From positions 3,894 through 67,893 of the forward strand of contig JAJZUD010000001.1 of assembly GCA_021848625.1 (NCBI GenBank): a stretch of 64,000 nt of DNA, in the 5' to 3' direction. The notes below the pieces were generated by a model. The model did not search any database and was not told the origin of the DNA. It saw only the letters and a list, made by a program, of their open reading frames with translations. The position numbers and the translations under genes were made by a program. The DNA comes from Pseudomonadota bacterium (lineage in GTDB: Bacteria > Pseudomonadota > Gammaproteobacteria > Francisellales > CACEW01). Of this stretch, positions 1 to 64,000 are shown in pieces. Positions within the stretch are counted from its first letter, which is position 1, and every line of letters starts with the position of its first letter.

Positions 1-681
1 ACCTTAAATATTGCAGCAAAAAAGTACGGGATTAAATATATTTTCGAGGGTCATTCTTTTAGGACTGAAGGGGTTGCGCCCCTTGGTTGGGCGTACATGG
101 ATGCTAAATACATTCAGAGCGTTTGTAAGCGTTTTGGTCATCGTATAAAATTTAAATCTCTCCCCATGATGTGGTTATCTTCTCAACTGAAGTGGATGTT
201 ATTTAATAGGTTAAAAAAAATTAGACCACTTTGGTATTTGGACTATCAAAAAGAGCCAACTAAAGAATTTTTGACAAAGCAATTTGGCTGGAAATGGTAT
301 GGAGGGCATCATTTAGAAAATCGCACTTGTACTTTCGGTCATACTTATCTTAATCCAAGGCGATTTGATGTGGATCAACGATCGAATGGGTTTTCAGCAG
401 AAGTACGCTCGGGCCAATTAGATAGAGAGTGGGCCATGGCTGAGTTAAGGAAAGCTCCGAAAGCCGAATATGAATCTGTGGATTATTTAAAAAAACGCTT
501 AGGAGTTGATGAAGAGACTTTTTTGGGATTTATGACCCAGTCTAGACGCACTGCTCAAGATTTCAAAACATATAAGCGGACTTTTGAAAGAATGCGTCCT
601 TTCTTTTATTTAATGGCTAAAATGGAGTTAATTCCTTGGACTTTTTATATGAAATATACGGCGAAAAGTGAGAAAAAATGA
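1..681 (+). CDS. N-acetyl sugar amidotransferase (WbpG/LfnA-like), C-terminal part; 5' end is outside the window
   Basis: Frame 1 is open from base 1 (TLNIAAKKYGIKYIFEGHSFRTEGVAPLGWAYMDAKY...), so track ORF 97..681 is only the tail. The pattern GWKWYGGHHLENRTCTFGHTYLNPRRF resembles the C-terminal half of PP-loop sugar amidotransferases found in O-antigen loci. ATGA overlap with the next gene at 678..681. Confidence 0.55.
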   Translation, partial: TLNIAAKKYGIKYIFEGHSFRTEGVAPLGWAYMDAKYIQSVCKRFGHRIKFKSLPMMWLSSQLKWMLFNRLKKIRPLWYLDYQKEPTKEFLTKQFGWKWYGGHHLENRTCTFGHTYLNPRRFDVDQRSNGFSAEVRSGQLDREWAMAELRKAPKAEYESVDYLKKRLGVDEETFLGFMTQSRRTAQDFKTYKRTFERMRPFFYLMAKMELIPWTFYMKYTAKSEKK

Positions 682-1394
682 AGGAATTTTCATTTACCTG
701 GACAAATTTGAAGACTTACATGGAGGCCTATGTGCGGGCGGGCTATCACGTGATTCGGTGTCAGGATTATTTAGATTATAAAAGAAATAATACGAAGCAT
801 AAAATTGTAGTTAATCGAGTTGATGTTGATGTTTCAGTAAAAAAAGTAGAGCGTATTTTGGATATTTTTAGTGCCTTAGATATTAAGGCTACTTTTTTCA
901 TTAGGCTGCATGCCAATGAATATAATGCGTTTTCTTTTGAAAATTATAGAATTTTGAAAGCAGTTCGAGATGCTGGGCATGAGATTGGTTATCATTCAGA
1001 GATTATCGATCAAGCCATGATTTGGCAAGAGAATCCTGCCATCTGCTTGCGACGAGACTTAATACTGTTGAATGAAATGCTGGGTATTAAAACTGTTGGG
1101 GTGGCTAGTCATGGAGGAATGACTGCTCTGAATAATCTTGATTTTTGGAAAAATAATAAGCCCAAAGAATTTGGCTTATTATATGAGGCCTATGATAAAG
1201 AGCCTGAGTTTAATTTGTTTGAAGAGTCATTTTATATCTCTGATTCTTCTTGGATTTATTGGAAAGCTTATCAAAATGGGATCTTGATTCCCAATGACCA
1301 TCGGACGCCTGCTGAACATGCTCAAGATGGGCATCCAGTTATTTATTCTCTGATTCATCCAGAAACTTACTATGATAAACATATTTATGAATAA
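678..1394 (+). CDS. Polysaccharide-deacetylase-like hydrolase (hypothetical)
   Basis: 238 aa soluble protein. The stretch ATFFIRLHANEYN...VRDAGHEIGYHSE...VASHGG is reminiscent of the deacetylase family seen in O-antigen loci. Translationally coupled to both neighbours. Assigned by eye only. Confidence 0.35.
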   Translation: MKEFSFTWTNLKTYMEAYVRAGYHVIRCQDYLDYKRNNTKHKIVVNRVDVDVSVKKVERILDIFSALDIKATFFIRLHANEYNAFSFENYRILKAVRDAGHEIGYHSEIIDQAMIWQENPAICLRRDLILLNEMLGIKTVGVASHGGMTALNNLDFWKNNKPKEFGLLYEAYDKEPEFNLFEESFYISDSSWIYWKAYQNGILIPNDHRTPAEHAQDGHPVIYSLIHPETYYDKHIYE

Positions 1395-2301
1395 GTTAAG
1401 CATAGATACGATGTTAAGCTGCCTTGCAGATTTTGCTATTCATGTGGTGGGTGATAAAACAGGAAAAGAGGTGGTGAGGTTGTCTGCGCCTGATAGAGCA
1501 GATTGTGAAACATTGATTTGGATTGCGTCTGGTAGAGCAGATGCAGAAAAGCTTATTGCGGCCTCAAAAGCTAAGGTTATAATTTGTGATGCTGATGTGA
1601 AAACAGATATTTTTCCAGAAAAATTTTTTATTATAACAGATCAACCCAAACTTGTTTTTTTGCGAATTGGCAACACATTTTTTCAGGAAAAACCAACGCC
1701 AGGTATTCATCCTACTGCAATGATTCATCCTGAAGCAAAAATAGACCCAACGGCTGTTGTTGGCCCTTATGTTTATATTGGTCGTTCAGAAATTGGTGCT
1801 GGGACGGTCTTAGAAGGTCATAACTATGTTTATGATCAGGTTATTCTAGGCAACAATGTAACAATTTTAGCGGGCTGTCACCTGGGAGCGCCAGGCTTGG
1901 GTCATATTTATAACGAAAAAGGTGAGTATGAGAATTTTCCGCATATTGGCCGAGTGATAATAGGAGATGATGTTGAGATTGGAGTGCACAGTTCGGTAGC
2001 AAAAGGGGCATTGGCAGATACAATCATTGGTCAAGGTTGTAAAATTGATTGTCATGTTCAAATTGGTCATAATGTGGTGTTGGAAGAGGATGTATTGGTG
2101 ATGGCGAATAGCATGATTGGTGGTAGTAGTCGTATTAAAAAAAAGGCGGTGATAGCAATGAGCGTAAGTATTGCTGACTATGTGACTATTGGTGAGAGTG
2201 TTCATGTAGGGCCCGGTGCAGTGGTCGTTGCCAATGTGGACAATAATCAAAAAGTATTTGCAAGGCCCGCTATGGTAATGCCAGCGAAGCATAGAAATTA
2301 G
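1372..2301 (+). CDS. LpxD-type left-handed beta-helix N-acyltransferase
   Basis: About 100 aa of non-repeat N-domain is followed by hexapeptide turns (IHPTAMIHPEAKIDPTAVVGPYVYIGRSEIGAGTVLEGHNYV..IGDDVEIGVHSSV..IGQGCKIDCHVQIGHNVVL). This matches the UDP-3-O-acylglucosamine N-acyltransferase architecture, but the gene sits in a glycan locus. Confidence 0.6.
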   Translation: MINIFMNKLSIDTMLSCLADFAIHVVGDKTGKEVVRLSAPDRADCETLIWIASGRADAEKLIAASKAKVIICDADVKTDIFPEKFFIITDQPKLVFLRIGNTFFQEKPTPGIHPTAMIHPEAKIDPTAVVGPYVYIGRSEIGAGTVLEGHNYVYDQVILGNNVTILAGCHLGAPGLGHIYNEKGEYENFPHIGRVIIGDDVEIGVHSSVAKGALADTIIGQGCKIDCHVQIGHNVVLEEDVLVMANSMIGGSSRIKKKAVIAMSVSIADYVTIGESVHVGPGAVVVANVDNNQKVFARPAMVMPAKHRN

Positions 2302-2305
2302 GAGA

Positions 2306-4951
2306 GTGTTAATGCTGAATAAGCAAGGTGATCAGGTTTTTTTAATTGATTCATTAACGGGCCAGGAATATTCTTATGAGGAATTTTATAATGAAGCCAT
2401 CAGTTTGGCCCATTGGCTTGTAAAGCAAGGGTTGAAGGCAGGTAATCGCCTTGCGATTACACTGGATAATTCCGTTTTTTTTGCGAAACTATACTTCGGT
2501 TGCTTATATGCGGGTGTGACAGTAGTGCCCGTAAACCCACAATGGTCAGAGTCTCATACACAATTTGTTTTGACGCATTCAAAAGCTTCTGCTTGGTTGA
2601 TGGACCAAGTACATGCCAAAGCTTATCACTCTTTAGAGCATGCGGTGAAACGTTTGGTTGTTACTTCAGATGTAATTGAAAAAGTAAAAGGGACTGTGCT
2701 TGACTCACCCAGTTTGGAAAATTTAGCGATCATTGTTTATACTTCTGGAACCACGGCAGATCCTAAAGGTGTAATGCATACAGTTGGGAGTTTAGTGAAT
2801 AATGCGCAACTCTTTATTAAAACATTGGGGATTGAAAAGGGACGGCGTTTCCTTAATTATTTACCTATGACTTATTTAGGGGGATACTACAATCTGTTGT
2901 TAATCCCTTATTTAGCAGAGGGCAGCGTGGTGATTGCGCCTGCATTCAATGCGCGTTCAATTCTACAGTTTTGGAAGCCCATTATTCAATATCAGGTTAA
3001 TGTCATTTGGTTTATTCCAACGATTATTTCCATGCTGATGAAATTGGATAAAAATTCAGAGGGTCTTGAATATTGCCATCAAACCAAAATTTTAGGATTG
3101 GTTGGAACGGCGCCACTTAGACCAGAATTAAAGACACAATTTCAGCAACATTATGGCATTGCATTATATGAAAATTATGGCTTGTCAGAGACTTTATTTT
3201 TAACTACTGAATCACCTCTGATTCCAGTTTCCCGCACGAGTGCTGGCTCTATTTTGCCGGGGATAGAATTAAAATTGATGGAACAAGGTGAGATAGGAGT
3301 GAAAACTCCTTACCTCATGCAGGGATATGTTGGCCTCAATGTAGAAGATTTTCTGCAGGGTCAATATTTCATGACGGGGGATGTCGGTGTGCTGACGGAC
3401 GCTGGAGAATTGCGGATTCAAGATCGTAAAAAAGATATGATTATTAAAGGGGGCGTCAATATTAGCCCTGCCAGTATTGAAGCTATAATTTCACAGGTTG
3501 AAGGGGTGGAGTTATGCGCGGTAGTGGGCGTTCAACACGATATTGCTGGTGAGGAAATTATTGGGGTGATTAAGCCACTTTTGGGTTTTGACTTTTCGGT
3601 GTTGAAGAGCAAAATTATCCAATATTGCAGAGAAAAACTAGATACAACGCAACAATTAGATTATTTGTTTGAATTAGAGAACTTTCCTTTTACGGCATCT
3701 GGGAAAATTCAAAAAAATAAAATTAGAGCTTGGGCAGTTGAGAAGCGTAATACAGCTAAGTCAAGTAAGGTCCACCCCTCCATCAAGCCCAATCATTTCT
3801 TTAAAGCCTCGCAAGTTGTTGCGAATATCGATCAGGCAATGTCTATCAAATACAATACCATGGTGTATGAGCGTCAGCAGCGCGGAGAAGAAACCATCGT
3901 CCTCTCGCTTGGCGAAGCTTTTTTTGATATCCCCCTTTTTGACTTTAATGCTTTGCCTATGCCCAAGCTTTACCACTATTGCCATTCTATGGGTATTCCA
4001 GAGTTGCGGCAATGTTTGGCAGATTATTTTCTTTCTGAGTATGATGTCAAGTTTAATCCTGAAACTGAAATTCTGGTAACAGCAGGTTCAAAAATTGCAA
4101 TTTATATGGCAATGCTCGCTATTCTGAATCCGGGCGATGAGGTCTTAATTTATGAGCCAGCCTGGGTAAGTTACACTGAGCAGGTGAAATTATGTTATGG
4201 GGTGCCGGTCGGGGTACCTTATCATGAAAGTGTTTATGATTTTGAGCGGTATATTACCAATCGTACTCGTTTGATTATTATTAACAATCCTAATAATCCC
4301 CGTGGTAGCGTGATGACTTTGGAGGAGCTGTCACATCTCTATCATTTGGCTGAAAAATATAATCTCTTCATTTTGTCTGATGAGGCATATAGTGATTTTG
4401 TACGGGATAAAAGTGAGTTTATTTCACTTGGTAATTTAGATCGGGAGAAAAAACATTCCATTATTGTGAATTCTATTTCCAAAAATTTTGGAATTTCAGG
4501 ATGGCGCATTGGTTACTTGATTGCTAATCCTGCACTGATTCAACAAATTTTAAAGCTGAATCAGCATATGATTACCTGCGCACCTACAGTCTTGTCACTT
4601 TATGTTGCGAAATACTTTTCAGAAATCCTTACGGTTACCAAGCCCCAAATGAAAGAGGTTGTGGAGCGACGTGAACGCTTGCGGCAATATATGGACAAAA
4701 TCGGTTTAAGCTATTTGCCTGGGACTGCGACGTTTTATTTCTTTGTTTCCTTGGGCGATTCGGAATTGGATTCTCAAAAATTTTGCGATCGGCTTCTCAA
4801 AGAAGAGGGTGTTTGTGTAGTACCTGGCGTAGGCTATGGGAAAAGCTGTGACCGTTTTGTAAGGGTTTCTATGTTTGCCGAGGCAGAGCAGCAAGTACAA
4901 AAGGGGCTCGATAAGTTAAAAAAATTAATTAATAAAACGAAGAGGGCTTAA
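2306..4951 (+). CDS. Fusion protein: adenylate-forming acyl/amino-acid ligase (N-terminal, about aa 1-475) plus class-I PLP aminotransferase (C-terminal, about aa 500-881)
   Basis: Ligase motifs: YTSGTTADPKGV, YENYGLSET, FMTGDVG, IQDRKKDMIIKGGVNISPASIE, ASGKIQK. Aminotransferase motifs: NNPNNPRG and SISKNFGISGWRIGY (PLP Lys about K726, codon 4481..4483). One uninterrupted 881-codon frame. GTG at 2306 or ATG at 2312. Confidence 0.75.
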   Translation: MLMLNKQGDQVFLIDSLTGQEYSYEEFYNEAISLAHWLVKQGLKAGNRLAITLDNSVFFAKLYFGCLYAGVTVVPVNPQWSESHTQFVLTHSKASAWLMDQVHAKAYHSLEHAVKRLVVTSDVIEKVKGTVLDSPSLENLAIIVYTSGTTADPKGVMHTVGSLVNNAQLFIKTLGIEKGRRFLNYLPMTYLGGYYNLLLIPYLAEGSVVIAPAFNARSILQFWKPIIQYQVNVIWFIPTIISMLMKLDKNSEGLEYCHQTKILGLVGTAPLRPELKTQFQQHYGIALYENYGLSETLFLTTESPLIPVSRTSAGSILPGIELKLMEQGEIGVKTPYLMQGYVGLNVEDFLQGQYFMTGDVGVLTDAGELRIQDRKKDMIIKGGVNISPASIEAIISQVEGVELCAVVGVQHDIAGEEIIGVIKPLLGFDFSVLKSKIIQYCREKLDTTQQLDYLFELENFPFTASGKIQKNKIRAWAVEKRNTAKSSKVHPSIKPNHFFKASQVVANIDQAMSIKYNTMVYERQQRGEETIVLSLGEAFFDIPLFDFNALPMPKLYHYCHSMGIPELRQCLADYFLSEYDVKFNPETEILVTAGSKIAIYMAMLAILNPGDEVLIYEPAWVSYTEQVKLCYGVPVGVPYHESVYDFERYITNRTRLIIINNPNNPRGSVMTLEELSHLYHLAEKYNLFILSDEAYSDFVRDKSEFISLGNLDREKKHSIIVNSISKNFGISGWRIGYLIANPALIQQILKLNQHMITCAPTVLSLYVAKYFSEILTVTKPQMKEVVERRERLRQYMDKIGLSYLPGTATFYFFVSLGDSELDSQKFCDRLLKEEGVCVVPGVGYGKSCDRFVRVSMFAEAEQQVQKGLDKLKKLINKTKRA

Positions 4952-5935
4952 ATGTTTAATCCGCAGGATGTAGATTTATATCGTAAAGGTGCAGAGACCT
5001 TAGTATTAAATTGTGCGAATTTACAAGCAGGTGAACAGGCTATTTTAATTGCTGATCCAGATACTGCGGCTGCAGGAGCGTTTATCTGTGAGTATGCGGC
5101 ATCAAAGGGTTTGGTGATCGAACAGGTCAATGTGCCTTCTGTAGGGATGCATGGCATGGAACCTCCTGCCGAGGTAGCAGAGAAAATGTGCAAAGCAGAG
5201 GTGATTTTTGGTCTGAGGAAAATGTCGATGGCTCATACCAAAGCTCGGCTCGCCGCTAGTGAAAGGGGGGCGCGTTATTTAAGTTTGCCGGATTATTCTT
5301 TTGCAGTGCTGGCTAGTCCGGCTTTGTATGTGGATTTTAGAGCTTTATCGAAACAGGCTAATCATCTAGCGAATATTTTAACAGCTGGTAAAAAGGCGCA
5401 TTTGACCACGCAGGCAGGAACAGACTTACATCTAGTGCTGGAGGGTCGAGTTGCAAATTCCGCACCAGGTTGGTGTTATGAGAAAGGAATTTTAGCCTCT
5501 CCTCCAGATGCAGAAGTCAATATTCCGCCGGTTGAGCACTTGACAGAAGGAGTGATCGTGGTGGATGGGAGTATTCCTTGCCGTGAATTAGGGCTGCTCT
5601 TGTCACCCTTAAAATTATTTGTGGAGAAAGGTCGCGTCGTCAAAATTGAAGGTGAGAAAGCAGATATTTTGAATCAAATATTTGATCGCTTGAATAATCC
5701 AGCGACTCGTGTGATTGCTGAGTTTGGCATTGGTTTGAATCCTAAAGCAGCCTTAAGTGGAAATATGTTGGAAGATGAGGGTTGCCTCGGGACAGCCCAT
5801 TTAGGGATTGGTTCCAATAAAACCATTGGTGGGCAGAATGATGTCCCTTTTCATCTTGATCATATTGTAAGGCACACTTCGATTAAGATAGACAATCATT
5901 TGTTGATGAAAGATGGGGTTTTACAAGTTGGATGA
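4952..5935 (+). CDS. M29 (aminopeptidase T/PepS)-like protein
   Basis: 327 aa. The C-terminal pattern AEFGIGLNPKAALSGNMLEDEGCLGTAHLGIGSN resembles the M29 signature (..G.N....DEK..GtvH.AlG). Its ATG immediately follows the stop of the fusion gene. Confidence 0.45.
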   Translation: MFNPQDVDLYRKGAETLVLNCANLQAGEQAILIADPDTAAAGAFICEYAASKGLVIEQVNVPSVGMHGMEPPAEVAEKMCKAEVIFGLRKMSMAHTKARLAASERGARYLSLPDYSFAVLASPALYVDFRALSKQANHLANILTAGKKAHLTTQAGTDLHLVLEGRVANSAPGWCYEKGILASPPDAEVNIPPVEHLTEGVIVVDGSIPCRELGLLLSPLKLFVEKGRVVKIEGEKADILNQIFDRLNNPATRVIAEFGIGLNPKAALSGNMLEDEGCLGTAHLGIGSNKTIGGQNDVPFHLDHIVRHTSIKIDNHLLMKDGVLQVG

Positions 5936-6170
5936 TTTATTGGATATATTTAAAGTTTACGCAGTAATTGATGGAATATCTCAGGAATGCCTGTTGGATA
6001 TAGATTATTTGGATGCGAATTTAATGAGCTCAATTGCTTTCGTTTCTTTTGTTGCAGAACTTGAAGAGCGTTGCGGGCTCAATTTAGAGAGTGATATATT
6101 ACAAGATCTGAGATTCCGGAGCCTACGGGGTATTCAATCAATTATGCAAGAACAGGGCTTGGGTAAATGA
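5913..6170 (+). CDS. Acyl/peptidyl carrier protein-like
   Basis: 85 aa. MSSIAFVSFVAELEERCG aligns position-for-position with the ACP core DSLxxVELVxxLEEEFG, placing Ser40 (tca 6030..6032) at the phosphopantetheine site. Confidence 0.5.
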   Translation: MGFYKLDDLLDIFKVYAVIDGISQECLLDIDYLDANLMSSIAFVSFVAELEERCGLNLESDILQDLRFRSLRGIQSIMQEQGLGK

Positions 6171-7411
6171 GAGTTGCCTTAATTAACAATATGAATAACA
6201 ATTTTTTTTCCTTGGCGCGTTATTTACGCGACCGTGGAATCGATGCACACGTGTTTCAATTTGATAGCATTTATAATGGATTTTTGCCTGAAGCAGATAC
6301 CTTCGAAGATGTACAAGAAATTGACTATATCCATTTGATCTCTCAAATTACTTTTCGAGATTTTTTTAATCCCTTTTCTCGAAAAGTAAAGCGAGCGATA
6401 AAAAAATTAAAACAAGAATTAGTGGGTTTTGATGTCGTGATAGGATGTGGTGTCTTAGCTTTTTTTGAAAGGGCAGGCATGCAGCCGCTGGATGTGCTGA
6501 TTCCATACGGTGGGGATGTGTATCAATTAACTGATTTATTTAACTATTCAAGGAAGAAATACTTCCCTTATTCAATGTTAATGCGTTATATCATGAAGTA
6601 TCAGCGTGCTGCCATTCAAAAGGTGCGCTGCACAGTGTCATTCGCTAGCAACGATTTGCATATTGCAGATGCTCTAGCTAATATGGGGAAGCCTTGGATT
6701 GATTGGAATATTCCAATGATTTATCCCATTGCGTGTCCTTCTACTGAAACGCGTTGGGATTTTTTGAAAAATCACGATTTTGTATTATTTAGCCAGATTA
6801 GGCAAACTTGGAAAACAGGCACTGATTATAATGGGAACGACCGCGCCATCGAAGGGTATGCAAAATTTATTAAAGAGCATAATCGTTTCAAAAATCCAGT
6901 ATTTGTGCTATTTGAATATGGGTGTGATGTCAGTGCCTCTAAAGAATTAATTGCAACGCTGGGGATTGAATCTTACATCAAATGGGTGCCGAGTATGAAT
7001 CGTAAATATATTTACTCGGGATTAGATCACGCTGATCTTGTAACTGGTATTTTTAACCCTGAAGTCATTTCTTGTGGGGGAGTGACCTATGAGGCTTTTT
7101 CGCGTTCTGTTCCAGTCATTGGATGCGCAAAGATAGAACGCGGTGGTCGCCATGATCTTCCCCTGCTTCATGCGATGGAACCAGAGGAAATTTGTGCGAT
7201 TCTGACAGATTTTCAAGAGAATCCACTCAAGTATCAGAAGATTGGAAAAAAATCCAAAGCTTGGTTTGATAAAGAAGTGGGGGAGGGTTTAATTGATCGG
7301 TATGTTAAGTTGTTCAGAATATTGAGCGAGGATAAAATGGTAACATTGGATGATCCAAATGGCCCTCTTGCACATCTGAGCTATCAGAATTATGTTAAAA
7401 AACATCTTTAA
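6167..7411 (+). CDS. GT-B fold glycosyltransferase-like protein (putative)
   Basis: 414 aa soluble protein. The N-terminus MRVALINNMNNNFF and the C-terminal GGVTYEAFSRSVPVIG resemble the two Rossmann halves of GT1/GT4 enzymes. Weak assignment. Confidence 0.35.
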   Translation: MRVALINNMNNNFFSLARYLRDRGIDAHVFQFDSIYNGFLPEADTFEDVQEIDYIHLISQITFRDFFNPFSRKVKRAIKKLKQELVGFDVVIGCGVLAFFERAGMQPLDVLIPYGGDVYQLTDLFNYSRKKYFPYSMLMRYIMKYQRAAIQKVRCTVSFASNDLHIADALANMGKPWIDWNIPMIYPIACPSTETRWDFLKNHDFVLFSQIRQTWKTGTDYNGNDRAIEGYAKFIKEHNRFKNPVFVLFEYGCDVSASKELIATLGIESYIKWVPSMNRKYIYSGLDHADLVTGIFNPEVISCGGVTYEAFSRSVPVIGCAKIERGGRHDLPLLHAMEPEEICAILTDFQENPLKYQKIGKKSKAWFDKEVGEGLIDRYVKLFRILSEDKMVTLDDPNGPLAHLSYQNYVKKHL

Positions 7412-9638
7412 GGATAGCGCGATCTATGGTATTGGAACTTTTATTACGAGTTTCATTAATCTCTTGTTTTTGCCGCTTTTGACCCGTCTTCTTACTGTGA
7501 ATGAGTTTGGGGTGATTTCACTCGTTGCATCTTTGACAAGTATTGTTAATTACCTTGTAACGCTCAATATTACTCAATCAACATCACGCTTTGTTGTAAG
7601 AGCAGAAACGATAGAAGAAAAAAGGCTGTATGCCTCAAGTGGTTTTTGGTTTATTTGTCTAGCGTATCTTTTATGTCTTTTAATATTAAGTGGGGGTTTT
7701 CGATTTCTGAGTATTCCATTGGTCGGGGTAGATGATTTTATTTTGTACTTGACAGCGTTATTGTGTATTATTTTTTCTGGAATTTTTACTTATATGAATA
7801 GTCAGTTGCGTTGGCTTTTAAAGCCACATGCTTTTGTGAAGGCTTCAATTTTGATGGTCGTAAGCTCTGTCGTTTTTACTTATGTAAGTATTCGATTTTT
7901 ACAAATGGGTGCAATGGGGTATTTTTTAGGGCTGTGCTTGGGCTATGCTTTGGGAGGGCTATATGCCTATACGCATGTTTACACGCTTTTTTCTTTCCAA
8001 TTTTCGAGAGAGAAACTGAAGCAAATGTTAGTTTTTTCAACGCCTTTGGCTTTGTCGAGTGTCATGAGTTATTTCTATCTGGCGATTGATAAGTGGGCAA
8101 TTCGGATTTTGCTGAATTTTCATGATCTGGGAATTTATGGTGTGGCATCCCGTTTAGCGAGTATTGGTCCTGCTGCGATTGGGGTCTTGTCTTTGGGTTT
8201 GTTGCCGTATATTTATTCTTCTTATCAAAAGCCCGAATTTCCCAAAACTATTTCCTTTTTATTTAGATTAACTTTGTGGGCAGCATTCTCTGGAGCTCTG
8301 TTTTTTTTAGTATTTCAGCACGGCTTAATGTCACTGATTGCTGGAAAAAATTTCTTAGAGGCGGGGGCCTACGTCCCTTTATTATTTATGGGGGTGGTCT
8401 TGACCTCCTTTTATGATTTTACCCCCGGCGCTTGGATTTATGGCAAGACTATTCGCATTGCAGTTGTGAATGTGGTCACTGGGGTTGTGAATACGGCCTT
8501 AAATTTCTTATTGATTCCCCACTTTGGTTTGTGGGGGTCCGTGATCGCAATGCTGATTTCGGGGGGGATTGTTTTTGGTGGTAATGTGTTGATGAGTCAG
8601 TCTTTGTATAAAGTGCCGTATTCTTGGATACGTGTTTTTTTTGCCAGCTTGGTTTTTTGTGGATGCTATACCGTTCTCAATCAGGTAAAATTATCTTGTT
8701 TATCAAAGCTTTTCATTTCACTTTGTGCCATTGGGTTCATGGGAATGATTTTGTTGTTTTCAAAGGATCTATTAATGCGTTTATTAGAATATGCAAAGCG
8801 CACGGAGCAGCGCAAAGTGGCAAAAGAATCGTTAGGCTGGCTGCAAAAGGGAGCGGTTTTGGGCTTGCGCCTGGCTCGTAGCGTTGCCCACCCATTTAAG
8901 ATGAGGGCCCCTTTTCATCAAGTGGCAGCCTATTATTTATGCGAAAGTCTTGTCGTTAAACTGAATCCTTGTGCGAGTGACCATGCGCTGCCCTTACCTG
9001 ATGATTTGATAATCGCCCCAGGGTATTATGTCTATGAAGGCGCAACCTATGACATAAGGTGGTCTGGCGTTTACCGTTTTATGCAGTATGACCAAAAAAA
9101 TGAGCAAAGGGTAGTATATCAACTTGAAGCAGATATCTTGACTTTATTGGCCTCTTTGGCAGCACTGCATAATCATGGAAATGAAGATGATGGAAAAACC
9201 AATTTAAGATGTTATGAGTTGGCGAAGTCCAGAAAGCTTAATTTAAGCTGCCAGGATATGGCCGTTTTTAGCCATTTTATCTTGCAAAAATTAAAATTGG
9301 AATCGCGTGTTGTGGCGACAATGACCCTAGAAGAATTGAATGGCGATGATGGGCATTACATGATTGAAGTCTATTGCCCTATCAGAAAAAAATGGCTTTT
9401 GTGTGACCTTGATTTAGGGTTTTGTTTTAAAAAGCAGGATGAGTTTTTATCTTTGGATGAATTTCTACAGCATGTGTCTGCAGGGAACTATGATTTTTAT
9501 CCTTTGACCCAATACCCTGCTGTGGACATGGGAGGGTTCAGGGCGAAAAATGGCTATCGCTATGATTTTTTGGTGGAAGCCATGTTCGGAGATCTGAAAA
9601 CTTGGTATAAACGTGTGGCAGGTAAACGGCAAGTCTAG
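7392..9638 (+). CDS. Wzx-like MOP-family polysaccharide flippase with an extra C-terminal soluble domain of about 280 aa (transglutaminase-like Cys-His-Asp pattern)
   Basis: The first ~470 aa are consecutive hydrophobic helices typical of polysaccharide biosynthesis/flippase proteins (SAIYGIGTFITSFINLLFLPLLTRLL..). The tail contains LSCQDMAVFSHFIL..(x)..GHYMIEVYCPIRKKWLLCDLD. Confidence 0.65.
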   Translation: MLKNIFKDSAIYGIGTFITSFINLLFLPLLTRLLTVNEFGVISLVASLTSIVNYLVTLNITQSTSRFVVRAETIEEKRLYASSGFWFICLAYLLCLLILSGGFRFLSIPLVGVDDFILYLTALLCIIFSGIFTYMNSQLRWLLKPHAFVKASILMVVSSVVFTYVSIRFLQMGAMGYFLGLCLGYALGGLYAYTHVYTLFSFQFSREKLKQMLVFSTPLALSSVMSYFYLAIDKWAIRILLNFHDLGIYGVASRLASIGPAAIGVLSLGLLPYIYSSYQKPEFPKTISFLFRLTLWAAFSGALFFLVFQHGLMSLIAGKNFLEAGAYVPLLFMGVVLTSFYDFTPGAWIYGKTIRIAVVNVVTGVVNTALNFLLIPHFGLWGSVIAMLISGGIVFGGNVLMSQSLYKVPYSWIRVFFASLVFCGCYTVLNQVKLSCLSKLFISLCAIGFMGMILLFSKDLLMRLLEYAKRTEQRKVAKESLGWLQKGAVLGLRLARSVAHPFKMRAPFHQVAAYYLCESLVVKLNPCASDHALPLPDDLIIAPGYYVYEGATYDIRWSGVYRFMQYDQKNEQRVVYQLEADILTLLASLAALHNHGNEDDGKTNLRCYELAKSRKLNLSCQDMAVFSHFILQKLKLESRVVATMTLEELNGDDGHYMIEVYCPIRKKWLLCDLDLGFCFKKQDEFLSLDEFLQHVSAGNYDFYPLTQYPAVDMGGFRAKNGYRYDFLVEAMFGDLKTWYKRVAGKRQV

Positions 9639-11464
9639 GAGAAATGACGTTCATGCCACATTTGAAACATGAGCAAAACCCAAATATCTTGGTGGTCTGT
9701 AAGTTTGCCAGAAAAAAGATTATGCTTAAGTTGGTTAACATACTGTGAATTTAAAATTCCGCTTTTTTTGAGCCTCACATCATCCAAATACTCATTGACT
9801 AACGGTTTTAGATCACTTTGGAGCCATTGATTAAGGGGGAGGCCAAAGCCTTGTTTTTTGCGTTCAAAAAAAGCGGGTGGAAGGTAGCCTGCAAGAATTT
9901 TTTTGAGAATCTTTTTCTGCTGTTTATAAACCAGAGGCAGGGTTGCAGCATATTCAATGATTTTATGGTCTAGTAATGGCTCACGGCCTTCTAGGCCAAT
10001 AAACAGAGTAGCGCGATCCACCTTGTGAAGAATATCTTCGGGAAGATAAGTTTCAAAGTCAGCAAGCATCATGGTTTCTGCCATGCTTGAGCCCTGTGGC
10101 ACAGCATCACAAAAAATATGCTGCCCAATCAGTTTCTTGACCTCTGTGGGAGTCAGAACAGATGAAGCTGTACGGTAAAGTAAGCTGTCGTCCATCAGTG
10201 GCAGAAGTGCTTGGAGCCGAAGAGATTTTTTGCTGAGCATTGTATTTGGAATAAGTTGAGACAGCCATAACATTGCATGCCGCGCAGGCAATTTTTTTAG
10301 CTTTTGAAATAGGGAGGGGAAACGTGCATAAACTGAATAACCACCAAAAAGCTCATCCCCACCATCCCCAGATAGGGCTACTTTAACAGTTTGTTTTGCA
10401 AGTTTTGCGACAAGGTGTGTGGGGATGGCAGAGGAATCACCAAAGGGCTCATCATACATTTCCGGTAATTGAGGAATAATATCCAGTGCATCTTGTTTGC
10501 TGCAGTAATGTTCCGTATGCACGGTTCCTAAATAGTGTGCTATTTTCTTTGCATGCTCAGCTTCATTGTATTGTTGCTCTTCAAAGCCAATGGTGAAGGT
10601 ATGCAAAGGCGTGGAAGAGTGTTTTTGCAAAATAGCTGTGACGAGGCTGCTATCAATGCCGCCACTCAAAAAGCAGCCGACGGGAACATCTGCAACCATG
10701 CGGAGTTGAAAAGATTCTTGCAGAATGGTTTCGAGTTGTGCAGTTGCTTCTTCCTCGGAGAGATTGGCAGCAGCTTGCACTGTACGGACTGACCAGTATT
10801 GTTTTTCAGTAAAGCTTTGGTCCTTGAGATCTAAGATAACAAAGTGCCCAGGCTTTAGCTTAAAGGTATTTTCAAAAATAGAATGTGGAGCAGAAATATA
10901 ACCCCATTGCATGTAATGTGAGAGGCCTGTTTGGTTGAGGCGCTTTTGAAAACAAGGATGCTGCATCAAAGGGCTCAGTGTACTACCAAAAATAAGGAGG
11001 TCATGTTGGTGGTAATAATAAAGGGGTTTTACGCCTGCGCGATCTCGAAAGAGGTAAATTTTCTGGGCATTACTGTCGTAGAGGCAAAAAGCAAACATGC
11101 CGCGAAATTGTTGCACGGCATCCACTCCCCAGCAATGAAATGCTTTAATGATCACTTCGGTGTCAGAATGAGATTGAAAAGTATAACCTTTTTGCGTAAG
11201 TTGTTTTTGAATTTCCTCAAAATTATAGACTTCTCCATTATAGGTGAGAGATAAGCCTTCAAAATGGTAGGGTTGGTGCCCTGCTTCGGATAAATCAAGA
11301 ATGGAGAGCCGGCTATGACCCAAGCCAATTTGAGCGAAATGGGTGTCCAATAAAGCGTAGCCTTGGTCATCTGGCCCACGACGCTGTATCGTTTGAACCA
11401 TTTTATTAAGCATCTCTGGTGTGCTCTTTTTTTTAAAATCAATAAAACCCGTTATTCCGCACAT
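9635..11464 (-). CDS. asnB: Asparagine synthase (glutamine-hydrolysing) family amidotransferase
   Basis: N-terminal nucleophile MCGITGF, then SGGIDSS PP-loop motif; 609 aa. Stop overlaps the flippase stop region (convergent). Confidence 0.85.
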   Translation of the reverse strand: MCGITGFIDFKKKSTPEMLNKMVQTIQRRGPDDQGYALLDTHFAQIGLGHSRLSILDLSEAGHQPYHFEGLSLTYNGEVYNFEEIQKQLTQKGYTFQSHSDTEVIIKAFHCWGVDAVQQFRGMFAFCLYDSNAQKIYLFRDRAGVKPLYYYHQHDLLIFGSTLSPLMQHPCFQKRLNQTGLSHYMQWGYISAPHSIFENTFKLKPGHFVILDLKDQSFTEKQYWSVRTVQAAANLSEEEATAQLETILQESFQLRMVADVPVGCFLSGGIDSSLVTAILQKHSSTPLHTFTIGFEEQQYNEAEHAKKIAHYLGTVHTEHYCSKQDALDIIPQLPEMYDEPFGDSSAIPTHLVAKLAKQTVKVALSGDGGDELFGGYSVYARFPSLFQKLKKLPARHAMLWLSQLIPNTMLSKKSLRLQALLPLMDDSLLYRTASSVLTPTEVKKLIGQHIFCDAVPQGSSMAETMMLADFETYLPEDILHKVDRATLFIGLEGREPLLDHKIIEYAATLPLVYKQQKKILKKILAGYLPPAFFERKKQGFGLPLNQWLQSDLKPLVNEYLDDVRLKKSGILNSQYVNQLKHNLFSGKLTDHQDIWVLLMFQMWHERHFS

Positions 11465-11476
11465 TGTTGCCTTCCC

Positions 11477-13297
11477 CTAATTATGTTGCAGCCAAATTTC
11501 AGTCGCGAGAAGAGACCAAAGCATCTTAGCGCGTTTCTCATCAGAGATAGGGACTTTTCTTTGGAGCAGGTTTTGGATAAAGGAAGGAGCAACATAGTCA
11601 CTGACCTTGGGCGTGCCTTCTAAATAAGCATGCATTTTCGTTTTGAGCTCGTGATTGAGCCAGGATTTAAGGGGGATTTCAAATCCCCGCTTGGGTTGAT
11701 TGATCAATTCAAGAGGGAGGTATTGTTTAGCCAGTTGGCGCAGAATAAATTTGGTCGCCGTGCCCTTTATTTTATAGTGATCTGGAAGTTGGGCTGAGAG
11801 CCTTAGCATATCTCGGGAGAGAAAAGGGCTGCGAGCTTCCAATGCATGAGCCATGGTTGCAATATCCATTTTAACAAGTAAGTCGCCAAAAAGCAGAAGA
11901 TTAAAGTCAAGGTAGAGCATTTTATCCAAGGCCGACAAATGGGGATCCCCTTGGACTTGATGGATAAAACCATCCAACTGATCATCAATAGCATTGAGCG
12001 GGAAAGTGTAGCTATCGTTAAAAGCATCCACCGTAGCTGAAGTGTAAAAATCTAAGCCTTGCTTACTGGACATAGCGAGCAGGCGATAAAAATAATTGTA
12101 TTTGCTCTTTTTATGGTGAGGTTTAGGCAAAATAGCGGTGAGGAAGGCGAAGGTTCGTGCCCACTCTATCCATCTTTTGGTCAAGGGCACATAACGTCGA
12201 TAGCCTGCAAAAAGCTCATCAGCGCCATCGCCATTTAAGACCACAGTGACGTGTTTTTTAGCTTCTTTCGCAACATAATAGCTTGGGATAGCGCTAGAGT
12301 CTAAAAAAGGTTCGCCATAGTTGAGTAAGATTTTTTCTAAGTCTTGCTCCACATCCATGGCAATTTCTATTTCAGTATGTTCTGTTCTATAGCGTGCAGC
12401 AGTAAGCTTGGCAAGGGAAGTTTCATCATATTCACCTGGAAATTTGACTGTAAATGTTTTTAATCGAGATTGCTCCTGAGCGGCAAGTGCCACAATCAGG
12501 TTGCTATCAATCCCACCTGATAAAAATGCACCGACTTCTAACTCACTGCTCATGAGTCTATTCTTTACGGCAGTTTGAAGAGTCTGATCTGTCAAGGCCA
12601 TGGCATCGGGAAGAGACAGCTCAAGTTTGGGCTGATGATAAACCTCCAAAAGATCAAAATAGGACTTTTTTTGAAGGGCAAGACTTGTTAGATCAAGGCT
12701 GAGATAATGGCCCGCATTCAGTTCATAGACTTCATGATAGGGGGTGTGTTCTTTAAAGAAAAAGCCACAGCGGAGGAGACTCTTGATCGCTTCGTGATGG
12801 AGGGTCAAGGGGAGAATCGCTTTTAAGGCATTGAGCTCACTTGCAAAGGCAAAGCGGTCATTTTTTTTATAATAGTAAAGAGGTTTTTTACCAGCTCGGT
12901 CGCGAGCTAAAAATAGGGAGTTTTTGTTTCTATCCAAAATGGCGAAAGCAAACATCCCATCTAGGTATTGAAAGAGGTCTTTGTCAAATTGAATGTACAT
13001 CGCTAACAGGGTTTCAGTATCGCTTGAGGTTTGAAAAGGAAAATCACGCAAATACTCCTTCCGCAAGGCGAGGTGATTGTAGATTTGTCCGTTTAAGATA
13101 ATAGTGTAATGTTGGTAATGCAGGGGTTGATGGCCATGCTGAATGTCTTGAATGGCTAGGCGAGTATGAACTAAGCTCAGTGCGTCATGACTATAATGGC
13201 TTTGTTTGTCTGGGCCGCGATGATGTAAGGCTTGTAGCAGTTTTTCAATGGCTAAGTTTCGATCTTGTAAATTAATAAATCCTGCAATGCCACACAT
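11477..13297 (-). CDS. asnB: Asparagine synthase (glutamine-hydrolysing) family amidotransferase, second copy
   Basis: MCGIAGF nucleophile, SGGIDSN PP-loop; 606 aa. Lies 12 nt upstream of the first copy on the same strand. Confidence 0.85.
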   Translation of the reverse strand: MCGIAGFINLQDRNLAIEKLLQALHHRGPDKQSHYSHDALSLVHTRLAIQDIQHGHQPLHYQHYTIILNGQIYNHLALRKEYLRDFPFQTSSDTETLLAMYIQFDKDLFQYLDGMFAFAILDRNKNSLFLARDRAGKKPLYYYKKNDRFAFASELNALKAILPLTLHHEAIKSLLRCGFFFKEHTPYHEVYELNAGHYLSLDLTSLALQKKSYFDLLEVYHQPKLELSLPDAMALTDQTLQTAVKNRLMSSELEVGAFLSGGIDSNLIVALAAQEQSRLKTFTVKFPGEYDETSLAKLTAARYRTEHTEIEIAMDVEQDLEKILLNYGEPFLDSSAIPSYYVAKEAKKHVTVVLNGDGADELFAGYRRYVPLTKRWIEWARTFAFLTAILPKPHHKKSKYNYFYRLLAMSSKQGLDFYTSATVDAFNDSYTFPLNAIDDQLDGFIHQVQGDPHLSALDKMLYLDFNLLLFGDLLVKMDIATMAHALEARSPFLSRDMLRLSAQLPDHYKIKGTATKFILRQLAKQYLPLELINQPKRGFEIPLKSWLNHELKTKMHAYLEGTPKVSDYVAPSFIQNLLQRKVPISDEKRAKMLWSLLATEIWLQHN

Positions 13298-13440
13298 AAT
13301 TTTGGTTTTTTCCTGTGGGAAAGAGGGGATTATAATCGCTGTTTTCTTCGATTGCTAGTAGGCAAATGCTCTGATCGCTATCTCTCAAAGGTTTTGATAA
13401 AGTAGAGCCAGTTAATAGTTATGATGGATTCTGTTGTTTC

Positions 13441-14679
13441 ATGTTAATGATCTGCATATTAAGTTTGGCGGCGCTCTGTTTGGGGTTAGCAATCTTACGG
13501 GGATTTACGCCTTTTTATAAAAGAATTTTTCCTGCTGTGATCGTTTGTTGGTTAGGCCATATTTTGGGAACTTTTGCCTATAGTTTGGTCGGTTCAGATT
13601 CGCATTCCTATTATTTTCCATTGGCCACGCCTGGAATCAATCAAACGTTTAAGTCTCCTTTTGGCAGCGGATTTATTTTGAATGTGGTCTGGTATGTGCG
13701 CTTATTTTTAACGGGAGATTCTTTTTTAGCGACTTTGTTCTTTTTCGGCATGTTAGGGTTTTTGGGCAGCATTTTATGGTATTGCCTGTACCTTAAAATA
13801 GCAGATGAGTTAAATATGACTCGGGCTCGCATTTTGGCTGTGCCGGCTTGGGTGATATTGTGTTGGCCTTCCATTTTGTTTTTTACAGCTGGCATGAAGG
13901 ATGCTTGGCCTTTTTTATTTTTGCCTTTATTTTTTATTTGTTTATTTTCGCTAAAGACTTCCACATCTAAGCTATTTTCCTTAGGTTTATTGGTGCTTGT
14001 CGGCTTGATGATATTAATGCCTCGGCCCTACTTGATTTTGATCATTGTGTTTGCATGGTATTTGACTTTTTTAGCGCAAGGAAAAAATCCCCGCACTTAT
14101 TGGGTGAAAATTGGGTTGTCCTTCTTATTTGTATTTATTTTTATTAGCCTGGCACAACACATTGTGAGTATTACAGTAGGAGGAAATATTGATAGGCGTT
14201 TGGGGCATGCTTCCAACTTTGGACAGGTTGCTTCTCAGGCTGTGTTACAGCAGCAGTATTTAAGTGTCGGAACTTCTTTCCCGATGTCCACTAACCCAGC
14301 GTTATTACCTTTGCTATTGCCCTATAGCTTTTTAATGAATTTATGCTTTCCCTTATTTATTTTTTCTAACAATTTACAAAGTGTCTTGCAATCATTTGAA
14401 AATCTTTTCCTCATTTATTTACTTTTCTTTTCATGGAAAAAAAGAAAGATATTTGCAGCGCGTGCAAAGAACAACAGTGCGGTGCGGTTAATGTTTTTTT
14501 ATTTTGTGGTGGGGATGAGCTTTCTCGCATTGATTAACACAAACTTGGGATTATCAACTCGTGAAAAAGCCATGTATTTGCCGGCATTTTTGATTGTTTT
14601 TAGCCTGGCGTATGGATTATATTGCCAGGAAAAGATAGAATATTTACGAAAAAAAGAGGGAAAACGATGCGTAAAATAG
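13441..14679 (+). CDS. Polytopic membrane protein, candidate O-antigen polymerase (Wzy-like)
   Basis: 412 aa, about 10 or more hydrophobic segments, no recognisable catalytic motif. The call rests on position in the glycan locus and the lack of any other polymerase candidate. Confidence 0.3.
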   Translation: MLMICILSLAALCLGLAILRGFTPFYKRIFPAVIVCWLGHILGTFAYSLVGSDSHSYYFPLATPGINQTFKSPFGSGFILNVVWYVRLFLTGDSFLATLFFFGMLGFLGSILWYCLYLKIADELNMTRARILAVPAWVILCWPSILFFTAGMKDAWPFLFLPLFFICLFSLKTSTSKLFSLGLLVLVGLMILMPRPYLILIIVFAWYLTFLAQGKNPRTYWVKIGLSFLFVFIFISLAQHIVSITVGGNIDRRLGHASNFGQVASQAVLQQQYLSVGTSFPMSTNPALLPLLLPYSFLMNLCFPLFIFSNNLQSVLQSFENLFLIYLLFFSWKKRKIFAARAKNNSAVRLMFFYFVVGMSFLALINTNLGLSTREKAMYLPAFLIVFSLAYGLYCQEKIEYLRKKEGKRCVK

Positions 14680-15947
14680 CAGTGATAGGCTTAGGCTATG
14701 TCGGATTGCCTATGGCCGCGGCTTTTGCTAAAGGACAGGAGATCATTGCTTTTGATATTAATGCAAAGCGGATTGAAGAATTAAAGCAAGGGGTAGATCA
14801 TACAGGAGAGGTGAGTACTGCAGATCTAAAAGCGGGTCGGTTTTTGTTTACTAGCTACAGAGATGACTTAAAGCGAGCTGATTTTTTTATTGTGGCCGTT
14901 CCCACGCCAATTGATCAGGCTAATCAACCCGATCTAGGTCCCATACTCAGTGCATCAAAAACAATTGCCCCTGTTTTAAAAAAAGGCGATATTGTGGTGT
15001 ACGAATCTACTGTTTATCCCGGAACGACAGAAGAAGAATGTGTACCTGTATTGGAGCAATATTCAGGTTTAAAATGCGGAGTTGATTTTTTTGTGGGCTA
15101 CTCCCCCGAGCGGATAAACCCGGGTGATAAGGAGCATAGTTTTACCAAAATTAGGAAAATTGTTTCAGGGCAAACTCCCGAAGTACTCGAGATAGTTGCA
15201 GAGGTTTATTCCAGCGTAGTTGAAGCCGGTGTATATAAAGCTTCAAGTATCAAAGTGGCTGAGGCCGCTAAGGTCATTGAAAACACGCAACGCGACTTGA
15301 ATATCGCCTTTGTGAATGAGCTCGCCATGATTTTTCATAAATTGGGGATTGATACCAAAGAAGTTTTGGATGCAGCGGGTACAAAGTGGAACTTTCTTGG
15401 ATTTAGGCCGGGATTGGTTGGGGGGCATTGCATTGGTGTTGACCCTTATTATCTCACGCACAAAGCAGAGTCAATCGGGTTTCATCCGCAGGTGATTTTA
15501 GCCGGGCGGCGTGTAAATGATGGCATGGGTGCTTATATTGCGCGTGAAACAATCAAATTGCTATCGCAAGCAGGGATTTGTTTAAAAGAAGCAAAAGTGG
15601 GGGTTTTGGGCTTTACCTTCAAAGAAAACTGTCCGGATATTCGAAACACTAAAGTCATCGATATTATTGCAGAATTAAAAGACTATGGGGTACAGGTGAT
15701 AGTGCATGATCCGCTTGCCGATCCAGAGGACCTTATGCAAGAATACGCTCTTGGTCTTACCCCGCTTGATCAATTCAAAAACTTAGAGGTATTGATCTTG
15801 GCGGTTGCACATCAGGAATATCTTGCTGTTTCGATTGAGGATTGGGTGCGGCGCTTCGGGGGAAATAGTCAGATTGTGATTGATGTGAAGAGTGTTTTAG
15901 ATCCAGTGCAACTTGCAGCAAGGCAAGTGACCTGCTGGCGATTATAG
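14667..15947 (+). CDS. UDP-N-acetyl-hexosamine 6-dehydrogenase (TviB/WbpO/CapL family)
   Basis: MRKIAVIGLGYVGLP Rossmann start preceded by aagaggga; catalytic Cys in GGHCIGVDPYY. The track ORF begins at 14622, but ATG 14667 fits the family N-terminus. Confidence 0.85.
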   Translation: MRKIAVIGLGYVGLPMAAAFAKGQEIIAFDINAKRIEELKQGVDHTGEVSTADLKAGRFLFTSYRDDLKRADFFIVAVPTPIDQANQPDLGPILSASKTIAPVLKKGDIVVYESTVYPGTTEEECVPVLEQYSGLKCGVDFFVGYSPERINPGDKEHSFTKIRKIVSGQTPEVLEIVAEVYSSVVEAGVYKASSIKVAEAAKVIENTQRDLNIAFVNELAMIFHKLGIDTKEVLDAAGTKWNFLGFRPGLVGGHCIGVDPYYLTHKAESIGFHPQVILAGRRVNDGMGAYIARETIKLLSQAGICLKEAKVGVLGFTFKENCPDIRNTKVIDIIAELKDYGVQVIVHDPLADPEDLMQEYALGLTPLDQFKNLEVLILAVAHQEYLAVSIEDWVRRFGGNSQIVIDVKSVLDPVQLAARQVTCWRL

Positions 15948-15956
15948 GAGAAAAGA

Positions 15957-17198
15957 GTGCAAGGCGTTTATCGTTGTCGGTTTTGTGAAAAGATACTCAA
16001 TCATACTTTTGCTGATTTGGGAACCTCCCCTTTGTCAAATGCCTATCTCACGGAAGCAGATTTATCTCAAGGCGAGATTTTTTATCCTCTTAAGGCAGAA
16101 GTATGCAGTTCATGCTTATTGGTACAGCTGCCAAAATTTGTGGCCCCTGAGTCTATTTTTAGTGATTACCTTTATTTTTCATCCTATTCGGATAGTTGGC
16201 TTGCGCATTCAAAGCGGTATGTAGAAATGATGCTGGCACGTTTTAAACTCAAGTCGAGCCATACTGTGATTGAGATTGCTAGCAATGATGGATACCTACT
16301 CCAGTATTTTAAAGCCGCAGGTATTCCTGTTTTAGGGGTTGAGCCCGCAACCAATGTGGCGGCTGTAGCTGTAAAAGAGAAGGGTATTCCTACACGTAAT
16401 GTTTTCTTTGGGGTGGAAACGGCCAAGGAAATGCATGCTGAAGGAATTCGCGCAGATGTTTTGCTTGCAAACAATGTCCTTGCACATGTGCCTGATCTAA
16501 ATGATTTTGTGGGTGGGATGAAGATTATCCTTGCCGAGCAAGGGGTTTTGACGATTGAATTTCCCCATTTATTAAAGCTCATGAATGAAAATCAATTTGA
16601 TACCATTTATCACGAGCATTTCTCTTATTTTTCACTCTATACTTTGTGCAAAGTATTCGCGCATCATGGCTTGACTATTTTTGATGTTGAAGAAATTCCG
16701 GTACATGGGGGTTCTTTGCGTATTTTTGTCAAACATCAGCAGGATCAAGCTAAGCCTGTTATGGATCGGGTTCAAGATATCCTTGCAAAAGAAAAGGCTG
16801 AAGGGTTGCAGGATGTGCAGACTTATAATGAGTTTTCAAAAAAGACTCAAAAGATTAAATATGATCTATTGCAATTCTTATTAAAAGCCAAGCAAGAGGG
16901 TAAAATGGTTGCGGGTTACGGCGCACCTGCGAAAGGCAATACCTTATTGAATTACTGTGGCCTGCATGGAGATTTGCTTGCATTTACGGTGGACCGCAGT
17001 CCGCATAAACAAAACCATTATTTGCCAGGCAGCCGCATTCCTATTTTTCATCCTGATCATATCAAAAAAGCAAAGCCAGATTATGTCCTGATTTTGCCTT
17101 GGAACTTAAAGGATGAAATTGTAGAGCAAATGGCGTATATCAAAGAATGGGGCGGGCAATTTTTGGTGGCTGTTCCCTCGGTACAAGTTGTCCAATAA
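15957..17198 (+). CDS. NDP-hexose C-methyltransferase (SAM-dependent, Zn-ribbon N-terminus)
   Basis: CRFCEKIL..(x)..CSSC zinc-ribbon, a class-I methyltransferase core (VIEIASNDGYLL) and a C-terminal domain with AGYGAPAKGNTLLNY, typical of sugar 3-C-methyltransferases (TylC3-like). Confidence 0.7.
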   Translation: MQGVYRCRFCEKILNHTFADLGTSPLSNAYLTEADLSQGEIFYPLKAEVCSSCLLVQLPKFVAPESIFSDYLYFSSYSDSWLAHSKRYVEMMLARFKLKSSHTVIEIASNDGYLLQYFKAAGIPVLGVEPATNVAAVAVKEKGIPTRNVFFGVETAKEMHAEGIRADVLLANNVLAHVPDLNDFVGGMKIILAEQGVLTIEFPHLLKLMNENQFDTIYHEHFSYFSLYTLCKVFAHHGLTIFDVEEIPVHGGSLRIFVKHQQDQAKPVMDRVQDILAKEKAEGLQDVQTYNEFSKKTQKIKYDLLQFLLKAKQEGKMVAGYGAPAKGNTLLNYCGLHGDLLAFTVDRSPHKQNHYLPGSRIPIFHPDHIKKAKPDYVLILPWNLKDEIVEQMAYIKEWGGQFLVAVPSVQVVQ

Positions 17199-17199
17199 A

Positions 17200-17739
17200 A
17201 TGCAATTTGAGGAGGCAGAACTCAAAGGGGTGTTTGTGATCACTTTGAATCCTCTTCGCGATGAGCGAGGATTTTTTGCACGCAGCTTTTGTCAAAAAGA
17301 GTTTGCGCAACATGGTTTGAATCCGCACATCAGCCAATGTAATGTTTCCTATAATAAAAAAAAAGGGACTTTGCGAGGCATGCATTATCAAGTTGCACCT
17401 CATGCTGAGACCAAAGTGGTATACTGTCGCAAAGGTGCCGTGTGGGATGTGGTGGTGGATGTACGTGTTAAATCGCCTACTTTTGGCCAGTGGCAAGGGT
17501 TTGAGTTGAGTGAAACAAATCAATGCGCTTTATATATTCCCGAGGGCTTTGCCCATGGGTTTCAAGCTTTGCGGGACGATACTGAGCTTTTTTATTTAAT
17601 GGGATCAGATTATCATCCCGCCTCTGCCAGAGGGTTGTTTGCGCAGGATCCAGAGCTTAATATCATATGGCCTATTCAGCCAATAATAAGTTCTCCCAAA
17701 GACCTAGCCTTGCCTGGTTTAAAGGATATCCAACCATGA
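17200..17739 (+). CDS. NDP-4-keto-6-deoxyhexose 3,5-epimerase (RfbC/RmlC cupin family)
   Basis: GVFVITLNPLRDERGFFARSF, GTLRGMHYQ, KVVYCRKGAVWDVVVDVR..SPTFGQW. ATG 17200 lies 2 nt after the preceding stop. Confidence 0.8.
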   Translation: MQFEEAELKGVFVITLNPLRDERGFFARSFCQKEFAQHGLNPHISQCNVSYNKKKGTLRGMHYQVAPHAETKVVYCRKGAVWDVVVDVRVKSPTFGQWQGFELSETNQCALYIPEGFAHGFQALRDDTELFYLMGSDYHPASARGLFAQDPELNIIWPIQPIISSPKDLALPGLKDIQP

Positions 17740-18599
17740 AGCGTGTTTTAGTGACGGGCGCGCGCGGCTTTATTGGCCAGCATACCCTTCCTTTTTTAGA
17801 AAGCAAAGGCTTTGAAGTATCTGTCAGTTCTGGAGTGGATGTATTGGATCAAAAAGCCATGCAGGCGCTTTTGCAAGCAGTCAAGCCCACCCATCTTTTG
17901 CATTTAGCTTGGTATGCTAAGCCGCCACAATATTGGCATTCTCCGGTGAATTTTTCCTGGGTTAAGGCGAGTCTCGATTTATTGGAAGCTTTTATTGGAC
18001 AGGGTGGAAAGCGTGCTGTTTTTGCAGGGACTTGCGCTGAATATGATTGGCAATATGGTTTGTGTAAAGAGTACGAGACGCCTTGTCAGCCTAATACAGT
18101 TTATGGTACTGCGAAATACGCCCTGTCTTTGCTGGCAGAGGCCATGGCAAAACAGCACAATCTTTCCTTTGCGTCCGGAAGAATTTTTTTTCTGTTTGGG
18201 CCTCACGAGTATCGAGAGCGCTTGATTTCAGGGCTCATTTGTCATGTGTTGACCCAGCAAAAATTTACTCTCAACAGTGCTTATCAAATTCGTGATTTTA
18301 TGTATGTTAAAGATGTGGCTAGTGCCTTGGTTGCTTTGTTGGATAGTGAAGTGAGCGGCTCTGTGAATATTGGCTCTGGAGAGGTCATGCGTGTTGGGGA
18401 TTTAGCTCATCTATTGGCTCAAAAATTGAAAGCAGAGCCATGGATCAATGAGGAAAGGCCTGCGCAGAAAACCAATATGATCGTCGTGCCCGAGCTGACA
18501 CGACTTTTCAATGAAGTGAATTGGCGTCCTGCCTACACACTGGATCAAGCCTTGGATGAGACCATTTTGTGGTGGAAGGAGCATGTCTCTCATGGCTAA
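17736..18599 (+). CDS. NAD(P)-dependent sugar epimerase/reductase (SDR family)
   Basis: MKRVLVTGARGFIGQH at ATG 17736 (ATGA overlap with the epimerase stop); YGTAKYA = YxxxK. Likely the 4-ketoreductase of the C-methyl-deoxyhexose branch. Confidence 0.65.
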   Translation: MKRVLVTGARGFIGQHTLPFLESKGFEVSVSSGVDVLDQKAMQALLQAVKPTHLLHLAWYAKPPQYWHSPVNFSWVKASLDLLEAFIGQGGKRAVFAGTCAEYDWQYGLCKEYETPCQPNTVYGTAKYALSLLAEAMAKQHNLSFASGRIFFLFGPHEYRERLISGLICHVLTQQKFTLNSAYQIRDFMYVKDVASALVALLDSEVSGSVNIGSGEVMRVGDLAHLLAQKLKAEPWINEERPAQKTNMIVVPELTRLFNEVNWRPAYTLDQALDETILWWKEHVSHG

Positions 18600-19809
18600 A
18601 GTGCTGTATATTTCATTGAATGGGATGACGGAGGCATTAGGGGAATCCCAGGTGGTCCAATATCTTCTGGACTTGGTGAAGATGCATGCAATTTATCTGC
18701 TCTCTTTTGAGAAGCAGCAGGATCAAAAAAAATATAGCGAGATGCGAACCCGATTGGAAGAGGTTGGGATTCGCTGGGATTTTTTTGTCTATTCGAATCG
18801 TTATGGAGTGTTGTCGAGCATCTGGCAGGTTATCATTGCCCTGTGTGTTTTAATAAAATGGGTCCGTCGGGAAAAAATTGAAATAGTTCATGCACGAAGT
18901 TTAATTCCAGGCGTCATGGGTTTGCTTTTAAAAAAAATCTTTAAAATAAAATTTTTGTTTGATATTCGAGGTTTTGCTTTAGAAGAAAAAATTGTGGATG
19001 GTCGCTTGAAGCGCGATGCTTTACTCACCCAAATATTGCTTAAATTAGAAAGTCTTGTTTATAAAAATGCGGACCATATTGTCACCTTAACCCATGTGTC
19101 AAAACCGATTATTCATGAGCGTTATGGGGTGTCCGATCACCAAATTACAGTGATTCCAACTTGCGCTAATCCTGAGGTTTTTAAACGTATGAGTGCAGCT
19201 GAGACACTCGATTTTAGGTGGAGTTTGGGCTTTGATCAGGATGATTTTATTCTCTTACATAGTGGTTCGGTAAATGGCTGGGTCGATTTTGAAGCAGAAT
19301 GTCTGTTATTTAAAGCGCTGCACCTGCTTCACCCTCAAATTAAATGGTTGATCTTAAATAATGGGCAGCATGAAAGCATAGAAGCCTTGCTGTTAAAATA
19401 TGGCGTAGATTCAGGTTATGGTTTGAGAGCAGCCTCTTTTAAAGAGGTTTATCAATACCTAAACGTGGCAGATGCAAGTTTGTTTTTTATCAAGCCTTGT
19501 TTTGCGAAGCAGGCATCAGCTCCAACGAAATTTGCTGAAAATGTGTCGTGTCACCTGTTTTCTATTACCAATCAAGGTTATGGAGATATGACGCATTATT
19601 TGTCAGAATATCCTGATGTAGGCTTGCTTCTAGACCTGCAAAGAGTGCGTGATGATCCGAGGGGAGAGGCTCAAAAGCTTTGGGAGAAGCTTCAAAAACG
19701 GGAGCAGCCAGGAAGATTTTCCTCTTTATTTCGGGTGCATTTTTCAAAAAAAACAGCCGTGGGTCGTTATGATCAAATCTATCGCGATTTGGCGGGGACA
19801 ATAAGATGA
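18592..19809 (+). CDS. Glycosyltransferase (GT4-like, GT-B)
   Basis: MAKVLYISLNGMTEALGESQV start at ATG 18592. Size and two-domain layout fit the family. Chained to neighbours by overlaps. Confidence 0.6.
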   Translation: MAKVLYISLNGMTEALGESQVVQYLLDLVKMHAIYLLSFEKQQDQKKYSEMRTRLEEVGIRWDFFVYSNRYGVLSSIWQVIIALCVLIKWVRREKIEIVHARSLIPGVMGLLLKKIFKIKFLFDIRGFALEEKIVDGRLKRDALLTQILLKLESLVYKNADHIVTLTHVSKPIIHERYGVSDHQITVIPTCANPEVFKRMSAAETLDFRWSLGFDQDDFILLHSGSVNGWVDFEAECLLFKALHLLHPQIKWLILNNGQHESIEALLLKYGVDSGYGLRAASFKEVYQYLNVADASLFFIKPCFAKQASAPTKFAENVSCHLFSITNQGYGDMTHYLSEYPDVGLLLDLQRVRDDPRGEAQKLWEKLQKREQPGRFSSLFRVHFSKKTAVGRYDQIYRDLAGTIR

Positions 19810-20903
19810 AACTATTGGTTTTATCACGATATGATGCTGCCGGAGCAAGCTCTCGCTATCGGGCATTGCAGTATTTTGATTATTTGGAGCTACAAGGTGT
19901 TGAAATCACATTTAGGCCATTATTAGATCATGTTCATCTTCAGCGAGCTTTTAAAAACAAGAAAAAATCCTTCAGTTATTTGTTTTACCGTTACTTAAAA
20001 CGTGCCTTATTCTTACTCTTTCAAAAATCAAAATATGATTTAGCTTACATTACCGATGGGGAGTTATTTCCCTTTTTGCCTTTTGGTTTAGAGCAGTTTT
20101 TTTTGCCTAAAAAATATGTGGTGGATTACGATGATGCTGTGTTTCACTACTATGATATGCACAGGTGGAAGAAGTGTCGTCAATTATTGAGTGGGAAAAT
20201 TCCCAATATCATGCGCAGAGCGCAGCATGTGATTGTTGGAAATGATTATGTGTATCAAAAAGCCATGGCCTTTGGCGCAAAAAAAATTACGGCCATTCCC
20301 ACGGTTGTGGATATGGAGAAATATAAACCACTGGGGCAGCCTGGCATTGAAGAAAAGGAAGTAGTGATTGGTTGGGTGGGTTCTCCCACGACCCTCCGCC
20401 ATTTGGCTTTAATTGATAAGGCATTAATTGCACTGTCTAAAAAAATAAAAATCAGAGTGAGTGTAATAGGGGGTATTCATGCAATTCCAGGAGTACAAAT
20501 GGAGTGTGAAAATTGGCCGCAGGGTTGGAATGAAGCAGAAGAAATTGCGTTATTACAAAAAGTTGATATTGGCATTATGCCTTTAATTGATGAGCCATGG
20601 GAACGAGGGAAGTGCGGATTTAAGCTGATCAAATACATGTCATGCGCTAAGCCGATGGTGGCGTCTCCTGTTAGTATAAATGCCCAAATAGTAGAATCTG
20701 GCAAAAATGGTTATCTTGCGGATTCTTTAGAGGAGTGGGAGGAGTGCTTATTTCGCCTAGCAGTAGACCCTGAATTGCGTACTACAATGGGTCGATGTGC
20801 GCGTGACAAGGGGCTTCAAGAATATAGCTTAGAGAGAGCAGCACCCTTGCTTCTCACTATTTTACAGTCTGCGATGCAAGGTGAGGGCAGTCAAAGTGGA
20901 TAG
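19806..20903 (+). CDS. Glycosyltransferase (GT-B)
   Basis: 365 aa. The C-terminal IGIMPLIDEPWERGKCGFKLIKYMSCAKPMVASPV resembles the GT1/GT4 nucleotide-sugar binding half. ATGA overlap at 19806. Confidence 0.55.
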   Translation: MKLLVLSRYDAAGASSRYRALQYFDYLELQGVEITFRPLLDHVHLQRAFKNKKKSFSYLFYRYLKRALFLLFQKSKYDLAYITDGELFPFLPFGLEQFFLPKKYVVDYDDAVFHYYDMHRWKKCRQLLSGKIPNIMRRAQHVIVGNDYVYQKAMAFGAKKITAIPTVVDMEKYKPLGQPGIEEKEVVIGWVGSPTTLRHLALIDKALIALSKKIKIRVSVIGGIHAIPGVQMECENWPQGWNEAEEIALLQKVDIGIMPLIDEPWERGKCGFKLIKYMSCAKPMVASPVSINAQIVESGKNGYLADSLEEWEECLFRLAVDPELRTTMGRCARDKGLQEYSLERAAPLLLTILQSAMQGEGSQSG

Positions 20904-22014
20904 TAATAAAGTTGTTTTTATAGCCAGCTTCCCCGATTCCTTGCTTAATTTTCGTTTACAGTTGATGCAAGCCTGTCAAGATAAGGGCTTTGAGGTGGTT
21001 GCAATTGCTCCTGAAAACGCGTCAGTCCAAAAAAAATTAGAGTCATATCAAATTCGATTTATTGCCATTCCCCTTGCTCGTAATGGGTTAAACCCAATAC
21101 AGGACTTCAAATTAATGCGAGTGCTTCGGCAAATATTGCGTAAAGAGAGGCCGCAAATTGTCTTTAGTTATACAATAAAACCAGTGATTTATGGGTCTTT
21201 GGTGGCCCGATTGGTCAAGATCCCTAAAATTTATGCATTAATTACAGGTACAGGCTATGTTTTTTTGGATCATAGCATCAAAACTCGCCTCATCGGGGTC
21301 GTGGCAAGAGGGTTGTTTAGGATAGCTTTACGGTGTGCCCACAAAGTTTTTTTTCAGAATCAGGATAACCAAGCATTGTTCTTACAGAAAAATCTGGTTA
21401 ATAAAAATGCAAAAACTTGTGTTGTGAATGGTTCTGGCGTAGATTGTGATGTGTTTTTACCTGCGCCCTATCCGGTGGACCTTTCATTTTTAATGATCGC
21501 GCGTTTATTATACGATAAAGGAGTCAGGGAGTATGTGGCCGCTGCAAAAATACTTCGCAGGCGCTACCCCCATCTAAAATTTAAATTAGTGGGTTGGATT
21601 GATAGTAATCCCAATGCGGTTTCTAAAACTGAATTAGGAAATTGGGTGGAAAGTGGCGATATTGAGTATTTAGGTAAGCTTGAAGATGTGAGGCCTGCCA
21701 TCGCAGATTCATCAGTCTATGTTTTGCCTTCTTATCATGAAGGGACCCCTCGCACTGTGCTAGAGGCAATGGCAATGGGGCGACCGATTGTGACGACTGA
21801 TGCACCGGGTTGTCGGGAAACGGTCATTCCGGGTCAAAATGGATTTTTAGTCCCACCTAAAGCAGTTGAGCCCCTTTGTGAAATGATGGAGCAGTTTATT
21901 AAAGCCCCTCAGTTGATTCCGGAGATGGGCATCGCAAGCCGCAAAATTGCTCTAGGAAAATATGATGTCAATAAAGTGAATGCTAGCATTTTAAAAGAGA
22001 TGGGGTTAGAATAA
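20881..22014 (+). CDS. Glycosyltransferase family 4/1
   Basis: KVVFIASFPDSLLNFRLQLMQ..., SYHEGTPRTVLEAMAMGRPIVTTDAPGCRE (EX7E-type motif). Start is GTG 20881 or GTG 20896. Confidence 0.7.
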   Translation: MRAVKVDSNKVVFIASFPDSLLNFRLQLMQACQDKGFEVVAIAPENASVQKKLESYQIRFIAIPLARNGLNPIQDFKLMRVLRQILRKERPQIVFSYTIKPVIYGSLVARLVKIPKIYALITGTGYVFLDHSIKTRLIGVVARGLFRIALRCAHKVFFQNQDNQALFLQKNLVNKNAKTCVVNGSGVDCDVFLPAPYPVDLSFLMIARLLYDKGVREYVAAAKILRRRYPHLKFKLVGWIDSNPNAVSKTELGNWVESGDIEYLGKLEDVRPAIADSSVYVLPSYHEGTPRTVLEAMAMGRPIVTTDAPGCRETVIPGQNGFLVPPKAVEPLCEMMEQFIKAPQLIPEMGIASRKIALGKYDVNKVNASILKEMGLE

Positions 22015-22048
22015 CCCGTTTTATATCAGCTAAATAACGAGGGAAATA

Positions 22049-22708
22049 ATGTCAGGGAATGATTTCAAGAAAATTCAAAGTCGTTTTGAGAAAGATGCCA
22101 AGGCATTTGACTCCATCTACAGCGATGGGAGTGAATTTAACACCTGGTTCAATCGTCGTTTTAGAAAACCTATTTTTGAGCGTTTTGATTTAGTTGATCA
22201 GTTGATGGGGGACATTAAAGGCAAAAATGTTTTGGATATCGGCTGTGGCTCTGGTGTCTATATTGTTAATTTTGCCGCCAAAGGTGCGGCTTTCGTGTTG
22301 GGAGTGGATTTTTCACAACCTATGTTAGATATTGCAAAACGTCGGGTAGAGTCTCAGAACTTTAGCACCCAATGTGAATTCCGGGTCGCTAATTTTTTAG
22401 AAACAGATTTCAATCAGAAATTTGATGTGACCATTGCAATCGGGGTATTTGATTATCTTGCTAACCCAGAGCCTTTTTTGAAAAAAATGAAGGAAGTGAC
22501 CCAAGGCAAGATCATTATTTCCTTTCCTGGGCATTCGCTTATTCGTGGCGCATTGCGTAAATTACGTTATTTATTTACAAGCAAGGGAAGCGTTTATTTC
22601 TATTCTAAAAAGCGGATTGAGGATTTAGTTAAGGCTGTAGGCTTTAGTCATTATGAAGTCATCCCCATGAAAACAGGAAGTGGTTTTGTGCTCTTGGCTC
22701 AGCCTTAG
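22049..22708 (+). CDS. Class I SAM-dependent methyltransferase
   Basis: VLDIGCGSGVY motif I; 219 aa. Confidence 0.7.
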   Translation: MSGNDFKKIQSRFEKDAKAFDSIYSDGSEFNTWFNRRFRKPIFERFDLVDQLMGDIKGKNVLDIGCGSGVYIVNFAAKGAAFVLGVDFSQPMLDIAKRRVESQNFSTQCEFRVANFLETDFNQKFDVTIAIGVFDYLANPEPFLKKMKEVTQGKIIISFPGHSLIRGALRKLRYLFTSKGSVYFYSKKRIEDLVKAVGFSHYEVIPMKTGSGFVLLAQP

Positions 22709-22718
22709 AGCATGAGCG

Positions 22719-23321
22719 ATGGGCAAGCGAGCAGTTGATTTTACTCTAGCGTTAATCGCGCTCATCTTCCTGTCTCCTGTTTTTTTAGTTTTAGCTTTAT
22801 TGATAAAATTAGAGACAGGTGGGAGTGTTTTTTTCTTACAAAAAAGAGTAGGTAAAAACGAAAAGCCCTTTACTATTTTTAAATTCCGTAGCATGTATGA
22901 AAAGCATGGTCTAACCCCAGAAGAACTAGGCCCGGTCAAGCATAATCATGCAGTGGTCACAAAATTAGGCCATTTTATGCGGCGCACTAAGTTAGATGAA
23001 ATCCCGCAGTTTGTAAATGTATTGATGGGGACAATGAGCATAGTCGGTCCGCGGCCTTGTTTGTACTCTAGTCTTGAAGAGATGAGTGAGGACGAGCGAA
23101 GACGGTTTAGTGTGTCCCCTGGGGTGAGTGGCTGGGCCGAGGTCAATGGGAATGTAGAATTAACTTGGCACGAACAGTTGGCATTAGACTTATGGTATAT
23201 TGATCACCAAAGTTTTTGGTTGGATTGGCTGATTATCGGCAAAACTCTCAAAACTATTTTTTGGGGTTCCATTCGCAATGAAAAAGCCTTACTGCAAGCC
23301 CATAAACATGAAAATGACTGA
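22719..23321 (+). CDS. Small monotopic phosphoglycosyl transferase (PglC/WbaP-C-terminal type), copy 1
   Basis: N-terminal re-entrant helix, FKFRSM, LDEIPQFVNVLMGTMSIVGPRP. Confidence 0.85.
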   Translation: MGKRAVDFTLALIALIFLSPVFLVLALLIKLETGGSVFFLQKRVGKNEKPFTIFKFRSMYEKHGLTPEELGPVKHNHAVVTKLGHFMRRTKLDEIPQFVNVLMGTMSIVGPRPCLYSSLEEMSEDERRRFSVSPGVSGWAEVNGNVELTWHEQLALDLWYIDHQSFWLDWLIIGKTLKTIFWGSIRNEKALLQAHKHEND

Positions 23322-23329
23322 GGAAAATA

Positions 23330-23992
23330 ATGAAAGTATTGGTAATTGCCCCTCATCCTGATGATGAAATTTTGGGCTGTGGTGCCACGATGGCTCGGTT
23401 TGCAAAAGAAGGCCATGAGGTGTATGTGGCTATTTTAACAAAGGCGGGGCCTCCCCTTTTTTCTGTAGCTCAAGTTGAGCAGGGTAGGAAAGAGGCTCTG
23501 TTGGCACATCATTTGTTAGGAGTGAAGGAGACTTTTTTTCGTGATCTACCCGCTGCAGAGTTAGATAGAGTCGCGCATGCTGAGGTCAACCAAGTGATTG
23601 GAGCCCTGATCAAAGAGATTCAGCCCGAGATGGTTTTTATCCCTTTCATTGGAGATATTCATTTGGATCATCAGTCTATTAGTCTTTCATCTTTGGTGGC
23701 AATGCGCCCCAATCAGTGGGCTTACCCTACCAAGATTTGCGCCTATGAAACCCTTTCCGAAACCAACTGGAATGCACCTTTTCTAACTCCAAGGTTTCAG
23801 CCTAATCTATTCATTGATGTGAGTGAGTTTCTTGCCTTAAAATTACAGGCCTTTAGCCTGCATCAATCACAGGTCAAGGCCTTTCCTCATGAGCGTTCAT
23901 TGAAAGCTTTGGAGGCATTAGCTATTCTAAGAGGCAGTACTGTGCATCGACATGCAGCCGAAGCCTTTGTCGTGATCAGAGAGGTTTTGTAA
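23330..23992 (+). CDS. PIG-L/LmbE family N-acetyl-sugar deacetylase
   Basis: VLVIAPHPDDEILGCG and GDIHLDH motifs. Confidence 0.75.
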   Translation: MKVLVIAPHPDDEILGCGATMARFAKEGHEVYVAILTKAGPPLFSVAQVEQGRKEALLAHHLLGVKETFFRDLPAAELDRVAHAEVNQVIGALIKEIQPEMVFIPFIGDIHLDHQSISLSSLVAMRPNQWAYPTKICAYETLSETNWNAPFLTPRFQPNLFIDVSEFLALKLQAFSLHQSQVKAFPHERSLKALEALAILRGSTVHRHAAEAFVVIREVL

Positions 23993-23995
23993 CGT

Positions 23996-24991
23996 ATGTC
24001 CCATTTTGAAGTAATCAAAAAAGAGCTGACGAAAACCTCTTATACTTGGCTTGTGACGGGAGTTGCAGGGTTTATTGGCAGTCATTTACTGGAGTTCTTG
24101 CTGGCGCACAATCAGAAGGTCATTGGGATAGATAATTTTGCTACGGGTAATCAGGCAAATATTCAGCCTTTTTTGGGTTCTCCATTATTTAAGTTTTATG
24201 AAAGTGATATTCGAGATGCGCATGCTTGTGCAGAAGTAATGCCAGGGGTGGATTTTGTCTTGCATCAGGCTGCATTAGGCAGTGTGCCGCGTTCGATCAA
24301 GGACCCCATGGCCACGCACGATGTGAATGTCACTGGCTTTCTGAATATGCTGATTGCTGCAAAAGATGCGGGAGTCAAGCGATTTGTCTATGCTTCCTCA
24401 AGTTCAGTATACGGAGACTCCCCTATTTTGCCCAAAGTGGAAATACATCAAGGCAATCCGCTTTCTCCCTATGCAGTGAGCAAAATGACCAATGAGCTTT
24501 ACGCAAAAGCCTTTAGCAATTGTTATGATATCGAAACAATTGGCTTGCGTTATTTTAATGTCTTTGGTGCAAGACAAGACCCTAACGGCCAGTATGCAGC
24601 GGTGATTCCATTGTGGGTGAAGGCGTTATTGCAAAAAGAACCTGTTTATATTAACGGCGATGGTGAGACCTCACGTGATTTTTGCTATGTCAAGAATGTG
24701 GTTCAAGCGAATATTTTAGCGGCGACGACTCAAAATAAGGAAGCGGTGAACACAGCATATAACGTTGCGGTAGGAGATCAAACCAGTCTGAATCAGCTGT
24801 ATCTAGCCCTGACAGAACGTCTCAAGATCAAAGGGGCAGGCCCAATCTATCGGGATTTTCGTGCTGGGGATGTGAGACATTCTCTTGCCAGTATTGAAAA
24901 AGCCCAAAATCTTTTAGGGTACAAGCCGACGCATAAAATTGATGCGGGCTTGGACGAAGCAATTAAGTGGTACCAGAATCATGTGGTCTAA
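23996..24991 (+). CDS. UDP-HexNAc(A) 4-epimerase (WbpP/TviC-like SDR)
   Basis: [23 protein letters not shown] (YxxxK); 331 aa. Natural partner of the TviB-like dehydrogenase. Confidence 0.8.
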
Positions 24992-25586
24992 ATTTTTTAA
25001 GAGAATTTTTGACTTTTGCTTTGCTCTGTTATTGTGTATTTTGTTGTGTTGGCTATTTGTTATTTTACTTATTTTAGTGAGGATTGTTTTAGGTTCTCCA
25101 GTGATTTTCAAGCAGGAACGTGTGGGTCGTTCTGAGCGAATATTCAAAGTTTATAAATTTCGTTCTATGACTGATCGACGTGATCAAAAAGGGATGTTAT
25201 TGCCGGATGAAATCCGCCTAACGTGTTTCGGACGGTTTTTGCGTCATTCTAGTTTAGATGAGCTACCCCAATTGTGGAATATCCTAAAAGGGGATATGAG
25301 CGTTGTGGGCCCCCGCCCCCTGTTAGTTGAATATTTGCCATTGTATGATGATGAGCAGAGAAGGCGGCATTTTGTCAGGCCAGGCCTGACGGGTTGGGCG
25401 CAGGTGAATGGTCGAAATACAATTTCCTGGCAAGAAAAATTTAAATTAGATGTTTGGTATGTTGATCATCAAGATTTTTTTCTAGATCTAAAAATTTTGC
25501 TATTGACGATTAAAAGAGTGCTTGGATCGCAAGGGATCCAACAAGCCGGCCAAGCTACAGTTGAAAAATTTAACGGAGCCAACTGA
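24981..25586 (+). CDS. Small monotopic phosphoglycosyl transferase, copy 2 (PglC-like)
   Basis: [12 protein letters not shown] start at ATG 24981 (the track ORF start 24939 lies inside the previous gene); [28 protein letters not shown]. Confidence 0.85.
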
Positions 25587-26216
25587 ATGTCTCAGTCTTT
25601 CTTCATACTCGGTGCAGGAGGTCATGCCAAAGTCGTGGTAGATGTATTGCTTCAAAGAGGGCAGACCCATCTCCACATTTTTGATGATCACCCTGCAAAA
25701 TTAAATACGACTTTACTGGGATATAAGGTGGAAGGTTCACAGCAAGATCTTCTTTATGCTTATTCTCAAAATAATACTGTACAGGTGATCATTGCAGTGG
25801 GTCAAAATGAAACGCGTCAAAGCATTTATGAAGTATTGTTGGCGCATGGGATTAAATTTGGAAACGCCATTCACCCTCATGTAGTGATTGCCCCTTCTGT
25901 ACGTTTAGGCCAAGGGCTGATGATCATGGCGGGCGTAGTGATTAACCCGGATGTGACGATTGCGGATAGTGTGATTGTGAATACAGGTGCAGTCGTGGAG
26001 CACGATTGTGTGATCGGTGCCCATAGTCATATTGCACCGAATGCAACTTTATGTGGTGATGTCCGGGTTGGAGAATCAACTTTAATTGGCGCCGGAGCCA
26101 TTATTTTGCCAGGGATCAAAATTGGTTCATCTTGTACGATCGGTGCGGGGGCGGTAGTCACCCAAGATATTCCAGATGGAAAAACGGCTGTGGGGATTCC
26201 CGCACACTTAACTTAA
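25587..26216 (+). CDS. NeuD/PglD-family amino-sugar N-acetyltransferase
   Basis: FFILGAGGHAKVVVDVL N-domain followed by a hexapeptide beta-helix. Confidence 0.75.
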   Translation: MSQSFFILGAGGHAKVVVDVLLQRGQTHLHIFDDHPAKLNTTLLGYKVEGSQQDLLYAYSQNNTVQVIIAVGQNETRQSIYEVLLAHGIKFGNAIHPHVVIAPSVRLGQGLMIMAGVVINPDVTIADSVIVNTGAVVEHDCVIGAHSHIAPNATLCGDVRVGESTLIGAGAIILPGIKIGSSCTIGAGAVVTQDIPDGKTAVGIPAHLT

Positions 26217-26254
26217 GTTTATAATGCCTAGAGTTTTAATGAAAAGAGTGAGCG

Positions 26255-27421
26255 ATGTTCGGGAAAAAATGGCCTATTTATCCTCAAGATGAAATTAATG
26301 CGGTTGTTAAAGTTCTGGAATCAGGAAAGGTCAACTACTGGACGGGCGATGAAGGCAAATTATTTGAAAAGGAGTATGCTGAATACTTAGGGATTAAGTA
26401 TGCCATTGCCGTTGCGAATGGAACCAATGCCCTTGAGCTTTGTCTCCATGCTTTGGGGGTTGGGCCGGGGGACGAGGTGATTATTCCCTGTCGTACCTTT
26501 TTAGCCACGGCAAGTTGTGTTGTCGAAGTGGGGGCAAAACCCGTGGTCTGTGATATTGATTTGATTTCACAAAATATCACTGTCGAGACGATCAAGCCCC
26601 ATGTCAACGCTAAAACCAAAGCAGTCATTGCGATGCATAATGGGGGTTGGCCTTGCGACATGGAATCCATTATGACATTTGCAAAACAACACAATTTATA
26701 TGTGATTGAAGACTGTGCTCAGGCGCATGGAGCAAAAATAAACGGACAGCCCGTTGGAAGCTTTGGTCACATGTCTGCATTTTCTTTTTGTCAGGATAAA
26801 ATTATCACAACGATGGGTGAGGGGGGGCTCGTTGCAACCAATGACCGCGCTTTGTGGAAAAAGGCATGGGCCTACAAAGATCATGGCAAAGATTATGACA
26901 CGGTCCACCATAAGGAGCACGCGCCTGGGTTTCGTTGGCTGCATGAGTCCTTTGGAAGTAATTATCGCATGACCGAGGCACAGGCTGCCGTGGGGCGAAT
27001 TCAACTCAAAAAATTGCCTGAATGGCAGAAAGTTCGCCAGCGAAATGCACTGATTCTGAAGGAGATATTGAAAGATTTAGGCCTCTTTGAGTTCTCTGCG
27101 CCTGAGTCAGGATACCTCCACGCCTACTATCGCTGTTATGTTTCGGTTAAGTTAGAGGCATTAAAACTGGGTTGGGATCGAGATCGTCTGATGGCCGCGA
27201 TTAATGCGGCAGGAGTGAAATGTTTGGTGGGGAATTGTCCTGAAATTTATCGTGAGGTGGTATTTGTAAAAGCGGGCCTTGCGCCAAAAGACCGGTTCTG
27301 TAATGCCAAAATTTGGGCTGATCGCAGCCTCTGTTTCCTAGTTGATCCTGTTTATGATGAACAAGATATGGCAAACATGGGGGCTCTAGTGAAACAAACC
27401 ACTCTCGAAGCAATATCATGA
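26255..27421 (+). CDS. DegT/DnrJ/EryC1-type sugar aminotransferase (PglE-like)
   Basis: GTNALELCL, SFCQDKIITTMGEGG (PLP Lys); 388 aa. Confidence 0.85.
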   Translation: MFGKKWPIYPQDEINAVVKVLESGKVNYWTGDEGKLFEKEYAEYLGIKYAIAVANGTNALELCLHALGVGPGDEVIIPCRTFLATASCVVEVGAKPVVCDIDLISQNITVETIKPHVNAKTKAVIAMHNGGWPCDMESIMTFAKQHNLYVIEDCAQAHGAKINGQPVGSFGHMSAFSFCQDKIITTMGEGGLVATNDRALWKKAWAYKDHGKDYDTVHHKEHAPGFRWLHESFGSNYRMTEAQAAVGRIQLKKLPEWQKVRQRNALILKEILKDLGLFEFSAPESGYLHAYYRCYVSVKLEALKLGWDRDRLMAAINAAGVKCLVGNCPEIYREVVFVKAGLAPKDRFCNAKIWADRSLCFLVDPVYDEQDMANMGALVKQTTLEAIS

Positions 27422-29262
27422 GAAAAAAAATAGATCACTTTTGGATAATCTATCGTAATCGAGGTATTGCGGTTATCGCAGATCTCGTTTCGATTACGCT
27501 GGCCTTCTTTTTTGCATACTGTTTTCGTTTTAGTTTTGAGTCCAGTCCTCAGTTTTCCCTGGCTGTGCTGATGCATTTTTTCGTAGTTGTGTTGCCTGTG
27601 CAGTTTTTTTTCTTTGTACTATTTGGGTTGTATCGGGGGGTTTGGCGATTTGCTTCAATTCCAGACTTAATCCGTATTGTGAAGGCAGCTGCTGTTGGAG
27701 CTCTTTTCCTGGTTGCCGTTTGGTTCTTCACCGCTGAGCATCATGTTTACATTTTGCCGCGTTCAGTGCCGCTTTTGTACTTTATTTTTCTGGTTTTGAT
27801 GCTGGGGGCAAGTCGAACTGCTTATCGCTTTTGTAAAAGTTATCATGGAATGGGCGGGGCGAGCCGGGTTTTAATCATTGGAGCAGGGGATGCGGGTGAA
27901 GGATTGATTAGAGATTTATTTCGTCATGCATCCCAAAAGTACAGGCCGATTGCAATTTTGGATGATCATCCTGTTAAATATGGGCGGGATCTCCATGGAG
28001 TGCGTGTTGTCGGTAAAATTTCAGATATGGGGTCTGTGGCTGAAAAATATAAGATCGAACACGTTTTCATTGCAATTCCTTCCATGTCGGCAAAAGCGAT
28101 GCGGAGTATTGTAGATTTATGTGAACGCTTTGATTTGCCTTATTCTACCTTGCCTAGTTTGCAGGAGCTCAGTTCATCACAAGTGAACTTGGGATTGCTC
28201 CGTCAGGTCTCCGTAGAAGATTTAATTGGGCGAGAAGAGGTGCATGTTGATCCATCTGAAATTACTGAGTTGTTAACTGGGGAAGTGGTTTTAGTGACTG
28301 GGGGAGGGGGTTCTATTGGAAGTGAGCTTTGTCGCCAAATTGCTCATTTTGCACCTAAAAAATTGATTGTTTTAGATCATTCCGAGTTTAATTTGTATCA
28401 AATTGATCAGGAATTACATGCAATGGCCAATCAAGTGCAATATGAGATCTGCCTCGGTTCGGTTGCGGACTTTACATGGATGGAGTCTGTTTTTGCACAG
28501 CATCAGCCCAAAGTGATTTTTCATGCGGCGGCTTATAAGCATGTTCCGATGTTGGAAAGTCAGTATAAAGTGGCGATTAAAAATAACGTAATGGGAACAA
28601 AAATCACTGCGGAGCTTGCGGTGCAATATCAAGTGGAAAAATTTATTTTTATTTCAACAGATAAAGCCGTCAACCCAACGAATATCATGGGAGCAACTAA
28701 AAGAATGGGCGAAGCTTATTGCCAAGCGCTCAACCAGCATGCGGGTACGCAGTTTATGGTGGTGCGTTTTGGTAATGTAATTAATTCTGCTGGAAGTGTC
28801 ATCCCCCTGTTTCGCAAGCAAATTGAAAATGGGGGGCCGGTTACGGTGACTCATCCTGAAATTACGCGTTATTTTATGACCATTCCAGAAGCATGTCGAC
28901 TCATTTTGCAAGCGGGAAGTCTGGGTCAAGGTGGAGAAATTTTCGTTTTAGACATGGGAGAGCCCATTAAAATTCAATATCTGGCTGAGCGTCTTATTCA
29001 GTTTTCTGGGAAAGAAATTGGCCGGGATATTGAGATTGTCCACACAGGATTGAGGCCTGGGGAAAAATTGTTTGAAGAGCTATTTTATGGGCATGAAAAT
29101 TTAAACGCGACGGCTCATCAAAAGATTATGCAATCTTGTTATCATTCTGAAAATCAATCCATTAAGGAATGCATTGACCAGTTGGTTGAGAGTTTTCAGG
29201 GCGATTCTCTGGTCGAGCTCATGCAAAAATTAAAACTTATTGTGCCAGAGTATCAAGGTTGA
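27418..29262 (+). CDS. Membrane-anchored UDP-HexNAc 4,6-dehydratase (CapD/WbpM/PglF family)
   Basis: Four N-terminal TM helices, VLIIGAGDAGE, VTGGGGSIGSEL, YKHVPM. ATGA overlap at 27418. Confidence 0.85.
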   Translation: MRKKIDHFWIIYRNRGIAVIADLVSITLAFFFAYCFRFSFESSPQFSLAVLMHFFVVVLPVQFFFFVLFGLYRGVWRFASIPDLIRIVKAAAVGALFLVAVWFFTAEHHVYILPRSVPLLYFIFLVLMLGASRTAYRFCKSYHGMGGASRVLIIGAGDAGEGLIRDLFRHASQKYRPIAILDDHPVKYGRDLHGVRVVGKISDMGSVAEKYKIEHVFIAIPSMSAKAMRSIVDLCERFDLPYSTLPSLQELSSSQVNLGLLRQVSVEDLIGREEVHVDPSEITELLTGEVVLVTGGGGSIGSELCRQIAHFAPKKLIVLDHSEFNLYQIDQELHAMANQVQYEICLGSVADFTWMESVFAQHQPKVIFHAAAYKHVPMLESQYKVAIKNNVMGTKITAELAVQYQVEKFIFISTDKAVNPTNIMGATKRMGEAYCQALNQHAGTQFMVVRFGNVINSAGSVIPLFRKQIENGGPVTVTHPEITRYFMTIPEACRLILQAGSLGQGGEIFVLDMGEPIKIQYLAERLIQFSGKEIGRDIEIVHTGLRPGEKLFEELFYGHENLNATAHQKIMQSCYHSENQSIKECIDQLVESFQGDSLVELMQKLKLIVPEYQG

Positions 29263-30460
29263 AGTGGTGTTCTACACACCACATAGCAAAAGCGAAGCTC
29301 CCCGTAAAGGCAGGAGAAACCGCATTTAAAATATGCACGCTCTCCTCATCGCCCTCCACCACAAAATCCTGCACCAATTTAAAATCACGTTTATCAAGCA
29401 ATTGCGCACGAATGCCTGGCGTGGACCAGTTTTGAAAGCCAGCAGCTTTCATGGTTTTAACCATTTTAAGGGCTTCAGAAGTCAAATAATTTTTGTTATA
29501 TTTGCGCATTTCTTCACGTGCGAGTGCCCGGAAATGAAAAGCATTATTGCAAAAAAGGCGCGCTTCTAAAGCCAAAATCGAAGCACATTCCTTCAAATCA
29601 AAGCCTTGCATTTGATGATAATTCTCGCGCCAGAAGGCAGGAATGGCCGTAGGACCAATTTTGAGGTGCCCCTCTACAGTCAGCGTAAAATGCACGCCTA
29701 AAAAAGGATTATTGAGATTAGGCACGGGATAAACATGCGTACGTAAGGGATGATCGTCAAATGCATATTTTAAATAAATGCCTTTGAAGGGTAAAATGGT
29801 ATAATGCTGTGAAAAACCAAAGTCTTGGGCAATTTTATCAGCGTAGAGGCCGCCCGAATTAACGATTTTTTTGGCTTGAATCCTATTGTTTTTTGAAGTG
29901 ATGATGCTGTTTTTTGAGCCACGTTTGCGATACGCTTCTGCAAATAAAAAGTGTACGCCTTGTTCGGATAGTATTTTTTTGAGCATCTGAGAAACTGCAA
30001 CAGGATTGACAGAGGCCGTATCAGGCGAAAACAAAGCAATGCCCGAAGTTTTTGCATTAGGCTCGATTTCTGCTAATTGCTGTTCATCAATAATCTGCGT
30101 TGTGACCTGATTAGCATTGCCGCGGCGATGGAGCTCATGAATCCCCGCTTGTTCTGCTTCATTTTGAGCAATCACCACTTTGCCGCATTCACGCATGGGA
30201 ATGTCATGCTTGCGACAAAAGGCTTTCATGAGTCGATTGCCCTCAGCGGTGAGTTTAGCTTTGAGGGAATCTGGGGTGTAATAGAAGCCCGCATGAATAA
30301 CGCCACTATTGCGACCGCTGCCATGTTTTGCCACGTCTGATTCTTTTTCAAGTATAATAATACGAACATCAGGTTGTTTTTGTTTGAGTGTATAGGCGAG
30401 CGTAAGGCCAATAATGCCCGCACCAATAATCAGAATGTCAGTTGTGTATGTCACAGGCAA
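29237..30460 (-). CDS. lhgO: L-2-hydroxyglutarate oxidase-like FAD oxidoreductase
   Basis: DILIIGAGIIGLT dinucleotide fold, SGVIHAGFYYTPDSLKAKL..CGKVVIA. The 3' end overlaps the dehydratase 3' end by 26 nt (convergent). Confidence 0.7.
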   Translation of the reverse strand: MPVTYTTDILIIGAGIIGLTLAYTLKQKQPDVRIIILEKESDVAKHGSGRNSGVIHAGFYYTPDSLKAKLTAEGNRLMKAFCRKHDIPMRECGKVVIAQNEAEQAGIHELHRRGNANQVTTQIIDEQQLAEIEPNAKTSGIALFSPDTASVNPVAVSQMLKKILSEQGVHFLFAEAYRKRGSKNSIITSKNNRIQAKKIVNSGGLYADKIAQDFGFSQHYTILPFKGIYLKYAFDDHPLRTHVYPVPNLNNPFLGVHFTLTVEGHLKIGPTAIPAFWRENYHQMQGFDLKECASILALEARLFCNNAFHFRALAREEMRKYNKNYLTSEALKMVKTMKAAGFQNWSTPGIRAQLLDKRDFKLVQDFVVEGDEESVHILNAVSPAFTGSFAFAMWCVEHHFNLDTLAQ

Positions 30461-30507
30461 TTGAGGTATAATGGAAGATCATAGCGCATTCTAGCATTTA
30501 AAGAGAG

Positions 30508-31077
30508 ATGTATCACTATTTTAAAAGGCTCTTCGACCTCATCCTTGCAACATTATTTCTGATCCTTTCCCTACCGCTGTGGCTGTTTGCTGCGTTTTTT
30601 ATCAAAATATCCTCAGAAGGGCCCATTTTATTTGTGTCAGAACGTTGTGGCAAAAATGGTGTGCCTTTTCATTTTCTCAAATTTAGAACGATGAATGTCG
30701 GGGCGCCTCTATTGGCAAGCCGTGATATTGACGCAATCGAGTATCTCACGCGCATTGGTAAATTTTTACGTAAAACTAGCCTGGATGAAATTCCCCAATT
30801 ATGGAACGTGCTGAGAGGGGACATGAGTCTTGTGGGTCCAAGGCCTGTCATTCCAACGGAAACGGATCTGGTTGAAAAGCGCAGAGAGCGTGGAGTGGAT
30901 CAAGTTTTGCCAGGCATCACGGGCTGGGCGCAGATTAATGGCCGAGATCATGTCACAGTAGATGAGAAAGTGCAGCTGGATTATGAATACATCCAGCGTC
31001 AGTCGCTATGGTTTGATACGAAAATCATTGCATTAACGATATGGAAAGTACTTTTCGCGCATGATATTACGCATTAA
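30508..31077 (+). CDS. Small monotopic phosphoglycosyl transferase, copy 3
   Basis: LKFRTM, LDEIPQLWNVLRGDMSLVGPRP; 189 aa. Confidence 0.85.
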   Translation: MYHYFKRLFDLILATLFLILSLPLWLFAAFFIKISSEGPILFVSERCGKNGVPFHFLKFRTMNVGAPLLASRDIDAIEYLTRIGKFLRKTSLDEIPQLWNVLRGDMSLVGPRPVIPTETDLVEKRRERGVDQVLPGITGWAQINGRDHVTVDEKVQLDYEYIQRQSLWFDTKIIALTIWKVLFAHDITH

Positions 31078-32194
31078 AAAGAATGGGCCAATTTAGGGAA
31101 TGGACGAGTTCAATAGGGCTTTGGGGGTAAGCCTCGGTAAAGGCAGAAGGGACCTGATAGCGTTTCGGATTTTGCCATTTGCATTCAAATCCTTTTAAGT
31201 GATCCCCCGATTCTTCCAAATAATCAATTTCTTGACGGTCATGCGTCCGCCAGAAGTAGCAGTTGGGCTGCTGACCCCTATTATGCATAAATTTGAGTCG
31301 TTCGAGAATAGCAAAATTTTCCCATAGAGCGCCTATGTCATTGCGTGCATCAAGGGGGGCAAAAGCATTGAGTAGCGCATTGCGTATGCCCACATCATAA
31401 AAATAGTATTTGGCTTTTTTAGTCAGCTCTTTTCGCAGGTTGCGACTGAATGAACCCAGGCGAATAATAATAAACATCTTTTCAAGAATATCCAAGAAAC
31501 GCTCAACCGTACTTCGGCTTAAGCCTAATTGAGTGGCGAGCTCATGGATAGAAACCGCATTACCCAATTGCAGAGCAAGCAGTTTTAAAAGTTGATTGAT
31601 TTTTTGAGAATTTTTAATGTTTTCAAAGATCAGAAGGTCTTTGTAGAGGTATTGGTTGCTGAGATTGATGAGGAGTTCACTTCGTTTTGCTAAGCTTTCT
31701 TTATAAATACCAGGGTAGAGGCCAAAGCGCAAACAGTCAGGGAGTGCTTCTTGTAAATCGACTGACGAAAGGGCACTCTGCATTTCATGGAAACCAAGGG
31801 GATAAAGCATAAATTGTAGAGCTCGTCCAGTCAGCGGTTCATTCAGTCGATTGGCCAGTTCAAAGCTGCATGAGCCAGTGGCAATCAATTGTATTTCCGG
31901 GTGAGTATCGTGAAGTAACTTAATGATTTTTCCAATATCTGGAATGACCTGTGCTTCATCAAGCACAACCAGTTTGGCCTCGCCTAAAAAAGCTTTAATG
32001 GTGCTGATGTTTTGCGTCTCTAGAATGTTTTTAACTGCGATTTGCTCACAGAGTAAATAGAGGCTATTTGGATTGTTTTTAATTAAGTTTTTGCATAGTG
32101 TCGTTTTTCCAACTTGACGTGCGCCAAATAGTAAGATCACTTTGCTTTGAAAAAGCCAATTTTGAATGCGCTCGCTGAGTGCTCTTTTAAACAT
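31067..32194 (-). CDS. AAA ATPase with DUF4143-type C-terminal domain
   Basis: Walker A GARQVGKTT, Walker B VVLDEAQ, central wHTH-like region (ATQLGLSRSTVERFLDILE), C-terminal W..H..EIDYL pattern. Confidence 0.7.
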   Translation of the reverse strand: MFKRALSERIQNWLFQSKVILLFGARQVGKTTLCKNLIKNNPNSLYLLCEQIAVKNILETQNISTIKAFLGEAKLVVLDEAQVIPDIGKIIKLLHDTHPEIQLIATGSCSFELANRLNEPLTGRALQFMLYPLGFHEMQSALSSVDLQEALPDCLRFGLYPGIYKESLAKRSELLINLSNQYLYKDLLIFENIKNSQKINQLLKLLALQLGNAVSIHELATQLGLSRSTVERFLDILEKMFIIIRLGSFSRNLRKELTKKAKYYFYDVGIRNALLNAFAPLDARNDIGALWENFAILERLKFMHNRGQQPNCYFWRTHDRQEIDYLEESGDHLKGFECKWQNPKRYQVPSAFTEAYPQSPIELVHSLNWPILFNA

Positions 32195-32258
32195 TTTTAT
32201 ATCTAAAATTGCCCATCATTAAGCAATTTTATATCTAAAATTGCTCATCGTCAAGCAA
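32195..32258. repeat. Two tandem 32-bp units (29/32 identical) filling the rpoD / ATPase intergenic space
   Basis: Unit 1 at 32195..32226 is ttttatatctaaaattgcccatcattaagcaa; unit 2 at 32227..32258 is ttttatatctaaaattgctcatcgtcaagcaa. Confidence 0.9.
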
Positions 32259-32260
32259 AA

Positions 32261-34135
32261 TTACTTCTCTTCAAGATCGTCCATAAAGCTTTTCAAGGTC
32301 TCCGCCCGTGAAGGATGGCGCAGTTTTCTCAAAGCTTTGGCCTCAATCTGACGGATCCGTTCCCGCGTGACGTCAAATTGTTTACCAACTTCTTCCAGGG
32401 TATGGTCCGTATTCATATCAATGCCAAAGCGCATACGCAGGACTTTTGATTCTCGTTCTGTGAGAGAATTCAATATTTTACGCGTGACTTCGCGCAGATT
32501 CTCATTGGTTGCGGAGTCAACTGGGGAGCTCATATTGCTATCCTCAATAAAATCACCCAAATGCGAGTCTTCATCATCACCAATAGGGGTTTCCATAGAA
32601 ATCGGCTCTTTGGCAATTTTCAGTACTTTGCGGATTTTATCCTCAGGGAGATCCATTTTTTCTGAAAGCTCTTCTGGAGTCGGTTCGCGGCCCATTTCTT
32701 GCTGCATCTGACGTGCAATGCGATTTAATTTGTTGATGGTTTCAATCATGTGTACTGGGATGCGAATGGTCCGCGCTTGATCTGCAATCGAGCGGGTGAT
32801 GGCTTGGCGAATCCACCAAGTAGCATAGGTTGAAAACTTATAGCCCCGGCGATACTCAAACTTATCCACGGCTTTCATCAGGCCAATATTTCCCTCTTGA
32901 ATCAGATCCAAAAATTGCATGCCTCGATTGGTGTATTTTTTAGCAATGGAGATGACCAGGCGTAAGTTGGCTTCGATCATTTCCTTCTTAGCACGGCGGG
33001 TTTTAGCCTCGCCAATGGACATACGTCGGTTTGCTTCTTTAATATCCGCCATGCCAAGCCCATAAGCGTCACACGCTTGCTTGATTTTGCGTTGTGCTTC
33101 GGCGATTTCAGGCTTAAAGCCGCCTAAGCGTTCCAATGCGATTTTATTTTTAACGGGGTCGAGCTCACTGATCCAGTTGGGGTTGCTTTCATTGCCTTGG
33201 AATTGATTTAAAAAATCTTTACGCGGCATACGGCATTTTTCAACGCAAATCCTGGAAATAAAGCGTTCTTGTTCGCGGATATTCTCCAGGGTTTGGCGCA
33301 GACGATGGGTGAGGCGATTAAATTCTTGGCTCGCCAATTTAAAGGTCAAGAAATTAGCCTTGAGCGCGGCATGGGCTTCTTTAAGGCGCTTTTGATCGGG
33401 CTTGTCTTGCCCAGCGACTTGGCGATATTGATCATATAAATTTTGCAAAATCGTGAAGCGTTCAGCGCATTTTTGTGGGTCTGGGCCTAGTTCGGCATCA
33501 ATGACATCCACAACGCTCGCTGCTTCTTCGTCTTCAGTGACTTCGGCATCAGGTAAAGTGCTTTCTTCTTCGCCCAACTCTGATAAGTTCAACATTGGAG
33601 TTGCTGCTTCTTCCTCATCAGTAAAGCCAAGGATGATGCTGGAAAGTGAGCGCTCTTCAGTGGGCGCGTGATGGTAGGAGTTCAAGAATTGCTCGATGAC
33701 AATTGGGTAATCGGAGATGGCCTCCAAGACTTGAATCGTGCCCTCTTCAATCCGTTTAGCAATTTGGATTTCACCTTGACGAGTCAGTAGGTCTACTGTG
33801 CCCATTTCACGCATGTACATGCGTACGGGATCATTGGTGCGACCGAGCTCATCATCAGAGCCAATAATTGCAGACCCTTCCGCCTCGAGTTCGTTCGGGA
33901 TATTAGCAGGTGCTGCGTTTTCCAGTAAAAAAGGATCAACATCTTCAGCAGACTGAAAAACCTGAATGCTCATGTCATGCAGCAGATTGACAATATTGTC
34001 GAGCTGTTCAGGGTCGTTTAGTTCCGCAGGGAGGTGGTCGTTGATATCAGCCGCAGTGAGATAGCCCTGCTCTTTTCCTAAGGCAATCAATTCTCGAATT
34101 TGCGAAAGATCATCAAATTGTTCCTGGTCAAACAT
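32261..34135 (-). CDS. rpoD: RNA polymerase primary sigma factor RpoD
   Basis: [38 protein letters not shown] (region 2), [34 protein letters not shown] (region 4), acidic region 1. Confidence 0.97.
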
Positions 34136-34196
34136 GTAAAAGCGCTACCTTTGATTCGAAAAAAGAGCAGGATAGCAAAAAAGCCTTAGGAAGTCT

Positions 34197-34230
34197 ATGT
34201 GGTGATGCGTTACATGTGGTGATGCGTTAC
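34197..34230. repeat. Perfect 17-bp tandem duplication (atgtggtgatgcgttac x2), 62-95 nt upstream of the rpoD start
   Basis: Read directly: 34197..34213 and 34214..34230 are identical. Confidence 0.95.
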
Positions 34231-34256
34231 CTTCCAGAGTGGCTGTGCTCTCTCTT

Positions 34257-34538
34257 TTATGCTTTTGTGAGGGTGCCCGCTGTGGCGGTAACGCCTTCAA
34301 ACGCTTCGGATTTTTTAGATGGGTCAAAAAAAACAACAGACATGGGCGATGTGGAAACATCGGGAAGATTTATGTTGCGTCTCCGAAGCTCCTGTAGCGC
34401 GAAGGCCCGCTTCTCTTCTATATTTATAGCTGCGGGTTCATCAGCTTGTTGTCTTGTTGCTAAAATGAGGAGAAATTCATTTGGGAATTTTTTGTATACG
34501 AGAGGTATTTTCCGGTCAGTGGTGCTTGCTTTAAACAT
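34257..34538 (-). CDS. Hypothetical 93-aa protein (doubtful)
   Basis: Only an ORF on the rpoD strand in the purB-rpoD gap, preceded by a very AT-rich stretch. No motif recognised. Confidence 0.2.
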   Translation of the reverse strand: MFKASTTDRKIPLVYKKFPNEFLLILATRQQADEPAAINIEEKRAFALQELRRRNINLPDVSTSPMSVVFFDPSKKSEAFEGVTATAGTLTKA

Positions 34539-34622
34539 TTTATTTTCATTTTTATTTTTACGTGCAATTATATTTAAAATTATTTTAAATTTAAATAAAT
34601 TTATTTTGGATTTAATTTTTTC

Positions 34623-35942
34623 TTAAGTGTATATCGAGGTGGCTAAGCCAATATAGCGAGCAGGGGTCAACTCTATTAGGCGCTGCTTCACATCAGGGGG
34701 TAGGGTTAGTTTTGCGATAAATTGCTGATACACTGCGGCATCGAAGCGTTCACCGCGGGAAATTGCTTTGAGTTGCTCGTAGGCATCATCAATACCTTGA
34801 TCGCGGAGAATGGTTTGAATGGCCTCCGTTAGCACTTCATAGTGTGAGTTTAAATCTGCTTCAATCTTGCTGTGATGGGCTTGCAGTTTGCCCAGTCCTT
34901 TGCTCAATGAGCGATAAGCAATCAAGGCATAGCCAAAAGCGCTCCCAATATTGCGCATCACCGTCGAGTCGCTCAAATCCCGTTGCAAGCGGGAGATTGG
35001 CAACTTTTCAGCAAAATGCAGCCACAAGGCGTTGCTCAAGCCTAAATTTCCTTCAGCATTTTCAAAATCAATTGGATTGACTTTATGGGGCATTGTTGAG
35101 GAGCCAACTTCGGTTTTAACGACTTTGAGTTTAAAATAATCCAGGCTGATATACGTCCAAATATCGCGCGCCAACCCAAGAAGGATGGTATTAATGCGGG
35201 CAAAATGATGGCCAATTTCAGCAATATAGTCATGGGGCTCAATTTGCGTAACCATGGGATTAAAGTGCAGGCCTAAACTTTCAACAAACTGTTGGGCGAT
35301 TTGAGGCCAATTAAGATCAGGCCTGGCAATGCAATGAGCATTAAAATTGCCGACAGCACCATGAAATTTACCTAAAATGCCCTGCTGTGCCAGCATGTAG
35401 AGTTGGCGTTGCAGGCGATAGGCAAAATTGGCTAGTTCTTTGCCTAAAGTGGTTGGGCTAGCGGGTTGGCCGTGTGTGCGCGCGAGCATAGGAGTATCAC
35501 GATACTCTTCAGCTTTTGCTTGAAGTTCATGGAGGAGCTTTTTTAAAACAGGCTCAATCACTTCCCGGAGTGCGCCTTTGATCATTAACGCATAGGCCAG
35601 ATTGTTAATATCCTCTGAGGTGCAAGCAAAATGCCATAATGCGGCTTTAATATGAGGTGCCCGTTGACGTAAAAAATATTCAATGGCTTTGACATCATGA
35701 TTGGTTTCGCGCTCCAAAGCTTTGATTGCCACTGCATCGGCATCGGAAAATTGCTGATAGATCGCGCGTAAGCTTTGCTTTTCTGTGTCACTGTAATTTG
35801 CCCCTGGCATTGCAAGCAGCCACTCAATTTCGACCTGGGTGCGAAATTTCATGAGGGCGCTTTCTGAAAAATAAGCTGAGAGGGTTTCTGTGTCTTTGCT
35901 GTAGCGACCATCTAAGGGGGACAGGGCGTTGAGTGAGTTCAT
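34623..35942 (-). CDS. purB: Adenylosuccinate lyase
   Basis: MNSLNALSPLDGRY start (ATG 35942, ATGA overlap with the rlmE stop); SSTMPHKVNP signature. Confidence 0.93.
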   Translation of the reverse strand: MNSLNALSPLDGRYSKDTETLSAYFSESALMKFRTQVEIEWLLAMPGANYSDTEKQSLRAIYQQFSDADAVAIKALERETNHDVKAIEYFLRQRAPHIKAALWHFACTSEDINNLAYALMIKGALREVIEPVLKKLLHELQAKAEEYRDTPMLARTHGQPASPTTLGKELANFAYRLQRQLYMLAQQGILGKFHGAVGNFNAHCIARPDLNWPQIAQQFVESLGLHFNPMVTQIEPHDYIAEIGHHFARINTILLGLARDIWTYISLDYFKLKVVKTEVGSSTMPHKVNPIDFENAEGNLGLSNALWLHFAEKLPISRLQRDLSDSTVMRNIGSAFGYALIAYRSLSKGLGKLQAHHSKIEADLNSHYEVLTEAIQTILRDQGIDDAYEQLKAISRGERFDAAVYQQFIAKLTLPPDVKQRLIELTPARYIGLATSIYT

Positions 35943-36562
35943 GCACATCCTTTTTTGTAATCCAGGCAAACGAGGAAATGTTCAGGAGAGCGATCTCTCG
36001 AAGCATCCGGTTTGCACAAATGCACTTTGGTAAAATCCATTTTAGCCTGCTTGATTAAATTATCCAAGCCAGGTCCTTGAAACACTTTGCTAACAAAGTG
36101 GCCATGCAGAACTAAGGTCTTAGTGGCAAAATCGTAGGCGAGTTCAGCCAGGCTAAGGGAGTTAATTTGATCAGCTGTTTTATGACCGCTCATGTTTGGG
36201 GCCATGTCAGATAAAACCAAGTCTGCTTTCTGCTGATTTAAAGCTGCAAGCAGACGTTCATAATCCGCTTCAAGTGTAAAGTCGCCTTGCAAAAAAGTCA
36301 CATTAGCAATGGGGTCAATTTCAAGTAGATCCAGCGCGATGAGTTGTCCGCGTCGGCCTATCTCCTGTGATGCAACTTGAGACCAGCTGCCGGGTGCGGC
36401 CCCTAAATCCACAACGCGCATATTGGGCTTGATAAAGCGATATTTTTTTTGCAGTTCAATGAGTTTATAAGCTGCTCGTGCTCGATAGCCATCCTGCCAA
36501 GACTTTTTAACATAAGGGTCGCTAAAATGTTCTTTTAGCCAGCGGTTGCTTGATTTGGACAT
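35939..36562 (-). CDS. rlmE: 23S rRNA U2552 2'-O-ribose methyltransferase RlmE (FtsJ)
   Basis: SNRWLKEHFSDPYVKK, VVDLGAAPGSWSQ. Confidence 0.9.
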   Translation of the reverse strand: MSKSSNRWLKEHFSDPYVKKSWQDGYRARAAYKLIELQKKYRFIKPNMRVVDLGAAPGSWSQVASQEIGRRGQLIALDLLEIDPIANVTFLQGDFTLEADYERLLAALNQQKADLVLSDMAPNMSGHKTADQINSLSLAELAYDFATKTLVLHGHFVSKVFQGPGLDNLIKQAKMDFTKVHLCKPDASRDRSPEHFLVCLDYKKGCA

Positions 36563-37017
36563 GTGATTTCCTTGATCATCGCGGTTTTGCTGAGGCTCAA
36601 ACAGCGTTGTTGGTGAGGGCTTTTCATCTCAAAACGGCCATTGTAAACTAATTCGCCGCCGTTCATAAAGGCAAGATAGCGGGCATTGTTAAAGCTTGTC
36701 AATCTTTCAAGTTGGATTGAATCAGGTAAACTGACTTGTCGTAAGATTTGGCCGATCTCAGGCGGGTGCTCGCTCGTGAATAGGGTGAGGGGGCCTTGCC
36801 AGTTTACATCACAGTGTTCTGTATCCAAGCTCGCGCACAAATAGAGTGGTTGATCGCGCGTGATATTCAAACTGCGGGCCAGCATCACCTCGTTGCCAAA
36901 CAAGTCCAGTGCTTGTTTTAGGTTTTGATCTTCGCGCCAGTGAGCATAGCCAGAGACGCTGATTAAGGCTAGGCTTGCGGCGATGACAAGGCCAAGCATC
37001 CATTGCCAAATGGGCAT
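36535..37017 (-). CDS. GspH/FimT-like minor-pilin-fold protein without a prepilin leader
   Basis: MPIWQWMLGLVIAASLALISVSGY hydrophobic helix followed by ..LKQALDLFGNEVMLARSLNI..PLYLCAS...C..NW, as in FimT/GspH. There is an in-frame stop directly upstream of the ATG, so no leader or G-F-T-L-I-E is encoded. Confidence 0.3.
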   Translation of the reverse strand: MPIWQWMLGLVIAASLALISVSGYAHWREDQNLKQALDLFGNEVMLARSLNITRDQPLYLCASLDTEHCDVNWQGPLTLFTSEHPPEIGQILRQVSLPDSIQLERLTSFNNARYLAFMNGGELVYNGRFEMKSPHQQRCLSLSKTAMIKEITCPNQATAG

Positions 37018-37098
37018 TTAATTTTGCCTAAAATAAACGCAATTGTAAAAATTTTTGTAGGCTTTGTCAAAAAAATTGCACTTTTGTTAAAAATGGAC

Positions 37099-37127
37099 TT
37101 GCAACTTCTTTTTAAAACCGCTATGAT
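37099..37127 (+). promoter_or_regulatory. Sigma-70-type promoter candidate for rplM-rpsI
   Basis: TTGCAA (37099..37104), a 17-nt spacer, then TATGAT (37122..37127), 45 nt upstream of the rplM ATG. Confidence 0.5.
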
Positions 37128-37171
37128 GTCAGGCTCTTAATATTTTATGTTTTTTAAAGTAAGGTTGAATA

Positions 37172-37615
37172 ATGAAAACGATTAGTGCGAAAGCCCACGA
37201 AGTCAAACGTGATTGGTTTATTGTCGATGCAGCAGGGCAAACTTTAGGCCGTTTAGCCAGCCAAATTGCAACGCGTTTGCGGGGTAAACACAAAGCCATT
37301 TATACCCCTCACGTTGATACTGGAGATTACATTGTCGTCATTAATGCGGACAAAATCACCGTGACTGGCAACAAAGCGAAGGACAAAATGTACTATCGCC
37401 ACAGTGAGTTCCCAGGCGGGATCCGTGAAACCTCATTTGAAAAAATGATCGCACGCAAACCTACCGATGTTTTAGAGATTGCTGTCAAAGGCATGTTGCC
37501 TAAAAATCCGCTGGGACGTGAAATGTTTAGAAAGCTGAAAGTCTACGCGGGGGTGGATCATCCTCACGTGGCGCAACAGCCTCAAGTTTTAGATTTAACA
37601 CAAATTAGTCAATAG
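37172..37615 (+). CDS. rplM: 50S ribosomal protein L13
   Basis: [34 protein letters not shown]. Confidence 0.97.
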
Positions 37616-37623
37616 GAATCAAC

Positions 37624-38016
37624 ATGGCAGTGACTCAAAATAACGGGACCGGGCGTCGTAAAACTTCAATCGCTCGCGTATACATTCAAAAAGGAAAAGG
37701 TCAAATTTTGGTGAATGGCCGGACGCTTGATGATTATTTCGGGCGTAAAACCTCCCGCATGATCGTGCGTCAACCTTTAGAATTATTGGATTTGTCCACA
37801 CAATTTGACATCAAAGTCACTGTTTGTGGTGGCGGGGTCAGTAGCCAAGCCGGTGCGATTCGGCATGGTATTACTCGGGCGTTGATTGAGCATGACTCTG
37901 GTTTGAAAGAAGCTTTACGTGCTGCTGGGTTTGTGACCCGTGATCCTCGTGAAGTTGAGCGTAAGAAAATCGGCTTGCACAAAGCCCGTAAACGTCCTCA
38001 GTTCTCTAAACGTTAA
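37624..38016 (+). CDS. rpsI: 30S ribosomal protein S9
   Basis: [12 protein letters not shown]...[19 protein letters not shown]...[11 protein letters not shown]. Confidence 0.97.
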
Positions 38017-38039
38017 TCATTTTTTCGAGGGGAAACACT

Positions 38040-38681
38040 ATGGCCTTTTTGGGAAGTCGCCGTGCGCTAATGACTTTGTATACCAATAAGCTTTGCCCTT
38101 CCTGTCATCGTGCACGCTTGGTTTTAGCGGAAAAAGGCATCAGTGCAGACATGGTGGAGGTTGATCCAAACCACCCTCAGGAAGATCTTTACGAGCTCAA
38201 TCCCTACGGCACTGTCCCTATGTTGGTAGACCGTGATTTGGTTCTGTATGAATCCAGTGTGATTTTAGAATATCTGGAAGAGCGGTTTCCTCATCCTCCC
38301 TTAATGCCAGTGTACCCTGTGTCACGGGCGCGTAGCCGCCTCATGATGTTGCGCATCGATCGTGACTGGTACTCTTTGGCGCAAAAAATCATTAAAGGAA
38401 ACGAAAACGACCAAAAGGCTGCACGTCGGGAATTATACGATAGCTTGCTCTCCGTGGCCCCGGTTTTTGCAGAAACGCCTTTTTTTCTGAGTGAGGAATT
38501 TAGCCTGGTCGACTGTAGTTTAGCGGCCTTGCTGTGGCGTTTGCCTGCTTTGGGGATTGAGTTGCCCAAAGTAGAAGCCAAGCCCATTATCGATTACGCT
38601 AATCGCTTGTTTAAACGCGAATCTTTTATTTCCAGCCTCTCTGATGCAGAGCGGGAAATGCGTCCACGGTATTACGCCTGA
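38040..38681 (+). CDS. sspA: Stringent starvation protein A (GST-like)
   Basis: [53 protein letters not shown]; conserved position after rpsI. Confidence 0.9.
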
Positions 38682-39103
38682 TGCGCTTGCGATTTCCTGT
38701 CTTAAAAGCCACCTATGAATGGTTGCTAGATGAAGGCTTGACGCCTTATTTCTTGATCAATGCTGAGTATCCGGAAGTGATGGTTCCGCAAGAGTTTGTT
38801 GAAGATGGACATATCGTTTTAGATGCTTCCATGGATGCCATTGATAAAATGCATTTTGATGAAAAAGGCATCAGCTTTAGTGCTAGTTTTGACGATTTTG
38901 GAGTCGCTGAAATATATTTCCCCATCGCAGCCATTGAAGCTTTATATGCTGAAGAAACGGAGCAGGGTCTTTTCACAACGGATCATCCCTCTGCGTTATT
39001 GCTGCAAGAAGGCGAAGGGGCTGAAGATCCTCCTTCTGAAAAGGGCCATCCCCAGTCACAACTCTCTAAACCGCACCGGCCCCATCTTAAGTTGGTGAAG
39101 TAA
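38681..39103 (+). CDS. sspB: ClpXP adaptor SspB
   Basis: VLKATYEWLLDEGLTPYFLINA..; acidic linker and C-terminal LKLVK tail. ATG overlaps the sspA stop. Confidence 0.85.
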   Translation: MRLRFPVLKATYEWLLDEGLTPYFLINAEYPEVMVPQEFVEDGHIVLDASMDAIDKMHFDEKGISFSASFDDFGVAEIYFPIAAIEALYAEETEQGLFTTDHPSALLLQEGEGAEDPPSEKGHPQSQLSKPHRPHLKLVK

Positions 39104-39148
39104 AACCAAGTTGGCATTGCGCTAAGCACTTGACAAAAAGCCATTCTT

Positions 39149-39185
39149 CCTTGAAAATTGGTATTGTGCATACCAAATTTCAAGG
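39149..39185. promoter_or_regulatory. 16-bp inverted repeat (15/16 matches, 5-nt spacer) just upstream of the second DUF4143 ATPase
   Basis: ccttgaaaattggtat tgtgc ataccaaatttcaagg. A TTGACA hexamer at 39130..39135 with gaaaat 17 nt downstream puts the left arm over a candidate -10 region. Confidence 0.5.
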
Positions 39186-39190
39186 TAAAT

Positions 39191-40336
39191 ATGCGGCGCC
39201 TCTCTTATCAACATGCAGTCAGTCAAGCTTTTAAGACCCATCCCATTGTCGCTATTTTAGGCCCTAGACAATGCGGAAAAACAACCATTGCTAAGCAATA
39301 TCAGCAGGAATATTCAGGCCCAAGCCATTATTTTGATCTTGAAAAGCCAACTGACATGGGGCGATTGACCAATCCCTACCTTTATTTAAGTGGCTTGGAA
39401 GGCTTGATTATTATTGATGAAATCCAGTTTCAGCCGCAGCTCTTTCCAATATTGCGTGTGTTAGCAGATGAAGCAGAGGAAAAAAGGCAATTTTTGATCT
39501 TGGGGAGTGCCTCGAGAGTGCTCATTGATAATGCGGCGGAAAGCTTAGCTGGGCGAGTGAATTATCTTGAGCTCACTCCGTTCTCTTTGGGGGAGGTGGG
39601 CGAAGAATGGTGTGATCGGCTCTGGTTGCGTGGAGGATTTCCGCGGAGTTTTTTGAGCCTGAATGATCAAAATAGCTTTACTTGGCTCGATGCGTATATC
39701 CGTTCTTTTTTAGAGCAGGATATTCCTAATTTAGGTATTCGTATTCCTGCTGCGGAGTTACGGCGCTTCTGGTTAATGTTAACGCATAATCATGCCCAGA
39801 TTTTTAATGCTTCTGATTTGGGGCGGTCGCTTGGGTTAAATCATAAAACCATTCGCCATTATCTGGATATTTTAACCGGTACCTTCATGATTCGTGAATT
39901 ACCCGCCTGGCACGAAAATATCAGTAAGCGCCAGGTTAAAAGTCCTAAAATCTATTTCCGTGACTCAGGTATTCTGCATGCTTTACTTGGGGTGCATTCA
40001 CTTGATTTATTGCATGCCCACATGAAATTGGGGGCATCTTGGGAGGGCTTTGCTTTGGAACAAGTTATTCATTTTGAGCATGCAAAATCAGAAGAGTGTT
40101 ATTTTTGGGCGACACACAGTGAAGCAGAATTGGATTTGCTTATTCTCAAGCAAGGCCAACGCTTGGGCTATGAGTTTAAATTTTCAGAAACTCCACAGCT
40201 GACCAAATCCATGCGCATTGCTTTAGATGACTTAAAGCTGGATGCGCTCACCATTGTCTATCCTGGCCCACATGATTATCCTCTCGATGAAAAAATCAAA
40301 GTACGTTCGTTGCAAGGATGGTCTAAAGCAAATTAG
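39191..40336 (+). CDS. AAA ATPase with DUF4143-type C-terminal domain, second copy
   Basis: GPRQCGKTT Walker A, IIIDEIQ Walker [17 protein letters not shown] wHTH-like region, C-terminal W..H..ELDLL. ATG 39191 is preferred over the TTG at 39158 listed in the track. Confidence 0.7.
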
Positions 40337-41318
40337 CCCGAGCTTGGACCAAAATATCCAAGGAGCGCGTTTGATCTTGCTGAAACTTCAGCGCACCCAC
40401 GAGTGCAATCATCGCACCATTGTCTGTGCAAAATTCTAGGCGAGGATAAAACACCTCAAACCCTTTTTCTTGGCTTAATTGCTGCAGCCTCTGACGCAAG
40501 CGTTGATTCGCACTCACTCCTCCTGAAATCACCAAGCGGGAAGAGGCGGTTTGCTCCAAGGCAGAAAGTGCTTTGTGGCAGAGCGTGTGGATCATCACTT
40601 CCTCAAAACTAGCGGCAATATCGGCCCGAGTGGCGTGATCTTTGGTCTCTCGTTCAATTAAGAGACGGGTCGCAGTTTTTAAGCCACTGAAGCTAAAATC
40701 TAGAGAATGCTTGTCCAGCAGCGGGAGGGGCAGTTTAAAACGAGGCGATCCTTGTGTCGCTAAATCAGCGAGATATTTACCGCCTGGATAGGGTAGGCCC
40801 ATGAGTTTGGCGGTTTTATCGAAAGCTTCTCCAGCGGCATCGTCTAGGGTTTCACCCAGTAATTGATATTCGCCAATATTTTTGACGGCATACAGCTGAG
40901 TGTGCCCACCTGAGACCAATAAGGCCACTAATGGAAATTGGGGTGCTGGATCTTCAAGAAAAGGAGCAAGTAAATGCCCTTCCATATGATGCACCGGGAT
41001 GGTGGGTAGGTTCCAAGTAAAGGCGAGGCTTTTGGCCAATGCAGCCCCAATCATCAGTGCGCCAATCAATCCAGGCGCGTAGGTATAGGCAATACCTTGT
41101 AATTCTTTAGGCTGAATCTGAGCCTCTTGTAGGCAGCGATCGATGAGAGGCAGAATTTTGCGAATATGGTCTCGAGAGGCCAACTCCGGCACTACGCCGC
41201 CATATTCAGCATGCAGTTGAATCTGACTGTAGAGTGTGTGCGCAAGCAGCCCGCGCTTCGTATCGTACAGTGCAATCCCTGTTTCATCGCAAGAACTCTC
41301 AATGCCGAGAATGATCAT
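40323..41318 (-). CDS. tsaD: tRNA N6-adenosine threonylcarbamoyltransferase TsaD
   Basis: [30 protein letters not shown]. Confidence 0.93.
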
Positions 41319-41601
41319 GTGCTCTCCGTTGAGTAGGAAAAAAAAGCAGGGCTAGTAAAGCGATGATTCCTGAAACAGCATAAACAAAAGGGGCATAAAA
41401 TTGAAAGAGGGGATAAAACCAATCATGCGCTACGCCCGGTGCAATCAAAAATGAGTGCATAGCCGCGTGAATATTAACCGTATGATAAGGGTAATCGCCC
41501 GTCAAGGGCAAATAGTTCGGTGTAGAAAGAGGAGCCATCACAATAATGGCAATAGCTGTAAACAATAGCAGCAGACCCCAAAGATGCGACTCTTTCATCA
41601 A
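41299..41601 (-). CDS. Small hydrophobic protein (hypothetical; possibly an N-terminal remnant of a larger membrane protein)
   Basis: 100 aa with two or three hydrophobic helices. Ends 20 nt inside the tsaD start. No motif recognised. Confidence 0.25.
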
Positions 41602-41713
41602 TTACGGAAAATTCACTTTTGAAAGGTCTAGTATAGTCAAAATCACCGATCCCTGTACACTTCTGTATTTCTAAAGCCAAAATCGCTAAAATCAAAAAAA
41701 AGAGGAGAGTTTT

Positions 41714-43153
41714 ATGATCGGAAAGAATGTCGGTAAATGTCCCTTAACCACGAGCAACGGTGCCCCCGTTGCGGAAGACCAAAACAGCATCAGCGCAGGA
41801 GAGCATGGGCCGCTTACCTTTGATAATTTTCGCTTGTTTGAAAAATTGGCTCACTTTAATCGTGAGCGTATTCCCGAGCGGGTTGTGCATGCGCGCGGTG
41901 CGGGTGCATATGGGCAGTTTACTTTGAAAGAGGATTTGTCTATCTACACGATGGCTGATTTTTTACAAGGAGTAGGCAAGCAAACCCCGGTTTTTATTCG
42001 CTTTTCGACTGTGGGTGGGGGGCAAGATTCCAGCGATTATGCGCGCGATCCACGCGGGTTTGCCATTAAATTCTATACTGAACAAGGCAATTTTGATTTG
42101 GTGGGCAACAATACCCCTGTGTTCTTTCTGCGTGATCCCAGTAAGTTTCCAGATTTTATTCACTCGCAGAAAAAACATCCCCAAAGCAATTTGCCCGATC
42201 CTGCAGCCATGTTTGAGTTTTGGGCCAATTCACCCCAGTCTTTTCATCAAATGACGATTTTAATGTCTGATCGAGGCATTCCAGCGTCATTTCGGCACAT
42301 GGATGGGTTTTCTTCCCATACTTTGAGTTTGTGGAATAAACAAGGCGAGCGCTTTTGGGTGAAATGGCATTTTAAGACTGAGCAAGGGATTAAAACGCTC
42401 ACCAACGAGCAAGCAGCCAAAAAACCGCCTTTTGGTGCGCAACAAGATTTGTTTGATGCCATTGAAAAAGGCGACTTTCCGCGTTGGCGTGTTTCCTTAC
42501 AAATTATGAGCGCTGAGCAAGCTAAAACCTATCACATCAACCCCTTTGATTTGACTAAAGTCTGGCCGCATGGTGACTTCCCGCTGACAGAAATCGGTGT
42601 GCTGGAATTAAATCGCAATGTCAGTAATTATTTTGCCGAAGTGGAGCAAGCTGCCTTTGCGCCGTCCAATTTGGTTCCTGGAGTCGGAATCTCTCCTGAT
42701 AAAATGCTACAGGCCCGCCTTTTGGCCTATCAAGATGCCCATCGTTATCGTCTTGGAGTGAATCATGCCCAGCTTCAAGTAAACGCACCGCGTTGCCCCG
42801 TGCATCATTATCAACGGGATGGTGCAATGGCGGTGGGAGGCACAGCGGAAGTGAATTTTTACCCCAATGATCGCACAGATCACGGTGCGCCAGCGCCTGT
42901 CCCTGCTATGGCAGAACCGCCTTTACCCTTGCTTGGAGAGGCGTGGGTGAAAGCCTATGATACGCAAGAGCAAGATAATTTTTCGCAAGCGGGGGCCCTG
43001 TTTCGGATCATGTCTGAGGATCAGAAAAATCAGTTGGCACATAATATTGCTACGGGGCTGCGGCATGCGAATGCTTCGATCCAGGAAAGAATGTTAAACC
43101 AATGCCGACAGGCGGATCCAGATTACGCATTTCGTGTTAAACAAGCTTTATGA
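41714..43153 (+). CDS. katA: Monofunctional haem catalase (small-subunit type)
   Basis: FNRERIPERVVHARGAGAYG, RFSTVGG, FAIKFYT..GN.DLVGNNTPVFF, RLLAYQDAHRYRLG; aagaggagag RBS. Confidence 0.93.
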   Translation: MIGKNVGKCPLTTSNGAPVAEDQNSISAGEHGPLTFDNFRLFEKLAHFNRERIPERVVHARGAGAYGQFTLKEDLSIYTMADFLQGVGKQTPVFIRFSTVGGGQDSSDYARDPRGFAIKFYTEQGNFDLVGNNTPVFFLRDPSKFPDFIHSQKKHPQSNLPDPAAMFEFWANSPQSFHQMTILMSDRGIPASFRHMDGFSSHTLSLWNKQGERFWVKWHFKTEQGIKTLTNEQAAKKPPFGAQQDLFDAIEKGDFPRWRVSLQIMSAEQAKTYHINPFDLTKVWPHGDFPLTEIGVLELNRNVSNYFAEVEQAAFAPSNLVPGVGISPDKMLQARLLAYQDAHRYRLGVNHAQLQVNAPRCPVHHYQRDGAMAVGGTAEVNFYPNDRTDHGAPAPVPAMAEPPLPLLGEAWVKAYDTQEQDNFSQAGALFRIMSEDQKNQLAHNIATGLRHANASIQERMLNQCRQADPDYAFRVKQAL

Positions 43154-43896
43154 AGATTACGATTGTTATCCCGACTTACAATGAAGCAGAGAGTCTCAAA
43201 CAGACCCTCCTTGATTTGGAAGCAGTGGTTGCAAAAGAGCTTTCCCATGAGGTGACGATTTTAATCTTTGATAGCCACTCTACTGACCAAACGGTTGAAG
43301 TAGTTCAAGCGATGCAGCAGGAGTTTGCAAATATCCATCTGCTCTGTGAGTCTCAAAAATCAGGACTGGGCAGTGCTTATTTGCAGGCTATGGCCTACGC
43401 ATGGGGTACGCTTCAAGCTGAGTTGATTTTTGAATTTGATGCCGATGGATCTCATCAGCCCCAATTTATCTTGCCAATGATTGAGGCCATCGAGCAAGGC
43501 CATGATGTTGCTCTAGGAAGCCGTTATGTGAAAGGAGGGCGAGTGCAAGTCGGGTGGCCTTGGTACCGGCGCTTGATTTCTCAAGGAGGGAACTATGTCG
43601 CTCGCGTTTTCCTAACGCCGCGCTATAAAGATTTTACCAGTGGCTTTCGCGCTACTCGTGCAGAATTTTTACAACGAGCACTGGCTGAAGGATTGCTTTC
43701 AAAGAACTATGCTTACAAAATCCATTTGCTCTGGCGCCTACATCAACTGCAAGCCAAAATCCTGGAAGTGCCGATTATCTTTATCGATCGCGAGGCAGGC
43801 TATAGCAAGTTTCCCAAAAACAATATCTTGGAGTCTTTGAAAGTAGTGCTGATTCTTCGTTTACAAGCCTGGGCAAAAAAATGCAGCTCAATCTAA
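43150..43896 (+). CDS. GT2 polyprenyl-phosphate glycosyltransferase (ArnC/DPM1-like)
   Basis: MKITIVIPTYNE, FDADGSH, GSRY..GG. ATGA overlap with the catalase stop. Confidence 0.8.
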   Translation: MKITIVIPTYNEAESLKQTLLDLEAVVAKELSHEVTILIFDSHSTDQTVEVVQAMQQEFANIHLLCESQKSGLGSAYLQAMAYAWGTLQAELIFEFDADGSHQPQFILPMIEAIEQGHDVALGSRYVKGGRVQVGWPWYRRLISQGGNYVARVFLTPRYKDFTSGFRATRAEFLQRALAEGLLSKNYAYKIHLLWRLHQLQAKILEVPIIFIDREAGYSKFPKNNILESLKVVLILRLQAWAKKCSSI

Positions 43897-45320
43897 AACA
43901 CGTCGCCGTGCTCTATTTTGCCTTTTTAGTGATCCTGGCCCCTTTTATTTTCCCTGATGGAGATAGCTTTTATTATTGGGAGTGGGGCAATCATTTAAGC
44001 CTCTCCTATCTGGATGGCCCGCCGATGATTGCCTATCTCATGCGCTTTTTCTGTCTGATTTTTGGCAATACCTTCTTTGCGATGAATATTGTGGGCATAT
44101 TTTGTGCCGCGGGGATCAGCTATTTTTTGTTTCAAATTGGGCGATTATTGCGCGATCGTGAAACGGGAATGCTCGCAGTCGCCTTGTGGTTATTTTTCCC
44201 CTTGGTGGCGCAGGCTTTATTTGTGCGCGTGACTTACGATGCGCCGGAGAGTCTTTTTTGGATCATGACGCTTTATGGAGCGGTACGCTATCTTGGCACT
44301 CGCCAAGTGCGTTTTTTATATTGGATGGGGACAACCGCAGGGCTATTGTTGTTGTCAAAATATACAGGGCTGATTGTTATTGCAGGGATCTTGATTTATT
44401 TTGCCAGTCAGCGCTCATTGAGAGCCGTCTTCAAAAATCCACATTTTTATGGAGCAATGTGCGTTGCAATTGTGATTGCGAGCCCTGTTTTGATTTGGAA
44501 TGCACAGCATCAGTGGGTTTCATTTGGCTTTCAGTTTGGTCAGCATGTCACCGCAAAGCCCATGCCTTTTGCAATGCATCTCTGGAACATTTTAGGGTTT
44601 TTATGGCGTTTATTGTATTGTTTAAATCTATTATTGATTTTGCCATTCTGGTTTTGGATGGTGCGTAAAAACTCGGTTTCAGGGCCGCAGATTCGGTATT
44701 TGCTGATCACCGTGAGTGCGACTTTTATCGGAGTGTGGCTGCTGGCCTCCTATTCTGCCCATGCCAAAGTCAATTACTTTCTGCCTTTGGTCTTGACCTT
44801 GGCTTTGCTGTTGGCAGATGACTTGCAGGGGGGTAAAGCGCGCCACTTAACCCGCGCTTTACTGGGAATTTTTGCCTGCATCAGCATCATCATGATTTTA
44901 AGTTGCGCCATTTGGTTTGCACCCCTGATTTCTTACGAATATCCGGTCTATTTATTGCAAAAACAACTTATCATCGAGGCGCAACGCCACGGTCAAACGG
45001 AGATCATCACCACAGGATGGAATTCTGTTCCACGCTTGGCGTTTATTGCCAAGCAGCTCAATTTACCTGAAGTCATTTTGCCGAGGCATCCTTGTGATTT
45101 AAATATTGATGGGACCTATCGTTATTTTTCTGGAACTCCCTTGCAATCTGGGCAAATTAAGCAGGCTTTGTACTTGAACGTGCGCTTTCCTTATCCCAAT
45201 TGCATCACGCCCTATTTTAAATCCTGTACTCCTTTACAAGGTATCGTGTATTTTAGAAGGCAAATCTTGACCCATCAGCCGGTCACAGTGACCACCTATT
45301 GGATGAGTTGCAAAGGCTAG
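43881..45320 (+). CDS. PMT_2/ArnT-family (GT39/GT83) membrane glycosyltransferase
   Basis: DGDSFYYWEWGNHLSLSYLDGPPMIAYL loop-1 motif, multi-TM, 479 aa. 16-nt overlap with the GT2 gene. Confidence 0.7.
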   Translation: MQLNLKHVAVLYFAFLVILAPFIFPDGDSFYYWEWGNHLSLSYLDGPPMIAYLMRFFCLIFGNTFFAMNIVGIFCAAGISYFLFQIGRLLRDRETGMLAVALWLFFPLVAQALFVRVTYDAPESLFWIMTLYGAVRYLGTRQVRFLYWMGTTAGLLLLSKYTGLIVIAGILIYFASQRSLRAVFKNPHFYGAMCVAIVIASPVLIWNAQHQWVSFGFQFGQHVTAKPMPFAMHLWNILGFLWRLLYCLNLLLILPFWFWMVRKNSVSGPQIRYLLITVSATFIGVWLLASYSAHAKVNYFLPLVLTLALLLADDLQGGKARHLTRALLGIFACISIIMILSCAIWFAPLISYEYPVYLLQKQLIIEAQRHGQTEIITTGWNSVPRLAFIAKQLNLPEVILPRHPCDLNIDGTYRYFSGTPLQSGQIKQALYLNVRFPYPNCITPYFKSCTPLQGIVYFRRQILTHQPVTVTTYWMSCKG

Positions 45321-45370
45321 CATCGGACAGATAAATGTGGCAGAATAGCCTAAAAAATCATGAGTTTTGC

Positions 45371-46162
45371 ATGTCCTACCTGGTTGATTCACACTGTCAT
45401 CTCGATTTGCTTGATTTGAGTCCCTTTGGCGGGTCTTTGGATCGGGCGATAGATACGGCAATCAAGGCTGAGGTCAAGAAGATGCTTTGTATTTCTGTGG
45501 ACATGGAAAAAATCCCCCAGATTATTAGGTTGGCAGAACAATACCCGATGGTTTATGCCAGTGTCGGGGTTCATCCCAGTGAGGACAAAGGTGAGGAAGT
45601 CGACCCAGCGCGGCTGCTTGAGTATGCCAAGCATCCCAAAGTGATTGCCATTGGGGAAACGGGCTTAGATTATTATTATGAATATACCGATCGGGCTTTG
45701 CAGCAACAACGGTTTGTTCAGCATATTGAAGTGGCAAAGCAGTGTCGCAAACCTTTGATTATCCATACTCGGCAAGCGCAAGAAGATACGCTGGCGATTT
45801 TGCGAACGCATCAGGTTGAGAGTGCGGTCTTTCATTGCTTTACCGAAGGGATAGATATGGCGCGGCAAGGCTTGGATTTGGGCCTTTATATTTCTTTTTC
45901 GGGAATTTTAACTTTTAAAAATGCCGAGGCTTTGCGGGAAGTCGCGCGCTTTGTGCCTTTAGAGCGCATTTTAGTGGAAACAGATTCCCCTTATCTCACG
46001 CCCGTGCCTTATCGTGGCAAACCGAATTATCCAGGTTACACACGTTTGGTGGCTGAATGTCTAGCGGACTTAAAGGGGTTAAGTTATCCTGAAGTGCGAG
46101 ATCAAACCACCCGAAATTTTCATCAATTATTCCAACTAGGAGAAGACCCATGCAGCTTATAA
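45371..46162 (+). CDS. tatD: TatD-family metal-dependent hydrolase/DNase
   Basis: MSYLVDSHCHLD (ATG 45371), IGETGLDYYY, IHTR, ETDSPYL. Confidence 0.85.
   Translation: MSYLVDSHCHLDLLDLSPFGGSLDRAIDTAIKAEVKKMLCISVDMEKIPQIIRLAEQYPMVYASVGVHPSEDKGEEVDPARLLEYAKHPKVIAIGETGLDYYYEYTDRALQQQRFVQHIEVAKQCRKPLIIHTRQAQEDTLAILRTHQVESAVFHCFTEGIDMARQGLDLGLYISFSGILTFKNAEALREVARFVPLERILVETDSPYLTPVPYRGKPNYPGYTRLVAECLADLKGLSYPEVRDQTTRNFHQLFQLGEDPCSL

Positions 46163-64000: not shown

Follow-up and report, generated by a model that had tools for sequence, protein, structure and literature searches.

A modular gene cassette in a bacterial surface-glycan locus that may direct carrier-dependent N-acylation of an amino sugar

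Our analysis of a 64-kb stretch of DNA (the window) from an uncultured gammaproteobacterium identified a chain of same-strand genes which, in the reading that we hold to be slightly the better bet, constitutes a modular glycan-tailoring cassette for carrier-dependent N-acylation, the acceptor being a nucleotide-activated amino sugar and the acyl group one that derives from an amino acid and is not acetyl. The genes at positions 1-9638 overlap or abut in one chain and encode, in order, a WbuX-type protein, a CE4-like protein, an LpxD paralogue, a ligase fused to an aminotransferase (ligase::AT), an M29/NicX-fold protein, an 85-aa carrier, a glycosyltransferase-like (GT-like) protein and a Wzx flippase (Table 1). 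An ORF and junction check of the window reproduced all of the ORFs and chained junctions of an initial annotation of this DNA, and extended the chain beyond the six genes described there to the WbuX-like gene upstream and the GT-like and Wzx genes downstream. The location in a surface-glycan locus was borne out by domain profile matches across the window, and the profile searches of each ORF suggested at that time gave domain calls in agreement with the original assignments, the carrier being recognized through its family profile.

Table 1. Features of the window, with coordinates, strand and main evidence.
Feature	Coordinates	Strand	Evidence
WbuX-type N-acetyl-sugar amidotransferase, C-terminal part	1..681	+	TIGR03573, homologues
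CE4 (NodB-fold) hydrolase-like protein, 238 aa, candidate N-deacetylase	678..1394	+	PF01522, AlphaFold, Foldseek
LpxD-type left-handed beta-helix N-acyltransferase paralogue, ~300 aa	1372..2301 (start probably 1387)	+	NF002060, TIGR01853, PDB
Adenylating ligase domain (ANL, FadD/MenE/MatB-like) of 881-aa fusion	2306..3751	+	AMP-binding, AMP-binding_C
Class-I (AspAT-like) PLP aminotransferase domain of fusion	3788..4951	+	Aminotran_1_2, 1gd9
M29-aminopeptidase/NicX-fold metalloenzyme, 327 aa	4952..5935	+	PF02073, PF26233, 7cn3
Carrier protein (DltC/PCP-like), 85 aa, Ser40 predicted phosphopantetheine site	5913..6170	+	Family profile, 2my5
Glycosyltransferase-like (GT-B?) protein, 414 aa	6167..7411	+	Conserved slot, weak GT matches
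Wzx-type flippase with extra C-terminal region of ~270 aa	7392..9638	+	Polysacc_synt, TM segments
PIG-L/LmbE-family N-deacetylase, other possible source of the free acceptor amine	23330..23992	+	PF02585, 84 bits

The stop codon of the WbuX-type gene and the start of the CE4-like gene share an ATGA (678-681), as do the carrier stop and the GT-like start (6167-6170). The CE4-like stop at 1394 lies past the annotated LpxD-like start at 1372, and the family alignment suggests that a start at 1387, giving an 8-nt overlap, is more likely. The LpxD-like stop (2301) is followed by the GTG start of the ligase gene (2306), the ligase::AT stop (4951) abuts the M29-like start (4952), the M29-like stop (5935) overlaps the carrier start (5913), and the GT-like gene (6167-7411) overlaps the start of the flippase gene at 7392. 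This arrangement is not due to chance; the same order recurs in other loci.

The core of the proposed cassette comprises the LpxD-like, ligase::AT, M29-like and carrier genes. Judged by its sequence, the 85-aa ORF encodes a carrier protein whose predicted phosphopantetheine site is Ser40, as originally proposed. Its family profile matches DltC (D-alanyl carrier protein) best (E = 7.6e-11), with PCPs and ACPs next, the single sequence matches the PCP 2my5, where Ser40 falls on the active Ser (Ala in 2my6), and Ser40 is invariant in all seven of the same-slot carrier ORFs; a leave-one-out HMM gave 39.5 bits. The window carrier alone had no Pfam match, and its single-sequence AlphaFold model, which shows four helices, is of low confidence (pLDDT 62.7) and was uninformative in Foldseek. 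The carrier is closer to DltC and PCPs than to fatty-acid ACPs.

The LpxD-like protein scores 194 bits against NF002060 and 189.5 bits against TIGR01853, both under cutoff, with LpxA models scoring much lower, and its best PDB matches are LpxD structures, at 109 bits and with its catalytic His in register. In the alignment the family has no C-terminal helical domain and ends straight after the beta-helix. Scores below the equivalog cutoffs, the missing helical extension and the non-lipid-A gene context all agree with the earlier view that this is a paralogue apart from lipid A synthesis; in each genome examined the gene lies in a Wzx-dependent glycan locus. The single 881-aa ligase::AT protein combines AMP-binding (212 bits) and Aminotran_1_2 (219.8 bits) domains. 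Its ligase part also matches AMP-binding_C (36.6 bits), carries the motifs YTSGTTADPKG, GDVG...DRKKD and SGKIQK, and is matched most closely in NCBIfam and the PDB by CoA ligases for fatty acids, o-succinylbenzoate, malonate and oxalate rather than by enzymes that adenylate amino acids. The aminotransferase part, with the PLP-lysine motif SKNFGISGWRIGY, matches the archaeal aspartate aminotransferase model at 269.6 bits, under the cutoff of that model, and PDB entry 1gd9 at 209 bits. Its nearest stand-alone homologues are paired or fused with an ATP-grasp L-amino-acid-ligase-type enzyme, so the aminotransferase probably yields an amino acid for subsequent ligation to an amine. No reductase was found among the profile matches of the cassette genes.

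The M29-like protein matches PF02073 (Peptidase_M29) at 33.2 bits, has a precomputed PF26233 (NicX) annotation and aligns with NicX (7cn3; E = 8.2e-9), with a Glu at the NicX His position. E188, E257, E276, H283, H301 and D303 are invariant in the family alignment. Natural fusions join this domain to the ligase (M29-like::ligase and ligase::AT::M29-like) and to a PP-binding carrier (M29-like::carrier), and point to the carrier-bound acyl group, not the sugar, as its target; one member carries an HMGL-like 2-oxo-acid lyase/synthase domain in the same chain, suggesting that it helps to build the acid. Downstream of the carrier, the GT-like protein is 64% identical to its counterpart in locus L001 and 50% in L085, and L085, L086 and L091 have in this position a gene for a 411-414 aa protein with weak precomputed GT1/GT4 matches. 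The window protein itself has Glyco_transf_4 (15 bits) as its sole profile match and no PDB sequence match. The flippase matches Polysacc_synt (68 bits) over residues 7-274 and has 11 TM-like segments, every one before residue 450, followed by a C-terminal region with only a weak Transglut_core match (16.8 bits).

The four core genes are found as a group in at least six further loci, including L001, L085, L086, L091 and L093, and the gene order of the chain recurs in L001, L085 and L091, with 44-64% identity for the enzymes and 22-31% for the carrier; the co-occurrence search proposed with the initial annotation thus found the genes co-conserved elsewhere. In a second architecture, the carrier and the ligase, AT and M29-like enzymes, encoded separately or as fusions, are partnered by an AAC(3)-like N-acyltransferase and an aminopeptidase-like protein of the DUF4910 type. 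Lentisphaerae, Parcubacteria, Alphaproteobacteria and Eremiobacterota are among the groups with such sets, which sit in NeuB/PseG-PseH/CMP-transferase (pseudaminic/legionaminic-acid) loci. The relatives all come from uncultured organisms.

The cassette is modular and not the single six-gene unit first envisaged: the four-gene core travels together, but the CE4-like gene goes with WbuX. The WbuX-like frame is open from base 1, the gene being cut by the left edge of the window, and the fragment scores 46.6 bits against TIGR03573 and is 53-58% identical to full-length homologues (379-402 aa) in L001, L085 and L088, which come after HisH/HisF. The CE4 fold of the next protein is confidently predicted from its AlphaFold model (pLDDT 92.4), whose best 27 Foldseek PDB matches are all CE4 enzymes, and its N-terminal half matches PF01522 with 26.6 bits, above the cutoff of 23.1. 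D49, D51, H101, H106, D111, H145 and H235 are invariant in its family alignment. Its TFDD and HSxxH motifs are non-canonical, however, and its nearest structures include a CE4 pseudoenzyme. WbuX is the immediate 5' neighbour of the CE4-like gene in the window and in L001, L085, L088, L090, L091 and L092; the gene 3' of the CE4-like one varies: WbqC in L088, GNAT and WbqC in L089, and an LpxD-like gene lacking the carrier module in L090. One genome has WbuX-CE4 (L092) and a core block (HisF-LpxD-like-ligAT-M29-CP, L093) about 20 kb apart, and the block is nevertheless unbroken. The CE4-like gene is coupled to WbuX/HisH/HisF rather than to the LpxD-like gene.

In our best reading, we infer the chemical steps, their order, the acceptor sugar and the acyl group from domain and carrier identities, modular co-conservation and fusions that were all computed. 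The FadD/MenE-type ligase domain would adenylate a carboxylic acid and load it as a thioester on the phosphopantetheine of carrier Ser40. The fused class-I aminotransferase would supply or create the alpha-amino group, either ahead of loading, on the free 2-oxo acid, or afterwards on the carrier-tethered intermediate, and the M29/NicX-fold enzyme would work on or beside the carrier-bound intermediate in tailoring, editing or deprotection. The LpxD paralogue would then move the acyl group onto a sugar amine freed by the adjacent CE4-fold enzyme or by the PIG-L protein elsewhere in the locus. WbuX (with HisH/HisF) may turn another N-acetyl group into an acetamidino group, and the GT-like protein and Wzx would use, then export, the product. 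As for the acyl group, we would guess, with low confidence, at an L-amino acid that is made from a 2-oxo acid and is acidic or in some other way unusual. Counted against this scheme are the kinship of the ligase to acyl-CoA ligases, the tracking of the CE4-like gene with WbuX and its non-canonical motifs, and the lack of a NeuB or CMP-transferase gene within the window.

The pairing of deacetylase and LpxD-like acyltransferase proposed in the initial annotation is plausible, but the varying partners of the CE4-like gene, the L092/L093 split, its motifs and the PIG-L alternative weaken it. These same observations raise the possibility, tentative but to be taken seriously, that the adjacency of the CE4-like and LpxD-like genes is incidental: carrier-dependent acylation would be kept, the CE4-fold protein would be the hydrolytic part of a WbuX/HisH/HisF acetamidino module, and the amine would come from a DegT aminotransferase or from PIG-L. 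A PIG-L gene lies immediately 5' of the LpxD-like gene in L086, where a weak CE4-like region is found 3' of the WbuX-like gene, and near the module in L001, L091 and L093. On the other hand, a variable acyl-transfer gene right after the CE4-like gene is what a generic deacylate/re-acylate design predicts, and we know of no acetamidino system, including E. coli O145 WbuXYZ and P. aeruginosa WbpG, that requires a CE4 partner. A free amine for the LpxD-like enzyme also demands deacetylation, because N2 is acetylated from UDP-GlcNAc and other amines by hexapeptide transferases.

An improbable variant makes the M29/NicX-fold protein, instead of the CE4-like one, the amide hydrolase, removing either the acceptor N-acetyl group or a protecting residue of the product, as BtrG does in the deprotection step of butirosin biosynthesis. 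It is the sole hydrolase-fold gene common to the LpxD-type and AAC(3)-type architectures, it keeps the M29-like acidic/His set, an Amidohydro_2 metal hydrolase occupies its equivalent place in an ATP-grasp variant, and the aminopeptidase-like Cj1295 offers a precedent (PMC3068675). Yet both architectures hold other deacetylase candidates (CE4 or PIG-L in the LpxD type, DUF4910/M28-like in the AAC(3) type), and the fusions to carrier and ligase favour a carrier-bound acyl target, as the HMGL-like fusion favours an acid-building role. That the LpxD paralogue puts an ordinary (hydroxy)fatty acyl group on the sugar of a lipoglycan or alternative lipid A, with ligase and carrier recycling the fatty acid like an acyl-ACP synthetase, seems to us very unlikely. 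Genuine LpxD enzymes are its best structural and profile matches, long-chain fatty-acid CoA ligases are the nearest models to the ligase, and housekeeping acyl-ACP may be the donor in L090; but the sub-cutoff scores, the absent helical domain, the Wzx-dependent loci and the DltC/PCP-like carrier speak against it, and the obligatory aminotransferase and M29-like fusion or adjacency would be left unexplained. Least probable of all, and barely credible in our view, is that ligase::AT, M29-like protein and carrier produce a free small molecule, an amino acid or something peptide-like, that has nothing to do with the glycan, and lie in the locus by coincidence. A set of carrier, ligase and PLP enzyme is typical of secondary-metabolite pathways, but every locus examined, in several phyla, is a polysaccharide or nonulosonic-acid locus, and the genes adjoin one for an N-acyltransferase from a family that modifies sugars or aminoglycosides.

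Among known systems, rhizobial Nod-factor tailoring shares the logic of the preferred scheme, carrier-dependent N-acylation of an amino sugar, with CE4-fold deacetylation followed by carrier-delivered N-acylation: NodB, a CE4 deacetylase, strips an N-acetyl group and the N-acyltransferase NodA adds a special acyl group from a dedicated carrier, NodF, which works with the ketoacyl synthase NodE (PMC5080398). NodA, unlike the LpxD-type protein, is not a left-handed beta-helix, the acceptor is a chitooligosaccharide and here probably a sugar nucleotide, the fatty acid stems from a ketoacyl synthase and not from a ligase::AT fusion and M29-fold enzyme, and the CE4-like protein of the window differs in its non-canonical motifs. 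Lipid A synthesis by LpxC/LpxD/AcpP likewise deacetylates a UDP-amino sugar before beta-helix N-acylation from ACP, and the best matches and retained catalytic His of the LpxD-like protein fit this parallel; its equivalog scores, missing helical domain and gene context do not, a CE4 or PIG-L candidate stands in place of LpxC, and a DltC/PCP-like carrier with its own loading enzyme in place of AcpP. The carrier is nearest in sequence to DltC, and the Dlt system follows a common plan, with a small carrier charged by a stand-alone adenylating enzyme, DltA, and serving as donor to a polymer of the cell surface. Here, however, the ligase belongs to the FadD/MenE rather than the DltA type, a cytoplasmic LpxD-type acyltransferase replaces DltB/DltD, and the aminotransferase and M29-like enzyme are extra.

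The nearest precedent named in the initial annotation was the V. cholerae O1 tetronate branch, VC0248-VC0252 (wbeK-O/rfbK-O), O-antigen genes for tetronate on the perosamine amine (PMC3441752). That branch, too, serves to make an acyl group other than acetyl and to place it on a sugar amine; the comparison is one of gene content. Alongside an ACP-like protein and an AMP-ligase-like enzyme, it has alcohol-dehydrogenase and reductase-type enzymes, whereas the present cassette has no reductase; to our knowledge the tetronate branch lacks an aminotransferase, M29-like, CE4-like or LpxD-type gene. We judge NodB/NodA/NodF-NodE and the Campylobacter Cj1295 region to be better precedents. In C. jejuni, Cj1295 (DUF2172/DUF4910) is required for di-O-methylglyceroyl pseudaminic acid and was hypothesized to cleave the 5-acetamido group, making room for a new acyl group (PMC3068675). 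This flagellin-glycosylation island (Cj1295, with the N-acetyltransferase Cj1296/7) resembles the AAC(3)-type architecture, which also pairs a DUF4910/DUF2172 protein with an acyltransferase in pseudaminic-acid loci; the window has an LpxD-type transferase and CE4-like protein instead, the Campylobacter acyl group is a methylated glyceroyl and not an amino acyl, and neither a ligase::AT fusion nor an M29-like partner is mentioned in that report (PMC3068675). The literature that we searched holds no description of this gene combination, in line with the early impression that it might be undescribed, and no described member of the carrier-dependent kind with this gene set. The recurrence of the module across many uncultured bacterial phyla offers a testable route to the making of rare sugar decorations.

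Our analysis showed that the gene chain between positions 678 and 6170 is as originally described, with all of its coordinates confirmed by the ORF table and the junction sequences, and that it is longer than was proposed at both ends. A WbuX-type gene, recognised in profile searches by a TIGR03573 match, enters from the left edge of the window with its frame open from base 1 and shares an ATGA overlap (678-681) with the first cassette gene, and the 414-aa GT-like gene that follows the carrier overlaps the Wzx flippase gene at 7392. Profile searches of each ORF reproduced the domain assignments of the initial annotation and returned no match for the 85-aa and 414-aa proteins. They also identified the surroundings, up to about 31 kb, as a surface-polysaccharide locus containing Wzx, two AsnB-like amidotransferases, a UDP-sugar dehydrogenase, glycosyltransferases, three PglC-like transferases, a C-methyltransferase/RmlC/reductase block, and PIG-L and PglD/DegT/CapD-like genes; past rpoD, the window consists of gammaproteobacterial housekeeping genes. 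The DNA was assigned to the metagenome-assembled genome GCA_027358265.1. No NeuB, CMP-transferase, NeuC or HisH/HisF genes occur in the 64-kb window, the upstream part of the locus lying off-window, and the same 64 kb contain no PPTase gene. A nonulosonic acid, which the related loci point to, is therefore no more than a candidate component of the window's glycan. The cassette had no match among plasmids by megablast, and promoter and terminator scans gave only chance-level results.

Features of the glycan locus and of related loci
Feature	Sequence	Position	Strand	Remarks
CE4-like gene	window	678-1394		
LpxD-like gene	window	1372-2301		
Ligase::aminotransferase fusion gene	window	2306-4951		
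M29-like gene	window	4952-5935		
Carrier protein gene	window	5913-6170		
GT-like gene	window	6167-7411		
Wzx-type flippase	window	7392-9638		748 aa vs ~485 aa in related loci
Two tandem AsnB-like glutamine amidotransferases	window	9635-13297	minus	opposite to cassette, inside locus
412-aa ORF	window	13441-14679		no family match; 11 TM-like hydrophobic segments
C-methyltransferase (Methyltransf_13/14), RmlC-like epimerase, reductase block	window	15957-18599		
PglC-like phosphoglycosyl transferase genes (Bac_transf, 189-215 aa)	window	22719-23321, 24939-25586, 30508-31077		three separate genes in one locus
DUF4143/AAA_14 ATPase gene	window	31067-32194	minus	between glycan locus and rpoD, beside third PglC-like gene
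Third architecture: aminotransferase homologue, ATP-grasp ligase-type enzyme, Amidohydro_2, methyltransferases	L005	9989-13109		beside glycosyltransferases
Third architecture, same content	L006	9082-12226		beside glycosyltransferases
Third architecture, same content	L007	8612-11734		beside glycosyltransferases

Several neighbours of the cassette deserve mention in their own right. The Wzx-type flippase has 11 TM-like segments, every one of which ends before residue 450, and its C-terminal part (8829-9635) is an extra soluble region of about 270 aa with a weak transglutaminase-core match (16.8 bits, below cutoff). Three small PglC-like genes in a single locus suggest that at least two initiating sugars, or at least two glycans, are involved. 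The C-methyltransferase block predicts, from its gene content, a C-branched 6-deoxy sugar; together with GT and AsnB genes it is found in synteny in GCA_021325575.1, which is related to the source genome (L092, 4209-6863). Nearly every related locus has AsnB-like genes alongside the module (L001, L085, L088, L089, L091 and L093), and their products might amidate a uronic acid or the free carboxylate of the acyl group. The 412-aa ORF is a candidate Wzy-type polymerase, and the DUF4143/AAA_14 gene may represent either the edge of the locus or a mobile insertion.

The proposal that the 85-aa ORF encodes a carrier protein with a phosphopantetheine Ser at position 40 was borne out by alignment, profile, PDB and HMM evidence, and we accept it, from its sequence, as a phosphopantetheine carrier with Ser40 as the predicted attachment site. 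A word-indexed search of a large protein database detected no close relatives, and relatives were gathered by gene position, as small ORFs that neighbour the M29-like or the ligase gene at six further loci. The resulting seven-sequence alignment has only Met1, Ser40 and Glu51 as invariant residues. The family profile hits the D-alanyl carrier protein DltC (E = 7.6e-11), with Ser40 aligned on its 'LDS' motif, followed by peptidyl and acyl carrier proteins, and the window sequence alone finds the stand-alone PCP 2my5 (E = 0.0058), where Ser40 falls on the Ser replaced by Ala in the mutant entry 2my6. When the six other sequences were made into an HMM, it gave the window carrier ORF 39.5 bits and scored no other ORF of the window. 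The L003 orthologue passes the Pfam PP-binding (PF00550) cutoff (26.6 vs 20.8); the window carrier by itself has no Pfam match. A single-sequence AlphaFold model shows four helices, one of them starting at residue 41, with a pLDDT of only 62.7, and Foldseek returned no meaningful match with this low-confidence model.

The LpxD-like protein is nearest to genuine LpxD structures in a PDB search (109 bits), and LpxA models score far lower on it than LpxD models, yet it falls below the LpxD equivalog cutoffs (TIGR01853, 189.5 vs 242.5 bits; NF002060, 194.2 vs 207). It has the left-handed beta-helix, and its 'HN' motif includes the catalytic His (QIGHNV, compared to MIAHNV in P. aeruginosa LpxD), a residue present in all seven LpxD-like orthologues. 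The uridine-binding domain PF04613 scores only 18.3 bits on residues 33-99 (cutoff 30.8), with weak precomputed matches in the orthologues. The C-terminal helical extension, which in the LpxD-ACP structures is the ACP-recognition domain of E. coli LpxD, is absent: the alignment to the P. aeruginosa enzyme ends at residue 289 of 309 in the query and 314 of 368 in the chain, and each of the seven orthologues stops about 15 residues or less past the last beta-helix coil. Every examined copy of the gene is part of a Wzx-type glycan locus, and no second lpxD was found within the 64-kb window.

The 881-aa fusion protein combines an AMP-binding domain (PF00501, 212.2 bits) and its C-terminal domain (36.6 bits) with an Aminotran_1_2 domain (219.8 bits). 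The ligase domain carries the ANL motifs YTSGTTADPKG, GD...DRKKD and SGKIQK and is closest to fatty-acyl-, o-succinylbenzoate-, malonyl- and oxalyl-CoA ligases, not to amino-acid-activating enzymes. The class-I aminotransferase domain (PF00155) contains the PLP-binding Lys motif SKNFGISGWRIGY and is AspAT-like, with AspAT structures as its top PDB matches. In a scan of one genome per species, the full-length fusion was also found in an uncultured gammaproteobacterium (L001) and in one MAG each of Lentisphaerae, Parcubacteria and Elusimicrobia, and a split ligase/aminotransferase version in an alphaproteobacterium. The nearest stand-alone homologues of the aminotransferase (55-60% identity) have an ATP-grasp enzyme of the L-amino-acid-ligase type as a partner or as a fused domain, the latter in L006, where the two form a single 783-aa protein.

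The M29-like protein scores 33.2 bits with PF02073 (cutoff 27), which it covers only in part, and precomputed Pfam matches place it in the NicX family (PF26233); its sole PDB match is NicX 7cn3 (E = 8.2e-9). The NicX structure has a His/His/Asp iron site. The His of the NicX 'SHIG' motif is replaced by Glu257 ('AEFG') in the M29-like protein, while H301 and D303 are retained. The invariant residues are E188, E257, E276, H283, H301 and D303, and with M29 metal ligands presumed to be Glu/Glu/His/His/Asp, this set looks more like an M29 metallohydrolase site than like that of NicX. The family comprises about 1,056 clusters at 50% identity (E <= 1e-30) and includes natural fusions of four kinds: M29-like::ligase, HMGL-like::M29-like, M29-like::PP-binding carrier and ligase::aminotransferase::M29-like (1,224 aa). 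These M29/NicX-fold fusion proteins are P0245, P0250, P0259 and P0269 in our set, and the HMGL-like partner is a 2-oxo-acid lyase/synthase domain. In two AAC(3)-type loci, a 262-274 aa protein with weak glyoxalase/VOC-fold matches adjoins the M29-like and ligase genes (L002, 11869-12657; L087, 12555-13379); VOC-fold enzymes include thioester epimerases.

The first gene of the chain encodes a member of a large unnamed family (>1,154 members at ~60% identity, across phyla) that matches PF01522 with 26.6 bits over its N-terminal half only. A model built from the family alignment (pLDDT 92.4) had CE4 proteins for all of its top 27 PDB matches in Foldseek (probability 1.00, E 1e-5 to 2e-3, TM 0.35-0.5), and the CE4 pseudoenzyme BA3943 is among the nearest structures. 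Residues D49, D51, H101, H106, D111, H145 and H235 are invariant. Compared to TFDD and H(S/T)xxH, the canonical CE4 catalytic motifs, those found here (R47-V-D49-x-D51 and H106-S-E-I-I-D111, with H101 upstream) are non-canonical, though invariant. From its modelled fold, the protein is a candidate sugar N-deacetylase.

The six genes had been proposed to form one co-conserved cassette. All of them do recur elsewhere, but the neighbourhoods of M29-like and CE4-like homologues resolve them into three recurring units. The first is HisH-HisF-WbuX-CE4-like, with the CE4-like gene directly behind WbuX in the window and in L001, L085, L088, L090, L091 and L092. What follows the CE4-like gene is WbqC (L088), GNAT and WbqC (L089), an LpxD-like gene without the carrier module (L090), or the second unit, LpxD-like - ligase::aminotransferase - M29-like - carrier, which is present in the window, L001, L085, L086, L091 and L093. 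In L093 this second unit lies directly behind HisF, with WbuX-CE4 about 20 kb away on the same contig (L092). Ten contigs were suggested to hold both CE4-like and M29-like genes, and L092/L093 shows that genes sharing a contig are not always adjacent. The third unit is the 414-aa GT-like gene, found behind the carrier at five loci and, in L089, in the absence of the second unit. A different carrier module was seen in the glycan locus of a related genome (L092, 13579-16779); it is made up of a 591-aa protein that includes a NIF/HAD phosphatase-like region, a PP-binding protein of 80 aa and a fusion of a MaoC dehydratase with a ketoreductase, and it suggests that such loci make carrier-borne acyl groups of several kinds. 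The aminotransferase, M29-like, ligase and carrier genes are also found in other phyla, either fused or split. Their neighbours in these AAC(3)-type loci are a methyltransferase and an AAC(3)-like N-acyltransferase, the latter frequently in fusion with a DUF4910/DUF2172/M28-like domain, and the loci hold NeuB, PseG-PseH and CMP-transferase genes as well. L085 has NeuB and CBS-nucleotidyltransferase genes 9 kb downstream.

The initial annotation proposed that a sugar is deacetylated by the CE4-like protein and then re-acylated by the LpxD-like protein. The general logic is plausible, since a CE4-fold gene and PIG-L genes adjoin the transferase, the acyl-transfer gene behind the CE4-like gene varies between genomes, a Cj1295-family aminopeptidase-like protein is present in AAC(3)-type loci, and NodB/NodA/ACP provide a precedent with the same logic (PMC5080398). 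The role proposed for a Cj1295-family protein is cleavage of pseudaminic acid at its 5-acetamido group, enabling the addition of another acyl group (PMC3068675). The specific pairing of the CE4-like and LpxD-like proteins is only a candidate, however, because of the tight coupling of WbuX to the CE4-like gene and the non-canonical CE4 motifs. Immediately upstream of its LpxD-like gene, L086 has a gene for a PIG-L deacetylase. A reading in which PIG-L replaces the CE4-like protein there was ruled out by a weak CE4-like region in a 763-aa protein encoded after a WbuX-like gene, which makes PIG-L an additional deacetylase in this locus. Directly behind the GT-like gene, L001 (15259-17616) and L091 (16812-19127) have genes for a PIG-L deacetylase, an ATP-grasp ligase of the PylC-like kind and a HAD hydrolase, and this set may represent a second 'deacetylate then ligate' pair of the locus.

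These data, which are drawn from sequence, support a dedicated system in which an acyl thioester would be built on the DltC-like carrier and then moved to a sugar amine, the transferase being a predicted LpxD paralogue in the window and an AAC(3)-like enzyme elsewhere. The association of one aminotransferase subfamily with two unrelated carboxylate-activating systems argues that the aminotransferase supplies an amino acid that is later ligated to an amine, and the fusions of M29-like domains to ligase, aminotransferase and carrier suggest that the M29-like protein acts on a carrier-bound intermediate. The resemblance of the ligase to acyl- and dicarboxylate-CoA ligases, and of the aminotransferase to AspAT, leads to the idea, attractive but unproven, that loading and amination of a 2-oxo (di)carboxylic acid yield an omega-linked acidic amino-acyl group. 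In its full form, on-carrier transamination, the ligase would put a 2-oxo (di)carboxylic acid on the carrier, the fused AspAT-type class-I aminotransferase would transaminate the tethered acid, the M29-fold enzyme would next process the tethered amino acyl group, and the DltC-like carrier would be read by an LpxD paralogue that has lost the ACP-recognition helix. We consider this complete sequence of steps rather unlikely as it stands.

The V. cholerae O1 tetronate branch (WbeK-O) presumably consists of an ACP, a ligase, an alcohol dehydrogenase and reductase-type enzymes. By gene content, the cassette differs from it in having no dehydrogenase or reductase domain between 678 and 7411 and in having an aminotransferase, an M29-like and a CE4-like protein instead. 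The cassette would function like this branch (PMC3441752), like NodB/NodA/NodF-NodE and like lipid A LpxC/LpxD/ACP, but is a member of none of these systems, since its LpxD-like protein fails the equivalog cutoffs and has no C-terminal domain, and reductase genes are missing. The earlier suggestion that the gene combination is undescribed has held: literature searches found no ligase::aminotransferase/M29-fold/carrier module in glycan biosynthesis.

Serotype, phage recognition and immune evasion are all shaped by the uncommon N-acyl groups that amino sugars and pseudaminic and legionaminic acids can carry. The enzymes that modify nonulosonic acids are poorly known (PMC5378307). The module described here is widespread, being found in several phyla and in each examined case inside a glycan locus, and no member has been characterised; with four or five proteins, it is compact and directly testable in vitro. 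The same aminotransferase is found combined with transferases that are unrelated to each other (LpxD-type or AAC(3)-type) and with activation chemistries that are likewise unrelated (ligase and carrier, or ATP-grasp), which is useful for metagenome annotation and glycoengineering. To our knowledge, no genes have been assigned to the aspartyl, glutamyl and N-methyl-glutamyl decorations of sugars. On-carrier transamination, if true, would explain decorations such as these and provide a biosynthetic origin for the omega-linked acidic amino-acyl groups on bacterial amino sugars and nonulosonic acids.

Follow-up and report, generated by a model that had tools for sequence, protein, structure and literature searches.

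O-antigen sugars, pseudaminic acid, and legionaminic acid carry unusual N-acyl groups, among them the amino-acyl, glyceroyl, glutamyl, and oxoprolyl types, and these influence serotype, recognition by phages and antibodies, and flagellar function. For most of these groups, we know of no enzymes that make or install them. D-Alanylation of teichoic acids by DltA/DltC and addition of glycine to lipid A by AlmE/AlmF/AlmG of Vibrio cholerae use a dedicated ANL enzyme, a small carrier protein, and a transferase that modifies an envelope glycopolymer, and the locus described here appears to follow the same logic. LpxC/LpxD of lipid A synthesis stand for a second logic that may apply here, deacetylation and then re-acylation from an acyl-carrier donor by a left-handed-beta-helix (LbH) N-acyltransferase. 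The V. cholerae O1 rfbK-O genes for tetronate on perosamine are similar in being part of an O-antigen cluster with its own ACP, AMP-ligase-like enzyme, and hexapeptide acyltransferase; they differ in the hydroxy-acid nature of the acyl group and the dehydrogenase and LuxC-like parts, and neither an aminotransferase nor a NicX-fold protein is present. Acyl-ligase/ACP/aminotransferase modules of the MycA type contain the same kind of combination of ANL enzyme, carrier, and PLP transaminase as the locus described here. A further likeness is TamA (ANL-ACP)/TamH, where these three functions serve one acyl unit (PMC9594044). In the flagellin glycosylation locus of Campylobacter jejuni, the di-O-methylglyceroyl group at N5 of Pse depends on Cj1295, a protein with an aminopeptidase fold, and the AAC(3)-like N-acetyltransferase Cj1296/7 is also encoded there (PMC3068675). 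Group II flagellin glycosylation islands of Aeromonas contain genes for an acyl carrier protein and an AMP-dependent synthetase (PMC7874193).

The window, which is the whole stretch of 64,000 nucleotides analyzed from a Pseudomonadota bacterium (GCA_021848625.1, JAJZUD010000001.1:3894-67893), contains a gene that fuses an ANL enzyme to an aminotransferase (AT). Its surroundings are a polysaccharide operon of tightly packed genes, among them those for GTs, a Wzx flippase, a UDP-sugar dehydrogenase, PglF/E/D-like proteins, and phosphoglycosyl transferases. Genes for NodB-like, LpxD-like, ANL-AT, NicX/M29-fold, and 85-aa carrier proteins form, in this order, a conserved and translationally coupled block (Table 1). 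A sequence-only reading of the fusion gene had missed this context, that is, the polysaccharide cluster, the carrier, the NicX/M29-fold partner, and the LpxD-like and NodB-like neighbors.

Table 1. Coordinates of the fusion gene, its parts, and its neighbors in the window
Feature	Position	Strand	Basis or remark
WbuX-like N-acetyl-sugar amidotransferase, 3' part, cut by window edge	1..681	+	TIGR03573 3e-17
NodB-family polysaccharide deacetylase-like protein, 238 aa	678..1394	+	PF01522 6.5e-06
LpxD-like left-handed-beta-helix N-acyltransferase, 309 aa	1372..2301	+	NF002060, TIGR01853
ANL-aminotransferase fusion gene	2312..4951	+	879 aa plus stop; maximal ORF from GTG 2306
ANL (adenylate-forming) domain, aa 1-481	2312..3754	+	Pfam PF00501, PF13193; invariant motifs
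A3 motif YTSGTTADPKGV of ANL domain	2738-2773	+	motif match
Inter-domain linker, aa 482-505, Ser/Lys/Pro-rich	3755..3826	+	pLDDT <50; variable alignment columns
Class-I (AspAT-like) aminotransferase domain, aa 506-879	3827..4948	+	PF00155; PDB matches; invariant residues
PLP lysine K724 of aminotransferase domain	4481-4483	+	conserved catalytic position
NicX/M29-fold metalloenzyme, 327 aa	4952..5935	+	PF02073 3e-08; PDB 7cn3 8e-09
85-aa DltC-like carrier protein	5913..6170	+	PF00550 E 0.011; DltC model E 0.06
Predicted phosphopantetheine serine S40 of carrier protein	6030-6032	+	profile alignment
414-aa protein, faint GT-B/GT4 signal	6167..7411	+	PF13439 E 0.027

A single gene for two complete enzymes

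The ORF is uninterrupted for 881 codons when counted from the GTG, and this had been taken as the protein length. ATG 2312 is the likelier start because a GGAG is positioned a few bases upstream and the product matches an 879-aa database protein (P0001), so that 879 aa is the likelier length, and this numbering is used for all residues of the fusion protein. Pfam scores exceed the thresholds for AMP-binding (PF00501, aa 5-341, E 1e-62, 212 bits versus a cut-off of 29.9), AMP-binding_C (PF13193, aa 391-467, E 9e-09, 36.6 bits versus 24.5), and Aminotran_1_2 (PF00155, aa 554-867, E 8e-65, 219.8 bits). Both enzymes are complete with intact catalytic residues, and every adenylation and aminotransferase motif quoted in the earlier reading was found again: A3 (YTSGTTADPKGV), A5 (YGLSET), A7 (TGD), the A8 hinge (DRKKDMIIKGG), and A10 (SGKIQK, with K465) in the ANL part, NPNNPRG and the PLP-lysine motif SISKNFGISGWRIGY in the AT part. 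Across 27 homologues, the key residues do not vary: G146, T147, T148, P151, K152, T355, G356, D357, R372, K374, D375, K465, and K468 of the ANL and N662, D690, Y693, K724, R851, and K594 of the AT. The linker of about 24 aa differs in length and sequence between homologues and is predicted to be disordered in an AF2 model with two well-folded domains. Since this model did not establish an inter-domain interface either, it lends no support to the substrate channeling that had been suggested.

The fusion is a genuine single gene, and an assembly artifact is ruled out. No stop codon or frameshift occurs at 3720..3800, as had been read, and three other assemblies are identical there: contigs from ENA ERZ27237461, NCBI GCA_027358265.1, and Logan SRR13221995, which may share overlapping read sets, match window positions 2952 (or 3179)..7935 with 100% identity and without gaps. 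GC content and codon-position GC are equal in both halves of the gene. More than 115 protein clusters at 90% identity possess the full-length ANL-AT architecture and represent some ten phyla of bacteria as well as marine Thaumarchaeota, and 22 species-representative genomes encode it as one ORF. A joining of two neighboring genes during sequencing or assembly, which had been raised as an a priori possibility only, has a negligible probability against the homologous clusters, the single ORFs, the identical assemblies, and the uniform composition. The view that the architecture is not a standard one holds insofar as no characterized enzyme with it was found; it is nevertheless not rare. A literature search yielded no characterization of the fusion or of a nonulosonic-acid acylation that depends on a carrier protein, and the names of the full-length homologue clusters in databases are all generic and automatic (aminotransferase or acyl-CoA synthetase). 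All fused homologues among the matches listed originate from uncultured organisms, which means that a glycan structure cannot be matched to them.

The ANL domain is of the acyl-CoA-synthetase type, as judged from sequence comparison. In PDB, FadD13, feruloyl-, malonyl-, and oxalyl-CoA synthetases, and MenE come closest to it; acyl-CoA ligases are the top matches in PDB and NCBIfam (9e-38), gramicidin synthase reaches only 1e-21, and DltA is absent among the matches listed. By inspection, the A4 region "LPMTYLGGYYNL" does not contain an Asp, the acidic residue that binds the alpha-amine in NRPS/DltA enzymes, which argues against an amino-acid adenylation domain of the NRPS/DltA type. The NCBIfam scores are far below the equivalog cut-offs for acyl-CoA ligases. 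The domain is a candidate for the ATP-dependent adenylation of a carboxylate.

The AT domain belongs to class I: its closest solved structures are PDB 1gd9/1dju (AspAT/AroAT, 2e-61) and the Thermus AspAT (7e-47), and K724, N662, D690, Y693, and R851 align with the catalytic positions of 1gd9/1bkg. Fold and full catalytic residues are shared with the subgroup I-gamma AspATs of Thermus thermophilus and Pyrococcus horikoshii, including the Lys at K109 of ttAspAT, whereas the AT described here represents its own conserved family with 47 to 63% identity across phyla and is tied to glycan loci. The score for the housekeeping AspAT equivalog NF041091 is 269.6 bits with a cut-off of 550. The automatic annotations might indicate a housekeeping acyl-CoA synthetase plus an aspartate aminotransferase that came into a polysaccharide locus by chance; this is very improbable considering these distances to the AspAT and acyl-CoA ligase cut-offs and a context of NicX-like, carrier, and glycan genes that is invariant across phyla. 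The fold of class-I ATs also hosts C-S lyases and ACC synthase, and the NCBIfam GntC model reaches 235 bits compared to 270 for the archaeal AspAT, both below their cut-offs. Chemistry other than transamination, such as GntC-like cyclodehydration, beta/gamma-elimination, or decarboxylation with subsequent activation of the product by the ANL, has nevertheless a low probability because the closest structures are bona fide AspAT/AroAT enzymes and the full AspAT residue set is invariant, including the distal Lys.

This Lys, the invariant K594, aligns with "GGK" of the Thermus AspAT. Its position is K109 in pig numbering, the reported determinant for acidic substrates (Nobe 1998 / Ura 2001). The product of the AT could be a dicarboxylic, non-standard amino acid of the glutamate family, which is offered as a tentative leading guess. 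Hints toward a dicarboxylic substrate are K594, the malonyl- and oxalyl-CoA synthetases and MenE close to the ANL, and a fusion with an RraA-like aldolase, since such aldolases handle acids of the 4-hydroxy-2-oxoglutarate type. The idea is weakened by the resemblance of the ANL to fatty-acyl and feruloyl ligases too. A further hint is the flagellin of Clostridium botulinum, which carries legionaminic acid with N-methyl-glutam-4-yl at N5 (PMC5207245); the literature confirmed the structure, and a gene assignment for this Leg5GluNMe7Ac glycan was not found there. Phosphonoalanine, known from the combination of an AspAT-like AT and an ATP-grasp enzyme (PMC11867202), was dropped as a candidate because a gene for a PEP-mutase-like protein occurred in no examined locus.

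Partner proteins and related loci

The gene for the NicX-like protein begins on the first base after the stop codon of the fusion gene. Its AF2 model (pLDDT 95) has the NicX fold (Foldseek with 7cn3, E 2e-27, TM 0.84) and is less similar to the M29 peptidases PepS, AmpT, and AmpS (TM 0.65 to 0.74). PF02073 (M29) is matched with 33.2 bits versus a cut-off of 27, with only the C-terminal half being aligned, and the protein has 327 aa compared to about 400 aa of M29 enzymes. The Fe(II) ligands of NicX (7CN3) are reported to be His265, Ser302, His318, and Asp320; H301 and D303 correspond to the latter two, while Glu257 replaces His265 and a Gly, with an invariant His283 nearby, replaces Ser302. 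A true NicX dioxygenase was rejected on the basis of the change in two of the four positions, which leaves a set of metal ligands that clearly fits neither NicX nor M29 enzymes.

The carrier gene is the second gene downstream of the fusion. As a single sequence, the carrier remains below the Pfam threshold for PF00550. A profile of its nine-member family matches DltC best in PDB (6bug, 1e-09), in addition to PCPs and ACPs, and the invariant S40 aligns with the Ppant Ser of DltC. These profile matches suggest a DltC-like carrier that may be loaded by the ANL domain.

Upstream of the fusion gene, the LpxD-like protein reaches 194.2 bits with NF002060 (cut-off 207) and 189.5 bits with TIGR01853 (242.5), the match covering the LbH and C-terminal regions. 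Its gene is kept at this position in L001, L002, L006, L017, L025, and L028, and orthologues of the NodB-like protein with 56 to 61% identity are present in L001, L002, and L025. The whole block from the NodB-like to the 414-aa protein is kept in two other gammaproteobacterial MAGs at 44 to 68% identity. The gene for the 414-aa protein follows the carrier gene only in loci of the window type, six loci in all, and its products in L001 and L002 are 50 to 64% identical. The WbuX-like protein, with a 402-aa orthologue preceded by HisH/HisF in L001 and L002, is probably part of a separate acetamidino module.

A total of 76 related loci were compared, 29 of the ANL type and 47 AT-only loci. Genes were counted by direct blastp because natural fusions led single-linkage clustering to merge ANL, AT, NicX, LbH, and ATP-grasp proteins. 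Genes for ANL, NicX-like, and carrier proteins co-occur strictly. In the 29 ANL-type loci, the NicX-like gene adjoins the ANL or fusion gene or is positioned within about 1 kb, and a carrier homologue was identified with the family HMM in every ANL plus NicX locus whose contig extends far enough; ANL, NicX, and carrier genes are all absent from the 47 AT-only loci. Nearly all ANL loci also encode an amino-sugar N-acyltransferase, either LpxD-like (7 loci) or AAC(3)-like and beside the carrier (18 of 29), the latter at times fused to a Cj1295-like protein with an aminopeptidase fold. NeuB-type nonulosonic-acid synthases are encoded in 17 of the 29; NeuB is absent from the window, where the LpxD-like and NodB-like genes are present instead.

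The stand-alone AT orthologues are 47 to 63% identical, and an ATP-grasp enzyme of the L-amino-acid-ligase type is encoded in 32 of their 47 loci, directly beside the AT in about half of these 32 and once fused to it (L036, 783 aa). Other fusions are ANL-AT-NicX (P0116/L021) and ANL with the RraA-like aldolase. The same AT is therefore coupled to two alternative carboxylate-activating devices, and the functional link between activation and transamination, read before from one gene, is supported by comparative genomics. The ATP-grasp enzyme of the AT-only loci might also couple the amino acid to the carboxylate of a uronic acid; the polarity would then be reversed and the analogy less strong. 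No NCBIfam name at the equivalog level was obtained for the ATP-grasp ligase, Amidohydro_2, methyltransferase, Cj1295-like, and 414-aa proteins.

A possible route to an N-acylated amino sugar

The fusion protein is probably the source of the acyl donor in an N-acylation that depends on a carrier protein and modifies an amino sugar of a surface polysaccharide. The AspAT-like domain would aminate a 2-oxo acid with glutamate, resulting in a non-standard alpha-amino acid. The ANL domain would adenylate a carboxylate of this amino acid and move the acyl group to the phosphopantetheine thiol of the carrier, and the NicX/M29-fold enzyme may alter the same acyl unit by hydrolysis, cyclization, or oxygenation. 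This order of the three steps is putative, and so is the identity of both acyl group and acceptor sugar. The NodB-like deacetylase would free the amine of an amino sugar linked to a nucleotide or lipid, and the LpxD-like acyltransferase would shift the acyl group from the carrier onto it; by analogy, these last steps would mirror LpxC/LpxD. A point against this scheme is that plain Glu or Asp would give little obvious reason for a dedicated AT. SAM methyltransferases and WbuX/HisH/HisF genes often co-occur with the locus; they are outside the scheme, and this was counted against it.

Transamination might alternatively occur on the carrier or the sugar: the ANL would use the distal carboxylate to load 2-oxoglutarate, a 4-hydroxy derivative, or another 2-oxo-dicarboxylic acid, the AT would aminate the tethered group, and the fusion would be explained by docking of both domains to the same carrier. 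The ANL precedes the AT with a flexible tether between them, Arg851 for the alpha-carboxylate and Lys594 at the distal site are kept as would fit an acyl chain with a thioester at its far end, the ANL lacks the acidic residue for an alpha-amine, and the RraA-like aldolase fusions suggest 2-oxo-diacid substrates. We know of no class-I AT that acts on a carrier-tethered substrate, and the stand-alone ATs beside ATP-grasp enzymes in loci without a carrier favor a substrate in free form, except if transamination follows the attachment to the sugar, so that this route is considered unlikely. A related and rather improbable possibility is that the ANL-AT, NicX-fold, and DltC-like trio is an assembly line building branched or hydroxylated glutamate-family acyl groups on the carrier, for nonulosonic acids and diamino sugars; the substrate of the AT would be a tethered 2-oxoacyl thioester, and the NicX-fold protein would be a cyclase or oxygenase instead of a peptidase. 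The trio would then be a previously unrecognized and phylogenetically very broad one (bacteria, CPR, Thaumarchaeota) with products such as gamma-glutamyl, N-methyl-glutamyl, or 5-oxoprolyl-type substituents, for which, to our knowledge, no biosynthesis is known.

A route as in tambjamine synthesis, with loading of an acid, reduction of the thioester to an aldehyde, and transamination to an amine, has a precedent in TamA plus TamH, the latter a transaminase-thioester reductase (PMC9594044). It is hardly to be expected here: fusion and conserved neighbors do not contain a reductase domain, and the AT, with its arginine for the alpha-carboxylate, belongs to the class-I enzymes for alpha-amino acids and not to the class-III omega-transaminases.

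Meaning of the locus and comparison with known systems

The N-acylation route preferred here would be encoded by a compact, testable gene set for ANL-AT, carrier, NicX-fold enzyme, N-acyltransferase, and deacetylase, with the ATP-grasp version as a natural "control." This set spans Gammaproteobacteria to CPR bacteria and marine ammonia-oxidizing archaea. With it, the ANL superfamily would gain a new partner architecture, and the NicX/M29 fold would gain a new biological role. The partner shares its fold and the His-x-Asp of the metal site with the NicX 2,5-dihydroxypyridine dioxygenase and the M29 aminopeptidases AmpS, AmpT, and PepS, but its context is glycan acylation instead of pyridine catabolism or peptide trimming.

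Compared to Dlt and Alm, the ANL is of the acyl-CoA-synthetase type and fused to an AT, and the NicX/M29-fold partner is obligatory. The transferases here are soluble proteins, LpxD-like or AAC(3)-like; the MBOAT (DltB) and LpxL (AlmG) types do not occur among the genes annotated in the window cluster and in loci L001-L004. The expected linkage is an amide to an amino sugar in place of an ester. Compared to LpxC/LpxD, the deacetylase is NodB-like, the carrier is a dedicated DltC-like protein and not AcpP, the acyl group would come from the ANL-AT and not from fatty-acid synthesis, and the score of the LpxD-like protein does not reach the family cut-off. The Campylobacter and Aeromonas loci are nonulosonic-acid loci, and homologues of Cj1295 and Cj1296/7 flank the ANL-AT/NicX/carrier core in 18 of 29 loci, but the ANL-AT fusion and the NicX/M29-fold gene are not described there. 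The Tam and Myc systems belong to natural-product pathways, have other fusion partners, and use class-III transaminases on aldehydes or beta-keto thioesters together with a reductase or KS domain, whereas the AT described here is a class-I enzyme in a glycan context.

The fused gene and its occurrence

The single open reading frame claimed by the sequence-only reading, which joins an ANL-type adenylating domain to a class-I aminotransferase (AT) domain, is present and comprises 881 codons when counted from a GTG. An ATG at position 2312 is the likelier start because it is preceded by GGAG and gives the 879-aa product called in the public annotation (P0001, 100% identity). Pfam assigned AMP-binding to aa 5 to 341 (1e-62), AMP-binding_C to aa 391 to 467 (9e-09), and Aminotran_1_2 to aa 554 to 867 (8e-65). 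All of the motifs quoted earlier were found in the protein. In an alignment of 27 homologues, the catalytic residues of the ANL domain (A3 loop, TGD, RxKD hinge, and A10 lysine) and of the AT domain (PLP lysine K724, N662, D690, Y693, and the alpha-carboxylate arginine R851) were invariant. AlphaFold2 predicted two confident domains, residues 1 to 481 and 506 to 879; the 24-residue segment joining them had a pLDDT below 50, and this linker differs in length and sequence between homologues.

An assembly error at the junction would leave the fusion an artefact. Contigs from three other assemblies (ENA ERZ27237461, NCBI GCA_027358265.1, and Logan SRR13221995) match the window with 100% identity and no gaps from position 2952 (or 3179) to 7935, a stretch that covers the junction, and neither GC content nor GC by codon position differs between the two halves of the gene. 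The same three Pfam domains recur in more than 115 protein clusters at the 90% identity level, with 99 to 100% query cover and 44 to 57% identity, and 22 of the species-representative genomes scanned encode the fusion as a single ORF. Together with the two-domain model, this indicates that the ANL-AT architecture is real and widespread; an artefact is scarcely credible. These 22 genomes belong to Gamma- and Alphaproteobacteria, Lentisphaerae/Victivallales, Verrucomicrobiota, Elusimicrobia, Parcubacteria, Thermodesulfobacteriota, Myxococcaceae, Bacteroidota, and the thaumarchaeon Nitrosopelagicus. The fusion proteins, if named at all in the sources, carry generic automatic names, "aminotransferase class I/II-fold PLP-dependent enzyme" being one. 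All fused homologues among the matches listed came from metagenome-assembled or otherwise uncultured genomes, and no cultured organism with both a solved glycan and the fusion was present in the sets searched.

The nearest relatives of the AT domain are Pyrococcus AspAT/AroAT (2e-61) and the AspATs of Thermotoga and Thermus. Its score of 270 bits versus the 550-bit cut-off of the AspAT equivalog indicates, at the sequence level, that it is not a housekeeping AspAT, and the explanation that the whole protein is a housekeeping bifunctional enzyme is very improbable. An invariant lysine, K594 ("AGSK"), is aligned with the "GGK" lysine of the Thermus AspAT, which we take to be K109 in pig numbering; K109 is said, in work by Nobe in 1998 and Ura in 2001, to recognize the distal carboxylate of acidic substrates. 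A score of 235 bits with the GntC model speaks for PLP chemistry other than transamination in the AT domain, a reading that we regard as improbable. For the ANL domain, the best matches (1e-34 to 1e-38) are enzymes of the acyl-CoA-synthetase type, namely FadD13, MenE, and the feruloyl-, malonyl-, and oxalyl-CoA synthetases; the amino-acid-activating domains of NRPS or DltA are not close to it.

The polysaccharide cluster and the partners of the fusion

The fusion gene is part of a polysaccharide cluster that spans window positions 1 to about 29,260 and also contains genes for a UDP-sugar dehydrogenase, glycosyltransferases, phosphoglycosyl transferases, a PIG-L deacetylase, and a TviC-like protein. 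Genes near the fusion abut or share a few bases, an arrangement that points to translational coupling within a single operon. The tandem AsnB-type pair probably represents WbpS-type uronic-acid amidation enzymes. The neighboring C-methyltransferase, RmlC-like, and SDR genes suggest that this polysaccharide includes a branched-chain 6-deoxy sugar, and the PglD/PglE/PglF-type genes are a candidate pathway to a 2,4-diamino-2,4,6-trideoxyhexose, a possible acceptor for an unusual acyl group. The C-terminal ca. 260 aa of the flippase (aa 492 to 742) form an extra domain homologous to a separate 336-aa gene that opens another locus (L002). The remainder of the window encodes gammaproteobacterial housekeeping proteins (RpoD, PurB, SspA, TsaD, MurJ, and NuoF).

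Features of the window and of the compared loci (L numbers)
Locus	Position	Strand	Feature	Remark
Window	start		WbuX-like amidotransferase	truncated by window edge
Window	678-1394		NodB-like deacetylase
Window	1372-2301		LpxD-like LbH N-acyltransferase	194 bits vs 207 cut-off
Window	2306-4951	+	ANL-AT fusion
Window	4952-5935		NicX/M29-like protein
Window	5913-6170		85-aa ORF
Window	6167-7411	+	414-aa protein	no significant family match; faint GT-B/GT4 signal, E 0.027
Window	7392-9638	+	Wzx-type flippase	748 aa
Window	9635-13297	-	two tandem AsnB-type glutamine amidotransferases	strand opposite to cluster
Window	13441-14679	+	~410-aa protein	no significant family match
Window	15957-18599	+	sugar C-methyltransferase (PF08421/PF08484), RmlC-like 3,5-epimerase, SDR epimerase/reductase	in tandem
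Window	25587-29262	+	PglD/NeuD-like acetyltransferase, PseC/PglE-like sugar aminotransferase, PglF-like membrane 4,6-dehydratase
Window	29237-30460	-	L-2-hydroxyglutarate oxidase equivalog	336 bits, cut-off 299; convergent with last cluster gene
L003	15173-17089		AAC(3)-like N-acyltransferase fused to DUF4910/DUF2172 domain	Cj1295-like, M28 aminopeptidase fold
L021	9911-13615		ANL-AT-NicX triple fusion	P0116, 1224 aa; deltaproteobacterial MAG
L036	9082-11430		AT-ATP-grasp fusion	783 aa; AT orthologue aa 6-382, ligase aa 390-782
L039	7260-8093		Amidohydro_2 (PF04909)
L042	8537-9304		Amidohydro_2 (PF04909)
L066	9953-12259		ANL-RraA-like fusion
L070	12130-14394		ANL-RraA-like fusion
L073	261-2558		ANL-RraA-like fusion
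L079	9953-12184		ANL-RraA-like fusion

The block from the NodB-like gene to the gene for the 414-aa protein is conserved in two other gammaproteobacterial MAGs (44 to 68% identity), in both cases with HisH-HisF-WbuX upstream. An Elusimicrobia genome keeps only ANL-AT, the NicX-like gene, and the small ORF of this block, here with NeuB, AAC(3)-like, and Cj1295-like neighbors. An HMM of the small ORF, built from nine sequences with the motif NY.D....DS..F[VI]..[IV].E[LI]E..F, found a homologue in every locus with ANL and NicX and room on the contig, and none in the loci with the AT alone. Its family profile matched best the solved D-alanyl carrier proteins (6bug, 1e-09), with PCPs and ACPs next, and an invariant serine, S40 of the window protein, aligned with the phosphopantetheine serine; on this basis, the small ORF is predicted to encode a dedicated carrier protein.

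The NicX-like protein belongs to a family of 457 homologues, all unnamed or auto-named. Its confidently predicted fold (pLDDT 95) is nearer to NicX (TM 0.84) than to M29 aminopeptidases (TM 0.65 to 0.74). Relative to NicX, His265 is replaced by Glu and Ser302 by Gly; E257, H283, H301, and D303, plus H67, H95, D114, E188, and E195, are invariant. It is a predicted metalloenzyme.

Two activating systems for one aminotransferase family

The comparison covered 76 non-redundant loci, 29 of the ANL type, the window included, and 47 with the AT only, the stand-alone ATs being 47 to 63% identical to the fused domain. ANL-type loci contained the carrier protein in all cases with room on the contig, a NeuB-type nonulosonic-acid synthase (17/29), an AAC(3)-like N-acyltransferase (18/29) that mostly adjoins the carrier gene and in some cases forms one protein with a Cj1295-like aminopeptidase-fold domain, an LpxD-like acyltransferase (7/29), and a ca. 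390-aa SAM methyltransferase between the NicX and carrier genes (11/29). ATP-grasp ligases and Amidohydro_2 proteins were found in none of the 29.

An ATP-grasp enzyme of the L-amino-acid-ligase type occurred in 32 of the 47 AT-only loci, directly adjoining the AT (gap of at most 30 nt or overlap) in about half of these 32 and once fused to it. Amidohydro_2 was present in 21 to 27 of the 47 loci and a ca. 229-aa methyltransferase in 19; ANL, NicX, carrier protein, and AAC(3)-like genes were each absent from all 47. These mirrored distributions indicate that Amidohydro_2 and the NicX-fold protein may be functional analogues. The locus counts and natural fusions indicate that one AT family is wired to two interchangeable carboxylate-activating solutions, ANL or ATP-grasp, and that the ANL solution is always accompanied by a NicX-fold enzyme and, where the contig has room, a carrier protein, and nearly always by an amino-sugar N-acyltransferase.

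The ANL also takes part in another natural fusion. In a sub-clade with split genes (L066, L070, L073, L075, L076, L077, and L079), the ANL is joined to an RraA-like aldolase/decarboxylase in place of the AT. The C-terminal RraA-like domain (PF03737, down to 1e-41) is part of a fusion protein in the four members scanned with Pfam, and in L076, the aldolase is an ORF adjoining the ANL. The NicX gene is still directly upstream. Separate genes in the order AT-NicX-ANL were also seen, in L051, L054, L070, and L076. Members of the RraA-type aldolase family make and cleave 4-hydroxy-2-oxoglutarate-type acids. The AAC(3)-Cj1295-like fusion of L003, located two genes past the carrier protein with a methyltransferase in between, looks like a combined "old acyl off, new acyl on" enzyme.

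A possible route to aminoacylated sugars and known systems

Most likely, we infer, the module amidates a carrier-loaded amino acid onto an amino sugar. The AT domain would convert a 2-oxo acid into a non-standard alpha-amino acid, which the ANL domain would adenylate and transfer as a thioester to the carrier protein, where the NicX-fold enzyme would modify the acyl unit. A de-N-acetylase, NodB-like in the window and Cj1295-like elsewhere, would free the amine of the amino sugar, and an LpxD-like (window) or AAC(3)-like (elsewhere) N-acyltransferase would form the amide. This role of Cj1295 was hypothesized earlier (PMC3068675). A less probable order of events is that loading comes first and the acyl group is transaminated while bound to the carrier or to the sugar. 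A Tam-like conversion of the acid to an amine (PMC9594044) is excluded by the missing reductase and by the AT class, leaving it hardly any probability.

For amidation from the carrier, the candidate acceptor in the window is a PglF/E/D-type 2,4-diamino-2,4,6-trideoxyhexose or a diamino uronic acid, and in most relatives probably a nonulosonic acid. Our leading, tentative guess for the acyl group is a glutamate-family dicarboxylic amino acid, based on the distal-carboxylate lysine of the AT, the dicarboxylate-type relatives of the ANL, the RraA-type fusions, and a known substituent of legionaminic acid, N-methyl-glutam-4-yl at N5 (PMC5207245). The L-2-hydroxyglutarate oxidase encoded at the cluster's end yields 2-oxoglutarate; a tie to such an acyl group is possible, or this is coincidence.

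Dlt and AlmEFG are known systems that decorate envelope glycopolymers by way of a carrier protein, and the tetronate genes of V. cholerae are a further example. The proposed module would combine the logic of LpxC/LpxD with a loading system in the style of Dlt/Alm. Genes for an ACP and an AMP-ligase were noted, uncharacterized, in flagellin-glycosylation islands of Campylobacter and Aeromonas (PMC3068675, PMC7874193). Four features are new, with no description found in the literature search: the fusion of ANL and AT, the NicX-fold protein as its obligatory partner, the combination with N-acyltransferases of LpxD-like or AAC(3)-like type, and the parallel ATP-grasp version of the AT system. With an inferred mechanism and product, the module is a solid and experimentally tractable lead on the route by which unusual amino-acyl groups reach surface sugars.

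Follow-up and report, generated by a model that had tools for sequence, protein, structure and literature searches.

What does a transglutaminase-like domain do at the end of a lipid-linked oligosaccharide flippase, and is such a protein real? The question is raised by one long open reading frame in the window (the whole stretch of 64,000 nucleotides that was analysed), which is organised as follows:

7392..9638, + strand: fusion ORF, Wzx-type flippase with transglutaminase-like (TGL) domain, 748 aa; ATG start, stop codon TAG at 9636..9638
7392..8756, + strand: MOP/Wzx flippase module, residues 1-455, with 14 predicted transmembrane helices, N-in/C-in (Pfam, AF2, Foldseek, K+R bias)
8757..8921, + strand: fusion joint, a predicted basic polar helix (residues 456-499) and a short low-confidence linker (500-510) (AF2 helices, alignments)
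8922..9635, + strand: TGL domain, residues 511-748 (family HMM, alignment, AF2, Foldseek)

Integrity and uniqueness of the fusion

The fusion ORF is read from its ATG start in one frame without interruption; both alternative forward frames across the junction (8700..9060) are closed by many stops, no homopolymer run was found in this interval, and the joint shows no break in GC content. An ENA MEGAHIT contig from an independent assembly agrees at 8247 of 8247 nucleotides, and the same 748-residue protein is recorded on four contigs from NCBI, ENA and Logan. The preliminary description had named a sequencing error joining two ORFs as the point at which its proposal would fail; with the other frames closed, no homopolymer at the joint and an identical independent contig, the ORF shows no sign of such a join. 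An assembly or sequencing artefact, for which only the uniqueness and the metagenomic origin of the fusion can be cited, is in view of these results highly improbable.

The last transmembrane helix stops at residue 455, which leaves about 290 residues beyond it; roughly 280 extra soluble residues had been claimed. The 29 other flippase homologues retrieved are all 437-502 aa long, and the 27 of them represented in the alignment stop level with residues ~480-487 of the fusion protein; the fusion is accordingly a singleton, with no second example recovered. No close relative of it was found in the JGI metagenome contigs that were scanned, and a literature search turned up no description of a Wzx-transglutaminase fusion. 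Among the well-known MOP flippases, a large C-terminal extension is otherwise known only from the mycobacterial MviN/MurJ, whose pseudokinase domain is unrelated to the domain described here.

Flippase module and membrane topology

The identification of the N-terminal part as a flippase is borne out by sequence and by predicted structure. The module matches the Pfam families Polysacc_synt (PF01943; 68.3 bits vs. a cut-off of 28.2) and Polysacc_synt_3 (43.7 bits vs. 23), its AF2 model contains 14 transmembrane helices at pLDDT >90, and this model superposes on WzxE, the top Foldseek match (E 2e-9, TM-score 0.83 on the target), and on the 14-helix protein MurJ, which is also among the best matches (TM-score 0.75). 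The full-length model was built from flippase homologues only and left the C-terminal domain unmodelled, because MAFFT misplaced either the flippase or the domain homologues in a joint alignment, whichever window fragments served as anchors. With WzxE and MurJ the fusion protein has in common the Pfam family and the predicted fold, and its gene lies among those for initiating sugar transferases, for glycosyltransferases and for a candidate polymerase; it differs from WzxE and MurJ in its additional, predicted cytoplasmic residues with an enzyme fold, which are seen in none of the 29 other relatives.

Lysine and arginine are distributed unevenly over the flippase module, with 21 residues in the cytoplasmic segments against 4 in the periplasmic loops; ten of the 21 are found in the 45 residues directly after TM14, where the basic helix of the joint begins. 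The membrane face of the fused domain, which the preliminary description had left to prediction, can be assigned from the count of 14 helices and this charge bias: the TGL domain is predicted to be cytoplasmic. The closest standalone relatives of the domain (P0001, P0003-5) carry an N-terminal membrane anchor that is preceded by only 3 residues and followed by a K-rich flank, and the basic segment that follows the anchor in P0001 aligns with the segment that follows TM14 in the fusion protein.

The TGL family as a whole is more varied in this respect. Among 144 anchored members, 103 look N-in, with the domain outside; there is a single lipoprotein and a single member with a prepilin-like signal. 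In Planctomycetota, a GFO oxidoreductase encoded next to a TGL gene carries a twin-arginine (Tat)-type signal. A uniform cytoplasmic location of the family is ruled out by these N-in anchored, lipoprotein and prepilin-like members and by the Tat-type neighbour, and therefore not every TGL protein can act at the cytoplasmic face.

The transglutaminase-like domain

The predicted catalytic residues of the domain are encoded at the following positions:

9249..9251, + strand: Cys620, the predicted nucleophile, which opens helix 620-633; invariant in 81 sequences
9354..9356, + strand: His655, in a beta strand; invariant in 81 sequences
9405..9407, + strand: Asp672, closing the beta strand that follows the one with His655; invariant in 81 sequences

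All the motifs on which the domain had originally been recognised are present in the fusion protein, with LSCQD at residue 618, GHYMIEVY at residue 654 and LLCDLD at residue 669. The His codon lies exactly where it had been placed, but the Cys codon, given as 9247..9249, requires correction; the Asp, located only to 9405..9413, can be narrowed to D672, the first D of DLD. Cys620, His655 and Asp672 are invariant in alignments of 61 and of 81 sequences, the latter at ~33% identity to the window domain. As these three account for a quarter of only 12 invariant columns in the larger alignment (R562, R639, K615 and E659 are among the others), the Cys-His-Asp pattern is not a chance occurrence.

The Transglut_core model (PF01841) scores the window domain at 14.7-16.7 bits, below the Pfam threshold of 23; the homologues P0003 (25.3 bits) and P0010 (30.6 bits) pass this threshold, and 59 of the 81 family members match the model at E<=0.01, with no other Pfam family recurring. 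In the AF2 model of the domain (pLDDT 87; domain numbering), helix 151-164 begins at the Cys, the His is placed in strand 185-193, and the Asp ends strand 198-203. The top PDB matches in Foldseek are TG2, factor XIII, arylamine N-acetyltransferases, Rad4/XPC, vasohibin, PeiP/PeiW and LapG; all have the transglutaminase fold, and all are weak matches (E 2.6e-3 to 0.1, with a probability of up to 1.0 over a core of ~100 residues). For the N-terminal beta-rich part, no PDB fold match was obtained at E<=0.001. The order and spacing of Cys, His and Asp, the position of the Cys at a helix N-terminus and that of His and Asp on neighbouring strands are shared with the Transglut_core superfamily, from which the domain differs in that only the ~100 core residues superpose, at a TM-score below 0.3, and in its context of glycan synthesis. 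The model layout, the fold matches and the Pfam record of the homologues thus uphold the papain/transglutaminase-like fold and the triad arrangement that had been proposed, and support a transglutaminase-fold domain with an invariant Cys-His-Asp set, whose proximity in space is predicted from its secondary-structure placement.

The domain is incomplete by the standard of its family: it spans positions 30-294 of the 338 in the family HMM, and since its match stops at position 294, the conserved C-terminal tail (295-338) is absent; no remnant of this tail was found elsewhere in the window. In addition, it departs from the family at 22 of the 68 positions that are conserved at >=85%, including W591A and Y671C. 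Given the tail loss and these deviations, reduced or altered activity of the window domain is possible.

Gene neighborhood and distribution of the family

The fusion ORF is embedded in a cluster with two Bac_transf genes and many glycosyltransferases; its immediate neighbors are:

6167..7411, + strand: GT-B-like glycosyltransferase, 414 aa; its end overlaps the start of the fusion ORF by 20 nt
9635..13297, - strand: two AsnB-like glutamine amidotransferases, 609 and 606 aa, with N-terminal MCGI; convergent with the fusion ORF
13441..14679, + strand: candidate Wzy-type polymerase, 412 aa, with ~10 hydrophobic segments

A homolog of the glycosyltransferase is found directly upstream of a standalone TGL gene at another locus (L012). 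The fusion ORF and the first AsnB-like gene share the palindrome CTAG in their stops, and both AsnB-like proteins contain a full GATase domain, including its N-terminal Cys. The candidate polymerase has no Pfam match. Further upstream, the window encodes an ACP (5913..6170) and a ligase (2306..4951) that would load it. A DAO gene in the flank shares only 40% identity with its Methylomarinum counterpart, and the RpoD encoded in the window is of proteobacterial type, from a Gram-negative organism.

An exhaustive profile search for the TGL family returned 787 clusters at E<=1e-3, 203 of them at E<=1e-30. Most proteins in this uncurated set of ~790 clusters stand alone and are 290-350 aa long. Neither a sequence relative in the PDB nor an NCBIfam model was found. 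The hosts include Nitrosopumilales, Planctomycetota, CPR bacteria, Omnitrophota and methanotrophs; the genome of at least one host, Methylomicrobium sp. wino1 (CP024202, standalone homolog at ~837.1-838.0 kb), is listed as complete. All four TGL neighborhoods that were annotated with Pfam are glycan (polysaccharide) clusters. Across 38 loci, the commonest neighbors within 7 kb are AsnB-like genes (17 loci), DegT aminotransferases (15), SDR epimerases/dehydratases (14), GFO-type sugar oxidoreductases (14) and hexapeptide acyltransferases (10); in 6 of the 15 loci with DegT, this gene is adjacent to the TGL gene or within ~70 nt of it. Another recurrent neighbor, of ~575 aa, was considered as a relative of the ThuA-like N-terminus of the fusion protein P0140, and this was rejected (pairwise E 2.2, both Pfam matches below threshold).

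The AsnB-like neighbors had suggested that TGL proteins act on uronamides made by these amidotransferases. This proposal is weakened by the three closest flippases, which sit in clusters without a TGL gene: AsnB-like genes are present in two of these three clusters, and the association is therefore a trait of the cluster type, not specific to TGL.

A split counterpart of the fusion, a standalone domain gene beside wzx of the kind that the preliminary description had proposed to look for, occurs in an alphaproteobacterial MAG (L030), where wzx and a gene for a soluble TGL protein without signal overlap by 1 nt at TAATG; this TGL protein aligns with the fusion protein from residue ~501 onward. 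By anatomy and by homology, the fusion of flippase and TGL domain is genuine and joins two neighboring genes of a polysaccharide cluster.

The same overlap illustrates how easily a single indel could fuse the two genes, and the fusion might then be an evolutionary accident, a recent stop loss between overlapping wzx and tgl genes that couples nothing and leaves the domain at its standalone job or in decay. The singleton status of the fusion, the C-terminal truncation and altered conserved positions of the domain, and the AsnB-like pair, which is the only inverted block of the cluster and abuts the truncated end, would fit such an origin. Yet all 12 invariant residues are kept, the triad included, and the truncated domain still models confidently; moreover, the ancestral membrane anchor is cleanly gone, no extra linker has been added, and the orientation matches that of the closest standalone relatives. 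The clean anchor removal and the consistent orientation suggest some adaptation after the fusion, and we consider an accident without function in coupling to be unlikely.

Comparison with other transglutaminase-fold systems

Arylamine N-acetyltransferases have a transglutaminase-related fold and acylate an amine from a thioester via an acyl-Cys intermediate; RifF is a related amide synthase. Several of these enzymes are among the fold matches of the TGL domain (1w4t, E 9e-3; 2ija, 4bgf and 3lnb), at overall TM-scores of ~0.26-0.31. They share with it the Cys-His-Asp triad, a related fold and the chemistry that is proposed below; they differ as soluble three-domain proteins, and neither the window domain nor the 81 TGL members gave a Pfam match to the NAT family. 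The B and C proteins of lasso-peptide systems offer an analogy only, in that a transglutaminase-like Cys enzyme occurs near an Asn-synthetase homolog, as at the 17 AsnB-containing loci. In contrast to the Asn-synthetase-like cyclase C, the AsnB-like proteins here retain the glutaminase cysteine of their N-terminal MCGI motif, and AsnB-like genes are equally common in related clusters without a TGL domain; no Pfam match to a lasso-B type model was found among the 81 TGL members.

Most characterised transglutaminase-fold enzymes target proteins or peptides, including TG2, FXIII, LapG, PeiW/PeiP and vasohibin among the fold matches, and the TGL domain could likewise control the assembly machinery as a cysteine protease or transglutaminase, cleaving or cross-linking a partner (the glycosyltransferase, the polymerase, a co-polymerase or the flippase itself) and leaving the sugar untouched. 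A precedent is HvyA of Caulobacter crescentus, a transglutaminase-like protein of the BTLCP family that is encoded in a capsule export locus, blocks capsulation, and requires its Cys, His and Asp for capsule control (PMC4241560). The location of a Cys-His-Asp protein inside a capsule or polysaccharide locus is common to both systems. However, HvyA carries a Sec signal, is soluble in the periplasm (PMC4241560) and is not fused to a transporter, whereas the TGL domain of the fusion is predicted to be cytoplasmic; none of the 81 TGL members matches the BTLCP model or any protease family besides Transglut_core, and LapG is only a weak fold match. The conserved neighbors of TGL genes are sugar-modifying enzymes (DegT, GFO oxidoreductases, SDR, AsnB-like), with no recurring protein partner. 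A protein-directed role in the manner of HvyA thus appears doubtful.

Proposed function of the fusion protein

We infer that the TGL domain is most likely a thiol enzyme that acts on the repeat unit by amide or acyl chemistry ahead of flipping. The reading that we prefer, with a probability of about 0.55, is that the fusion combines a Wzx flippase with an uncharacterised Cys-His-Asp enzyme of the TGL family that performs an amide or acyl reaction on the sugar unit at the cytoplasmic face, prior to its translocation. The last flippase helix would stand in for the N-terminal anchor of the closest standalone TGL relatives and would hold the catalytic domain at the cytoplasmic membrane face, beside the flippase entrance. 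There, Cys620 would form a thioester, and the domain may either transfer an N-acyl group to an amino sugar, as the arylamine N-acetyltransferases do with their amines, or transfer or hydrolyse an amide; it would act on the repeat unit linked to undecaprenyl diphosphate, or on the last precursor of that unit. Once finished, the repeat unit would be handed to the flippase within the same polypeptide.

In a much bolder and rather improbable extension of this reading, the entire family of ~790 clusters would be a new class of glycan-directed thiol acyl- or amidotransferases that act on amino or uronic sugars, not on proteins, at either membrane face, in bacteria and archaea, with the fusion as a "modify-and-flip" machine that would physically tie the final chemistry on the lipid-linked repeat unit to its export.

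Implications

Independently of the fusion, the analysis exposes a large unannotated enzyme family that is embedded in surface-glycan clusters at the loci examined; the host Methylomicrobium sp. wino1 may allow a gene knock-out combined with glycan analysis. As a natural Rosetta-stone case, the fusion of flippase and enzyme domain hints at a coupling between a late modification and flipping, and it names the partner. Such a coupling would bear on how Wzx flippases recognise completed repeat units only.

The fusion protein and its gene cluster

The fusion gene is part of a polysaccharide cluster of about 29 kb, listed here with the genes past its far end:

2306..6170, genes of which the first encodes an 881-aa protein with an AMP-binding ligase fused to a class I/II aminotransferase-like domain
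4952..5935, M29/NicX-like protein, after the ligase fusion
5913..6170, 85-aa protein with a weak phosphopantetheine-binding (ACP-like) match
7392..9638, plus strand, 748-aa fusion of a flippase module and a C-terminal transglutaminase-like (TGL) domain
9635..13297, minus strand, two AsnB-like glutamine amidotransferase genes
13441..14679, 412-aa ORF with about ten hydrophobic segments and no Pfam match
22719..23321 and 24939..25586, each a separate Bac_transf (initiating sugar-phosphate transferase) gene, the two flanking a PIG-L deacetylase and an epimerase
27418..29262, WbpM-like Polysacc_synt_2 gene, the cluster end
29237..35969, past the cluster: DAO oxidoreductase, AAA/DUF4143 protein, RpoD with Sigma70 non-essential region, adenylosuccinate lyase

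The genes at 2306..6170 look like a carrier-protein-based system for an unusual acyl or amino substituent of the polysaccharide, and the 412-aa ORF is a candidate Wzy-type polymerase that would belong to a family outside Pfam coverage. The host is a Gram-negative bacterium of proteobacterial type.

The N-terminal module has Pfam matches to Polysacc_synt (68.3 bits; cut-off 28.2) and Polysacc_synt_3 that span residues 7-321. The AF2 model, built on an alignment of 27 flippase homologues, contains 14 transmembrane (TM) helices, the last ending at residue 455 (pLDDT mostly >90), followed by a long polar helix (458-499); in Foldseek its top match was WzxE (E 2e-9, TM-score 0.83 on the target) and its second the 14-helix MurJ. 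The best flippase relatives, for example that of Methylomarinum vadi, are about 30% identical; all 29 other relatives found are 437-502 aa long, and the 27 aligned homologues end at window residue ~480-487. Lysine and arginine number 4 in periplasmic loops vs. 21 in predicted cytoplasmic segments, with 10 within 45 residues past TM14. Since the helix number is even and the N-terminus inside, everything beyond residue 455 is predicted to be cytoplasmic; the charge bias places the C-terminal domain, whose membrane side the preliminary description had left to a topology prediction, on the same face.

A sequencing error joining two ORFs had been named as something that would refute the fusion. The 748 codons run in a single frame, the other two forward frames contain many stops over the proposed joint (8700..9060), and no homopolymer run was found there. 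An ENA contig from a separate assembly (k141_207209; 67,955 bp) agrees with the window at 8247 of 8247 compared bases, and four contigs recorded in NCBI, ENA and Logan encode exactly this protein, which makes a sequencing join very improbable.

The transglutaminase-like domain

A word-indexed search with residues 470-748 retrieved a sole relative, P0001, a standalone protein of 343 aa with one N-terminal hydrophobic segment (44% identity over residues 535-743). When 1.84 billion representatives were searched exhaustively with a profile, 787 proteins matched at E≤1e-3, of which 203 reached E≤1e-30; almost all are 290-350 aa long. Alignments of 61 and of 81 members, ~33% identical to the window domain, have only 7-12 invariant columns; they include C620, H655 and D672, and also R562, R639, K615 and E659. 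Pfam Transglut_core scores 16.7 bits on the window domain alone, under the threshold of 23 that the relatives P0003 and P0010 pass, and is matched at E≤0.01 by 59 of the 81 members, among which no other Pfam family recurs. Neither an NCBIfam model nor a PDB sequence relative was found for this family, which is uncharacterised and uncurated.

The domain model (AF2, 81-sequence alignment; pLDDT 87, pTM 0.83) places Cys620 as the first residue of a helix, His655 within the next long strand, and Asp672 at the close of the strand after, a predicted layout that is canonical for papain/transglutaminase cores. A Foldseek search of the PDB, a method proposed earlier as a check of this fold, returned papain/transglutaminase-type structures at weak E-values (best 2.6e-3) over ~100 aligned core residues: TG2, factor XIII, arylamine N-acetyltransferases, Rad4/XPC, vasohibins, PeiP/PeiW, LapG and TglA, and also papain-like USP deubiquitinases. 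The original designation as a flippase carrying a transglutaminase-like domain is thus borne out by Pfam, AF2 and Foldseek for the flippase, and by the family's Transglut_core matches and the AF2 core for the C-terminus. The motifs lie where they had been reported, with the His655 codon at 9354..9356; the Cys620 codon has to be corrected to 9249..9251, and the conserved Asp of the triad is D672 (codon 9405..9407).

The window domain covers family profile positions 30-294 of 338; the conserved C-terminal tail is absent, and no remnant of it was found in the window. Of the 68 family positions with ≥85% conservation, it deviates at 22, including W591A, S587A and Y671C. This truncation and divergence count in favor of an accidental fusion, which we nevertheless consider unlikely. 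The AsnB-like genes, the only minus-strand genes of the cluster, adjoin the tail-less end, which suggests that the domain may have been shortened by an inversion or insertion; the palindrome CTAG (4 bases) is common to the fusion stop (TAG, 9636..9638) and the stop of the convergent AsnB-like gene (minus strand, 9635..9637).

Split forms and family architectures

No further fusion of a flippase and a TGL domain was found among the 29 other flippase relatives, and the JGI metagenome contigs yielded no close relative, making the window protein a singleton in these searches. A separate domain gene beside wzx, for which a search had been proposed, does occur: in an alphaproteobacterial MAG (locus L030), the stop TAA of a 495-aa Wzx-type flippase overlaps the ATG of a 297-aa TGL gene (TAATG), whose product is without a hydrophobic N-terminus. 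The L030 flippase aligns to window residues 2-414 and its TGL protein to residues 501-742 (29% identity, E 7e-25); by these alignments, therefore, the window protein corresponds to the products of such a gene pair placed end to end, with no additional linker between them. In the alignment with P0001, the anchor helix of the standalone protein lies opposite a gap, and its K-rich post-anchor segment pairs with the basic segment past TM14. The anchors of the closest relatives (P0001, P0003-5) are preceded by 3 residues and followed by a K-rich flank, which points to the same domain-inside orientation. The gene content most similar to the window, with genes separate, occurs in a deltaproteobacterial MAG (L012), in the order homolog of window 6167..7411, TGL, methyltransferase, deacetylase, DegT, AsnB, Wzx.

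Family topology is mixed: a hydrophobic N-terminus is absent in 51 of 195 members, and charge distribution in the 144 anchored members suggests that the domain is outside in 103 and inside in 24. Many thaumarchaeal members carry a basic amphipathic N-terminus (MNNKKFGLGVKKLAVKALG...) in place of the TM helix. Other architectures include a lipoprotein with a Listeria-Bacteroides repeat (P0146, 731 aa), a prepilin-like leader (P0036), tandem duplications with the catalytic Cys lost in the second copy (P0115, 663 aa; P0090, 586 aa), a ThuA-like fusion (P0140, 542 aa), and a signal-less N-terminal extension of ~190 aa without Pfam match (P0147, 440 aa).

Gene neighborhoods and possible function

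All four Pfam-annotated TGL neighborhoods (window, Methylomicrobium sp. wino1, a Roizmanbacteria MAG and a Nitrosopumilaceae MAG) are polysaccharide clusters. A representative-genome scan found 40 loci, in Nitrosopumilales, Planctomycetota, CPR, Omnitrophota, several proteobacterial classes, Firmicutes and others.

Table. ORF clusters within 7 kb of TGL genes in 38 non-redundant loci.
AsnB-like amidotransferases: 17/38
DegT aminotransferases: 15/38; adjacent or within ~70 nt in 6
SDR epimerase/dehydratases: 14/38
Hexapeptide acyltransferases: 10/38
~575-aa protein: 9/38; abutting or overlapping in 7
GFO-type oxidoreductases, two clusters: 8/38 and 6/38

The frequent neighbors are amino- and uronic-sugar modification enzymes, and no universal partner exists among the 38 loci. 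The three closest flippases lie in clusters without any TGL member, two of which contain AsnB-like genes; the AsnB association is therefore not specific to the domain. In ammonia-oxidizing archaea (L005/L009, from Nitrosopumilaceae MAG JBBDOC010000013; L008; L015), standalone TGL genes sit beside UDP-sugar dehydrogenase, DegT, FemAB-like and AsnB-like genes.

The ~575-aa protein (weak GH42M-like match, below threshold) recurs in a triplet with TGL and a GFO/GH109-like oxidoreductase (L031 8167..11974, L034, L036, L037, L040, L007, L016, L017, L019). Signals are found in none of the three proteins in L031, L034, L036 and L037 (Omnitrophota or "uncultured bacterium" MAGs); in the planctomycetotal L017 and L019 TGL is anchored and the oxidoreductase carries a twin-arginine (Tat)-type signal, as well as, in L019, the ~575-aa protein a signal peptide. 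Judging from these sequences, the module seems to change compartment as one unit.

The neighbor spectrum favors a sugar over a protein substrate. A regulatory protease, which we regard as less probable, has a precedent in HvyA, a BTLCP that is located in the periplasm, encoded in the Caulobacter capsule locus and blocks capsulation (PMC4241560). Both modules belong to known superfamilies, and their combination is new. The analysis shows a complete flippase fused to a member of a conserved transglutaminase-fold family with an intact triad, the domain lying on the predicted cytoplasmic face. Acting on a sugar unit, the domain would be a thiol enzyme performing amide or acyl chemistry through an acyl-Cys intermediate, for which arylamine N-acetyltransferases are the nearest mechanistic precedent, and the fusion would couple this step to export.
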